A stretch of 64,000 bases of DNA from Selaginella moellendorffii (Eukaryota > Plantae > Lycopodiophyta): the NCBI RefSeq assembly GCF_000143415.4, contig NW_003314277.1, positions 1,560,083 through 1,624,082 on the forward strand. Direction: 5' to 3'. Below, piece after piece: positions 1-64,000 of this stretch (its first letter is position 1; each line of letters starts with the position of its first letter). A program made the translations under genes and the position numbers. The notes beneath the pieces are model-generated. The model saw only the letters and a program-made list of their open reading frames with translations. It made no database searches and was not told where the DNA came from.

Positions 1-370
1 CTAAAGGTACTTCTTCCATTCCTGTCTTTTTGTCACTCTTCACCGAGAGTAAGCACAAAAAGGCTGCCTTAGTTCCTTTAGTGAGTTGTCCTCTCGTGGA
101 CACCAGGTTTAAGCAGGAATCTTTGGCCTTGCTTTGCCCTACCTTTAGATCCTGGGCTTCCACCCTAGATCTTCTTCCTTGGGCATTCGCCAGTACCACA
201 AGGTTCCTACCTTGTCCATGCAGGGCTACCACGAACCGATTGAACCAATCCATTCCGAAGATCACGTCAAATCCCGCCATATCCAACACAGTGAAATCCA
301 TGTCTACTTTCCATGTCCCTACTTCGACTCTCGCTTGTCGAAGTACCTCATCGGTGCTTTGGCTACCTTG
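1..370 (-). mobile_element. Ty3/gypsy aspartic protease (pol) fragment, running off the window edge
   Basis: Hand translation of the minus strand gives ...KVDMDFTVLDMAGFDVIFGMDWF..., the gypsy protease C-terminal (F/Y)DVILGMDW motif. Confidence 0.7.
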
Positions 371-1189
371 AACAAACTCCCCGATAGTTTCTTGGGCGAG
401 AAGGAGCTGTTTCCACTGACCTCCTTCTCGAGGATTTCCTTTTGCAGAACTCGAAGCCTAGAGAGGATCGGGAAGACATACTACTGGTTCTTCAAGCGCC
501 AAATTTCAGCGCTAGAGAATGAAAGAGTGGGGAAAAGTCCGATGCTAGTGCAGCTCCGACCATTCTTCTCAATCCCTGTCGGATAGACTCGAAGGAATGT
601 CCCCGAATGAGGCTCGAATGTGCTCTTGGCACAAGTGATCCAGGCCAGGCCAGGCCACAGCGACAACTAGCGCGTGGATCTCCGCCAGATCGGCATTGAT
701 AGCTGCCAAGAGAAATAACTGGACGCTCGAAAAAGAGTAACAAGGGCAAATGCCGCGATCGCAATCTTCCACGAGAAAGAACCTCGATCTTTCATCTTCT
801 GGAAGATTTCCAGTGCCCGCACTTTCCATACATTTCTATGACCAGATTAGCAAGGAACCTCGAGGCCACTGGAGACGATTTTCCTCGTGGATGCGCCTTC
901 CCCCTCCCAGATCTGTGCTCATCGCATTCTCGCCCAGGCGCCCACCGCTGGAGATCGCTCCTCCTTCCTGCAAATCTTCGCTGGATGGCACCTCCTCGTC
1001 AAGGCTCAAGAACGATGCCATGGAAAACCACCGCCATTGCCATTATACGCTACTGCTGCACATTTTCGATCCAAGGGGCTCTTTACCCGGGCGGTCTGCT
1101 GCTGCCGGGTGTGCTCTATGAGTCGAGCAACATGGTCTTTCTTCTCAGTCTCAGACATCTTCAAACTAGGCTCACAAGCACAAGCACTG

Positions 1190-1470
1190 CTTTTCCGCGG
1201 TATGTATGGTTCTTCTCGTGCTCATTTTGCTTATACTCTTGTCCAGTCCAGATCGCTTCATTCCTCATCTTCGCCACCCTTTGGCCTCGAGCATTTTCCA
1301 AGATAAAATGGAGGCCTGTAGTTCATCAACATCCAAGGCGTGGAGTGACCACAACGAGATGAGTTGGTGACCTGGTATACTTTTTTGTGTTATGCCATCT
1401 GCTCTTTGGAAACTTTTGAGAAAGCTTGCTCTCAGCTGATTGAGTTTGAGCTTGGTCAAGGCTCTCACAG
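1190..1470 (+). repeat. Direct repeat, copy 1 (intron plus exon-like fragment); copy 2 at about 4440-4708
   Basis: Near-identical text ttttccRcggtatgtatggttcttctcgtgctcattttgc...aggcctgtagttcatcaacatccaaggcgtggagtgaccacaa...caaggctctcaca at both sites. Confidence 0.85.
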
Positions 1471-2149
1471 GTTTATTGGATCTCTGGTGCAACCCTGGAG
1501 TTTTGTTTGTGGGTGAGTAAGCTTTCACGGTTTCAGAGCAATATATTATTGCCGCATCAAAATTTGGAGCTCCGAGTCTCACGCCCCGAGGATTTGAAAG
1601 GATCCAAACCTATGGACCTCCAGCTTTGACAACCAAGTGAAGAATAGATTCCCGGGACTAGGGTGCCTGGATCAAATCAAACTCGAGCTCAGACAAGCCA
1701 TCTTCCAGAACAATATCTTAAACAGATGTTGCTGGTTCTTGTTGCAGCATACTTATACTTTGTTTCTCAAAAGTAGCTTCTGCATCAGCTGCTTGCTCAG
1801 ATTGAGATACATACCTCCCATCCAACCCGTTTTGTTTGCCATGACCTCGCTAGAGCATGGAGAAAGCGAGAGTTTCATTCCATCGAGAAGAGAATGGTTT
1901 CTTTCTTGAGCTTGACAGTAGCAACGAGCACAAAACGAAAATCTCTTGCGCCGCTGTTTACATTATGGTATACGTTAAGAAGCAGTTAGTGTACACTTCG
2001 AACGGGAACCTGATGCTGGATATCTGGCTAGAATAAGAAAATATATTGGTAAGGTCACAGGTTCGAATCCACAGCCAGAGATCCAATCACATTTTTTTGT
2101 ATGAACGAGGATTTCTCTTCTCCGCAAAGTCGCTCTCGGAGCTAAATCT

Positions 2150-3853
2150 TCTATCGTGCCGATCGCGACGCCACGAATGATCCACGCCGCCGCGCCGGGT
2201 TCAGGCTCTTGGATCGCGCGATATTCCCTTTCGCTGGCAAATGCGAGCAGCAAGAACAGGGCATTCGATCGATGCGGCGTCAATCTTGTTCGATTGAATG
2301 CCCCAGAGGAATCTCGTGTCCTGCAACACGGTCGCACAATCCTCCATCAATCTCAACCAGGCAAACAAGATCTTGGATTGACGTGGTCGGTTGGCACTCA
2401 CTCAGTACACTGTATGCCCAGTCCGGGCATCATGAGATTTCCAAGAACAAGGAGTTCCGTGATCGTCTCCTGGAACGCGATGATCACCGCGTATGTGGCG
2501 GCATCCCGCATCCGAGAGTGAGAGTCTATATTTGATTGCGCCTCAGAGCGCCATGGAACTCGATGATAATGGCGCTCGCGCACCAGGGGCAAATTGTGGC
2601 AGCGAAATCGACCTTGGGCAAGAACGCCGGCCAAGGATCTCGTGTCCTGGACGAATCTACTGCCCAGAATGACAGGATGTTCCATGGGTTCCCCTTCCAG
2701 CAGTGAATACCAGAGGGGGGATTTGGCCACCTCCAAAGAGATCTTTGATTTCATGCCGGATGAAGACGTGGTACATGGACGGCGATGACGTCAGCCACCA
2801 AGGCTTCGTCGCCCTCACGAAGAACAGCTTCGGTCAAATCCCGGAGAAGAATCCAGTACCGTGGATCCTCGCATTTGCGAGAATGGGCATTTTGACAAGG
2901 CCGTTCACGAGATCCTGCGCAAGACCATTGTCTGCTGGATAGCTCTCACGCAAGTTTCAACTTGAGCGCCGCCATGAGCATGTTTGAGAGCATGAAGATG
3001 CGCACCTTGGTTTCCTGGATGACCAACGCTCAAAACGCTTGAAGGACAAAATCACACAACCATACTCAGGTGCTTCAATCCCTTTCGAAAGCTTCCACAG
3101 TCAGACCGTTTGCTTCTACATCCCAAAGAAACCAGGGGATACCTCCAAACCATTCAAACGCCATTTCAGCAGCATTCACTCTCTGCATTATCTCTTTGGC
3201 TTCTTCCTCGTAGTCCGTCACGCGTTTCCTCCAAGAAGACACAAGAGCATCGTACTCGTGCTTTTCCCACGGAGGCAGATAGCGAGTGAATGTTGTCCGC
3301 TTGGCTTTTCTGACATTGAACTCGTCTGGTGATGAAGCAGCAACAAGGGTTTTATTTCCAACCATCCGCCCCAAGTCCACTCACTGATCTATGAGATGGT
3401 AATCTACTTTGCTGTCCAGCACAATCTCCTGAGGGAAGTCTTCTCTATTCACCACCCTGAGCTTGTCACCCTCGAACATCAAAACAGTCGCTCTGGACTC
3501 GTAGATCATGACCGGAAGTACCAGAGGAATGCAGATTTACCAACCCCCGAATTTCCATTCAAATGGCAGCACAACATCCACATGAACGGCACCAGGATCT
3601 TCCTGATCTCTTTGTACAACGCATCGAATATCTCCTTCACGTACAGCTTCAGAATATTGTTGTGGAATGTGGTCAGACGAGCACCTTGAGCAAGAAATTT
3701 CATCCGTTCCAGATGGAACATTGATCCACCATGCCTGCTGAGATCTCCTAACATAGACTGCATGTTCCCACAGGAGGCAAAGCATATTATTGTACGTTTT
3801 AATTGAAAAGCATTTAGCTCAAGCGTTACAATGTTGCTATCCAATAAGAGCAC
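2150..3853 (-). pseudogene. Degenerate Crinkler/RHS (CR)-like P-loop NTPase gene
   Basis: ORF 3506-3853 has LYVKEIFDALY...NGNSGVGKSAFLWYF (Walker A). ORF 3075-3380 has AASSP...YLPPWEKHE...FEWFGGIP. This motif order is typical of CR-NTPases. Broken by stops and frameshifts; 3' limit approximate. Confidence 0.6.
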
Positions 3854-4439
3854 AACTCCTTAAAATGGACATTCCAACAATGGCCTAATCTTCATTATTG
3901 AGCTTAGTCCTTGTAAAAGATTGTAACCGAGCTTAGTCTTTGTGCTGTGGGTTCCTTGTAAAAGATTGTAATTAGAAGTTCTATGAGCTAAAAGAGTGAT
4001 GGAATCACAAGGAATTCAATCACGGTGGCGTTCTTCAGGCCACTTTAGCACACGACAATGACATCCTCAATGTTAACAATCCACCTTGCGTGTACTAGTG
4101 CTCCACGATCGGGCAAGTCTCCGCATAGGTTCATCATTTGGCGAGGAGCCCCACGTAGCTACATGTTATAACTTATGTCTAGCATTCTTGAGGCCAGTTT
4201 CGTCATACTAGATGGTACATCCTGACAAAGAACTTTTCTAATTTCGGAAGTGAATGTGATCTAGTCGGGAAGCCATTCCTTCCAAGACCATGTCCTGGTA
4301 GAGGATCAAATTAAAGCGTGGAAGAATTTCCCAGTGAGAGCGTAGGCCTAGCAGTCCATGCGACAATGTTGTGGCACTCGGGCATTTGATCGAACATTGC
4401 CCGTGCCATGTGTGTGTCGTTTTGAGTGTAGAACTCATG

Positions 4440-4708
4440 CTTTTCCACGGTATGTATGGTTCTTCTCGTGCTCATTTTGCTTATACTCTTGTCCAGATTG
4501 CTTCATTCCTCATAAATGTATTTTCCAAGATAAATGGAGGCCTGTAGTTCATCAACATCCAAGGCGTGGAGTGACCACAATGCAACTTGTGATGAGATGA
4601 GTTTGTGACCTGGTACACTTTTGTGTTATGCCATCTGCTCTTTGGAAACTTTTGAGAAAGCTTGCTCTCAGCTGATTGAGTTTGAGCTCGGTCAAGGCTC
4701 TCACAAGA
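4440..4708 (+). repeat. Direct repeat, copy 2 of 1190-1470
   Basis: Direct sequence comparison; small indels. Confidence 0.85.
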
Positions 4709-5639
4709 TTGGACAATAGTGTGAAAGACAGAAGATGGCCATACTTTTGGCACCCAAAACCATGTGTTTGACGACAAGCTTAACTTTCTAGTTGCACCAA
4801 GATCACCACCAATTCCACGAGGTGTGACTTGTTTATGTTTCCGCAGACAGGATCCATCGCCACCTTGAGGAAGCTCGTGAAGTTGATCGTCGAGATTACC
4901 CCAGACTGCAATTGTCCAGAGCCTGAAATGGCTTGGTTGATTCTGGGCTGGAAACGCTTTGGAAGCGATTATGTTGGAAAGGTATCGATTCGGCCAATAG
5001 CTGCTCTCCAGGATCCGCGTGGATCCTCCAAATCTCTGGCCTCGCAGCCCCTGGATGTTGTCCACGTGGATAGTTAGAAAAATCTTCCTTTGCATTCAAA
5101 TCTAATGAGAGGTGCTGAAACTATATTTTATTATCTCCCAGTGTTCATGGCTTTGTGGTTGTAGCATGGATGCTGTAATGTTCTATTGTGTAGGGTTGCT
5201 GGGTTCAATTCCCATCTGCCTCAACTTTCAATTAAGATTAATATGGTATTAGGGTTGCCCCCTAAACATCAACACTATTTTATTATTTTTTGCCCCCTAA
5301 ACGTGAATACTATTTTATTATTTTATTATTAAATTAACTGTGTTGAGTTAAGTACCATCTCCACTGTAGTCATGCAATCAAATTTTGTGGAAGGGAAGAT
5401 ATATATTTGATTTGCTCCAGCAGCACATAAACAGCACAAACATGCCATTGAGCTTACCAATTCAATCATATATACCAAATTCTCATCAGTTGTCACTTCA
5501 GCATAATCGATCAATCACACACAATGTTGTGCCATTGAATTCTCGATGACCCTGCCAGCATATGCAAACCTTCCTCACCATTTGAACAAGAAAGACGCTA
5601 GACAACAAGCTAGAAATAGTGAATGAGAATGAACTTTTA

Positions 5640-5780
5640 AACGCAGTTTATATTAGTGGTAAACCGGGTCGCAGTCGCTACCATGGCGCGCTCTGCCATC
5701 TGGAAGCATGGACGCTGGACGAGTTGATGGAATGTAGGGACTCTGGGCTTCACGGATGCCTAGCTTGCACACCGTTTCTT
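5640..5780 (+). pseudogene. Second small CR/RHS-like NTPase fragment
   Basis: ISGKPG...EAWTLDELMECR resembles a collapsed Walker A plus the PxWTLEEL motif of CR-NTPases. Confidence 0.4.
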
Positions 5781-6022
5781 CTACTGCGGTGGAGAAGTTT
5801 TGGACAGCGGGAAAGCCTATCGAGAACCTGAAAAGTATCATGGAGTCCCGGGCTCCAACAAGTTGGGAGGAAATGCGGAGGATCTCGTGATAACCAACTG
5901 TCTTCGCCATTATCATCTCCAAAGGGAGCCCGATTGCAGTATAAAATTTGGATCCGGTAGAGAATGGGATTTCATTATAGAGATCGGTGAAGAAGTTCGA
6001 TATTTGCTTACTTCACAAGGTC

Positions 6023-6094
6023 GGGCATTTGGTCTAGTGGTATGATTCTCGCTTTGGGTGCGAGAGGTCGCGAGTTCGATTCTCGCAATGCCCC
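6023..6094 (+). tRNA. trnP-UGG: tRNA-Pro (TGG)
   Basis: GGGCATT...AATGCCC acceptor stem, TGGTCTAGTGG A-box, anticodon arm CTCGC-TT-TGG-GT-GCGAG, GTTCGATTC T-loop, downstream T-runs. Confidence 0.97.
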
Positions 6095-6126
6095 GGCAAT
6101 TCTTGTTTTTTCTCTTTTTGTTTTGT

Positions 6127-8049
6127 TCAAGTCTCCATTTCTTTTGCGCCAAGCGAATATATGTTGGTGATTAGCACGTAAGCTTCAGTGCCTTGTGGAT
6201 CTAGATCAATCAAATTCTCAGCTGCTAGTTTTCCCAGCTCAACACTAAACTGGCTTCTACAGGCTCCCAGGAAGCACGTCCAGTCCAGAGCATCTGGCAC
6301 AAAAGGCATATTCGCCACAAGATCCTCGGCATCTCTCAGGCGATTGGCCCTTCCCAGAGCATCAACCACGCACAAGTAGTGAGGCTTTGCAGGAAAAATG
6401 CCAAAGTCCGAGACCATTGACCGGAAAACGCATCCTGCGGAATATACCCCTCCCATGTGGCTGCATGCGACGAGGACCGGAACGAACCAAGCCTGCTCGC
6501 AAGCCTCTGCGGTGTTTCCCTGATTGAAAGTTTGTAGAGTTTCACTGGCATGGCCATTGTATGCATAGATCGCTAGCATTGTGTTCCAGGAGACCGGGTC
6601 TCGCTCTGGAAAGGAATCGAACAGCCGACGTGCCAGGGAAACGCTGGGCATTGCGGAGAGCATCGAGTTCCAAGATGCCAAAGTCCTGTGTGGCATCTTG
6701 TCAAAGAGTGCTTTAGATTCCTGGATATACCTTTGTCTGGCATATGCTGTAAGGAGTATGTTTGAGGCTAATGAGTTGTGCTCTGGCATAGCGTCGAAAA
6801 GATTCCTTACCATTTGCGCATCACTCGCTTGCGAATATCCGGATAACAAAGTTGACCACGAAACTATATTCTTCTGGGGCATATTCTCAAACACAAACTG
6901 TGCTAAAGACATATGCCCATTTCGGATATATGCTGCAATATTCGAGTTAAGCGAGAAGAGGTCGTGTCTAGGCATTAAGTTGAAAAAGCTCTGAGCTTCA
7001 ATTAAACTGGTACAAGCCTCAGAAATCATTGCAAACATAATATTCCAGGAGACAACATTTTTCTGTGGCATTTCAGCAAATACTCTCTTAGCTTCTGGCA
7101 TTTTCCCAGATGTGCTATATGCCAATAGCAAAGCAGTCCACGAAAAAATATCCCATTCTTTCATTTTATAAAAAAGAATCTTTGCTTTCTCTACACAGCC
7201 GTTGTGAGCGTAAGCGGAAAGCATTGCATTGAGTGATACCAGATTCCATTGAGGCATTTGAAGATGTATAGTTTGCGCAAGCTCTAAATGCCCGCTTTGG
7301 GCATATGCAGTAAGCATAATTGTCTGGCATGCTATGTCCCTCTCGGGCATAGAATCGAATATCCTCTTCGTTCTCTCCAGGTTTCCACGGCGGGCATACA
7401 ATTCCAGCACAGAACTCCACGAGAACAGATCGCGCAGCTCCATCGCCCGGAAGAACATCTCTGCGTTCCTCTCATCGCCCAATGCCGCGTACGCCGCGAG
7501 CATCACATTCTCCGCCACGAGATTGTGCTCGGGCATGGAATCGAAGAGCTGTTTGGCGTCAAAGAATTGATTGCGCTGCTGGGCGATGGCTGCGAGGAGC
7601 GACGTCCACGAGACGAGATCCAAATGTGGCATCCGAGAGACGAATAGCATCTGGGCGTCGTCGATCCGTCCGGCGCGGGCAAATGCCGCGAGCATCGACG
7701 AGCAGCTGACGAGATCGTGCTGGGGCATCCGATCGAAGGCGTGCGCAGCCTCAGCGATATGCCCGTTTCGGGCATACGCGCCGAGCAATGCCGTCCAGGA
7801 CACCACGTCCGGGGCACCGATCCGGTCGAAGATATTGCGCGCGTGGGCGATGCTCCCACACGCCCCGTAGAGCCCGATGAGCTTGTTGGAGATGAAAGCA
7901 TCCCGGGCGAGAAGAGGATCTTCCTTGATCTGGCGATCGATTTCCCTGGCAGTGGGAAGATCTTTGCAAGATTGTATGAAGCCGAGCGCTTGTTTCCTGT
8001 CCATCTTAGGGTTTATCGTGAGGAGCGGGAAAACGAATCTTCTTAGCAT
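6127..8049 (-). CDS. PLS-class pentatricopeptide repeat protein with C-terminal E domain, no DYW domain
   Basis: 640-aa intronless ORF with many ~31-aa repeats (FDxMPxxDxVSWxxLLxAYA), ending in [12 protein letters not shown]...[17 protein letters not shown]. Confidence 0.95.
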
Positions 8050-8173
8050 AATTTTGAAATAAATCCAACGGTCTAGATTTGTTTGAATACTACCGTCAAA
8101 ATCTAGTAAACAAGTGGAAAGCGAGGAAGATATTTGAGGATACTTTCAGGCTTTCGTCTCTCTCGTTCTGGCG

Positions 8174-9930
8174 ATGGTGCTCACTGGATCGAAATGGTCG
8201 CCATCGCCAATGCTGTGGGAGCTCCAGCAGCGCAAGCTCGTCTCTCCCGCCTCGAGGTAAAATGTTCTCTGGATTTCTGACCGATTTTCAGTGGATTGGG
8301 ATTTTAGGCAGTGCAAAGCCGCGGCTAGCAAGCAAGAACACACTGGAAGCGGCACAAATCAGCAAGATTACTATGAAATTCTCGGTGTTCTTCCGGGTTC
8401 CAGCATGGAAGCCATCCGCAAGGCGTATAGAAAGCTCCAGAAGCAACATCATCCAGACATTTCGGGATCAAAGGTAAAAGAAGACTAGAAACCTCATGGA
8501 TGATTTTCTTAGTTTCTTTCTTGTCCAGGGCCACGCAATGACTCTCATGCTAAACGAGGCCTACCAAGTTCTAAGCGATGAACGTTTGCGTTCCAAGTAT
8601 GATGCTTCGCAGCCTCACTTGGCATCAACTAGAACGATGAATTACTACTACTCCAAGCCTTCGTTTACTGGATCCATGTATAGTACCTGGAATGGACCGG
8701 ACAGGCCACAAGGCATCTTTGTTGACGAGAACGTGTGCATAGGTAAAGAACAAAAGCCTTTCTCTTCATTTTCACTATTTTATCTTTTATCTATTTTGGA
8801 AAATAACAGGCTGCCGAGAATGCGCGTTTGCAGCAAAAAATACTTTTCTTTTCGATGAATCCACTGGTTGTGCCCGTGTCAAAGCACAATGGGGTGATTC
8901 GGACGAGACTGTCAAAGTAAGTGAAACTTATCTTCTTCTTTTCTTAAAGCTTGGTTTTTCTTTTTCGTCTTTTTTTTTTTTTTTTTTGCAAAAGGTGGCG
9001 ATACAAACTTGCCCAGTGAATTGTATTCACTGGGTCGAGCGATCTGATCTATCTATCTATGAATATTTGATTCGTCCACAGCCGAGGCCTAGCAATGGAG
9101 TATACGGCGGTGGATGGGAGAGGCCCTCCAACATCTTCATGGCTGCAAAGGCTTTCAAGCACCAGCACCACAAATCACAGCAGCAGGATAAAGGTTTGCA
9201 CAGTTCTTACAAAGTTTTCTTCTAGTTTCTTCTCACTGATCAGTTCACTGCTATTCTAGATTCAAGCTTGAATATGTCCGAGACTCCAGCACAAAGAAAA
9301 GCTCGGATGGACGCAGATTTAAAGCTGAAAATGGGACCGTTCTGGAGCATGTTTGCATGGATGAATGGCAACGCTTCGTCCGGGACAAGGCGTTCCAACG
9401 CTGCTGGAAGCGTAAAGTCCGAAAGGAGGAGACCCCTGTTTGGGAAAGCTTGCACCTCCGAGATTTTCAGCCATCGCATTGCACTGGCAGATAAAGCAAA
9501 GGTAAGTTTCTGGTTTTTCTTCTCTAGATTCCATAGTAACTTTCCTTGGCAGACTGTTGCTATGATTCAAGAGTGGGCCATCAACTTTGCATCGTCCAGC
9601 GAGCTTCCCTTGCCGATGCCTTTCCAAGCGGACTCGAACGAAAATGGCGTGCAACTCAAGCTAATCTCCACTGGCGATGGAGTCTTAAAGTCGATCGGTT
9701 CTTTCCTAGTGACCTGCGAGATTCAAGAGCCAGTAAGTACTCCTCAAGAACAAGAAGAACAAGGAGGAAGCGATCAGTCACAACCCGAGTGCTTCGTTTG
9801 CATCACTCGGCTTGGTTCCACGACAACAGGCCCACTCCCCGGTGAATCCAGGATCGTCAAACTTGTAAGAGATTTACTGCTCCAGCGAGATTCTTCGTAT
9901 GCTTCTTATCGCATTCCTCGCTCTGTCTAA
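8174..9930 (+). CDS. DnaJ plus 4Fe-4S ferredoxin domain chaperone (DJC76-like), multi-exon
   Basis: J-domain DYYEILGV...AYRKLQKQHHPD; ferredoxin motifs FVDENVCIGCRECA and AIQTCPVNCIHWV; C-terminal EWAINFASSSELPLPMPF; GT-AG introns of 50-80 bp. Start codon inferred. Confidence 0.9.
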
Positions 9931-10131
9931 AACGAAGGATCTAGCAACCGTGTATATAAGCCAACAAGATTAAGTTGCAACAAAATTAAATTTGGACTAC
10001 ATAAATTTTAAAGACGCTCGTCCGCGTGACAGGACCACTATACTACAACGACAATGACTTGATGCTATTTTTCCATTAGGGTAAAATTTTAACCTTTAAA
10101 AGGCCTTACAAGTTTAGGGCTTTTGACAAGA

Positions 10132-11190
10132 ATGATCATCGATGGATCAACACTGGAGGGCGGCGGCCAGATCCTTCGCAACTGCGTCGCCTTTGCGGCC
10201 ATTCTCAACATTCCACTCCACATTACCAACATCCGAGGTAACAGGGCCAAGCCGGGCCTCCAGCGGCAGCACTTGGCCGGCCTGAAGCTCGCAGTGGAGC
10301 TGTGCAATGCGCGAGCCACGGGGCTGGAGCGAGACTCCACTCAAGTGACCATCGTCCCCGGCAGCGAGATCAAACACGGCCAGTTCACGGCGGACGTAGA
10401 GAGCGCGGGGGCTTGCACGCTGCTCGCTCAGATCAGTCTCCCCATCGCCCTCTTTGGATCCGGCAGCTCCACCTTCGTCCTCAAGGGTGGCACCAACGTC
10501 CCATTCTCGCCACCTTTCGAGTACCTCAAGCGCGTCTTCCTGCCAGCCCTAGCGAGGTTTGGCATCCCCGAGGGCGCCGTGGAGGTGTGCGAGGAGAGGC
10601 AGGGGTTCATGCCGGGTGGTGGTGGTGAAGTTAGGGTTAGGATTGAGCCCCTGACGAGGCCACTGGTGGGTGCGTGCCTGGACGAGCGCGGGGACGTCAC
10701 GAAGTGTACGGCGTACGTGTCCGGGGCGTGTACGGCCGCGTTCGAGGCCGAGGTGGCGAAGGAGATACAGGACTGCCGGAAGTTGGCGGTGGCGATGGAG
10801 AGCGAGTTTAGGGTCAGGAGAGTGGATCGCGAAAGCAAGTGCCAAATGCAGGTGGTGCTTGTGGCAGAGACGAGCAATGGGCACCGGATTGGAGCGTCGG
10901 CGCTGACGGGCGGGAAGCGGAGCTCCGGGAAGGGACTGGTGGCGGCGGCGGTGGTGAAGATGGTGAAGCAGCTCGAAGGGGAGGTCTGTGTGGACGAGTA
11001 TCTGCAGGATCAAGTGGTGATCTTCATGGCGCTGGCGAGAGGGAGGTCGAAGATGAAGTGTGGAGAGATTACGCTCCACACGAGGACGGCCATCCATTTT
11101 GCAAGCCTTTTGAGTAGGGCGGTGTTTGAGATCCAAGAACTTGGAGGAGGAACCAACATAGTCTCTTGCGATGGCATATCATGTTTATAA
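10132..11190 (+). CDS. RTCA: RNA 3'-terminal phosphate cyclase (RtcA-type), intronless
   Basis: IDGSTLEGGGQILR, IRGNRAKPGLQRQHL, GGTNVPFSP, VDEYLQDQ and ITLHT with the catalytic His of class I cyclases. Confidence 0.93.
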   Translation: MIIDGSTLEGGGQILRNCVAFAAILNIPLHITNIRGNRAKPGLQRQHLAGLKLAVELCNARATGLERDSTQVTIVPGSEIKHGQFTADVESAGACTLLAQISLPIALFGSGSSTFVLKGGTNVPFSPPFEYLKRVFLPALARFGIPEGAVEVCEERQGFMPGGGGEVRVRIEPLTRPLVGACLDERGDVTKCTAYVSGACTAAFEAEVAKEIQDCRKLAVAMESEFRVRRVDRESKCQMQVVLVAETSNGHRIGASALTGGKRSSGKGLVAAAVVKMVKQLEGEVCVDEYLQDQVVIFMALARGRSKMKCGEITLHTRTAIHFASLLSRAVFEIQELGGGTNIVSCDGISCL

Positions 11191-11227
11191 ATAACCAACC
11201 CTCTTTTTAGATTTTCCATGCACATAG

Positions 11228-11980
11228 GGCTGTAGAGCGAGGACATTGGGCGGCTTGCCGTGGTATGCCGATCAACGAGATCTGGAAGGATTCATCCGGT
11301 TTGGAGATATCACCAGCGCCAAGGTAAAGATTCATTGCCTTTTTGCTTTGAAATTCTCTTCTTTTCTCCATTAGATAATGTATGACGAGAGAAACGTCCC
11401 AATGGGCTATGGCCTCGTCACCTTTAGCAGCGAGAGAGGCATGCGCAAGGCCATTGAGAAGATGAACGGCAAGCCGTTGCCGGACACGGGCCCTGAGCGC
11501 CACCCGCTAGACGTGTTTGAAGCAAAGCCAGGGAGGGACTCTTGGAGCTGGGACATGCGAGAGTGCGGGAGGTGTGGACTGCCCGGGCACAGCAAAAGGG
11601 ATTGCAACACCATTCCTCCTACCGATCCAAAGCATGTCTTTGCGGGAGAGCTCGAGAGCGACCCATTTAATCCTGAGGTGAGTTAAAAGTTTGTAATTTC
11701 TCCCCTTTTGTGACTGAAAGTTTGTAATCTCAAGGGAATGGAGTACATGCTCACCCGTGAGGACTGGCCATGGGAGCCTCCATCGCCTGCTTACAGCCAG
11801 AGAGAATGGCGGCAGGTGAGGAGAAGGTATTGGAGGATGAAGGTCCCTGTGGATCCAAAGCGACTCCAGGAGAGCGTTTTGAGAGCCTTTTCTATCTTAC
11901 CGCCTGAGGAGTACTTCCACGATGATACGCTAAGATCTGATGGCTCTTGCCGTGAGGTCCCCAGGATTATCAGGCCATAA
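11228..11980 (+). CDS. RRM plus CCHC zinc-knuckle RNA-binding exons (RZ-1-like); start codon not found
   Basis: Spliced reading LGGLPWYADQRDLEGFIRFGDITSAK|IMYDERNVPMGYGLVTFSS (RNP2 and RNP1), then CGRCGLPGHSKRDC. Confidence 0.7.
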
Positions 11981-13140
11981 GAGTAAGGGACTTGGACCTT
12001 TGTTTTCCAATAAAACAAATAGTAAATAAATGCTCCCCACGGCGCTCGTCGTCCTGGAAGAAAAGGAGAAGAACAGCTCTGAGTTCTGGCCGAAAGAAAG
12101 CTCGTCTTAGTAGTTCCTCACCTTAATGGCCGCAGGTGTAGCAGTGGCAGTGGTCTTTCTTTCTCGGTCCTGTTCTGTTGGGAAGCTCGCAGCCGAAGTA
12201 TCGGTACAGCCTTCAATCCGAGGTACTGGCTGAGAAACTCAGAGCAACGTATAGTTTTGCAGCACCCGACTATCATCTGTAGAGAACTGTATCAGTAATC
12301 TTCCTAGAAACAAACAAAGAGCTAAAGGATCCTTCCATCCTCTATCGTCGCGGAATGGTTTCGGGTGTCAATCCGGTGCTGCGAATCTTCTCCTCCTCGC
12401 GACTACGTTCTCCGCATGAAATGGTTCCACTTGGCATGGCCGAGTTCCTTTGAAACCCCAGGTTGACGAGGGCGTTTAAGCGCGGCGACGATGAGCGAGC
12501 CCGTCGTCCTCCTCACAGTATTCACGCCTCGTGAGTGACAATGAGCAAAGGCGCCAGACATCAACAAGAAGCGATGCTACAAACTTCGGCATATGCTTTT
12601 TGTGCTACGTCAAGCACAATATGCTGGCTAAATAGTCAAACGGAGTGCCGCTGTAGCACACTCGCTGCTCCACTTCCTCCATCCTATAAATGGTCTCCTC
12701 CAATTCACCACAGAGCAGCAAAGTTTGCGAAAAGACAGAGTACACTTCGAAAGTTTCCTTTACCAGGATCAAGTCCCAGCTGATGCTTCTGGCCATGTTT
12801 GTGACAATCCTCCTGGTTGGAGTGGACATCCAGCAGCCCAGCGGCAATGTAAATCTGGATGGAACTAGGACGGCGACAAGCATCCAGTGTCCCAACGGCT
12901 GGTACTGGTATAACCATCAATGCCTCTCCGCATGAAAATGGAGTGGAAGCAAGTGTAAGACGCCGCCCGAGTGCCTGGTATTGGTATAACAACGATTGCC
13001 ACCGCTGTCCATATGGCTAGAACTAAGTGAGTTAACTCCAGCAAAAAAGAAGTACCTTCCAGTTCCTTATTTCATTGTCCTCAAGATAATGTGCCAGCGT
13101 CTTTGGCAATTGCACCTACTTGTTTTGAATATCAAACCTC

Positions 13141-13600
13141 TCATCGTGCAGCAGCAGCAACCTCGGCAGCAAAATCCTTTTCAAGCCTGGGAAAATGAAG
13201 GCTTGAACTGTAACAAGGACTTACCTTTTTTTCCAGCAGTCGAGGCCTGCAACAACAAAACTGTTCCGCTCATGCTCCAGTGCTTCAGAGTCCACGAGTT
13301 CCTTAGACAAAAACAGCGGCCTTGCAGCAACAACATGCATTGCAAGAGACGAGCCCAAGCTTTTCAGTGTTTCCGAACGCAAGCCCATCTTCAACCTCGA
13401 GCGAAACGAGCCCCGCGAGCAGAGATAAACCTTTCATAATAAATCTGTGAAAAACGAGCAAACAGTGGAATTTACAAGTACCTGATACTCATGTGCAAAT
13501 ACGAGGACACGATTCCTCTTTGCGAAGACATATAGAAAGCTCTTCGAAGTCTCACATTTTCTCCCGTGATAGCGGCAACTTCCGAGACTGCGTCGCGTAC
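13141..13600 (-). pseudogene. Mitochondrial-type elongation factor Ts, C-terminal half (frameshifted)
   Basis: Minus strand reads VRDAVSEVAAITGENVRLRRAF..., LAGLVSLEVED, [frameshift] LAMHVVAARPLFLSKELV, and EKDFAAEVAAAAR*; introns retained. Confidence 0.85.
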
Positions 13601-13704
13601 ACATGGTCCAGCTCCAAGCCCTACCTTGCAATGGCGCGCGGCGACGGCGATTTGTAGGAGCCTGGATTTCCTAGAATAATCGAAATCGTTCTCGGTCGAT
13701 GCTT

Positions 13705-14140
13705 CCTCCTCATCAAGACTCTGCGCGAGCGGACGGGAGCGCCGATCAAGGATGTCAGGTGAAACGAAGGTATGCTCTCGATGAGATTGTGGAAAGGAAG
13801 GGAGAATTATTTTTTTCTTTGGTTTTTTCTATAGAGAATGCCCGAGGAAGAAGGGTCTTGCTGCTGCGACGAAGAAATCTTCTCGTGTGGCTGCGGGAGG
13901 ATTGCTTGGACTGGCACACTTCGAGAGAGGTGCCGCGGTCATAGAGATTAACAGCGAGACTGACATGTTGCTCGAAGCGATCTCTTCCAGAGCCTTGTAA
14001 GTGATGGATGATCTTCTTTGGCTTTAAGTTTTTCTCACTAGTTTTTCCAGGTGCTGTCAGTCGCAAAAGCGGCATCGACATTGAAAGCCGTCCAACAGTT
14101 TTCTTCCAAACCAGCTGCTCTGGATTTGCACGATTTAGAG
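13705..14140 (+). pseudogene. Mitochondrial-type elongation factor Ts, N-terminal half (disrupted)
   Basis: Plus strand reads LLIKTLRERTGAPIKDV, RKKGLAAATKKSSRVAAGGLLGLA and AAVIEINSETD (EF-Ts signature), followed by a frameshift. Confidence 0.85.
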
Positions 14141-14289
14141 GTAAGGCTGCTCTCTCAATGGGAAAGTTTTTCATGTTCGGAAATTTCAAGCTTGCAAATT
14201 TGGAGAGAATTTGATAATTGCCGAGATTCGAACACTCGACGTATTGTTAAAGAGAATTTTGGCTCTTTTTCTTCCCATTTACCTTGTCA

Positions 14290-14575
14290 GCAATGAGCAC
14301 AGTAAAAGTCCCCAGTAAGTCCGAGCCATAGACATGGCCCATTTTCTCGCGCTTGGTTTCCAAGTAGCGCTTGTTCTCGTCAGTGAAAGTGGAGATCACT
14401 GAAATGAGTGATCGCCAAACCATAGCCTTTCAATGCCATATACTTTGCTGGATTGTTTGTCATGAGCTTCATCATTCTAACACCCATGTCCCTTAGAATC
14501 TGTAAAACGAAAGTTCAATCAGTTGCAACGTTATCAAGTGTTTGATCCATTACCTGTGCTCCAATTTTATACACC
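14290..14575 (-). pseudogene. GTP cyclohydrolase II / RIBA C-terminal fragment
   Basis: IGAQ|[30 protein letters not shown], [frameshift] ENKRYLETKREKMGHVYG; intron retained. Confidence 0.85.
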
Positions 14576-14719
14576 TGCAAAGCCTGCTTCCACAATGTTA
14601 CAGCCCTCATCCTCTTTCTCAATTTGCATCATCATGATTTCGAGCTGGTTGTGCAGTCGCATCTCTCAGCACTGAAAACGTCCCCATTGCCCTAGAAGAA
14701 TTTTTTAAGTTGAGTGTAT

Positions 14720-15300
14720 GGAAAAGAGTGTTTTTCATGGTACTAAAGTGGGGCACCACACCATTTAAGTTGGGAGCACTGTTATCAATTTCCTTTCTGG
14801 GAGCTTCTTTAGCATTTCTCAAGCCTATGCTCATTCCTACCCAATGTTATTCACCCTTAATTTCAATCCCAACCCAATGTTATTCACCCTTAATTTCAAT
14901 CCCAACTCGATTTTAAAATATAATTGGAAAAGTTTCTAATACTAGGTCTTTAGCTTCACTATCTTTATTATACTTTTGGAACTTTTTGCATCCTTCCCTT
15001 TTAGAAGGATGATCACTTTGAGCTTTTAACCCATAACCTATATTAGTACTTGTATTCAGCATTGGTTTTAGAATTCAGTAAAAAAGCTTAGTCTCAAACT
15101 TAATCTTAAATCTTGGATTTGATTTTAGACTTTAGACTCAACTTAGATTTGAATTTGGACTTGATTTTGGATATAGTCTTGAATTCAATTTTGGACACAA
15201 TCTTAAACTCAGTTTTGGACTTGGTTTTATTCAATGAATTCTTTACTATTTTAATTGTGATTTTAAGGGATCCTCTAGCCTATAACATTTCGGTGAGTTA
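14720..15300 (-). mobile_element. Decayed solo LTR related to 52480-53348 and to the 54759 LTR family
   Basis: Shares aagtggggcaccac, ctttattatacttttggaac, a decayed GACTC(A/G)-type tandem array and gatcctYtagcctataaca with 52720-53330. Confidence 0.6.
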
Positions 15301-18300
15301 GTTTTTTACAGACTTAAGCTTAAGTTGGATGTAGAATAAGGAGTAACACATGTTTTAGGTGGTTGTCTATACTTCTGACAACTATCCCTACTATAGAACC
15401 TTATATAAATAAATATGGTAATGATGAAAATCATAATAAACTTGAGACTAAAGTCTAAATTTTCAATAACAATCACATCTAATATAGTGCACCTCAATTT
15501 ATACGTATATAGATTTGAATTTGGCCTTTATACTTAAGGATTACACAAAATAGTTATTTACTTAAATTTTAAAAAATTATTTAAATTGATTTTTTATTCT
15601 AAAAAGTCTTTGCTTTCAGTCAAAATAGTGAATTTAAAATTAAAATTTTGATACTTTTTATAATATTAATAATTTAATATTATATATTTTAACATTCTCA
15701 ATCAAAACTATTATTAGTATTTTTCTTGAGAGAATTTCAGCAATGCATCCCCAATTTCCTCACAAGTGCACGAGCACCAAACGCCATCACTATAACAAAT
15801 ACGCCACCAACAATATATTTTTATACAGTTTCAGAAAACTTTATCAAGATAAAAGATTTATATGATTTCCATATTTATTTCTTGATATCCATTAAATAAA
15901 ATAAAAATATTTATTTATTAAAAAATTAATATATACATATATTATGAAAACGAATCAAAAGCCAACTACAAATCTTCATCAAATGAATCACCACTTTAGA
16001 ATCGTTTTTGCCAAAGGAAAAGATCACTAAGATCCCAATGGTTTTTCCATTATTAAAGGAATAAATTAAAATTTATGACCTGGGGAGAAAATACACTTTC
16101 ATTAATGAGCTTTGCTACTAAAGAGTCATTGAATTATATGTCCTAGTTTCTTTTTTATGAGTTAGAAAGTTTTAAATGTGACAATACCACAAAAAGATTT
16201 TTTTTACTTAGTTAGGGTTCTATATGCTTTTATTAGGATTTTATGTGGATAAAATAGTGTGGTCAGGACATTATCTGAGGTGAGAATTGATGCTAAAGTA
16301 AAAGAATACAAGATTTGGATCTAAGGATGTGTAAAGTTACAATTCTAGGGTTATTGTACATAAGTTTTAAGTTTCAAATAGGTCAAAAAATAATAAATTT
16401 AATAATCCTAGCCATTCAAAATTATTGAGTGAATAAATAATATAAAATATAAACTAAAGCTTTTAGAAAGTATGCATGTGCAAATTTGAAGGACTTAATT
16501 AAGAGTAAAATTATTTTGAATGTGGTCCAGTAAAAAAATTATAATTTTTTATTCAGTTTTCTTATAATAAAAAATATTATAATATGGTAATACTTATAAT
16601 CATGATAAATATTATAAAGATAATAATATATAAATTATTAAATTAATTTATAAAAACTATTTAAGCCAAATTTTTTATTTATTTATTTTTGCTACATGCC
16701 CTTACCACTATAATAGATAGCATGATGGATTAAAGGAGAAAAGATAACCAAAACTAAAAAGTATTTGATAAAATGACAAGTATATTGTATCAATATAGAT
16801 AATATTTAAATGGATTATAACTTTTTTTATATATTTATAAAAAAATTATGATAATCAAATGATGATTATGTGTTTAGTGGAGGTATATAGATGTTCTAGT
16901 GTAGTAAATAATTCAATCATATTGGAATAGAATGTATGTTTAAATTATTTAAACGCATAATTCAGAAAATAATGTTGGTCGCAACTTTGTTATCAAGGTA
17001 TATATAAACTTGGCTTATATATCAATATATGTTTAGTTTTTATACACATTAATACTAAATATTAATTCTTTATGTGCCATAATATTGTAATTCACATTAA
17101 TTTATTTGCCACATCAATGTAAATGTAAGTGATTAAATTTTCTATTTTACTTTAGTCACTTATCTACAGTTTAGGAATCTCATTCACAACCTTTATAAAT
17201 CCTCATCCCAACTTAGAGTCATTAATATGACTTTAAAGTTAGCTTCAAATTCACATTAACTCTACATATAGTTTAAATATTCCATGTGTCTAAATCCCAC
17301 CTCAAACACTTAAAAGTATTAATAATATATCAACATTTTACACTAAAGCCATGTTCATTGTCACTATCTCATTAGTAATCCATTACCACAAACCCATCCC
17401 TCCAATCTATTTTATGAATGGCCATCTTATGACCACTAATTAGCATATTTAGAATGCTTTAAGATGTAGAAAATCACTATCCTCCAATGTATTTTCCTTG
17501 ATTCCACTAAATTCCTTTCCAATTAAGATAATTCTCACTAATATTTGCCATGCTTGAAGACTTGTCTACTAAGTCATATTAACTTTTGAGATTTCCTCAC
17601 CATATAACAATTAGTGGAAGGATAGGTCATTAGGAACAAGCAATTGCAATTGCAATGATATATTGAATCCATTGAGCTTTGTGCATTAGTGCTTTTGGGA
17701 ATTATACATTTAATTTACTTTCACCTATAAGAGTGAAAAGTTCACTTTAACTTTGGACTCCTTAATATTTATATCATTATCTATTGCATGAGTACAATAG
17801 CTTTTAGTCACATTGACTCATGTAGAGTCCTCCCCCAATTATCTCATAAGGATTTACCAAACCCCTCAAGTTTTGGGAGATGATTACTTTAGGCTTCACT
17901 TTAGAGATATATCAGACTCCAAATATATTTTACCCTAAATATATTTGATATTTCACACACTTTGGGGAAGATGATTTTAACATTGTTCCACTTCTAGTCC
18001 TTGGGTTTAATTTTTAAGTATTAATTATTTTTTTATCCCTTTCTTAAAACTACCATTTCATATTCACTCCTTAAATGTTTCTTTAGGAATTCCCTTCCCA
18101 CTCTTGACTTTTTAAGTCAGAGCTTCATTTTGGATCTTTAGCTAGAAATAATTGTTATGACTCATGGAGTATGAGCTAAGTTCTTGAACTTGTCAAACAT
18201 AGTTTTAAGCTTTTTAGTTTAAACTTCTTGGAACCCTTATTTATGAACACTTTCTCTATTATTGAATTCTAATAAATCTCTTTTTTTCCTTTTGATTGCT

Positions 18301-19583
18301 TTACACTTTCTTGCAAGTTCATGTTTTTGTAAATAGAATCTACCCATGGCTTTCTTAAGAAACCCTTTTTTTTTTTAATATATTCTACTACTTAGGTTTA
18401 GCTCAGGTAAAATAAATTAAATTGCTAAATCCTTGAGGCGAGAGAGCGGCGATCTCTTGTGACTTGCTGGGAAGACACCGCAGGTAATGACAATGCATCC
18501 CGGAAGAAGCAAGCGATTGCGCTAAGAACTCCTACATTATTGGCAAGCTAGGATACAATCAATCCTTTGCTTCTCTTCCTTTTCTTGCGAGATAGAGAAA
18601 TGCTTCCTTCCTCTGGCAGATCAAGCAGAGCACCACGACGAGGTTTTATTGACCCACGAGCGCTGATGAAAATCATCGGCACAAAGATGGGTTTCATCTG
18701 AAGATCGTCTCAAGTAGGTTTAAAGTTCTTCCTACCATTGGGGTGCTAACGTATATAGTGTGATTCTTTTAGCCAACTAATAGAGTCAAATTTAAAACTT
18801 CTTTAATACTAGATATAAGCTCTTTACTTTGGACTTTTTAAAAATTCATTCATTTTAGTATTATTTAAATTAATAATCACATAGTTTTTATAATGTTAAA
18901 ACCTTTAATCAGTTTGGAAAAAGGTGAACTTTTGTTCATACGCCATTTCCCTCTATTAGTAAACCTTGATAGGTCTTTCTTAGGTTTTTCTCTTTGGCTA
19001 TTTACAATGGCCATTATACCTTTAATTGCATAGATATCCTGTAAATCATACAATTTAATAATTACTCCCTCTCCATATCTTCACTCAAGCTTTTGACTTT
19101 ATATATGTTATTGTTCTGCATACACAACTTGAGTGCATGTTGCAAATGAGGATATCAAACTTCCATTTCTTCCACTTGATAGCGTTGTAAACTTCTGAGA
19201 TTTTGTCAAGCACACTAACATTGATATATTTGTTGATGAGGATGTTAAGAGTTATCTTTAATGGCTTTAAGCAATAGCTTATCATCTATGGCAAGTGTGA
19301 CTTTTTTTGCTTGTCAATCAAGATTGTTGAAGAGAACTATATTTGGCTTGATTTCAACATTTTGAAAGAGTCATAAGATTGCCTAGTAGTCCCTAGCTCT
19401 TGAGTAATGGTTGTGATTACGCCAAACAAGACCAAGTTGGTTTTTTAGTTGTTCTTCTGCATTATTTGATAGAGATCTATGGTTTGTTCTAATGCTACTC
19501 TATCTCAATCTTAGGGCAAGTGCCAAAGAAGCATTTAAGCAAGTCCAAGACTCTATGATAAATAATTTTTTAAATTTATTTTT

Positions 19584-19585
<2 letters not shown>

Positions 19586-19647
<62 letters not shown>
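19586..19647. repeat. (TA)n microsatellite
   Basis: About 31 TA units. Confidence 0.95.
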
Positions 19648-19650
<3 letters not shown>

Positions 19651-20243
19651 TCTCAATATATTCAAATTAATTACTGTAAACTATAATGTTAAATTAGTAA
19701 TAAATTATTGAGCTTTGCAGCAGAACTTCATTTGTGTGCCATTATTTGTTTCAATTCTTGTTTAATCATACTGTAGTATATTTTTTATTAATTCAATCCA
19801 GATCTTATCATTGAATAAAATAATCAAAATCTCATTAATCATTAATTTCAGAAAATAGTGTTAACTGTCAATATATTATAAACATGTATATAATTTATAA
19901 ACACAAGATTAATCTCTTCTTTGAGAATTTGCATTTGGTATTCATATACAACATTGCTTTCTTTCTGCTAATTATACACAATCTACAACTCCCACGTCAG
20001 GTGAAATTCCAAAATCAAGACACATAGATCATAAAAACAGCAGGTCTGACTGATCGATCCAGATATCCTTCAATTGATAGGCACACATTCATGTCCATAT
20101 TTCTCCTCGAGTTTTAGTCACTTCACCTATAGACAAAGTATTTGACGAGGCAAAGTCAGTTTAAAAATAAGCCAAAGCTCAAAATCGTTTTATTTTTAAT
20201 TAGCCTTTACGCTCTAGGGTTTTGGGACTGGCTTGCTTGAAGA

Positions 20244-23174
20244 ATGCTTCACGAGCTCCTGCTAGCGCTGGTCGGATGCACTGGCGATGTGTTCATCGAT
20301 GCTGACGAGGAGGATCGGCGCCTTGGATTCAAGGACGGTAGCAGGCACTACGCACAGGATGATCCTGACGGGGCGAGCAGCGATGAATGTACGTTCCGGA
20401 TTGCGCCGGATCTTCAGTTCTTGCGGCCGTCTGAGAGGTTTGTGCGGAGAAATCTTGTGTTCTTTGCCTTGATCGCTGAAAATCCAGGGAAATTCTCGAG
20501 CGGCTGCTACGGCTGGGGTTTTACTACCGGGAGCTGGATCGCTTCGCGTTGAAGTCGCGAAATCTTAGCTGGATTGGAGCTCTCCAGGATTCCAAGGCTG
20601 TCGTCCAGCAGCACAGCGTCTACCAGAGAGCAGTGGCGAATGGAGTGACCGAGGTTCTTGCCAAGTATCGATCGGCAGTTCTTACGCTGGAGAAAAATAT
20701 TCTGGCTGATCCATTGCCGGTTTTGGCCATCGTCACCCAGTGCCTCAAGCAAGTAGGAACTTTGTCTCTTTGGTTTTTGCTTGTCGTCTGACTTTAGAGC
20801 AGTTTGATTTGTTGTTGCCTCCACTACATGCTTTGGTCCGAGAGGTGGAATCAAAGAAGCTAAGGGGTGGAAAGCTCTTAAATTTTTTGCATGAAAGGTC
20901 TCACTGCGGCATCCCGGAACTCCAGACATGGATCCAAAGGTGAGGGAAATAGTTTTGAGGAAGAGGTTTTCGCTTTACTTTTGTTTCGTTTTACAGATTA
21001 CTATGGCAAGCACACCAGGTTATGTATCGCCAGCTTTCGGGGTGGATGGTATATGGTCTTCTTCAGGATCAAAATCAAGAGTTTTTTATAAGCAGGTATT
21101 CTTGTGCTACTCACAATGACGTTCTGATTCTTTACTGGCAGGACTCAAGACGAGCAGACGAAAGCGGACATAGATGCGTCCGAGCCACCAGCAAATAAAT
21201 CCAAGTCTGGGCGTGGCACTGAAGATGCCAATATGATCGACTGGCACACCGGATATTGTGTTCGACTGGTATGCATTATAGCGTCTTGTGTTCGACTGTC
21301 ACATATCTTGTAATTTGTATAGGACATGCTACCAGATTACATCCAATTACCAGTAGCGGAGTCTATTTTATTTGTCGGCAAAGCAGTGAGAGTTCTTCGT
21401 AATCCAAGTGCTTCGTCGTCTTTTACGAAACAGTACTCATTCAGTGGAGCGTACGAAGGACCTGAACTTCTACCTAAAGAAGAGGCTGAAAAGATTGGCT
21501 CACTGCTTCGCGAGCTTCAGGTACTTTTGCCATTACTCCAGTTTTCCCCATTGCTTGATGGTTTACTTTTTTAGGAAAGACCACTATTCCACAAACTTTC
21601 TTTTGAACGTTCTATTGATTCTATACGCACTATCGCGGCCACACATCTTTGGAAGGTATGAGTAGTTTTTTCAATCCAAGTTGTCCTTTTTTATCTGGTT
21701 CTTGCAGCTTGTGGTAGTTCACGCGGATTTGGTTGGCCATTTGAAAGCCTTCAAAGACTATTTTCTTCTTGCTAAGGGAGATTTTTTCCAGGTACGTGAG
21801 CTAATGTATTGCCTTCGTACTGACTGTTTGATTGGCAGTGTTTTCTGGAAGAGAGCCGATCTTTGATGAAGCTTCCTCCTAGGCCATCGACGGCAGAGGC
21901 AGATCTCAAAGCACCTTTTCAGCAGGTATTAGAAAACATCTTTTGCAATCAATAATGTTTAAAATCACGGCACAGGCTGCAGTAAAGACAATAGGCGACG
22001 AGGACAAGTACTTCTCGCGAGTTACCTTAAGGTAAAGCTTTTAATTGATGCTGGTGCTTGTTAACGTGTTTAACCATGTCCAGGATGCCACTGTTAGCAA
22101 ACTCTGGACTCCCTCCTTCACAGGTGGAGGTCAAGCAAAGGTCCAGCATCGATGCACTATCGGACGTTGCGGTTGGACCTTCTTATGATGGGTGGGATGG
22201 CATTGCGCTGGAATATAGCATCGACTGGCCGCTGCAGCTTCTGTTCAATCGAGAAGTTTTGGCCAAGTAGGTCCTATAACATCTTTCACGGTCTTACAAG
22301 GTTTATTGCAGATACAGCAAGGTGTTCCAGTATCTACTTCGTTTGAAGCGGATTCAGCTTGAGCTCGAGAAATCTTGGGCAAAAGCCATGCAGCGTGATC
22401 GAAGGGAATCCCGAGGCCGTCAGAAAAACCACAAGAAGGATGATCCCAAAGTTTCGGGTATGCCTACTTGGAGGCTTCGACAACATATGGCCTACTTGAT
22501 AACAAATCTACAGTTCTACATACAGGTAAGAGATTCAACAGAACTCATGATCGAAATGTTCTTAATTCGCTCAGGTGGATGTCATCGAGTCTCAATGGAA
22601 TTTGCTGCAAGAGCGCGTTCAGGCATCAAAAGATTTTACAGAATTGGCTCGATTTCATCAAGAGTAACGTTCTTTGCAGATTCTGAAATGTTTTTAGCTT
22701 GATCTTTCTGCAGGTACTTGTCAGCTTTAATATCTCAGTCTTTTCTAGATATTGGTTCAGTGTCTAGGATACTGGATAGCATCATCAAATTATGCCTGCA
22801 GTTGTGCCGCATCATGGAACATCAAGATGCCACTTCGAGTTCTACAGCTGCTGAGCTGGATCAAATAACGGAGGTAAGTTTGTTTAAAATTAGGAAGTTT
22901 TGATAATCGCAATGTTTGTTTGTTCAGGAGTTCAACAAGAAGTCGAACTCTCTTTACACAATTTTGCGAAGTAGTAAACTGGCAGGAAGCCAGCGAGCAC
23001 CATTCTTGAGGCAGTTTCTTCTACGTTTAAACTACAACTCTTTCTTTGAGGTAGGCTATTCTTTTCAAACTCTTACTTACGGAGGTGCAAATTTTGCGTC
23101 TACAGTCGACTGCAAGAGGTGCTCTAAATGTAATTCGCCCTCGTCTTCCTTCTGCTACTACCACTCTTCATTGA
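20244..23174 (+). CDS. GCP4: Gamma-tubulin complex component 4, multi-exon
   Basis: Starts MLHELLLALVGCTGDVF; contains LPDYIQLPVAESILFVGKAVRVL, KDYFLLAKGDFFQ and LITNLQFYIQ|VDVIESQW; near the end RAPFLRQFLLRLNYNSFF; many ~50-bp GT-AG introns. Confidence 0.95.
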
Positions 23175-23191
23175 GGCACTTTTAAATTGGA

Positions 23192-24241
23192 TTACAAGTG
23201 ATTGTGGCGCCTGAAGAGCAGGCAACCAAACTTGATAAAGGAACTAATCTCGTTGAGGTCTCCCAGGTCTTTAGAATCGCAAGCGCGCTCTATATCGTCG
23301 ACGATTTCTTCTTTGACTTGCCTGCTCTTCATTCCAAGCGGATGGCACGCTTCATTCCGCTTCTTCCTCTCACAGGTAAGGAACTTAGCCATCTTGCTTC
23401 TTATATACTGAACGTCTTGCATGTCATAGCCGGCTTCACTGGCTTCCAGATAGAACTCTGCCTCCGCCGCCTCGAGCGCATCAGTCAAGGCTGGATCCAC
23501 AGCCTCGTTGGCGGATTCCTTGGCAACCACATGCATCAGTAAGTCCTCGTAAGTCCCGTGCTTGAATTTCTTGTTCCGGAATGGCCCTTTCCCAAACAGC
23601 TGCCTGTATGCATCAGCATGCTCCCGACGCTCGCGTTTGCTCCCCCTCCTCGCGCTGCTTGCAGCAGCATTCTCTTCGCACACGACTGCTTGCTCGCTTG
23701 AATCGCCACTGCCCTCGCTCTGGATAGTCTCGATGACTGACGAGATGTGGTTGTGCATGACTCTGGACAGCATGGAGCGGACCTCGGCCAGGATCTCAAA
23801 CGCTGCCACTCCTCGCGGTGAGCCAACTTTCGACCAGTAGAGCTCCATGTTTTGCTTCTGGAACCATTCCTTCATGGGCTGGAGCTCTTTAATCTCCCGG
23901 CTCTGCTGTTCCAGGATCGCCGCCTGTGCCTCGAGCTCCTTGGCCTGGACCTCCACTCGCTCCTGGAGCGTGGTGACGCTCCGGCCCAGCGATCGGAGAT
24001 CGTCGCTGCCATCCGGGGCCGTGTACTTGCTGATGGCGATGAAGGTGAGCTCCTTGGAGGGGGAGTGCGTGAGGCTCCGGGGAGAGAGGGGCCTCTTTTC
24101 GGATCGATACACCTCGAGGAATGGGTCGTGGAGAGCTTCTTGCCGGATCTCATCCCTGCTCACGCTTCTCACTTGGCCCAGCACGGAGAAGCCTCGCTTG
24201 GGAGACACCGAGTGCCGCGGGCTTGAGACCCGAGATGCCAT
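23192..24241 (-). CDS. Intronless 349-aa protein: Ser/Pro-rich N-terminus, coiled coil, helical C-terminal domain with HEPN-like RNxxxH motif
   Basis: Long open frame; coiled coil TTLQERVEVQAKELEAQAAILEQQSREIKEL; C-terminal ERKKRNEACHP. Confidence 0.75.
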   Translation of the reverse strand: MASRVSSPRHSVSPKRGFSVLGQVRSVSRDEIRQEALHDPFLEVYRSEKRPLSPRSLTHSPSKELTFIAISKYTAPDGSDDLRSLGRSVTTLQERVEVQAKELEAQAAILEQQSREIKELQPMKEWFQKQNMELYWSKVGSPRGVAAFEILAEVRSMLSRVMHNHISSVIETIQSEGSGDSSEQAVVCEENAAASSARRGSKRERREHADAYRQLFGKGPFRNKKFKHGTYEDLLMHVVAKESANEAVDPALTDALEAAEAEFYLEASEAGYDMQDVQYIRSKMAKFLTCERKKRNEACHPLGMKSRQVKEEIVDDIERACDSKDLGDLNEISSFIKFGCLLFRRHNHL

Positions 24242-24364
24242 GGAAGAAGAGCGCGAAAGAGCGCGGTTGGTTTGAATTTAAGTGGAGAATCTTGTGAACA
24301 TAGATTCGAATATTCGAGTGGAACTCGAATACTTCTCTTTTCTAAACGATGACTCGAGGCGGAG

Positions 24365-24497
24365 AAACAAGATGGCTAGGTTCCTTCCCTGTTGAACGTG
24401 CCATCCGCTTGGAATGAAGAGCAGGCAAGAGCGCGATTTGGGAGACCTCAACGAGATTAGTTCCTTCATCAAGTTTGGTTGCAATCACTTGTAATCC
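24365..24497 (+). repeat. Inverted, internally deleted copy of the 3' end of the 23192-24241 gene
   Basis: caagatggctaggttcctt...gtgccatccgcttggaatgaagagcaggcaag...gggagacctcaacgagattagttcctt...caatcacttgtaatcc matches the reverse complement of 23188-23400. Confidence 0.9.
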
Positions 24498-26285
24498 GAT
24501 TTAGTAATCCAATTCACTTGTAGTTTACTTCTGGCCTTCCATGAATTTAGCGAAGACCTCGACGTCAATAAAGATATCAGCAAAGTCTTGGGCCTGCCAA
24601 GTGGCTTGCATATCTCCTCCACCTTGGGCAAAAACTTCTGAGGAAACGCTGGCACCACCTACATCTTGGGCTTGTCCCCAACAGGTGGCTCCTCCACCTT
24701 GCTTAAACACTTCTTGAGGAAACTCACCACCAATCTCCTGGGACGTGGTTTGCAATACTTCTTGAGGTTGAGGTAACGCTGATTGACAGTAAGTTCCACC
24801 TTGTGGCTCGTAATGGCCTCGCATGGAAGTATTGGACAATGCAAACTCCATGTCTCACTCTATACTTAGTTAAGTTACTTGGATCTTCCCCCTGCCAATA
24901 AAGGCCAATTGTCATGCAAGATGCCAGCATCACAACCCCACAAAATCCAGGAGATCCACTTGCTCAGTGGCCTCCAGCTCGCATAGAACAAACTGCGTAC
25001 TTTGGAAATAAGAGATCGCCGTAACCACTTCTGCTACCTCCAGCGGCATGACCATAATTACAGCGGCTAAGTGAACCTTAGACTCGTGAGCTTGATCGCC
25101 TCAAAGATTGCCTCTTCTCTGCTCGCGCCGCAATGCAGTGCGACCATATCGAGCTTCTTCGACGCCATTCCGCCGTGCTACTGCAAGATCGATGTCAACT
25201 CTGCTGAAATGCTCGGCGCTGCTGATTACATCCCGCTAGCATCCTGGCTACCGAGGCTGGCTCAAGGAAACTGTGGGCACAAATGAATCTAAACAGTTTC
25301 TATTTAGCCTGGCCAGAATAGCGGGGGCTGGAGGAGGGACGCCAGCCAGTTCCGGTCGATTGTGCGCGTGCGTGAGCTGAGCAGCAGGACGACAGGGGTG
25401 ATGACCAGACACTGGACGCCAGGAGATTGGGTCTGCAAAGCCGATCATATCCTTGATCACGTTGAGCAGTGTCGCCATCATGAAGATTGCTGCAGGCAAA
25501 CTTTGCAGGTCCTCACGCTTAGCTTTGCCCTCTGGGTCCATAGTAATTACGAGGCTGGCCCGATGGAACTGATAATCTCTGAAGGTCCAAGGGCCCATAA
25601 TCTCCAGTCCTGGATTAATCCAACCAATTGACCAACTCTGGATTACGCTTCATCCTTCCTGGAAAGTCAAAAAGTTTTATTTTTTAATTTCTCGTTAATA
25701 TATTTTAAAGATTTATCATGACCATATTACAATCATTTTGTATTGTAAAAGACAGGGAATATAAAAGTTTTAGTAGACCACATTATATTTTTTGTATATA
25801 ATACAAGATGACTATCATTTTGTAAAATAAGTATGCATAAACAATATTCAGAAATACTTAACCTTGAAATTTATAGCTGTGAGGGCCAAATGTACGGCTA
25901 CGATGCCGTATACTAATATTAGCGTAGTGGATTTTGATAGCCGTCGGATTGGTTTCAATCCGGACCACTCGCTTCTGTATATAAGCTAGGGTTTTTGGGC
26001 TAATTGATATGCACATTTCTGTATTCCCTTTTCATATTCCATGCACTCACATTGGTAGAGATGAGGTGCATCTTTGATTGTCCCTGGGGAGTGCTTGGAT
26101 TTGGGATTTCGGTTTAGATCTAGCTTTTGCATTGTCTAGATCTAGTTTTTTCCATTTCCTTTCTTTTGTTCTTTCCTTTCAGGATTTTGGTTTCGATCCA
26201 GCTTTTTGCATTGTCTAGATCTACAATTTCTTTCCAGCTTTTTTGTCATTTCTCTTCTTTTGCTCTTTCTTTTTCATTCATCTTC

Positions 26286-27218
26286 ATGGCCGATCCGCAA
26301 TCTCCTCCTTTAACTCTAGAGTAGCAGTTGGTTCAATTGCTTGATGCTATGCGCTTGCAATTGAACAACCAAACTCAGTTGATGGCGGCGTTCACGGCAC
26401 GTGGTACAACTCCTCCTGCTCTTGGTGCCAATCCTCATGTTCGGCCGGAGTTCTTTCGCGGGAATCCTGAGGATGATGTGTACCATTGGTTCAATCACTT
26501 TACGGTGATTGCCACATATCATTCTTGGGATGATGCTCGACGGTTGCGTGAGTTTCCCACGTGTCTCCAAGGGACGGCATTGCAGTGGTACAATGGTTTG
26601 AGCGCAGCTACTCGTGGGGATTGGAGTGTTCTCCCAGACGTCTTCAAACGCGCCTTCGGACATGCCGATAATTGTGATGATGCTTTCCAACAATTGCATC
26701 GTCTTCGCCAAGGGCCATTGGAGTCGGTGATGCAATTTGGCGTTCGTTTCCGAAGTCTTTTGCTTCGTGCGGAGCCAAATATGTCGGAGCGGATCAAGCT
26801 AGGAATGTTGTGGCCAGCACTTCGTCAAGATCTTGTCGGACTTGTGCATGCACTTGCTCCTGCCACCCTTGACGATGCTCTTCGCTTGGCACAACGTTAT
26901 GAGACGTCGCTTCTTCCACTTCTCGCTGCATGTCCTTCCGCTCCACTTCCTATGGGTGATGGTCCTATTCCAATGGAGGTTGATGCTGCTGCTGCTTGAG
27001 TCCAAGGACAAGCGCGAGGACGTGATCGTGGCTGTGATGTTCGCTGCTGGGCATGTGATGAAGTTGGTCATACTTATCGGCATTGCCGTCGTTTTCCAGA
27101 TTGGCGACCTCCATTTCCTGGGTGGAGACCTTGGCGTCAGCAACGTCCCCTGGGTGCTGCTGCAGTGGAAGGTCTGGACACCGAGATATATCCGGGAAAT
27201 GAGGAGTCACGCGAGTAA
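26286..27218 (+). pseudogene. gag: gag (retrotransposon gag domain plus CCHC knuckle) with two premature stops
   Basis: FRGNPEDDVYHWF...LQGTALQWY...LRQGPLESVMQFGVRF; CWACDEVGHTYRHC lies after a TGA. Confidence 0.9.
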
Positions 27219-30200
27219 TGGAGGGACCTTGCGCGAATAAATCAGTGACTCCTCCATCTTTCTTTCGGGAGTATCATCAAGGGGTTCACTCGGCACCAGT
27301 TCATCCAGTGTTTACTTTCCAAGCTCGTTTTTATAACAAGAAGTCTCCTATTATTCTCTCCGTGTTGGTTGATACAGGTTCGAGTTTATCTTCTATTGCT
27401 CGACCTGTTGTCACACGTTGTCGTCTACACTTGCGTCGTGCGGCAGAACTAGTTTTCATTCTTTATGGCAACGGCCGTACACATGCATGTGCACGGGATG
27501 AGGTGGACCTGGTTGTGCGTGTGGGCGATCTCGAGCTTGAGTTGCAGTCGTTGCGGGTGGTGCCGAGTCAAGCTTTTGACCTCATTCTTGGTATGGATTG
27601 GTTGCAGCGCAATCATGCCAAGTGTGACTTTGAGGCTTCTCCCCCTTGTCTTATACTTCCTTATGTTTCATCCATTCCTCTCACTTCCATACCTCTTCGT
27701 CCCTCTACTTCTACCTCTGCTTCCATTACTTTTGTTTCCCCACTCTTTCCTTCTGTGTTTCCATCTTGTTCTGCTTTTCCCTTTTCCGATCCCTCCGACG
27801 ATCTTTGTGTTGCAACAGTTGACCGGCTCATGAAGGAGTATTCTGATCTCTTTGAATTTGACCTATCGTCTGGAGCCAAGATTGCCACACGTCATCCAAT
27901 TCCAACCGGGGATGCTCATCCAATCAAGGTTCCTGTTCGTCGTCGGTCACCTAAGGAGATCAAAATTTTACGAGCAAACGTCAAGGAAATGCTGGAAAAG
28001 GGTGTTATTCGGAAGTCGCGGAGTCCTTGGGCATGTGAACCTCATCTTGTGACGAAGCCTGATGGGAGTATTCGTTTCTGCATCGACTATCGTCCATTAA
28101 ACGAAGTGATGATCCCAGATGTGTATCCTCTTCCTCACACTGCTGATCTCTTGGATCGTCTGGGGCGAAGTCGTTGGTTCACCAAGCTAGATCTTGCTTC
28201 TGGGTATTGGCAAGTACCGATGGCCGAAGAAGATATTCCTAAGACTGCTTTTCGTACACCATTTGGGTTGTACGAGTTCTTGGTGATGCCGTTTGGTTTG
28301 AACAATGCTCCAGCAACTTTCCAGCGGATGATGGACGAGGTTCTTTGCGATATGCCGGAGGTGACTGCTGACTTCATTGATGATGTCTTGATCCACTCGG
28401 AGGGGACGTGGGAGGAGCACGTTCGTGATGTTTATAAAGTGTTGGATCGGCTACGCGACGTTGGTTTAAAGCTGAAGCGGTCGAAGTGCGTGTTTGGGTC
28501 CAAGGACACAACTTATCTTGGGTACCGTATTTCTCATGAGGGTTTGCAAGTTGATCCTGATAAACTTGTGGCTGTTCTAAAGTTCCCTACTCCGAAGTGT
28601 GTGAATGATGTGCAGCGCTTTTTGGGTAAGGTGCAGTATCTTGGTCGTTTTGTGGATCATCTTTCCGATCGCACTGCACCATTGCGAACGTTGCTAAAGT
28701 CATCAACGTCATCTTTCATCTGGTCTCCGGATTGTGAGCGGGCGTTCGTGGATCTCAAAGAGTTATTGATAACTCCTCCGGTTTTGGCATATCCTGATTA
28801 CACTAGACCTTTTATTTTGCGCGTGGATGCTTTTGACATTGGTCTTGGAGGTGTGTTGATGCAAGAGAGCTCGAGTGTGCCTGGTCAGCGCCATCCCATT
28901 GCATACATAAGCCGTACATTACAACCAGCGGAGATGAACTACTCCACGACGGAGAAGGAGTGTTTAGCAGCAGTCTGGGGTTTCGAGAAACTTCATGCAT
29001 ATCTACATGGTTCTCGGACGTTACTTGAAGGTGACCATGCTGTTGTTACTTCATTATTGAAGCGGAAGAACCTGGTTGGTCGTACGGCTCGATGGGCTTT
29101 GAAGCTTCAGATATATGATTTCGATGTTATTCATCGCCCAGGGAGTTCTATGGCTGATGCTGATGCCCTTTCTCGGGCTCCCCTTCCTTCTCCACTCACT
29201 TCGCATCATTCTGATGAACCTGTTGTTCCAGCATCTGTGGATTTTCTAGATGAGGATTCTGTGCCGTCGGCGGTTGCTGTCCTTGACGTTCAGTGTCCAC
29301 AGGGTGCAGAGCAAGATCTGCCTTCTCTTGAGGAGGTTCGCGAGGCTCAAAAGATTGAGCCGTGGATTCGAAGGCTTCGAGATGGGTTTGAGAATCCTGC
29401 ATCACTTGCTAATGACTTGCCTTTCCGGCATTTACATTCTCAATATCGCTTTGAAGATGGCCTTCTTTATTTTGTGGGGAGGGATCCCGATAATCATTTA
29501 CGACTGGTGGTACCTTCGGTGTTTATTCCGCGGTTTCTCCATGCCTACCATGATTCTCCTGTTCTAGGTGGGCATATGGGACACCGTCGTGTCACCAAGA
29601 AGCTGCGCAGGTCTTTCTATTGGCCGGAGATGCGACGTGATATTATCCGGTATGTGCGTAGCTGCGTTTGGTGCCAAGCTCGTAATACTCCCCCTTGTGC
29701 TGCAGAAGGACGGTTGGAGTCAATTGCAGTTTCCTGTCCGTTTGAGTTGGTGGCGTTTGATCTTATGGGACCTTTTCCACGGTCGACTGCTGGCAATGAG
29801 TATGTTATTATTGCTTCTGACTACTTGACTCGTTGGGTGGAAGTTGGTGCTCTTGCTAGCGCCTCTGCAACTGCTGTTAGATACTTCCTCCTCAATCGAG
29901 TGGTGTTCCAGCATTCTTGTCTAGAGCGGATTCTTTCGGATAATGGTCCTGCATTTATGGCTGAGGTATTTCATGTTTTGACATCTCGGTTGGGGATACG
30001 CCACACTTTTACGAGTGCTTATCATCCACAATCAGACAGTCTAGTGGAACGGCTCGTTCGGACATTCAAAGGGATGATTTCGAAGTATGTGAACTTTCAG
30101 CATTCGGATTGGGATGGTTATTTGCCGTCTCTTCGGTATGCCTATGTCACAGGGGTGCAGAGTTCTGTTGGTGCTTCACCATATAAACTTCTATATGGTC

Positions 30201-30682
30201 ATGATCCAATATTACCAACAGAGTTGGGTTTACCTTCGCGATTGCCACGAGCTCCTGATGCTAGGTCATGGGATTAGTATTTGACAAGCATTCTTCCACT
30301 TGTCCGAGCAGAGTCTGCCGAACACTTAGGCCGCGTACAAGTGGGACAACAACGGCGCTACAACTCCCATCATCGTCCACCTGCAGAGTACAAAGTGGAT
30401 GATTTGGTGTTAGTCCGTTTTCTCCATCTTACGGTACGTGGTTTATCTAAGGGGCTCCTTGCGCAGTGGAAAGGACCGTATTGGGTGTTGCGGCAAGTTG
30501 GACCGCAAGTTTATGAGGTTCGGCATGACGTTCAGCAGGCTGATCCTCCAGAGATTGTGCATGTGCAGTGGTTAAAACACTTCATACAAAGGGATCAGGA
30601 GCAGTTAATACCGTCTACAGATCCACCGATGCCTCCTCCTGACGTTCCTCCAGATCCCGGCCCATCTACAAGAGAACCCTGA
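27218..30682 (+). pseudogene. pol: pol (protease-RT-RNase H-integrase), one premature TAG at 30275-30277
   Basis: LVDTGSS, FIDDVLI, RNase H DAFDIGLGGVL, HHCC zinc finger, SDNGPAF, WKGPYWV. Confidence 0.95.
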
Positions 30683-32502
30683 CGGCCTTCCATTATTCCG
30701 AGAGGAGGGGATGATGTGAGGGCCAAGTGTACGGCTACGATGCCGTATACTAATATTAGCGTAGTGGATTTTGGTAGCCGTCGGATTGGTTTCAATCTGA
30801 ACCACTCGCTCCTGTATATAAGCTAGGGTTTTTGGGCTAATTGATATGCACATTTCTGTATTCCCTTTTCATATTCCATGCACTCACATAGCTTGATGCT
30901 ATTAATAAAATATTCTCTCTATTTGTAGAATTATATATTGACTTGTATAAATTATATCATTGTAAAATCCAACACTCAAAGTTGTTAGTGTTATCAGAAA
31001 TATATGATATTCCACTTAAGATAGTATCTTTAAATCTTATATTTCTCAAGTAAATTATAATCTTGTTCTGTAAAAATAAAAGCATTATATTCAAAAGTAT
31101 AATAATCTGTGATACATTTTTGGTTTGCTTAAGCAAACCTGTAGGGGGACTAGGATGGTAGTGGATATACTTAGAGTATACTTGAATATTCTAGGATATT
31201 CTACCATCTAACAGTTGTTATTCATTTAGATTAATTTTGTATTTATAATTTATAAAATTTCTTAAACCCTTTCTAGTATATTCTGTTTTATTCTATCATC
31301 TAATAAGCTCTATTTCGTTAAAGTGGGATTTATTCAGTAAAATGGGACTAGGTACAAATTTTCAAGTATTTGAAAATGACGTGAAATTATATGTTTTTTG
31401 TCCAGGGGCTAGACATATCTGGGGCATGGTGACTAGCGCGGTGACTTTATGTCCAGACTGAGTCCATCTGGTTGTATAATAAATCTCATTGTCAAGGTGA
31501 ACAAGCCGAATCTGAAGCTAAAGAAGAGCGATGGCATGCGCGCACACACTATTTGTTTGTTCATTGAGCGTGTGGTGAGCTTTCCAAGATGAACATCATT
31601 CCTATTAGCCAGACATATCACTTAATGGTGAGAACATTTAGATATTATTCAATGTTATCTTTTTCTAACGAATCTAATTGTGAAGGTGTAGCAAGAGGCA
31701 TTGCTAGTCTGGAGAAGTCATTTAACTCATTTGACCCTTAGTGTATTTTCATGAAACTAAATAACATTCATATTATTAAGGAATTTCTCTAGTACCTTTT
31801 TTTTACGACATAGAGGCTTGCATTTCTTTCAAAGGTGATTTAGTAAAAGGCCTGAGGGCACATGCCATTCTATTTCTCAGACCGGTATTAAGATATACTA
31901 GTGCAAAGGGAAAAAGGTATTTGGTGATCAAGTAAATGGCATGAGGGCACACGCCATTATAAGCCTAAGCGCTAGTGGACACCTCCTTTTTGGTACTCTC
32001 AGCGGTACTATCATCCTTCTCCGGGTCAGTTGTTTTGCTTTGGATTGTTGTCTCTGACGTTACTGGGGCGTTCTCGATAGTTGTTAATGTTGCCGTTTGT
32101 TCAGAAAAATGATCACCTGGAGTATAGTACGGGGAGTTTGGAAGACTTATATATTCTACATCTTCACCTATCTCCTTCTCCGTCTCCTTTTCTGCCTCAC
32201 TTACAGATTTTGTGTTTGCCATGAGAACGCTCTTCACCCTAAAATATGGAGTTCGTTGTGTTATAAAAGGAAACCAACACACACGCTGCAAGGGAATGAT
32301 GGTACATAAAGCACGTAAGCCCACAATATGGGTTTATGTGCCATTAGTATGGGCCACACGCCATATTATTAGATTTATGCACGTGTGATTGGTAAATGCA
32401 TATGTCACATCATCTCAGGCCACATGCCATCACGCCTCCTCTGATTCAGATTCGGATTGTTCACCTTGAAATAAAATACATTAGAAACTTAGTAAAGGAA
32501 TA

Positions 32503-35500
32503 TTAATGAATCTCACCTTGAACCCGGGTTATGAATGCTCTTGCTGCATCTCTTGCATGGTTTGGCAAGGTGATGGTGGCACTCTGCTTCCGCATCCAAC
32601 CATGCACAACATTATCCACCGATATGCTCATGCTGGGATCCCTTGGATTCAGCACCCATCTCTTTTCTAGGCAATCCTTCGTATATCCGGAACTTGGCTT
32701 GAACCACTCCACAGTTACATTGAAGGAGTTAGTTTCCGCGTCCTCCTCTGCATCAGTGATGTAGCGCCCCACCCATATCATTTGTTTTTTATTACTGGGT
32801 CTGACAAGCACGACCATTCCTTTGCAGACCTGTACTGGATTGAATGCTGAATCCGGCTTCTTGTTCCTCGGCCCACAATAGTGATCCTCAACATCGTTAT
32901 CTGTCACTGCATTTCCAGAGGACATTGTTCCGCTACTATCTGGTGCTCTGGGTTCTGGCCAAAAGGACTCTTCCAATTCTTCATATACAACCGGCCCATT
33001 TTGGATAGCAGATATAATCTTCTCCCAGTATTCGAGCAAAGGCTTGCACCTCTGAAAATAGGATTCTCCACCAAACACCATCTTCCAGAAGGCAATATGC
33101 TGTCTAATCCCGGCCACTATACTTTCCTGGTCTTTGAGTCCATCCGGGTGCATTGGCCGTGGGGAACCCTGAGGAATCATAGGTTCCCCAGTTATGGGAT
33201 CTCTCTTGAAGAGTTCAATGCCGTCCACTGGCAGCCACACTGTGTCCCATTCTCTCATCTTGTACCTCATCACTGGAGCACCGTCACACATGCTGAAATG
33301 AAACTGAAGAGGCTTGGAGTGGCCAATCAGCGTTTCGGATCCATCCCTGATATAGCCTCTTACAAACCCCTTAAAGTCTGGAACCTCTGTCAGAAGTGCA
33401 GCTTCAACAATGCCTTTGATGCAATTTTGGAATTCATCGTAGAGTTGTGGGAGGGTGAGGACATTGGATCACCGGAGGGACTCTGCCAGGTGACTGAACA
33501 TGGCATCGACGTCTTCATGAGTGTGCCCAACCATGAGAAAGCCAAGTGTAACCGTTTCAAATATGCCTTTGGCAACAAGCATCGCCAAGTACGCGAAGAC
33601 GTACATGTTTTTGTTCTCACTGCCAGCATTGTTTGTTTGGAGCAAAAGATGGGGTGGAAGGCCACATTGGCCACAAGAACTTCCTTGAGATTCTGCTTCG
33701 TTTGGATGAGGCTGTGCATTCACCGGGCGACCAGCCTCGTCGGAATGGCATGAGGCCTCACGTGATAACCCTACAATCTGACGGCCAATATATTCACTGG
33801 GATGGCATGGGGCCCCACACGATACTGCAAGCCTTTGCTCCTCCTCCAGCTGAACCCTGTATGGGGTTCGATCGACAAGGGCCTTATGCAAGGGTTGGCC
33901 GTTCAGCTCAGTCTGCGCACTTTGCAGAAACCTTAAGTGTTTTGCTAGGGAAGAAATCATCATGTTTGCACCCCCGCCACCCCATAGAGGTACAAAGAAG
34001 TTCCCATAGTTCTGGGCACCATGCCCATGAGCGATTATGCCAAACAGAGACACAGGCAGCTGCATGGATGAAGAGATTGCCTTGGGGGTAGGATTGAGTC
34101 GAGGTAAGCACGTCTTTTTCTAGTCCATTTTGTCGTGGATGATGCAGAGGTAAGAGTCAGGTCTCTCCATGGAGAGAATCTTGTTATGATAATATGCAGT
34201 CCTGCAACTTCTCTGCTCGATGTTGTGGTCGAGCCGCCTTCTAACCAACGTCTCTCGCTCTTGAGCGCTGCAAGAATTCTTCGACAAAGCCATTTTGATA
34301 GTAGTGCACTCGTCACACTTTGAAAAGCTGGAGTACTTTCCTATACTCACATCCCTGAACCTGTTGCTCCACAATCTACTAAATCTAGATTGGCTTAGCT
34401 TCCTGTAGCCATTACTCTGGAGTTCCCGATTCACATCTTCCAATATGGCCCCCTTGGTATACATGGAAGGGATAACTCATTGGGTGTCTCGTGTTCCATC
34501 TTCCAAGAGGCGGGTTTTATGTGGTTGCTGCTCGCTACATGTCTCGACAAACCTCTTGAAGATTGCCTCTCCATATACAACATGACCCCTGGTTTTGTGC
34601 GTACCGTCGTTCCTATGGATTGCCTGCTGAACCCTTTGTTCCTCGAACTCAGTTTTGATTCTGTAGAATGTGGTTCGAGGGACTCCATAAATGATTCTCC
34701 ATGCCTTCATGCAGACCAAACCCCTCTGGAAGACCATGCCCCCCACCTGATGTTCTGAAGCATCAACAGATGACCGTAATGCCTCATACACAAAATTGCG
34801 AGCTGCCTTCCAGGACAATGTCTTGTATTTTGCTCTCTCCTCTTCAATAGCATCCCAATCAGCATGTTGATAGCACCTCCTCTTGCAACAAGCAACTGTC
34901 GAGACCATTTGAACCTCCATTGCCATTTTCTGCCTTTTCGGTTCGTTGCTCAGATCCCTTTGGCTGCGCTTCAGGAAGGTGTACTTTCTTTTCCCATGAA
35001 GAGATGTTCTATCATCAGTTATAATGGTGTTTGATTGTGAATCCTTCACATTCTCAAACACTAAGTGCCTCAATTTCCACCGCACAATGCTTCCAATAGT
35101 CATACTGTTTTCTTCTGTGTCAACAACCTCTAAAATCGCAACTCCAATATCATCCCAGCCCAATTTTTGATTAGCAACTGCATCTCTTGGATCGACAACT
35201 GTGGCTAAGCCCTCAGCTACCACCTCCCCCTCGGGGTTGTTTAGAAACACCTTTGCCTAAATCCATGTAGCACGGTTCTTAAGATCCACGGAGGGAACAT
35301 GCGTCGCACTTGCGCTGTCCCCAACATCTGCTTTCTTCTGAAGATTTTTCAAGGCAACAACAACATTTACCCCGACGACCATCTCTCCTCGTTCAATAGC
35401 GACCACATTCCCATCGAAGACAATCTCTACTGATACAGCAGCATTGCCTTCCCCAAGCCTTTGACAGTGTATAACAAAGTTCCGATCCATAGACACAAGG

Positions 35501-35565
35501 GTCCCTTTTGCAACTCTCTTCCCACCATTCAAAATGTAAACCTTTTCCCCAACCCTGAAAGCCAT
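32503..35565 (-). pseudogene. Sola-like DDD transposase, one reading frame of ~1020 codons broken by 4 in-frame stops
   Basis: ORFs 35257-35565, 34477-35250, 34120-34464, 33469-34065 and 32503-33291 share one frame. Motifs CCKRRC...VCMKAW, FSKCDEC, IIHDKMD, LLQTNNAGSENKN (D to N), FLMVGHTHEDVDAMFS. Confidence 0.85.
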
Positions 35566-35852
35566 TCTGAAAGTGCAGAAAAGAAGTTAAGACCATACAA
35601 AAAATGATTGGAGAATGGCCTAAATCATAACATACCAAACAACCTCAATAGCATGAGGCCACATGCCATTATTCAAACATGCTATTGACACCCACGTGAA
35701 ATTTTGCATTCACAAAATTGGCATAAGCCCTCATGCCATTAGTGGTACCACTAATGGCATGAGGCCTCACGCTATCTTTGGCCCCTGCTAGCCTATTGCT
35801 ATATTCCTTTTGCCGTGCTGCAACTGTATATATTTTTGTGTGCGTGACTAGT

Positions 35853-36429
35853 NNNNNNNNNNNNNNNNNNNNNNNNNNNNNNNNNNNNNNNNNNNNNNNN
35901 NNNNNNNNNNNNNNNNNNNNNNNNNNNNNNNNNNNNNNNNNNNNNNNNNNNNNNNNNNNNNNNNNNNNNNNNNNNNNNNNNNNNNNNNNNNNNNNNNNNN
36001 NNNNNNNNNNNNNNNNNNNNNNNNNNNNNNNNNNNNNNNNNNNNNNNNNNNNNNNNNNNNNNNNNNNNNNNNNNNNNNNNNNNNNNNNNNNNNNNNNNNN
36101 NNNNNNNNNNNNNNNNNNNNNNNNNNNNNNNNNNNNNNNNNNNNNNNNNNNNNNNNNNNNNNNNNNNNNNNNNNNNNNNNNNNNNNNNNNNNNNNNNNNN
36201 NNNNNNNNNNNNNNNNNNNNNNNNNNNNNNNNNNNNNNNNNNNNNNNNNNNNNNNNNNNNNNNNNNNNNNNNNNNNNNNNNNNNNNNNNNNNNNNNNNNN
36301 NNNNNNNNNNNNNNNNNNNNNNNNNNNNNNNNNNNNNNNNNNNNNNNNNNNNNNNNNNNNNNNNNNNNNNNNNNNNNNNNNNNNNNNNNNNNNNNNNNNN
36401 NNNNNNNNNNNNNNNNNNNNNNNNNNNNN
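35853..36429. other. Assembly gap (N run)
   Basis: 577 Ns. Confidence 1.
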
Positions 36430-36729
36430 TCCAACCGAGTTGGCCGCCACGGCGCGAGACCTAGGAATGAGTTCGAGAATTCAAAAATAACACACGCTTG
36501 AATGTCACATCAAATCCTCTGACAAACCAGATTTTATGACTCCTCTGACAAATTTCAAACTGAGTAGTTTTTAGACTTTGCTGTCGGAGGTTGAACTTTG
36601 TCACATCATGTCCTTGCCTCGATCCAGCTGTGCCATGTCAGTGATTCGAACTTTGCCATGCCATGTCAGCGATCCGTGCCAAGATTATTTGCCGTGTAAA
36701 GGAATAATTATGCTGTGTGTGTACGTCCA

Positions 36730-38055
36730 TTTATGGCAATATAAGGCCACACGCCATTCAAAGAATAATGCTAGTCGAGCATTTTTTGGTGCATTTTTGG
36801 GTTCAAAATTGCATGAGCCCACACGCTATAAAGTTTACTTGTACCAAAAATAGAAACAGCTTTATTTACTTGGGAATTTAAGTGGTTGAGGCATTTTTAA
36901 ACTTACAAACACATGCCCTACTTACATTCCTTTGGTTGCTTAAAATTCAAAAATATTATAAACCTTTCTTTTTGCATTTTCAATGTTTTCAATTATGGTT
37001 TTTGATTTTCACAGGACCAGCCTAGTAATCTATTTGCATCCCGTCATGTTTATAGCTAGCTTTCGTTTGTCCCCTTCGCTAGCCTGAGATACATCTGCTC
37101 AGCATCTGCCTCTTACAGCATTTGCCTAGAAAGGGCATCTTTCTTCACGCAGCATTTGCCACATGTTTAGGGTTTAGGGTTTAGCAATTCAGTAGCTTGA
37201 TAAACATGCAAATACAGAACTTGATGCAAAATCCTTTGATATGTCACAATGCCCCTAGGACCATAAACACATTTCAATAGAGAGGGTCCTTTCATTTCAT
37301 AACTCCTTACGTAGATCTTGGTGAAACCAGAGTTAGTGAAGTTAGTTTCTTGTGATCCTGCATCTGATTGTGATGTCCCTTTGCAGTGTCGATGGAAAAG
37401 TCAATGCACACCAAACTGTAAAATCTTGGAGCAAAATAACGGTCAGATCTATGGCAAATGCCCCTGAAACATTGTAAGGCTCGTGTGGTCTCATGTGGTG
37501 TCTGATCGAGATGCTTCTTTGCAGGGTCATCAAGAAAGACATTGTATACCATTCTGTAAAATCTAGTTGCGATCTAACGGTTGGATCTCCAGAAAACTCA
37601 AAAAAATCTCGCGCGTGTCAGAATATCCTAGGAATATACTCCTATGTGCCCCTGAAAATGGCATGTGGCCCCACGCCATTCAAGAGATAACGCCAGATGA
37701 CGCCGAGAATTTTTTGGTGCATTTTTTGGGTTCAAAATTGCATGAGCCCACACGCTATAAAGTTTATCTTTGCCAAATAGAGAAAAGTTTATCTGTGTCA
37801 TGTGAGGTAGTTACAGTCCTTTGTGCTTGGCATCTGCCTCTTGCAGCATTTGCACTGAAAGGGAATTTTTCTCCATTCAGCATTTGGCCCTGAAAATGGC
37901 ATGCGCCCACATGCCATTCAAGGAATAACGCCACAGGACGCCTGGATTTTTGGGTTTAAAATGTTTAGGGTTTTTTGGGTTTTTTCAAAATATTTTGGGC
38001 CCAACGTTTTTTGGGTTTCTTTGGTTCAAAATTGCATGAGCCCACACGCTATAAT
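36730..38055. repeat. Internal dispersed/tandem repeat block of the Sola-type element
   Basis: Three copies of ggttcaaaattgcatgagcccacacgctataa (~36800, 37730, 38023), each preceded by a palindrome copy and ...gccattcaag; gcatctgcctcttRcagcatttgc occurs twice. Confidence 0.85.
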
Positions 38056-38767
38056 ATTGATTTGAGAGAAAAATAGAAATAGATAGAATTTCTTTATTTA
38101 GCTGAACATCTGCCATTTTTGGAAATACAAGATGCTTTGGAATATCTAATCATGCATGGTATAAATATAGCGAGGGTATTAAATGATATCCCAATCATGA
38201 TCTTTCTTTTGGATTTCGCGTGCATGCAGTCCGAGGAATGATGACGTTGCGGATTTCTTTTGGATTTTGCGTGCTTGCATGCGCGCGGCAATCCAGAAAT
38301 TAATGGTGGCGCCCAAGTCCGAGGAATGATGACGTGGCGGGATTACCAACTGTTGTGACATTTCGCGTGTGTGAGGTTAGGTTTTGCATTTTGCTTCGTA
38401 CTCGCGCTCGCGCTCGCATCACACTCGCGCTCCCGCTCGCATCGCGCTCCCACTCGCGATCACGCTCACTTCTCTACAGGTTTCTCGTGTGCATCGGCGT
38501 CCACTCACGCTTACATCACACTCGCGCTCGCATCGCGCTCGTGTGCATCGGCGTCCACTTCAAGACACACCCAGTTTGTAACTTCGCCGCCAACTCCGCC
38601 GCCCACTCCGCCACCCACACGCAGCCCACTTGGCGTCTCGGGAGATTTCAGCGCCACTCTCCAACTGTAAGTGGCAGAGTAGCCTTGCTGCTACGATCTG
38701 CTGCACACACAGTGCACATTCGCCAGCGAGTCCGGCCTCGATTGTCACGGCCTCCATTCGGCTTCAA

Positions 38768-41700
38768 ATGGTAAGTCTTTTAGGCCAAGTAGAAAATGGC
38801 ATGAGGCCACATGCCATTCAGTAGCAACATTGGCATGCACCGATTGGGCTCTCGAGTGCAGTCCGGTTACAGATGGCGTGTAGCCTCACGCCATCTTAGG
38901 ATGCAGCCTCAAGACATCTGATGTAGTGGTGAATGGCGTGTGGCCTCACGTTATTTCCAGCTGCTAGCTTTTCATCTGTCAGCTCTAATTGTTGTGCATT
39001 TCTGAACAGGCGAGGAATTGCGTTCTTCTTCCAGCCACTGTCAATGTGGATGCAGAGAAGGGGGAGGAGCTCACCAGTTGGACTTTCGGGATGGAAGGCG
39101 AGGATCTGATGCTGTACAACACAGATGGCGGGAGAAAAGAATGCATGGGGATCCTCATCCAAGTGACAGACACTCCATGCAGTTCCATGCAAGAATATGG
39201 ATTGGCACTTGTGGTAGAGACAGCGTCCGCCTTCAAGATCCACCTTGCACATCCTAGCGGCTTCCCGGAGGGGGGCAGCGACTATGAGGAATTCCTAGAG
39301 GGAGCTAGGGAGAGGTTGTCCAGGAGGCCCACAATTTCAAAGACGCTGCGGGTCTATGAAGATCACATGGAATCCACGGACCTCACCTACGGCGATGTTT
39401 AAAAACTATATTCCAACATTGAGCCGTTGAGAGTGCCTCCAGTTCGCGAAGCGAAGGGGAAGGGGGTCGATCTGGAAACTACCCCGAAGCAGAAAAGGGT
39501 GGTCAAGCTCAAGCCAACGTCCGACTCTGCTGCTCCAAAAAAGAAGCTACTCGGTGATGCCATTGCCTCGGGTTCGAACACTACACCCACCAAAAAGAAG
39601 AGCCGCAAAGAGCAGAAAGAGCAAGAAGAGGTAGCAAAAATCGTCACAGATAATAGTACTTGTTACTATTCCAACAAAGTATATACAATCGACGTGAGCC
39701 GTATCGACATCCAAAGCAAATACAACCACAGGCTAGTATCTGATGAGTGGGTGGAGAAACTGAAGCAGAAGATGCTGGCAAGTCCAGTAACACCCGACAT
39801 CGCAGACGTGATCCCCTACTACCAAACAATGAAGGGCGAGACGAGGTTTCCAAACTTGATGAATAGGAAGGTGTTGGACGATCAGAACATCCGGTTCTAT
39901 GCCGTCTCCGGGCAGCATTCTAGCTTGGCGATGCAAGAGATAGTTCTGGATATTATGGTGGGTGAGGAGGTGAAGAAAGTCTTCAAGACAAGAGTTGTCC
40001 GCCTGATAAAAGGCAACTCGCCCCTCCGATCTATCATATCCATCTCCCACGCGTAGAATGTCGAGCAAGAAACGTGCTACAAATCGGGTCTGCACGAGAC
40101 ATTGGCACGAACACGGAAGCTCTGGGTTCAACTGAAGAAGCCACAAAAACCAGGACAAGGACGTGCACTAGCAACTAGCGCCTGGCAGGTAAGCCTCGTT
40201 GCATGTGGCATAGCATGTGGCCTCACGCCATTTCCATTGCAGGAATTCTCGAGTCTTCTCTCGAAAACACTGGGGGTCAATGACACACTCAGCATCCATA
40301 ACATTCTACTCGCGACAAAAGTTGTTTTTGACAAATGGGTAGATGTGCTGAGGAGGTACCATGACGGGGAGTTGCTAAACTCAATGGGTGTGGAGGATGG
40401 CCGGAAGCCCAATGATTTGAAGCTCAACGCCTTGCGTTTCTCGCGGTCTCTAGACGACGACGACCTTTTGACAGTGGCTAATGCTCTTCTATGTGGTGAG
40501 GTAGTCTTCAACAAGACCAAAATGACTCCCGGCCATATTGTGACATACGAGGACTTGTGCACGACTCTGAGAGCTTGTGCGCTATTGAAGGATTGGATCT
40601 TCGAGCAAGTGGCCATGGAGAGGGTGAGCATCGACACCACGCAAGAGATGATGGAAGAGCTGGACTTGTCAAATGAAGACATCGACGAGTATGTGAAGGG
40701 GGCCCCCAAGTTCATCGATCTGCTGCGGGATGCCACGAAAAGTAAAGCTGAGAAGTTGGATCAGTATCCAAATTTCATTAAGAGGGATGTCGACCGCCGG
40801 CTTCAGAAACAGCTCGACCCCGCAGCAGAGGCCTATCGAGAACCTTATCGGGTATACGTGAATACGTGAATACGTGAAGGATCAAAGGTGGAGGAGCATC
40901 GTTTCCCGCGGAGATGAGCAGGTCAAGAACATCTTTTGTGTGATGGACTTCACAAACGAAGAGATCACTCATGCAGACGAAGTCAGCTCCATCATTGACT
41001 TAATGGTGGGACTTGCGGAGGTGGAATCTTCAGTCCACTATATGATCTACGACTCCGAATCCTATCACAAGTTCTGGAAGGCCTTGAACGAGGTGAAGGC
41101 TCGGTTGAAAGGCAAGGAGATGCGGGAGATACATGGGATAATGGCTAAGAAGAAGATACCGACGAATGTCCGCATCTTCACACTCGCCCTTGTTATTGGT
41201 CCTGCAGCAGAGTGGGACTGGAGTGACTTCCCAGCTTCGTTCGACAAGGCCGATCGAATTGATCTGAGGGAGGTCAATTTACCCGTGCCTGAGGAACTGA
41301 AGACGGCTATGGAGCTTTCGAATCCAAAGAAAGCTCTAGGTGCAGCATGGGAAATGCTCAGTTGGGTCTTCAACGCAATAGCGGGTGACACCAAGGGCAA
41401 ATGCGTTGTCGAGTACAACTGCGGCGGACTATTCTTTCGAGCCGCACTACTCAAGGGTGTCCCGTGTGTTGCGGTGACAAACTCCATTGAAGAGGTGACT
41501 TCAATGGAGCATATAATTACAGTTGCCAAAGAAAAACAATATCTTCTTTGCGAACCTGGTGAGTACGCACTTTAAGTTTAAATGTTATCTCACAAGCTTT
41601 GTATGCAGGAGCGTGGCCACCCCCAGATGCTGAAACGGCGTTAACAGCTACTGATGTTAGGCCGAGCTCACAACCTGCACAAGGTAAGGTCACGTGAGGC

Positions 41701-44353
41701 CTCACGCCATTTTGATTATAGATCATTGTGAATATTCAGACACGAGGACTGAAAAGCGCACTGATGGCGCGTCGAAGAAGGACAAACAGACAAGCAATAG
41801 GAAAAAAGGAGGTACAAATTATATTTGCAATGGCGTGTGGTCTCATGCCATTCCTTGCAGGAGACACTTCTTCAAAGGCAAAACAGGCAAGCACTAGTCA
41901 AGCTCAAACTGAAAGTGGTCATAAAAAGCGAAAGCACGTTGGACAGTCGTCGGGATCAGAGGCATTTGATTCGAAAAGGAAGAAGGGCAACGAAAAGATG
42001 ATAGGTAATGCCTCGCGGTTATGGCGTGTGTGCTCATGCCATTCATTGCAGATCAAGGGCTGAGTGAAAGGAGCCAGTCACCACCTCCTGACTCAGATTC
42101 CTATGGCGGACTCCCCTTCCCCAATCTCAATGGAGAGGTACAATGGATGAGGGATGCTTTTCAAGTCAGGGCCACGTTTTTCTCATCTCGTCATCTTCGA
42201 AGGGTGCAAGAACATGCAGAAACCATGTTAAGACAGTCGGGTGAGGATACGGTCCTAGGTCAAGCACTGAAACAGGCTATGGATGTCTTGTATTTTGAGA
42301 TGGAGACTCGGCCAGATGATTTTCCCAAGATGGTCCTGGAAAAACAAGCCATCCAGCCTGAGCAGCCTATGGAAGAAATGCAGGAGGGGGATGAGGAGCC
42401 AGAGAAAGATAATGAGCAAGAAGAGCAGAAGGACGAAGAGGAGGAGAAAGAAGAGGAGGACGAAGAAGAGGAGGACGAAGAGGACTTGGATGGTCCTTAC
42501 AATGGTGACGATCACAATAACGACGATAACGATGATGACGACGATGGCCAGCCTGAGGTGGCCAAAGAGCAGCGGAGGAAGGTCATACAAGACAAACCAT
42601 CAGGTAAATAATAGTACATCCATTCCTAACCTTTTACCATTTCTAACATTGTCCATGTAGGTCGCAGAAGAAATGGTAAGTAGAGATTATTCAGTTGAAT
42701 TAAGATATAAACTCTAGCCTTTAGTGTCGAGGAAGGATAGTGCCAAGCAAGGGTTGAAACGTATGTCCAATCCTTCAGAATCAGCAGTGCGCCCAATAGC
42801 AGTTGATGGTAAATACAGTATAGTCGATTCAATATGCTAATGAGTTTGTTTTTAGTAGCCAGTAGGGAGGATACCATCTCAATCGAAGGGAGATATTTGG
42901 ACATGCATATGGATCCGCCAGTGGACTCTACTTGCCTGCAAGAGTCATCAAAGCTGGTGGAGGCTACTATCCATATCAACGCCAAGCAAGCTGACCACAC
43001 TCCACTTGATGCTGCCCATACCACTGAGTCAATCTTGTCCACGTATCCAACTGACGGTGACCAGGCGCCATTGGACCCGCATGAGGCCGCCCCAGCCGCC
43101 AAGCCGGTCGTATCCTCATTTCCAACGGACTCAACATGTGCCCAATCGTCTGACTACGCGCCGTTGGAACCTCCCTACACCGCCTCTGCTGCCTGTTCGG
43201 TCATGTCCACTTTGCCAACGGAGGCACCAGCTGAAATGGCGTGTGATCACACGCCATCGGAACCACCCCATGCCACTGTTGAGCCAGTTGTACCAGAGTC
43301 TACAGCTGAAATGGCATGTGCCCACACGCCATCGGATGCGATTGACCCCACATTGCAGAGGAGAGTATTTCCGCCCTTCACGTTTCCTCGACCAAAACCC
43401 TCTGAACAACCATCGGGAGCACCATTCGCTAATATTGTAGATGGTAAAATTGACTTGTACCATTTTTTATGCTGACGCATTTCATTTCAGAGTCACGGCG
43501 AAAGTACTGTATCGTTTTTGATTTGAACGGTGTCCTTTTCTCCCATGAGCGTGGCTCGTCCTCGAATGTCACTGCACCCTCCAAAGCCTGCGGTCGCAAG
43601 TTGGTCAAAAGAGATAGATTCACATTAATCACACGGGAGAAACTGCGGGATCTAATAATGACCATGTGACACTTAAAACAGAGGGCCGGGTTCAATTTGC
43701 AATTGGGAGTTTGGACATCCATGATGCGCCACAATGCATTAACGTTGCTACAGATGATGCACGATCAGACGCGAGTAATATTACCATTTGACTTTCTCCT
43801 AACGCAGGAGGATTGCTTGACTATGGTCCATGTGAGGGGTAGCAAGCCCATCTTCGTCAAGCCAGAGGCTGTAGTGATGAACCGGACTGCTAGGTCAAGT
43901 GAAATCCTCATCATCGATGACTCGCCGATTAAAGCTACAGCGAACACGCACACATATGCATTGCACCCCATCTCTTGCAGTATGGAAACTAGGGAGAAGA
44001 AACCGTATATTCTGGGGGACCTTGCAAAACGGCTTGAAGCGATGGTGATAGAGAACCGGCCAGTCCAGGAGGTGGCTGCAGAAATCAACCAAATGGCAGA
44101 TGGAACGGTATATCAGAAGCCATTTGATCGGACAGACACCAGTCATCATTTATGGCATGTATATTGTCTAGCCAAGCACTATCCGCATCTCCATAATCTG
44201 CTCAACCGGATGGGTTCTTCGACCACTGAACATGAGCGTGGACGTATTAGAGAAGAGATGGCATTACTATTGGGTTTAAATCCTGATAGTGTGGAGAGTA
44301 ATGAAATTCCAAGATTATTGTATAGGCGTTGGAGGCAAAAAATAACAGTCTGA
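38768..44353 (+). pseudogene. Multi-exon transposon cargo gene: ParB/Srx-like domain, helical region, degenerate beta-class DNA MTase-like fold, acidic tract, FCP1/NIF-like HAD phosphatase
   Basis: ATG|gtaagt at 38768; colinear same-frame ORFs 38989, 39427 and 40102; FYAVSGQHSSLAM; GKCVVEYNCGGLFFRAALLKGVPCVAV; IVFDLNGVLF...VWTS...IIDDSPIK; short GT-AG introns. Has premature stops and one frameshift. Confidence 0.7.
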
Positions 44354-46455
44354 GATGGCATGTATTTATTTAAAAATGTAACTTATTATGGCATGGGGTT
44401 CCATGCCATTGTATTAATATTAAAAGACAATTCTTTGAGAGGATTTGCATTATACTAGAAGTGTTACAGCATGTTATTGGAAGTCTACGAAGTTGTTTTA
44501 TTAATAAGGGGAAAGTAAAGATTGAATGGGGACTTGGGCTCCACCTAGACTCAGAGCAACTGAGCCAATATTAAAAGGATGAAAAGAAATTGGACGACGA
44601 TGACAAGGAGAAGAGAGAGGTGAAGCAGTGGCAGGGGGAGGAGAGGTGATTGAGTAAACATTTCCTTGTTTAAAATAAAATGGCATGTGCCTCAATGCAG
44701 TTGAATTTTGTTATATTTATATACTATATAAAGGTTTGGAAACCTTATTTTACAAGTGGGATAATGACAATTCCTACTTTAACGAAATAGAGCTCTAATG
44801 GTTAATATGCAATAAGATTAATCTTGTATTTATAAATAACAACATACTTATAATTATAAACTTTATTTGATCAATTGAATTAATAAGTATGAATAACACT
44901 TCTATTAAACAAACCAAGCATTACTACATGAAATATGTAGCAATTTATTCTGAACATGCTTTCATAATAGATTTACAATATTTGTTATAAATATGTTTTA
45001 GAGAAGTTCTTAATGCACCTCCATAAGTTATACTATTTGACATCCCTAATGAACATAATCTTCTAAATGCTGAAATTATTGAGTTAAACACTTTTATATC
45101 AACAATAATCATTCTTTCTTTATTTTCAGTAAATTATTTCTTTCCATAAACTATAAAGAAAATAAATAAGGAATTAGGACTTTAGCCACTGCCATATATT
45201 TTACACCTATAAATCATATCCTCAAAGAAAAGTACTAATTTATAAGAAAATATGCTATAATCATATCCTATAATATCTCGAAGCAAAAATCTAACACGCA
45301 TAATTTATTATAATTAAATTTTCCTGAATTGTTGCTTGCCAAATAGCTGTTGTTTACACATATCTTTTTTTTAAAAAAAAAACCTTATATTTATTCATTG
45401 CCTAAAACCTTGATCCATAAAAAATCCCCAAAATTTAGAAAGAATTTTAGCTTGACACTAAAGAGACAAGCTTGTGATATTGGAGCTCCCACAACATTGG
45501 TGGCAACCATTGCAAATGCCATTGCCAAATGAGATACTATTATATAGCATTGGTTTTCAAAGCAGTGGAAAGATATTTTAGAATAGTTTTAAGCTTTGGT
45601 CTCTCTAAATGAATTTAGACCAGTGGATTAACAACTCCAAAATATATTTAGCACCCCAAATCAGCTTCTTAGAGTCCTATAGCCATCTTGTCCTTAGTAA
45701 ATTGCTCTTAATAAAATTATAACCAATTCAAATATAGAATTAGTCGAGATCTTAATTAATTTTTATATTTTTGTAATTTTAATATCTAGTTTTATTTTTA
45801 AAAAGCTTCAGCTACTTTGAGTTTTGGTTTGCTTGGAAAACTTGTACAAGGTACAGTGTATAAGGAATAAACCTAAAACATTCAATTATATTCAAGGATA
45901 TTCCTCAATCCAATAGTTGAGATCCACTGTTAAATTTTTCTCTGATTTTTTTGTAATAAATGTTTAATGCTATTTTCATTACTTATCACTAATAGAAAAT
46001 ATTGTTTAAATTTCTATCCAGTCAATATAAACTTGATAACAAGGGAAAATTTAAACAGCACGACAACACCAACAATAACATAAAACTCAAATTCTCTACT
46101 CACTTGCATTATAGCAATAAGTTCCTTGAATCTATGAAAGCCATTCTATAATATACCTCATACAATTCAAGGGTGTGTAAATGAAAATATATTAAGGCAA
46201 GATCATATACTAATCTTGCTAGCTTGAGCTCAGACATAAAGATTTCCTATTAAGTTTCACTTGAGTTCTGGTGAGGAGCCCTTATAGAATCACTATTTTC
46301 AATTTTGTTTAAAAAGAGAGTTAACTAATCACATCACTAACCAAAAGTGATAAGGTGCGTGTTAGCAATGTATAGGAAAACACAAAAACACCAAAAAGGC
46401 CAAAATGTACTATTGTTAACCAAATTTAACTCTAACAAAGTTGAATAATACATTT

Positions 46456-47349
46456 TTAAAATTTCTTATCAATATTCTTGAAAGATTTAGTATTCAATGC
46501 CCACCAGAATGAATTTGGTGCTTCTGATTTATATATAACCATATTACAATCATTTGTTATTGTAAGAAAAGTGAACAACAAACAATTCATACAAAATTTT
46601 TTAGTAGACCACATTACTGTTTTATTTTCTGTATATAATACAAGATGACCATCATTTTGTAAAATAAGTATGCATATACCAAAATATTCATTTATATTGT
46701 CAGAAATCCACAACCTTTCTCTCTTAGAATAGAGAGAAATTTTACAATTTGATGTTACTAATAAAATATTCACTCTATTTGTAGAAATTATATATTGACT
46801 AGTATAAAGTCTATTATTGCTAAATCCAGCACTCAAAGTTGTTAATGATAAATCACAAATATATGATATTCCACTTAAGGTAGTATTTTTAAATATTATT
46901 TTCTCAAGTAAATTGTTATCTTCTTCTGTAAGAAAAGCATTATACTCAAAATTATAATGCTCTGATGTTATGGTACATTCTTCAGCACGTGCTTTCACTA
47001 TAGAATTATAATACTGTTTATATATACGTTTTAAAGCAGTTCTTAATGCACCTCCATGAGTTATATTGTTTGACATCCCTGATGAACATATAGGTGGATT
47101 ACCTTCTAAACGTTGAAACAGAAAAACTGCAGTTATTCTTTTATATTCTACAATAAATATGTTGTGGTAGGTTGAGGAATATGTGTGATTTCTTGATTTG
47201 ATATGTGATAATAGACGTGTAAATCCTTCATCAATAATCATTCCAACTTCATTTTCAGATAAAAAATTTGTATTTCCAAATTTTATTTCTGATTTTTTTC
47301 CAAAAATAGAAATAAATTGAAAAAGAAATAAAAATATTTTCAGAAACAT
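46456..47349 (-). CDS. Secreted protein with unknown N-terminal domain and C-terminal bulb-type (B/GNA-like) lectin domain
   Basis: Hydrophobic N-terminus MFLKIFLFLFQFISIFG; LILQNDGHLVLY...VMWST and ITNDCNMVIY repeats; intact 297-aa ORF in very AT-rich DNA. Confidence 0.85.
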   Translation of the reverse strand: MFLKIFLFLFQFISIFGKKSEIKFGNTNFLSENEVGMIIDEGFTRLLSHIKSRNHTYSSTYHNIFIVEYKRITAVFLFQRLEGNPPICSSGMSNNITHGGALRTALKRIYKQYYNSIVKARAEECTITSEHYNFEYNAFLTEEDNNLLEKIIFKNTTLSGISYICDLSLTTLSAGFSNNRLYTSQYIISTNRVNILLVTSNCKISLYSKRERLWISDNINEYFGICILILQNDGHLVLYTENKTVMWSTKKFCMNCLLFTFLTITNDCNMVIYKSEAPNSFWWALNTKSFKNIDKKF

Positions 47350-48849
47350 TTTAAAGTTTCTTTAGAATCTATAAAGAAAATAAATACTCTGGACAAGCTC
47401 GTAGTAGATCCCAAAATTTAGGACTTTAATTTTTGATAGAATAGGATATGATTATATATAAGATATAAGAGATATGTAGGATATGATTATAATATAGTTA
47501 TCTTATAAAGTACATAAATAATATAACGAATATATTATTTATAAATGTGACATATGTCAGTGGCTGAAGCAAAAATCCAACTAGAAAATTTTCTTATAAT
47601 TGTAAATTTTCTTTCACTGTTGCTTGCTAAATGGATTTTGCACTATTGTTTACATATATGATCATAATTTAATTTTAAAAAATAAATTTTATTTCTCATT
47701 GCCAGGAATAACCAAGAATATAATACATACCTTATAGCAACTTAAAACTGAATTCTTAAGTGAAATAAAATAAAACCAGATATTCAATTTACAAAAATAT
47801 AAAACTGTAATTAAGATTAATTTTAAGACAGAGTGTGAGTGTGGTACTGAGATCAACTACTCTGATTTTGATATTGAAATTCGTTTTATTGAAATTCTTA
47901 ATATTTTGAAGACCAATTTACTAAGGTTTCAAATCATAAGCTGGCTATAGGACTCTATGAACTAATTTAGAGGGTGTTAAATATATTTTAAAATTGTTAA
48001 TCCAATGGTATAAAATCATTTAGATACTATTATATAGCATCAATTTTCCAAAAAGTGGAAAGTTATTTCAAGAAACTTCTAAGCTTTGGGGTGCTCACTA
48101 TCTTAGTTTTAATTACCAATGTTGTAGGAGCTCTAATCTCTCTAGTGTTCAGCTAAAATGCTTTTAAAATTTTAGGGCTTTTTTATGGGTCATGATTTTA
48201 CAAGTTGAGGTTTTCCACTGTTAAAATTTTCTCTAATTAATTTGTAATAAAGATTTAATGCTTATCACTAATATAAACTATTGTTTAAATTTCTATCTTG
48301 TCAACTAGAGGAAAATTTTAAAACATCCAATAATGATATAAAACTCAGTTTTTAACTCAGTTGCATCATAGTAATCCTTGAATCTAAGAAAGCTTTGCCA
48401 CTTAGATCAAGTACTGCCCAGAAGAAATAGGAGTTTCAACAAAACTCTATGCTATATTTCATACTTGAGATTTGTCTGCATATGGGTATGGGCATATCAT
48501 TAGTACTAATGGGGTTAAATTCATTTCACTCTCATAACTGCCTTGGCAAGAATCCCACCAAAATATTAATAGCAAAGAAGCCAAAGTAAACATTTGCTGC
48601 CACTTCCACTCCCCTTAATATTATTGTATCACCACCTCCACTATCACCACCACCACCATTGCTAGTAGGAACAACACCATTGTCTCCCTCACCAACCATA
48701 TTTGACACCAATTTAACACCTCATTGACAAGAGAGTTAAATATCTAAGGCAACCATTAAGGTTACAATAAGGTGCAATAGTTGTCAAGAGTGTGCTAAAT
48801 TAGTAAACAAGCTACTATGTAACCTCAAAACCAAGAAAGTAAAACACTC

Positions 48850-49900
48850 GATCAAAGTCCTTTATCTAAAATTGTTGGCTGGGAGCAGCTTTCAAAGTGG
48901 TAATGGTATCTAAATTGATGAGCAGATCATCAATATAGAGGCCAATATAGAGGCCATACAAAGCTTTCTTTAATTGCATACAACTTTAGTAGAGCAATGT
49001 CATCCTCAAACATAAAATATGCATGTAGATATCTTCCTTTAAATCCCTATTTGAAAATAACATTCATATGGTGGGTTTGCCAATTGCAAGTGATGGCAAG
49101 GGTGAAGGTTAGTTATTTTCACAACTAGCGAAAACAATTCATCATAGTTCAAACCATAGACTTGATGAAAGCTTCTATGAATATCTTGTTTTTGTTATCA
49201 AGATTTTCTAGAGCAAATTTGGTTATATACATTAGTATATTCAAAGATGGAAACATTAGGAGTTGAGCCCATCCAAAATTCCTCAAAGGTTTTACCATCT
49301 AATATAGTGGTGGCAAAATGATTTTGGACATGAATTCCTATGGCCATAGCTTCTTGTTAAGAATCAACAACTAAAGCATGAGTAGCATTTATAAAAGTGA
49401 AATTTTTCCTCTCACTAACACTATTTTGTTATGGGGTGTAGTGGGCCATGGCTTGGACTCTAGTATGGTAGATTCCCCAAAGAACTTTGATCTTATAACC
49501 AAAAAAATTTTCAATGTAAGCTTTATATGTTTTAAAAGCTTCTATTGCATCACTTTTTTTCTTTAAGAAATGAATACATCCTTTGATTGTAATTATCAAT
49601 GAATGTGATGAAATATGTTACTCTATTATGGCTTAGCACATCTATAAGGCCACAAAGATTAGAATGGACCAAGTTTAGGAGTTTATTGGCTCAATACTTG
49701 GTAAGAAAATTCTAAGGTGATAATTGTCTAAGATGCAAACTTCACAAAAATTTAATGGAATCCATCCAAAATCCAATTTAGTAACAACACCATCGGACTT
49801 CATATACTAGATTGATAGTTCACATGACAAAGTCATTTGTATTATAACTCAGCATAAGAATCCATTAATATAATCTAGAACACATCAACCCAATCATTAC
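48850..49900 (-). mobile_element. Decayed Ty1/copia pol remnant
   Basis: Minus strand near 49120-49170 reads FHQVYGLNYDELFSLVVK, matching the copia RT GFxQxYGIDYxETFSPVVK motif; limits approximate. Confidence 0.6.
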
Positions 49901-50699
49901 TAACAATTTCATAGAAAGGGAGGGGGCGGGGCCGGGGGCAGGGGCAGGGGGGTTCAGGTTCAAAATGTATAGTATACAGTGGGTAGGTTGGGTATGACAA
50001 ACTAGGATGTACTAGGCTTGGCTAGTACATCCTCCATAACTCCTCCTACATCTTCAGCTCTTCTAACGGGTTGAGAAGGTCCAACATCAATTAGAGGGAA
50101 TCTAACAAATGCCAACTTAAAGGGCAATTTGCATGCAATGGTTGAACCTAGTACTTGTTGAACAACTGAATCATACTCTCCATAGATGTTTAAGGATATT
50201 GGCTAGCATTTCTTTTAAACTCAAGTCACAACTGTAAGTGTCTCATTGTTGATAGTGTTGATGTGGAGAGCCAATTCCTTTCCTTTGCTCGTCAATGGGG
50301 TGGCTTCAATTACGAGTTGTTGGAGTTGCTAATCTGGAGGTGGCCAAAGTGTGGAGTTATCAACAAGTGGATGCTCTTGGACACATTAGCTCTTGGGAGG
50401 TTGAATTTTTGGATGGAGGTGATAACACTATTTTATCAAGTGTATACTAGCTTTGCAATCGGTACACAAATGTCGGGGTCATCTCAATGCTATCTTTGTT
50501 TGCTAAACTCTCAACACCTTAAGTTCCTTGAGAATGGTTATCTATTGCTATTGTTGGTGTAAGAGAGCTTGTTGTTGATGCTCAAGAAGGCCTCTGTACT
50601 GGCAAAATTCTGTAATAGCAGATTCCAATGTTGGTGGCAATCTATCTTCCACGACTCTAGGTGTAAGTTGGTAAAAAACCACTGTGATTGGATGCTTGA

Positions 50700-51250
50700 G
50701 GAAGTGGCTGGATGGAGATTGGGCAACCTAGAAGATGCCTAGAGTGAGGCAAAACTCCTCAACATCCTCAGCATGTTTATGCTTGAGGAGTTTTTGTTGA
50801 ATAAACGGCTTTAATCCCTGGTCAAAAGCAGCAACCACAATTTACTTAGTGATGTTTGGGATCTAGGTGAGGCATAGGTTCTAGTGCTGCTTGAACCAAC
50901 ATATATACTCGATAATGGACTCATGTGGTGCTTGCTAGAAAGAAAAGAGTTCAGTGTGAAATTGTTAGAGATCCTTCTTCTGTCCCAATGTCTTAAGGAA
51001 GAGCCTCTTCACCTTTGTGAATTGTTCCCACTCTGTATCTAATAGTGACTTTACCCAAATCTGAGCTTATCCATACATTAATCGAAGAAAGTGGTTGTGC
51101 TTATTTGTATCCGTTGTGATTCCATTCGAGTCACAAAAAACCTTAAATTTTACTATATAACTCCATGCTAATAAAGCTCTAGGTGTGAAGAGAAGTAAAT
51201 CCACACTTTGCTATAGGATATAGACCAGATTAGCCATCTCCACTATCTAT
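50700..51250 (-). mobile_element. Decayed retrotransposon gag remnant
   Basis: ELFSF*QAPHESIIEYICWFKQ resembles the gag LxQxxxESVxxYxxRF motif. Confidence 0.5.
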
Positions 51251-52479
51251 TACAAATCCCTAAGTAAGGTATCTAGTGAATCCTTTTCATTCGAGATGAA
51301 TTGGTCAAAATTAAGCTCTTGTTTCAAATGTGAAAACTTGCCTTTCAAAGTGGAGACTAGTGCCTTCCAAATTGATCCTCTAGATGATCATGAATATGTT
51401 ATCCTTGGCATAAAACATTCAAATCATTGCAAATGCCTAAACATGGTAAATGCTATGAAGTGATGCACCCAATTTAGCAAGTTGAATTGTCCCAAAAAAC
51501 CCTAAGCAAAGGCCATAACCAAAATAAATGGTTGTGAATGTTGCAAACTCCAAAATAAAACTTAAAAAAGTGTGAAGATGTTGAGATATCTCCAAAAAAA
51601 AAAAAGTGTTATACTTTTTTGTTAAGAACTCCTATTGTGGTGGATGGAATTACCTAAAAAATGGCTTAATATCAGCCTAAGAAACCAAGTCACCCTCCTT
51701 ATATAAAAGATTTACAAAAACCAAGTGCAATATGGGAGAAAAACTCTTAAAAATAATGATTAGGCTCTAACAAGGATGAAAGTTAGTGAAGAACAACAAG
51801 ATCTCATGGAATTAGGCACCAAATTAATGATTTAATACAGAAATGAGAAATCATAAAGGAATCTACAATCTTGATGTAAGAAATTGTGAGAAAGGTAAAA
51901 ACTTTGTACACTAAAGAGGCATGCAACATGATGCTAGAGAAAATGACTTGGATCTGGCTTAAAACTCCATGAAATTATTTAAGTCATGACTCAAATAAAA
52001 GAATAAAGAAAGGCACACACAATGCAATAAACGGCAGTAAAAATAGACTTTAGACACTCTAGAAATTAACATTCAAATATTGCCATGTCATGGGGAAAAA
52101 AGAAACTAAAGTATGATTTATAAGAAACGATGGAAACACATAAATTTGGATGATGGGAAATTCTATCCATGTCTTAAGACCACTCAAAAGTAAGGTTTTA
52201 CAATGATGCACAAAATGGAAAGAATTCTTAACATGTTATAAGCCATAATTTTTTTCTTTTCAATTTGCTAGCTTACCTCATCTATTTGACCACTACTACC
52301 TTGGCCTTAGTTAAATTTCTTCGCCAAGGTTTCCGCCTGTATTAGTTCTTACTTAGTCCTACTTGGTTTTAGCTACTCACTACATAAGCAATGGAGCGTT
52401 AGCCATCCATTCATGGATTCCCAAATTCTCTCATAATCCCCCTCCCTAAGTTAGACTATATTTAAGATTCAGTTACACT

Positions 52480-54758
52480 TCCTGCAGGCATAAGTAGCCA
52501 AGCACACTAAGTTTCCAACTTCCTAACACCTCTTAGTATAACAAAACTTGATCATAAGACCCTCTAAATCCCAAGCTTTGGGTGCATCACTTGCTTCAAG
52601 ACCTTGGGGGGAAACACCATGGCCTAACAGCCCAGTATAGGTACCTTTACTCCCCCACTTTTGTCCCAAAGGGAAAGCTCAAACCCCTAGGAAGGAGTGA
52701 GGACCAACGAGCCACAATATACTCAAGTGGGGCACCACTCCACATGAGTCAGGAGCATTGTAGTTGGTTTCCTTTTCGAAAGTGGGAGTTACTTTTGAGC
52801 ACTTCCTTGGGTGGCCCTTTTGGCACCACCTGAGTCCATGTTCACTCCCACCCAAGGCCTCTAAGCCTCAGTCTCAACCTCAAGTCAGTTTGGAAGCACC
52901 ACTGGAAAGTTCTTTTAAAACTACTTCTTGAACCTCATTATCCCTACTATACTTTTGAAACCCTCTACAACCCTAGTTGTGGGATGAAATGCTTTAGGCT
53001 TTCACCCACGACTTGTATTAGTATTCAGACTTAGTGTTAGACTTGATCTTGGACTCGAGATTGGACTCAACCTTAGACTTTGTCTCGGACTCAATCTTGG
53101 ACTCAACCTCAGACCTAACCTCGGACTCAGTTTTGGACTTGATCTCGAACTTGGTCTCAGACCTGATCTCAGATCTTGGACTTGGTCTCGAACTCAATTT
53201 TAAAGTCAGTCTCAAACTCGATCTCGAACTTGGAGTTGGTTTTGGACTCAATCTCAAACTCAATTTTATCCAATGAACTTTTTATCATTCCGATCATGGT
53301 TTCAAAGATCCTTTAGCCTATAACACTTGGGGAGTTGATTCCTTCCAACTCCACCACCCAATGAAGAAATTCGATACCCACATCAAACATCTCTTTTTAA
53401 TCATATGACTTATTCATCATGTCTTTAGGGGCATCCCCCTACTTAGTGGTGTGCTTAAGTCAGCTTCCCCAGAGCCCATGACAATGGGATATAGGTGTCC
53501 TTATACCCCTTACCTCACCACACCATACTATAGGGTTAGGACTTGAACCCAGCCTTGCTTTACTAAAGGGTTGCAACCTCCATAGAATAAATCTACAAAT
53601 TTGACATCCCCATGGGGAGTCAGGCATAGCTAACTATGCCTAGTTGATCTAGCTAACCCGTGCTAATTAGTTTACCTTCAGCATGCCTTCGGGTCCCAAT
53701 ATATAACATTGCTCAATTTCACAAATGGACACTTTAATTGAACTTTATATAAGCACATAAAGTTTTACCTTGCAAAAATTCCTCCACTAAATTTTGCACA
53801 TTCATTAGGTTCTCTTTTAGTTCCCATGTTACTTCACAGTATGGAAATTCTTTCCACTTCATATAGAACCCCCTCACCTCGCATCTTTGTCACTTGCTCT
53901 TGCTTGCATTGAGGATGGCCTTGACCTCGTATTCCTCTTCCATTGGATAACCTCGGATAAAGGTGTTACTTGGTCCTTGTGAAGCGGATCCTCAAAGTAT
54001 GGCTTGAGTAAGTTCACATGGAACACAAGGTGCATCTTCCCCATCTCTCGAGAAAGTCAGAGGTGGTAAGCCACTTTACGAATTCAAGCCTCAATCTCAT
54101 AAAGCCCCACGAACCTACTTAAAGAATTCAAAATTAGTTTATTTTCATGAACACATGCATTTTACCTTTTGGGCAACTTTTGGCTGATCTCACTTGGTAA
54201 CCTTAGGTTCTTGGTGTTTAGCCACACCTTCTCCCGAGGTTGGAACTCTACGTCTTGCCGCTTCTAGTTCACGTATATGGTTTGTCTTTGTTGAGCTCAT
54301 TCCAAGGAATCCCTCACTAAATTCCAAATGTTGAATCTTTTTACTATGAATACCTCTATTATAAGTAACTCTCCATGATACTCGGCTACGCCGAGTTTAC
54401 AGAACCTTCAATAGCTCGCTCATTGATGACTTTTTATAGACTCACACCAATCCTCGAATGTGGTGAGTTGTTATAGCACATTTCCACAAGTCCCAAATGA
54501 TTTATCTAATCAATCTAGGCTCCAGAGACATAGCATCGCAAATAATCCTCCAACTGCCTTTCACTTTTTTTATTTGTCCATTTGTTAAGAAGTGTTATTG
54601 CCATCAAACTTGACTCAATACTCAATACCTGCTTGTGGATGATAGGCTATGTGAGTTCTCTAGAATTTATTGGTGAAGATCTTATCAATCTGAGATAATT
54701 TCATCTAGCCTTCCCCATATTTGAACCACTTGTTTGAAGAATAGTTTTGCCACACTTT
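52480..54758 (-). mobile_element. Older gypsy element: 3' LTR (~52480-53348), PPT and integrase C-terminal half; host of the nested element
   Basis: Reverse-complement PPT gggtggtggagttg near 53348; VAYHL*L...MHLVFHVNLLKP; SVAKLFFKQVVQIWG..IISD. Confidence 0.8.
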
Positions 54759-54990
54759 TGTGAGACACAAAATCCCTAGGCCCCAAAGTGGAGCCGGAAG
54801 GGCGCCACGTGGTAGTGGCCGAAGCGAGAGCCAAACGAGCGTAACACGTTTGGACCAAAAGCTCCGACTTGAAAAGTCAAGAGCGGGAGTGGAACTCCCA
54901 ACGAAGTGCTCGAGGAACGAGCACGAAGCGAGCAAAAAGCGAGGCTCCAAAAAGGGACCCAAAAGGACCAACACATGACACGTGGAAGTG

Positions 54991-55445
54991 TCCGAGATGG
55001 ACCCGAGATGGAGTCCGAGATGGACCTGAGAAGGAGTCCGAGATGGAGTCCGAGAAGGAGTCCGAGATGGAGTCCGAGATGGACCCGAGATGGAGTCCGA
55101 GATGGACCCGAGATGGAGTCCGAGATGGACCCGAGATGGAGTCCGAGAAGGAGTCCGAGATGGACCGAGACGGAGTCCGATATGGAGTCCGAGATGGACC
55201 CAAGATGGGGTCCGAGATGGAGTCCGAGATGGACCGAGACGGAGTCCGATATGGAGTCCGAGATGGACCCGAGATGGGGTCCGAGATGGAGTCCGAGATG
55301 GACCCGAGATGGAGTCCGAGATGGAGTCCGAGATGGAACCGAGACCGAGACCGAGGCTGAGACCGAGACCGAGACCGAGTCCGAGTCCGAAACCGGGACC
55401 GAGACCGAGTCCGAGTCCGAGTTCGAGCCCGAGTCTGAGTCCGAA
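54991..55445 (+). repeat. GAGTCCGAGATG / GGACCCGAGAT tandem array in the 5' LTR
   Basis: Direct reading; explains the spurious SPRW/ESEM ORFs. Confidence 0.95.
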
Positions 55446-58400
55446 TACTAATACAGGCAGTTGGGTGAAAGCCCAAAGCGATCGTCCCCCAGGGGGGGGG
55501 GGCTGCGGGGGGTTCCAAAAGTATAGTAGGGAGAGTGTGGGGGTTGGAGCCCAGTGGAGCCAGTTTGGCCAGGAAAGGCCAATTTGGCCCAGGAAGGCCA
55601 GACCCAGTGTTGAGTGATGAGCTGACCACTGGGAAGTCCAAGACTAGAGTGAACACGGACCGACAAGCGGGGTAACTTGGTGAAGTGTTCAAGAGCCGGC
55701 TCTAGTTCCCCCGGGAGATCGACTAGCCGATGCTCCCAGTCCAAGTGTGGGTGGCACTACCTACTTGGATACCTGGTGTGGCTCAACGGAACCCGCTCTA
55801 AGCCCATGGCTAGAGCACCCAAGGGCAGAAGGCGAGGAGAGTACCCAGGTGGCTCGCGTAAGGCCACGGTGTTCCGAAATGTTGTCCCAAAGGCCCAGAC
55901 TGTGGAAAGGAAGAGGAGCAGTCCTCTGGGGTAGTGACCAAGGACACAGTCGTGTGGTGAGGAAGTCCCAGAGGACCGTGGGACTTAGTGGTCAGGCCTG
56001 TGGGTCTCGATCCAGTGGCAGTGTTGGCAAACACGGCCAGGGGCAGAAAGGGACTTAGTGGGGATTGACAGAGGGATATTGGGGAAGGCTATTCCCCTTG
56101 TCGGTGGGCATCCTAAGGATGCTAAGGAGTGGATCTGAGATGACCACTCACGGATGGTTTGCCTAGTCTTGGAGAGCCAAGACGGTGATGTAGGTGGTAT
56201 TGGACTACCAGTGTGGCAAAGGTGATTGGGCATGGCCTTAGCGTAACGGGCTGCTATGTCGGTGGTACCTTTGAGTGTCGGTCATGGGATCGGACACGTG
56301 GAGCACTTGGACCAAGTGCAAATGTTGAGTGGCATGGATGCCATTCGCGGGGCTAGCAAGTCCCAAGTCCGGGATTGGACTCATGGAGGTTGTGAATGAG
56401 ACTCCTCCAAAGTGGTCAGAGGTGTGGTTAAGTGACTAAAGTAGGATGGAAAATTTAGTCGCTTACAACTTAGTATCGGAGCTGTTCCTTAGTCCGACTT
56501 TTATTGGTGCTCAAGTATATCACCACTAGTGTTGGCATCGGAAGGTCCGAGGAGTGGGCCTATCCTTGAGGAGTAGCAAGTCAGGAAGACATGGCTCTCC
56601 ATTACAGTTCATGTGTGAACTTGTAGACGAGGTGGTGGATAGAAAAGGGCCAATAATGGAACGACTTTGGGATCTTGGGAACAGTGCAAGGTTTTCCTCA
56701 TTGAGTTGAGGATGTGATCTGGATGAGCATTTGTCTCAGCAAATTGGCTAAGGTTGTTGTGGTAAACAACTAAAGTTGGGATCACGGGAAAGATAGAGAC
56801 TCCAAAACAATAAAGGAGTCACAAGATTATCCTCATATAGTTGAGGTTGGTGCTCATGAATGTGAGACCAGAGGTAATAACCGTGGGAGGTCAAATACGG
56901 AAGAGGACTCAAGTCCTTGAAATGGTAGCCGGGGCTACCTTTAATAAATGCTGGAACAACCCAAGGAGTTGGGGGGTGTACTTAGAGATGAGTGGTATTC
57001 TCATCGCATGGACAAGTAGTCCTAAGGGGCAAAAGTTGCCCCCAGAGAACAAAATCAAGTGTTGGAGTAACACTTGTGAAAATAGTCCTTTTGAGTAGGA
57101 CAGGAATGCAAGGAGTGTATTCCAGTGAGCTAGTGCCTCACAAGTAGAACCTTAAGGGTCTGTGGATTAACCAAGTCCAAAACTGCTAGATGACTCAAGT
57201 AGAGTCAAGGGATAGTCCTAAAAGGACTGATGGAAGCATTTGGACTGAGGTGTGTTGTACCCCACAAAGGATGGGGGGGGATCATAGGATCCCAGGATGA
57301 GAACAGAGGGTATTTCATCGATGGCAGAATGTGCCATGCTAAAGTTATGGGAAAGGTGTTCCCAGAAGAAAACAACTTTGACACAAAGTTGTGTGTGACC
57401 TCTATGGTGCAGTGCTAACGGATGGTTGGCATGAGAAAAAGCGGTGTTAGTCTTGGCAAAGACTTAGACACGAAGGGACAGTGTCATAGAGGTAGGCTCG
57501 TGGAGCCGATGGTGTGGAGACACCAAATGTGCCAAGGTGTGATACCTTGAGGCTATGTTGGTGGGTTCATGAGAACCCCTTGCCAAAGGAATCCCAATAG
57601 AAATGGGAATGGCATAGCCTAAGCTGCAGAGCATGCAATTGGAGTGTGGTGACCTAGATAATGATGGAGGTGTGAAAGCACCAAGCAATGAGTTGTAGGA
57701 CTTGACAACTATGAGGCAACTAAGCAAGAGGTGCAAAATAACTGGTTAAATGGGTAGAAGGTAGCTACCCAAGACTTCTTAATAGCATAGGGAAGTCAGA
57801 TATACCCTTACGGGGGATAAGTTGCTTGTGTTGCGATATAGTAAGTCAATGTCATAAAAGGAAATACTCATTGTCAAAAAAGCCATCATTGGGACACCCG
57901 AACACTCTAGAACACCAGAAGATGGTGTTTGATGTCGCGAGGGCAATGGGTAAAGCCCAAGGGACTAAGTCCCTAGCGAATGATGGATAGAAGGTGCTAT
58001 CCAAATGTCCAAGGTTGTGGAGACAGGAGAGGACTGTCTACCCGAGTTGGACAAAGCCAAGAATGGAATTTTGGCAAGGTTAGTGATGGGCATGTAAAGG
58101 CCCATAAGCAACAATGTAATCCCAGTATGTGGGATTATAATGTGAGCATACCCGGATTGAGGAACCACTCCCTGGGCTATTGGGTAGATTCATCCCTAAG
58201 AATACTTGCTAAGGCATGATAGAAAGTGCAAAACTATCCTCCTGGTCTGGAGGAGAATGACCGAAGGAAAGGTGTGAAGCCAAAAGCAAGAAGTAAGGGG
58301 ATGGAACCGAACCATAGGAATCGAAGGGCATAACCAAGGTTGGTTATGCCAGCTGGGAGTGGAGAATCAAGTGGGGGCTCGAGGGTGTTGCCGCTAGCAA

Positions 58401-60807
58401 CCGTGATGCCATGGAGAGTTTAAAATATGGAATTGTCCATGTTAGACTATGTGGCAATTGGAAAGCTTGCAAAAAGGGAGGCCTTAGCAAGCTAAGGGAC
58501 AGAGTTCCTTCAAGGTTCCCGAAGACGATTCTAGGTAGCTTAGTACTTAGAAAGGCCAAGTGTAAATGGTTCATAGAACGCACGAAATCAGAGTGGCGCA
58601 GCAGAAGCGTGGTCTTGAAGCTTGCCATGAGGCAAGGCTGTCAAGGTTAGGGAAGTAGTTCCCGAGTGTTCAAAGAGAGGGCTTTGAAGGAAAGTCGATG
58701 GTCAAGGACTTTCACGCTTGTGCAAGAACCATGTTACAGTGGTCAGAGGACTTGCCAAGCGAGATTGGCAAGTCAGGGGAACAAATACCCTAGTTGAAGG
58801 TGATAACTTCAAAAAGGGTGGGCCATGGGGCCAAGCATGGAGGAGTCCATGCATGATCACAGGCTTGCCAAGTGAGAGGACTTGGCAGTGCGGGGGAACT
58901 AGGTTCCTAAGTTGTGATCTGTAACGCGCTTTAAATAAAAAGTTGGTGCACCGGCGTGGGGAGTCACGCCTGGCATCTTGGATGATGCCTTCCGTAGATG
59001 CATATACGGAGGTTGGGTTCGAGTCCCGACCCTCTAGTGCTTGGGTTCGAGTCCCAAATCACTAGGGCGTGGTGATGGTTTGGAATATGAGGACACTCAT
59101 ATTTCGGTGGTCATGGACTCTCAGTGGGGAGACTGGTTTGGGCACACTGCCAAGCGAGGGATGCCTCGGAGTCGTGATGCACGGTTAGATTGCTTAGTGT
59201 GAAAGCTCGGCATATCTAACTTGAACCCTTTGGTGCAAGTGGCACCAAGGACGTGGTGAGTGAGATGGGGACACCTAATCTCAGTTGCTATGGACCCTTG
59301 GCCGGAAGGGCTGGCTTGGGCGCACCGCCAAGTGTGGGGGATGCCCCCGGGGTCGTAGTTAACAAGTTAAAGGTCTGGAAGACCTAGTACCTATTGGCAA
59401 ACCTGTTAAGGTGCCGAGGTGAGATCACTAGGTGATCTTGTGGCTAAATAAGGACAAGGTCCTTGTTTGGGCTAAGGAATAAGGTTCCTAGTTCAAAGTG
59501 TTGATTTGAACTATTGATGATGGTGTGGCTTGGTCAAGGTGACCAAGTGGGAAAAGCACCTTAGGTAAATGAGCTATGTCATTGCGATGGCATAGTGTGT
59601 CCAAGGAAAGTAGTCTCTAAAGAGACCCATGGGAGGGTCACAAAGTTGGGCCATGGATAGAGCCCCCAGCAGAAGATGCTAAAAGAGACTTACTAGGGGT
59701 GAACACCCTAGTCTTGGCAAAGCAGAGCCTTTGCTATGGAATCCAAAGAATACCTTAAGGAGGGAGGTAGAGATTCGATGTTGCTTGGTGCAACAATCAA
59801 CGGATAGGAGCAAAAGATGAGTGGCCAAGATAGGGCCGTGGAATCCCTTGGAAGGAATCCAAGTGACAAAGTTAGGCGAGGAACACTAATGTGTTGGACG
59901 CTAACAAATTGCGGGAAAGGAAGTGTGTTTCCAAGGATGGATTCCGAATTGCTCCGATTTGGCGAAAGTGGAAGCTCCAAGGGAGGGAGCGGTAAGGTAG
60001 CCAAATGATAGGGCCATGGACAGCCCTAGCACAAGGTATGATAAATGGAACTTAGTGCCCAAGGTGGCACGAAATAGAAGAGAGGATGATGGTGCCCTCA
60101 AGTAATGAGCTTCCTAGGATGGGGAAGTGGAGTTGCACAATCTGTGCAATGCAAGGTGTTGGAGACACCTAGGAAATTGACTTCCAAAAGTCAAAAGAGT
60201 AAAAGTTCCAAGGTGCAAACGTTCAATGGATGGAAATTGAGACTACTCGAGAAGGAGTAGTGGGATTGACTTAGAGAAGGGTCTCTAAGAAGTTTAGCGA
60301 GAACTAAACCAATAAAAGGAGAGAACCACTACATGTGGTCCAATCAGTCTCTAAGTTGGAGAGACTACCCTCCTTAGAGGATAGGCAAGGCATGGTGAGC
60401 CTTTGGTGTCAAACCATTGAGACATATGCAAAAGGTATGGTGAGCCTTCAATGTCAAACCATTGACAGATATTGGCTAGGTGCTAAGGATGGAAATGGTA
60501 ACACATGCGAGTGTTACTTTACAAAATGGTTTACCGTTCGATGAGGACATCGAACTTCGTCTAGGGGTGGTGGAGTTGTGAGACACAAAATCCCTAGGCC
60601 CCAAAGTGGAGCCGGAAGGGCGCCACGTGGTAGTGGCCGAAGCGAGAGCCAAACGAGCGTAACACGTTTGGACCAAAAGCTCCGACTTGAAAAGTCAAGA
60701 GCGGGAGTGGAACTCCCAACAAAGTGCTCGAGGAACGAGCACGAAGCGAGCAAAAAGCGAGGCTCCAAAAAGGGACCCAAAAGGACCAACACATGACACG
60801 TGGAAGT

Positions 60808-61307
60808 GTCCGAGATGGACCCGAGATGGAGTCCGAGATGGACCCGAGAAGGAGTCCGAGATGGAGTCCGAGAAGGAGTCCGAGATGGAGTCCGAGATGG
60901 ACCCGAGATGGAGTCCGAGATGGACCTGAGATGGAGTCCGAGATGGACCCGAGATGGAGTCCGAGAAGGAGTCCGAGATGGACCGAGATGGAGTCCGAGA
61001 AGGAGTCCGAGATGGACCGAGACGGAGTCCGATATGGAGTCCGAGATGGACCCAAGATGGGGTCCGAGATGGAGTCCGAGATGGACCGAGACGGAGTCCG
61101 ATATGGAGTCCGAGATGGACCCGAGATAGGGTCCGAGATGGAGTCCGAGATGGACCCGAGATGGAGTCCGAGATGGAGTCCGAGATGGAGTCCGAGATGG
61201 AACCAAGACCGAGACCGAGGCTGAGACCGAGACTGAGACCGAGTCCGAGTCCGAAACCGGGACCGAGACCGAGTCCGAGTCCGAGTTCGAGCCCGAGTCC
61301 GAGTCCG
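60808..61307 (+). repeat. Same tandem array in the 3' LTR (longer)
   Basis: Direct reading. Confidence 0.95.
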
Positions 61308-62356
61308 AATACTAATACAGGCAGTTGGGTGAAAGCCCAAAGCGTTCTTCCCCCAGGGGGGGGGGGGGGGGGCTGCGGGGGGTTCCAAAAGTATAGTAGG
61401 GAGAGTGTGGGGGTTGGAGCCCAGTGGAGCCAGTTTGGCCAGGAAAGGCCAGTTTGGCCAGGAAAGGCCAGTTTGGCCCAGGAAGGCCAGACCCAGTGTT
61501 GAGTGATGAGCTGACCACTGGGAAGTCCAAGACTAGAGTGAACATGGACCGACAAGCGGGGTAGCTTGGTGAAGTGTTCAAGAGCCGGCTCTAGTTCCCC
61601 CGGGAGATCGACTAGCCGATGCTCCCAGTCCAAGTGTGGGTGGCACTACCTACTTGGATACCTGGTGTGGCTCAACGGAACCCGCTCTAAGCCCATGGCT
61701 AGAGCACCCAAGGGCAGAAGGCGAGGAGAGTACCCAGGTGGCTCGCGTAAGGCCACGGTGTTCCGAAATGTTGTCCCAAAGGCCCAGACTGTGGAAAGGA
61801 AGAGGAGCAGTCCTCTAGGGTAGTGACCAAGGACACAGTTGTGTGGTGAGGAAGTCCCAGAGGACCGTGGGACTTAGTGGTCAGGCCTGTGGGTCTCGAT
61901 CCAGTGGCAGTGTTGGCAAACACGGCCAGGGGCAGAAAGGGACTTAGTGGGGATTGACAGAGGGATATTGGGGAAGGCTATTCCCCTTGTCGGTGGGCAT
62001 CCTAAGGATGCTAAGGAGTGGATCTGAGATGACCACTCACGGATGGTTTGCCTAGTCTTGGAGAGCCAAGACGGTGATGCAGGTGGTATTGGACTACCAG
62101 TGTGGCAAAGGTGATTGGGCATGGCCTTAGCGTAACGGGCTGCTATGTCGGTGGTACCTTTGAGTGTCGGTCATGGGATCGGACACGTGGAGCACTTGGA
62201 CCAAGTGCAAATGTTGAGTGGCATGGATGCCATTCGCGGGGCTAGCAAGTCCCAAGTCCGGGATTGGACTCATGGAGGTTGTGAATGAGACTCCTCCAAA
62301 GTGGTCAGAGGTGTGGTTAAGTGACTAAAGTAGGATGGAAAATTTAGTCGCTTACA

Positions 62357-62720
62357 ACTTTCTGCATCCACTTCCGTTGTGGTGGATATGAAATATGCCA
62401 TCTTTGAAAACTGGTCCACCACCATAAATATCACATCAAACCCCTCACTTGGGGGAAGTCTCATAATGAAGTTCATCGTAAGACATTTTCACATATGATC
62501 TGGAATTGGGATGCTTTGTAACAAGCCCCCACTAGCTTTAGTCACGTTTTTGATTTGGTAACATGTTAGACATGTCTTTACATAGTGTTGGATGTCTTTA
62601 GCCATGTCTAGATAATGATACTTTCTCTTGAGTAAGCTTATTGTCTTGGCACTCCGTTATGTCTTGCAAAAGGTTAATCATGACACTCTTCTAAGTTACA
62701 TTCTTTAGCTCATTTTGTGT
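62357..62720 (-). mobile_element. Integrase N-terminal half of the host gypsy element
   Basis: MNFIMRLPPSEGFDVIFMVVDQFSKMAYFIST continues into 54758 once the nested element is removed. Confidence 0.85.
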
Positions 62721-62921
62721 AACATACACTCTCATTTGTTTATAATAGATGAGTCTATTGCATTTATATAACTTGTCTTTCTATTCCACATGCGGCTCAC
62801 CTCTCTAGTGAGCATTCCACACTTCTTGGTACAACCAGATTTGATCATGGGACCATATAAATCCCAAGCTTTAGGTGCATCACTTGCTTTGGGACCCCAA
62901 AGGGAAACACCGTGACCTAAC

Positions 62922-63720
62922 TGTAAGTGATTAATTTTTTCATTCTACTTTAGTCATTTAACCACACCTTTAACCACTTGGAGGAGTCTCATTCACAACC
63001 TTCGTAAGTCTAATTTAGGACTTGGGGCTTGCTAACCCCGAGAATGGCATCCATGCCACTCAACCTTTGCACTTGGTCCAAGTGTTCCATGTGTTCAATC
63101 CCATAACCGACACCCAAAAGTACCACCAACATATCAGCCCGTTATACTAAAGCCATGCCCATTCACCTTTGCTACACTGGTGGTCTAATACCATCTACAT
63201 CTTAGTCCTGTCTCACCAAAACTGGGCCATCCGTCCATGAGTGGTACTCCCCGATCCACTCCTTAGCATCCTTAGGATGCTCGTAGATATAGGGAACAAC
63301 TTTCCCCAATATCCCTTTTTCGGTCCCTACTAAGTCTCTTTTTGTCTATGGCTGTGTTCGCCAACACTGCCACTGGATCAAGGCCTGCATGCCCAACCAC
63401 TAAGTCTCACTGTCTTTTGGGACTTCCTTACTATGTGATTGTATCTTTAGTCACTACACTAGAGGACTACTTTTCTTCCTTTCCACAATCTGGGACTTTG
63501 GAACAACATTTCCATGGCCTTACACGAGCCTCATAGGTACTCTCCCCACCTTCCACCCTTGGGTGCTTTAGCCATGGGCTTAAAGCAAGGTTTTGTTTAA
63601 CCACGCCAGGTATCCAAGTAAGTAGTGCCAACCATGCTTGGATTGGAAGCATCAATCATTTGATCTCCCAAGGAAACTAAAGCTGACTTTTGAACACTTC
63701 ACCAAACTACCCTACTTGTC
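62922..63720 (-). mobile_element. Older diverged partial LTR of the 54759 family, in reverse orientation
   Basis: Reverse complement of the LTR 3' part, e.g. tgtaagtga...ggaggagtctcattcacaacc...gaatggcatccatgccactcaac...tttgaacacttcaccaa. Confidence 0.85.
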
Positions 63721-64000
63721 TGTAGCGCACCTTATTTCTCTCCCCTTAAGCTAACTGGAAAAAGGGCAATTACTTAATGAAAGAGCCCTTAGTGGCTATT
63801 TTATCCCCATTTATCCCCCAAGGTTCCAAGGATTCACGGTGACAATATATCTAAATCTCATCCCATGATCACATACGCTACACTCACCCCCCCTTCAGAG
63901 ATGTCAATGTCCTCATTGACTATTGATTAGCAACCCCTATTGAGCCAAGGGGAACCAGCACCTCCATTTCCACATTGAATTTACCAATCCTTCCATTGTG

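Follow-up and report, generated by a model that had tools for sequence, protein, structure and literature searches.

A 22-bp palindrome, ATGGCRTG-N6-CAYGCCAT, is repeated through a whole DNA transposon of 13,491 bp (31305–44795, including a 577-N assembly gap at 35853–36429) in the window, the 64,000-nucleotide stretch of Selaginella moellendorffii DNA that was analysed; coordinates are those of the window, and features given without a strand are unstranded. We consider the chances about even that these palindromes serve as docking sites for a ParB-like accessory protein encoded by the element itself, which would aid intact copies against host methylation. That the accessory (cargo) protein, rather than the transposase, reads the palindromes is judged somewhat probable, and an anti-silencing purpose for the sites appears appreciably more probable than one in the DNA architecture of transposition. 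The binding protein was left unnamed in the earlier note on this DNA; the ParB-like domain predicted in the cargo is the obvious candidate.

The limits of the element are marked by TAAT target-site duplications (31301–31304 and 44796–44799), seen in the sequence and at an empty-site joint, and by 27-bp terminal inverted repeats (TIRs), a pair in the sequence comprising 31305–31331 on the plus strand, which starts AAGCTC, and 44769–44795 on the minus strand, which starts GAGCTC; the 26-nt arms are 92% complementary in an inverted-repeat comparison within the window. The empty site is represented in run X1, where 31300 is joined to 44796 with four shared letters. Additionally, one contig of run X5 begins exactly at 31305, the left end of the element, and run X4 has loose ends at 31307 and 44794. 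The element is a cut-and-paste transposon with a DUF7869/Sola-like transposase, DUF7869 being the Pfam family of this transposase that we take to be Sola-type. The TAAT duplications, the TIRs and the empty-site joint also agree with the 4-bp target-site duplication and TIRs given for Sola DNA transposons in the accessible text of PMC10741241.

The transposase pseudogene (32503–35565, minus strand; ~1020 codons) matches DUF7869 with E 1.9e-29 and has 32 homologues; its coding part is without an intron and carries four in-frame stops. Asp478 and Asp481 are found in 31/31 homologues, Asp at 645 in 30/31, and Asp685 and Asp687 in 29/31, the remaining two being gaps; this conservation agrees with the DDD-type transposase of Sola, these residues being candidates for its triad. 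In the window copy, the conserved Asp of LQLDN is replaced by Asn, and residue 645 is Asn. A search of phage sequences with the transposase gave no match. The cargo pseudogene (38768–44353, plus strand; 11 predicted exons, ~1630 codons) is divergent from the transposase, and has three internal stops and a short tandem duplication near 40860 that shifts the frame, where other copies have 7 letters fewer. The copy in the window is broken and dead. Among the listed C-to-T-type differences, 39 of 55 fall in CG/CHG, against a background of 32%; the bias may be a sign of host pressure on the element.

Over the whole window, 24 sites with a 6-bp spacer match the palindrome at ≤3 mismatches, ten of them perfectly; 24/24 lie within 31531–44701, and 5/5 of the 4-mismatch matches lie outside that span. 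Spacers of 3, 4, 5, 7, 8, 9 and 10 bp give zero matches at 0–1 mismatch in the window. A symmetric matrix made from the 24 sites and applied at a threshold of at least 8 bits finds 26 sites, all inside the element, and the best score outside it is 5.2 bits (50,487 positions). The background control consisted of the 50 kb of window flanks together with 694 kb of related loci, which yielded one 13-bit match. The comparison with flanking DNA that had been proposed as a check comes out in favour of the motif, as the other 50 kb, which holds host genes, contains no site of at least 8 bits. The repeated palindrome itself is borne out: 23 of 26 earlier coordinates fall within 2 nt of full sites, the other three being degenerate (a 5-bp spacer at 32346, a half site at 32415 that adjoins a deletion in the window copy, and an altered left arm at 36732), and a site at 31531 had been overlooked.

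The 6-bp spacer had been described as mostly constant in length and variable in sequence; the former holds, but the latter is only partly right, as the central base pairs follow a WGSSCW consensus (position 10 is G in 24/25 sites, and position 13 is C in 23/25), and the site is thus a degenerate palindrome over its full 22 bp. Deviations in the arms are one-sided in 20 cases, two-sided and non-pairing in three, and compensatory in 0/23, and positions 6 and 17 do not covary (Fisher p = 1); since the arms lack covariation, the sites look like DNA sites rather than RNA hairpins. Together with the fixed spacing and the symmetric, base-specific conservation, this is what a dimeric protein-binding site, as suggested earlier, would present. 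At the single degenerate arm position, CG and the product of its deamination are both accepted, a hint that the reader tolerates methylated DNA. The palindrome word is absent from the TIRs, and no tandem array was found over the sites; most are without common flanking sequence, and some lie in short duplicated blocks. Among 40 of the 42 rows of differences for runs X4 and X5 over 40100–42900, none falls on a motif position, but as only ~1.3 would be expected there, no weight is placed on this.

The palindromes favour non-coding DNA, which holds 22/26 sites and makes up 38% of the element (p = 2e-6). Motif scans place sites 3' of the transposase at 31531, 31847 and 31936, with a half site at 32409 (together 31531–32430); a degenerate copy with a 5-bp spacer lies at 32344, and other copies have extra sequence at 32415–32417 that completes a site. 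Nine sites from the matrix scan lie between the two start codons (35648–38052), at 35648, 35718, 35754, 36736 (degenerate), 36808, 37658, 37737, 37896 and 38031, and a strong splice acceptor on the minus strand, immediately ahead of the transposase start codon, suggests that the first three are in a 5' UTR intron. Motif scans find two more 3' of the cargo (44388 and 44680; 44388–44701). Four sites are in frame, all in poorly conserved or low-complexity stretches of protein. Two of them, 33745 and 33802 (33745–33823), lie within transposase residues 581–607, the linker with the lowest conservation in that protein (mean identity 0.05–0.06 vs 0.55–0.58 at residues 641–700, 30 homologues), and add to the pair previously reported in a cargo exon, where the peptides EMACDHTPS and EMACAHTPS are indeed both present (sites 43236 and 43311, 75 nt apart; 43236–43332, in a Pro/Ala/Thr-rich exon). 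The sites form 10 clusters with gaps of 765–1846 nt, a more regular spacing than chance would give (CV p = 0.013; the largest-gap test by itself is not significant, p = 0.075), and just 6/26 lie within 1.2 kb of an element end, with nine inside the cargo gene, so that they are spread over the whole element and not just its ends, as had been claimed.

Of those nine, seven lie in predicted introns, which amount to 12.5% of the gene (p ~1e-5, calculated on the gene model predicted in this same analysis). The five cargo introns named previously are all predicted GT-AG introns on the plus strand and hold a site, the first holding three: intron 1 (38771–39009, 239 nt; sites 38796, 38873 and 38933), intron 2 (40189–40242, 54 nt, in frame; site 40210), intron 4 (41684–41739, 56 nt; site 41689), intron 5 (41812–41860, 49 nt; site 41830) and intron 6 (42005–42051, 47 nt; site 42021). 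Four of these are derived from the gene model, whereas intron 2 corresponds to an exact 18-residue gap relative to the Selaginella homologue P0061, and many homologous ORFs diverge at its donor position. Introns as the location of the sites are, therefore, supported by the enrichment on predicted introns and by this gap, but not by spliced reads, and five other introns predicted on the plus strand by the gene model within 41559–43490 are site-free (41559–41608, 42604–42660, 42676–42724, 42809–42858 and 43444–43490). No spliced junction was seen in the reads: contigs of run X20, which we guess to be RNA and whose coverage defines the parts assessed for splicing, cross intron 1 and 43444–43490 unspliced, and none of the joints listed in read contigs falls in 40100–42900. 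Selection for a site every 1–2 kb would explain both the filling of tiny introns and, where there is no intron, the in-frame sites in dispensable linkers.

The candidate reader is a ParB/Srx-fold domain in the cargo (39643–40188, plus strand), predicted from an AlphaFold model of the region (pLDDT 84.5) and from structure matches: the top Foldseek matches are Noc (E 1.4e-4), ParB, PadC and Srx, and VIA gives PadC (Z 9.5, rmsd 3.0, 100 aligned) and KorB (Z 8.4). By itself, the ParB/Srx fold proves no function, since Srx and serine kinases share it, and a PDB sequence search with a profile of the region gave no match. The GQH motif is invariant in 22 aligned sequences, which read GQH(S/T/L), and Ser occupies the position of the ParB GxxRR arginine. 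According to the accessible text of PMC10770331, CTP binding by ParB and VirB requires the GxxRR arginines; their replacement here (GQHS) makes a sliding-clamp mode doubtful. The following helical domain (40243–40866, plus strand) is a candidate DNA reader on the basis of its conservation and of a second fold, that of homologue P0064 (548-residue model, reliable only for residues 15–188), which is well folded here, although its helical domain has no clear match in the PDB and no helix-turn-helix match was found.

Downstream lies a degenerate N6/N4 DNA-methylase-like region (40886–41558, plus strand), predicted from homologue matches. Beta-class N6/N4 methylases have a catalytic (D/S/N)PP(Y/F/W) and a SAM-binding FxGxG motif; ORF 40862–41575 contains no (D/S/N)PP(Y/F/W) and has VEYNCGG at the FxGxG position. 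The region matches P0061 with E 1e-6, a Pfam search with the window's sequence gives no match and hhalign gives a weak one; homologue P0057 matches PF01555 with E 2e-4, below the cut-off, and in the Atlas structure rows for P0034, the aligned part is PF01555 in 8/10, one of which meets the naming bar. The fold model of a homologue made in this analysis is unreliable over this part. The prediction is that the region either lacks catalytic activity or is atypical. Nearer the C-terminus is a NIF/FCP1-like HAD phosphatase domain (43493–43950, plus strand; motif DLNGVL; PF03031 26.9 bits, cut-off 21.8). A full HMMER search gave 27 matches to cargo homologues, from which P0036 was dropped as a low-complexity repeat; a word-based search with the cargo found nothing, and a profile search found three near-duplicates. 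Pfam searches did not connect the cargo with VANC.

At least six copies of one palindrome are present in 11/80 related transposase loci, vs 0/80 in each of five shuffles; the words differ between lineages of related elements and follow the transposase lineage. In L010, that locus's own word lies inside a homology-supported GT-AG intron of 125 nt, without which the reading frame is intact again, and in L080, a decayed cargo homologue is flanked by two palindrome arrays. A 14-copy match in L044 was not counted as part of an element because of its 12-bp spacer and its distance from the transposase. A cargo homologue was found in just 1/80 loci, and palindrome arrays in 11–14, counts to be read in the light of many short contigs, several redundant loci and the rapid divergence of the cargo. 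Six relatives (L001, L022, L040, L045, L067 and L071) have arrays directly upstream of the transposase, an arrangement that a transposase reader fits equally well. Indeed, the foremost alternative, albeit an unlikely one, makes the transposase the protein that binds the palindromes, whether to pair the ends or to regulate its own element, and gives the cargo another role: no cargo is detected in several of the relatives with such arrays, the word tracks the transposase lineage, and transposases are reported as sequence-specific regulators or activators in the accessible text of bioRxiv 2026.08.24.746577. Cargo and transposase are, however, co-inherited, so that lineage tracking cannot separate them; moreover, the lack of the word in the TIRs and the position of most sites away from the ends, many inside the cargo gene, are not what this would predict, and it is the cargo that has the predicted fold of palindrome-reading proteins.

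Parallels for such a cargo exist. The Ectocarpus Sola1-1_Ec32 is likewise a large Sola-type element with a 4-bp duplication. Its second gene runs opposite to the transposase gene and encodes a ParB-like and an N4/N6 methylase domain, and the proposal is that this protein binds the element that encodes it and modifies it (PMC12477816). Sola1-1_Ec32 differs in its host, a brown alga, and in its 21.5 kb, 282-bp TIR and AACCG termini, whereas the Selaginella element has degenerate methylase motifs, an added NIF/HAD domain and mappable sites; the main text of PMC12477816 contains no occurrence of 'palindrom' and describes no target sites. The Plavaka PAG3 protein of the red alga Bostrychia is also ParB-like and encoded by an accessory gene of a giant DNA transposon, and inverted repeats have been put forward as its parS-like targets, but it accompanies an EnSpm/Plavaka transposase, has a 2OG-oxygenase partner domain and lies beside tandem arrays, in contrast to the single sites through introns and coding linkers seen here (accessible text of bioRxiv 10.1101/2025.02.11.637652). 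In Arabidopsis VANDAL elements, the accessory protein VANC binds family-specific motifs, differing between families, that lie in introns, between genes and in non-coding DNA at the termini; these are Mutator elements with 8–9-bp motifs multiplied by tandem repeats, and the accessible text has no occurrence of 'palindrom' (PMC5735166). The Selaginella motif similarly lies in non-coding DNA and (predicted) introns, but the transposase is of the DUF7869 type with a 4-bp duplication, not Mutator-type, and anti-silencing, proven for VANC (PMC5735166), is by analogy a proposal here. Bacterial ParB/parS, Noc, KorB and VirB share the ParB/Srx N-terminal fold and palindromic sites, VirB being a ParB-type anti-silencer that acts by loading and sliding (accessible text of PMC10770331); the cargo differs in lacking the GxxRR arginines and a helix-turn-helix match, and in its 22-bp site, eukaryotic chromatin and extra methylase-like and HAD domains. 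Marchantia DN4MT1 was set aside as a parallel, as it has TSPPY and its accessible text makes no mention of ParB.

On the preferred reading, the predicted ParB-like domain would bind the palindromes as a dimer, and the bound cargo would help intact copies to stay active despite host methylation, much as VANC does. Alternatively, the cargo might bind them for looping or condensing in transposition, for N4/N6 self-marking or for self-repression, which we think improbable. Bridging and condensation of DNA are activities of the ParB family, and KorB acts as a repressor; both are fold matches of the cargo, and by Sola standards this is a long element. Self-modification has also been hypothesized for the algal protein (PMC12477816), but the degenerate methylase motifs disfavour it here, and the sites are distributed evenly over both genes, much like the VANC motifs (PMC5735166). 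No less doubtful is a stronger form of the anti-silencing proposal, a bacterial-type ParB/parS loading-and-spreading device on plant chromatin that blocks or reverses host methylation over the whole element: the protein would load at family-specific palindromes <2 kb apart and then spread, minimal introns would be filled and protein linkers rewritten to keep that spacing, and in the Sola families of mosses, liverworts and lycophytes the protein would diverge together with its site.

It is very unlikely that the palindromes are pre-mRNA hairpins that aid or regulate the splicing of very short introns: the folds of introns 5 and 6 do centre on the motif (z -2.5 and -1.7, respectively), and in three introns the right arm supplies a branch-like CTCAY a short distance ahead of the AG, but the fold of intron 2 is no better than that of shuffled sequences (z +0.45), the five short introns noted above do without the word, sites also occur in frame, in intergenic DNA and in both orientations, no Rfam family was matched, and the arms show none of the compensatory changes expected of a stem. 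Equally remote is binding by a host transcription factor, or an origin as neutral by-products of local duplication, to which the duplicated blocks around some sites would point, as most sites share no flanks or covering array, the flanks with host genes have none and relatives use unrelated words.

To our knowledge, only a few plant transposons (VANDAL and Spm) have been shown to escape silencing via a self-recognizing protein. For the ParB-like genes of algal transposons, anti-silencing is proposed and no test is reported in the accessible texts (PMC12477816; bioRxiv 10.1101/2025.02.11.637652), and the openly accessible papers covered describe no ParB-like cargo with dispersed intronic palindromes in a land-plant Sola. 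As the Selaginella element offers a sharply defined candidate site of 22 bp together with a candidate protein to read it, and as its relatives form a natural series with other sites, the idea is testable by a simple binding assay. If true, non-seed land plants would hold the third system of this anti-silencing kind, one that arose independently and has a prokaryotic source; it might also furnish sequence-specific epigenetic tools, and its introns would exemplify introns retained as carriers of DNA sites.

The palindrome ATGGCRTG-N6-CAYGCCAT is, as first noticed, repeated about 25 times: 24 sites with three or fewer mismatches at the 6-bp spacer lie in the window, all in 31531–44701, and scans of the window at seven other spacer lengths gave no match with zero or one mismatch. 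A matrix derived from these 24 sites found 26 sites in the window and none outside the element, where the maximum was 5.2 bits over 50,487 positions; within the window, the motif is confined to the element. Of the 26 coordinates in the earlier note, 23 fall no more than 2 nt from a full site, the other three mark degenerate copies, and a site at 31531 was missing from them. The notion of a free spacer between two arms has to be given up, since the centre of the aligned sites is conserved as WGSSCW in the matrix; the site is thus a degenerate 22-bp palindrome. Downstream of the transposase, 31492–31538 and 32423–32469 form a 47-nt, 83% inverted repeat, each arm of which ends in a half site; in other element copies, additional sequence at 32415–32417 makes a site complete.

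A DNA transposon at 31305–44795, with genes on both strands, holds the sites throughout its length; its 27-bp terminal inverted repeats stand 13.4 kb from each other, and TAAT flanks it at both ends. Public DNA runs bear out these boundaries: they contain an empty-site joint, 31300 to 44796, with four letters in common, a contig whose first position is 31305 and, at 31307 and 44794, loose ends. The element belongs to a repeated family, as 58,738 contigs of one public run matched the stretch, a depth figure that is not a copy number. Its transposase (minus strand, ∼1020 codons, four stops; Pfam DUF7869) has 32 homologues, including Ceratodon and Riccia proteins. The conserved aspartates, 4-bp duplication and inverted repeats agree with the definition of Sola elements in PMC10741241, to which the comparison refers. 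The window copy differs from others chiefly by A>G and T>C; 39 of the 55 listed differences of this type lie in a CG or CHG context, versus a 32% background. Such a bias is what plant-type methylation leaves behind in a dead copy. The target DNA (30900–31300 and 44800–47100) is an AT-rich repeat with internal duplications (repeat pairs D15, D18 and D20), other copies of which include empty sites. Adjoining the element on its left is a retrotransposon of the Gypsy type (26325–30277), which has gag and an open pol frame of 1024 codons. Elsewhere are two similar tandem-repeat arrays with a 12/23/35-bp unit (54990–55444 and 60808–61308), inside long open frames lacking a Pfam match, and two host genes, each a single open frame: a PPR protein with an E motif (6127–8145) and an RNA 3'-terminal phosphate cyclase (10093–11190). 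The PPR-E gene, the homologues and the predicted introns of 47–57 nt suggest that the host is a non-seed land plant.

Our model of the divergent cargo gene (38768–44353, plus strand) has ten GT-AG introns, of which nine measure 47–57 nt. In it, every short internal exon is a multiple of three in length and has a single frame free of stops; we selected the exon boundaries ourselves, and the model is to that extent self-fitted. Predicted intron 2 has independent support, because it coincides with an exact 18-residue gap relative to the S. moellendorffii protein P0061, and many homologous ORFs diverge at its donor. No spliced joint over 40100–42900 was found among the joints listed for the read runs, and contigs of run X20, whose RNA status is a guess, pass unspliced through intron 1 and the last intron. 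Other copies carry different or additional sequence at 38664–38698 and before 38794 (5' region and intron 1), where one loose end includes a motif-like word.

Of the 26 sites, seven are housed by predicted introns of the cargo gene, five introns in all; a low-complexity cargo exon and the transposase have two each, and the remaining non-coding parts have 15. The proposed placement in introns stands insofar as seven of the nine cargo sites fall within 12.5% of the cargo length (p = 1e-5), but five predicted introns have no site. Across the whole element, 22 of 26 sites fall in the non-coding 38%, predicted introns included (p = 2e-6). Both in-frame transposase sites lie in residues 581–607, where homologues average 5–6% identity and are frequently gapped. 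The sites form ten clusters at intervals of 765–1846 nt; judged by their coefficient of variation, these intervals are more regular than chance would give (p = 0.013), whereas the largest-gap test is not significant (p = 0.075). On the minus strand, a strong splice acceptor at 35567 stands immediately ahead of the transposase start codon, and 36906 and 36925 are candidate donors for it; up to five further sites may thus lie in a 5' UTR intron, across an N gap. In introns 40189–40242, 41812–41860 and 42005–42051, the motif ends 9–11 nt ahead of the AG, and the CTCAY word that it provides resembles the branch-point consensus; the site may also serve as a splicing signal there.

Our preferred reading, to which we give an even chance, is that the ParB-like protein of the element binds the putative sites, which serve to keep its copies active. 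The main rival, which we consider rather unlikely, is that the transposase reads the palindromes, because arrays occur at loci with no detected cargo and a transposase can control the copies of its own element (bioRxiv 2026.08.24.746577). Of 80 metagenome loci that encode a related transposase, many of these loci being redundant, 11 carry at least six copies of one imperfect palindrome, versus none in five shuffled sets. The words vary with lineage: L036, L068, L075 and L080 have one in common (transposases 62–75% alike), L034, L040 and L045 have related words (89–91% alike), and L001, L010, L022, L067 and L071 have others. As the outer arms differ among L034, L040 and L045 despite such similar transposases, these sequences suggest that the word evolves faster than the transposase. 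In most sets the copies form an array upstream of the transposase. The sites of L010 are dispersed, and one of them lies within a 125-nt GT-AG intron, excision of which restores the frame at a point where homologues are contiguous; L068, L075 and L080 each have two sites where the transposase gene shows a gap in homology. A cargo homologue was detected in only one of the 80 loci, L080, between two arrays. L036:1202–12482, an 11.3-kb relative that looks complete, has inverted ends of 36 nt and carries ∼38–40 copies of its own palindrome, chiefly in a central tandem array; a search of it for a cargo homologue detected none.

The cargo has 27 relatives in a full HMMER search, the named members coming from Selaginella, Riccia and Calypogeia. 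The predicted structure of its ParB-like domain (39643–40188, plus strand; pLDDT 84.5) matches Noc, ParB, PadC, KorB and sulfiredoxin (lowest Foldseek E-value 1.4e-4; for PadC, Z 9.5 and rmsd 3.0 across 100 residues). GQH is invariant in the alignment, and serine replaces the arginines that, according to PMC10770331, ParB and VirB require for CTP. A conserved helical domain follows, for which comparison of a homologue model with known structures gave no clear match. The next region connects through homologues to N6/N4 methylases, both catalytic motifs of which are absent from it; acidic and Pro/Ala/Thr-rich stretches then lead to a NIF/HAD domain scoring above the Pfam cut-off. In its features, the cargo homologue P0046 comes nearest in the Atlas to clusters of fungal DUF3723 proteins (score 0.87); taken as no more than a lead, this hints at a relationship between the ParB-like transposon cargoes of fungi and plants. 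That the cargo has a structural or self-marking role we hold to be doubtful.

Very improbable is the idea that the palindromes are RNA hairpins: arm deviations comprise 20 one-sided, three two-sided non-pairing and no compensatory changes, and the degenerate arm pair shows no covariation across sites, which argues for a duplex DNA target rather than an RNA stem, although the motif does lie at the centre of a predicted fold in introns 5 and 6. We place as little weight on an explanation by host factors or drift.

In PMC12477816, an Ectocarpus ParB-methylase gene lies opposite a Sola1 transposase, as the cargo does here, and a red-algal Plavaka has a ParB-like accessory gene, PAG3, adjoining inverted-repeat arrays (bioRxiv 2025.02.11.637652). 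For VANDAL it is proven that an anti-silencing protein recognises motifs in introns (PMC5735166). The element resembles the VANC system in site layout and ParB/parS in the predicted fold of its cargo; by the features tested, it falls outside both despite these likenesses. A combination not found in the literature searched is that of a land-plant ParB-like cargo with mapped, element-wide sites in predicted introns and lineage-specific words. If the ParB-like protein is the reader, it would bind the palindromes and, once bound, would keep element copies active; the site's acceptance of CG as well as the deamination product of CG would be in keeping with a protein that reads methylated DNA. Selection would then favour site coverage every 1–2 kb, which would explain why sites lie in minimal introns and, where in frame, in dispensable linkers.
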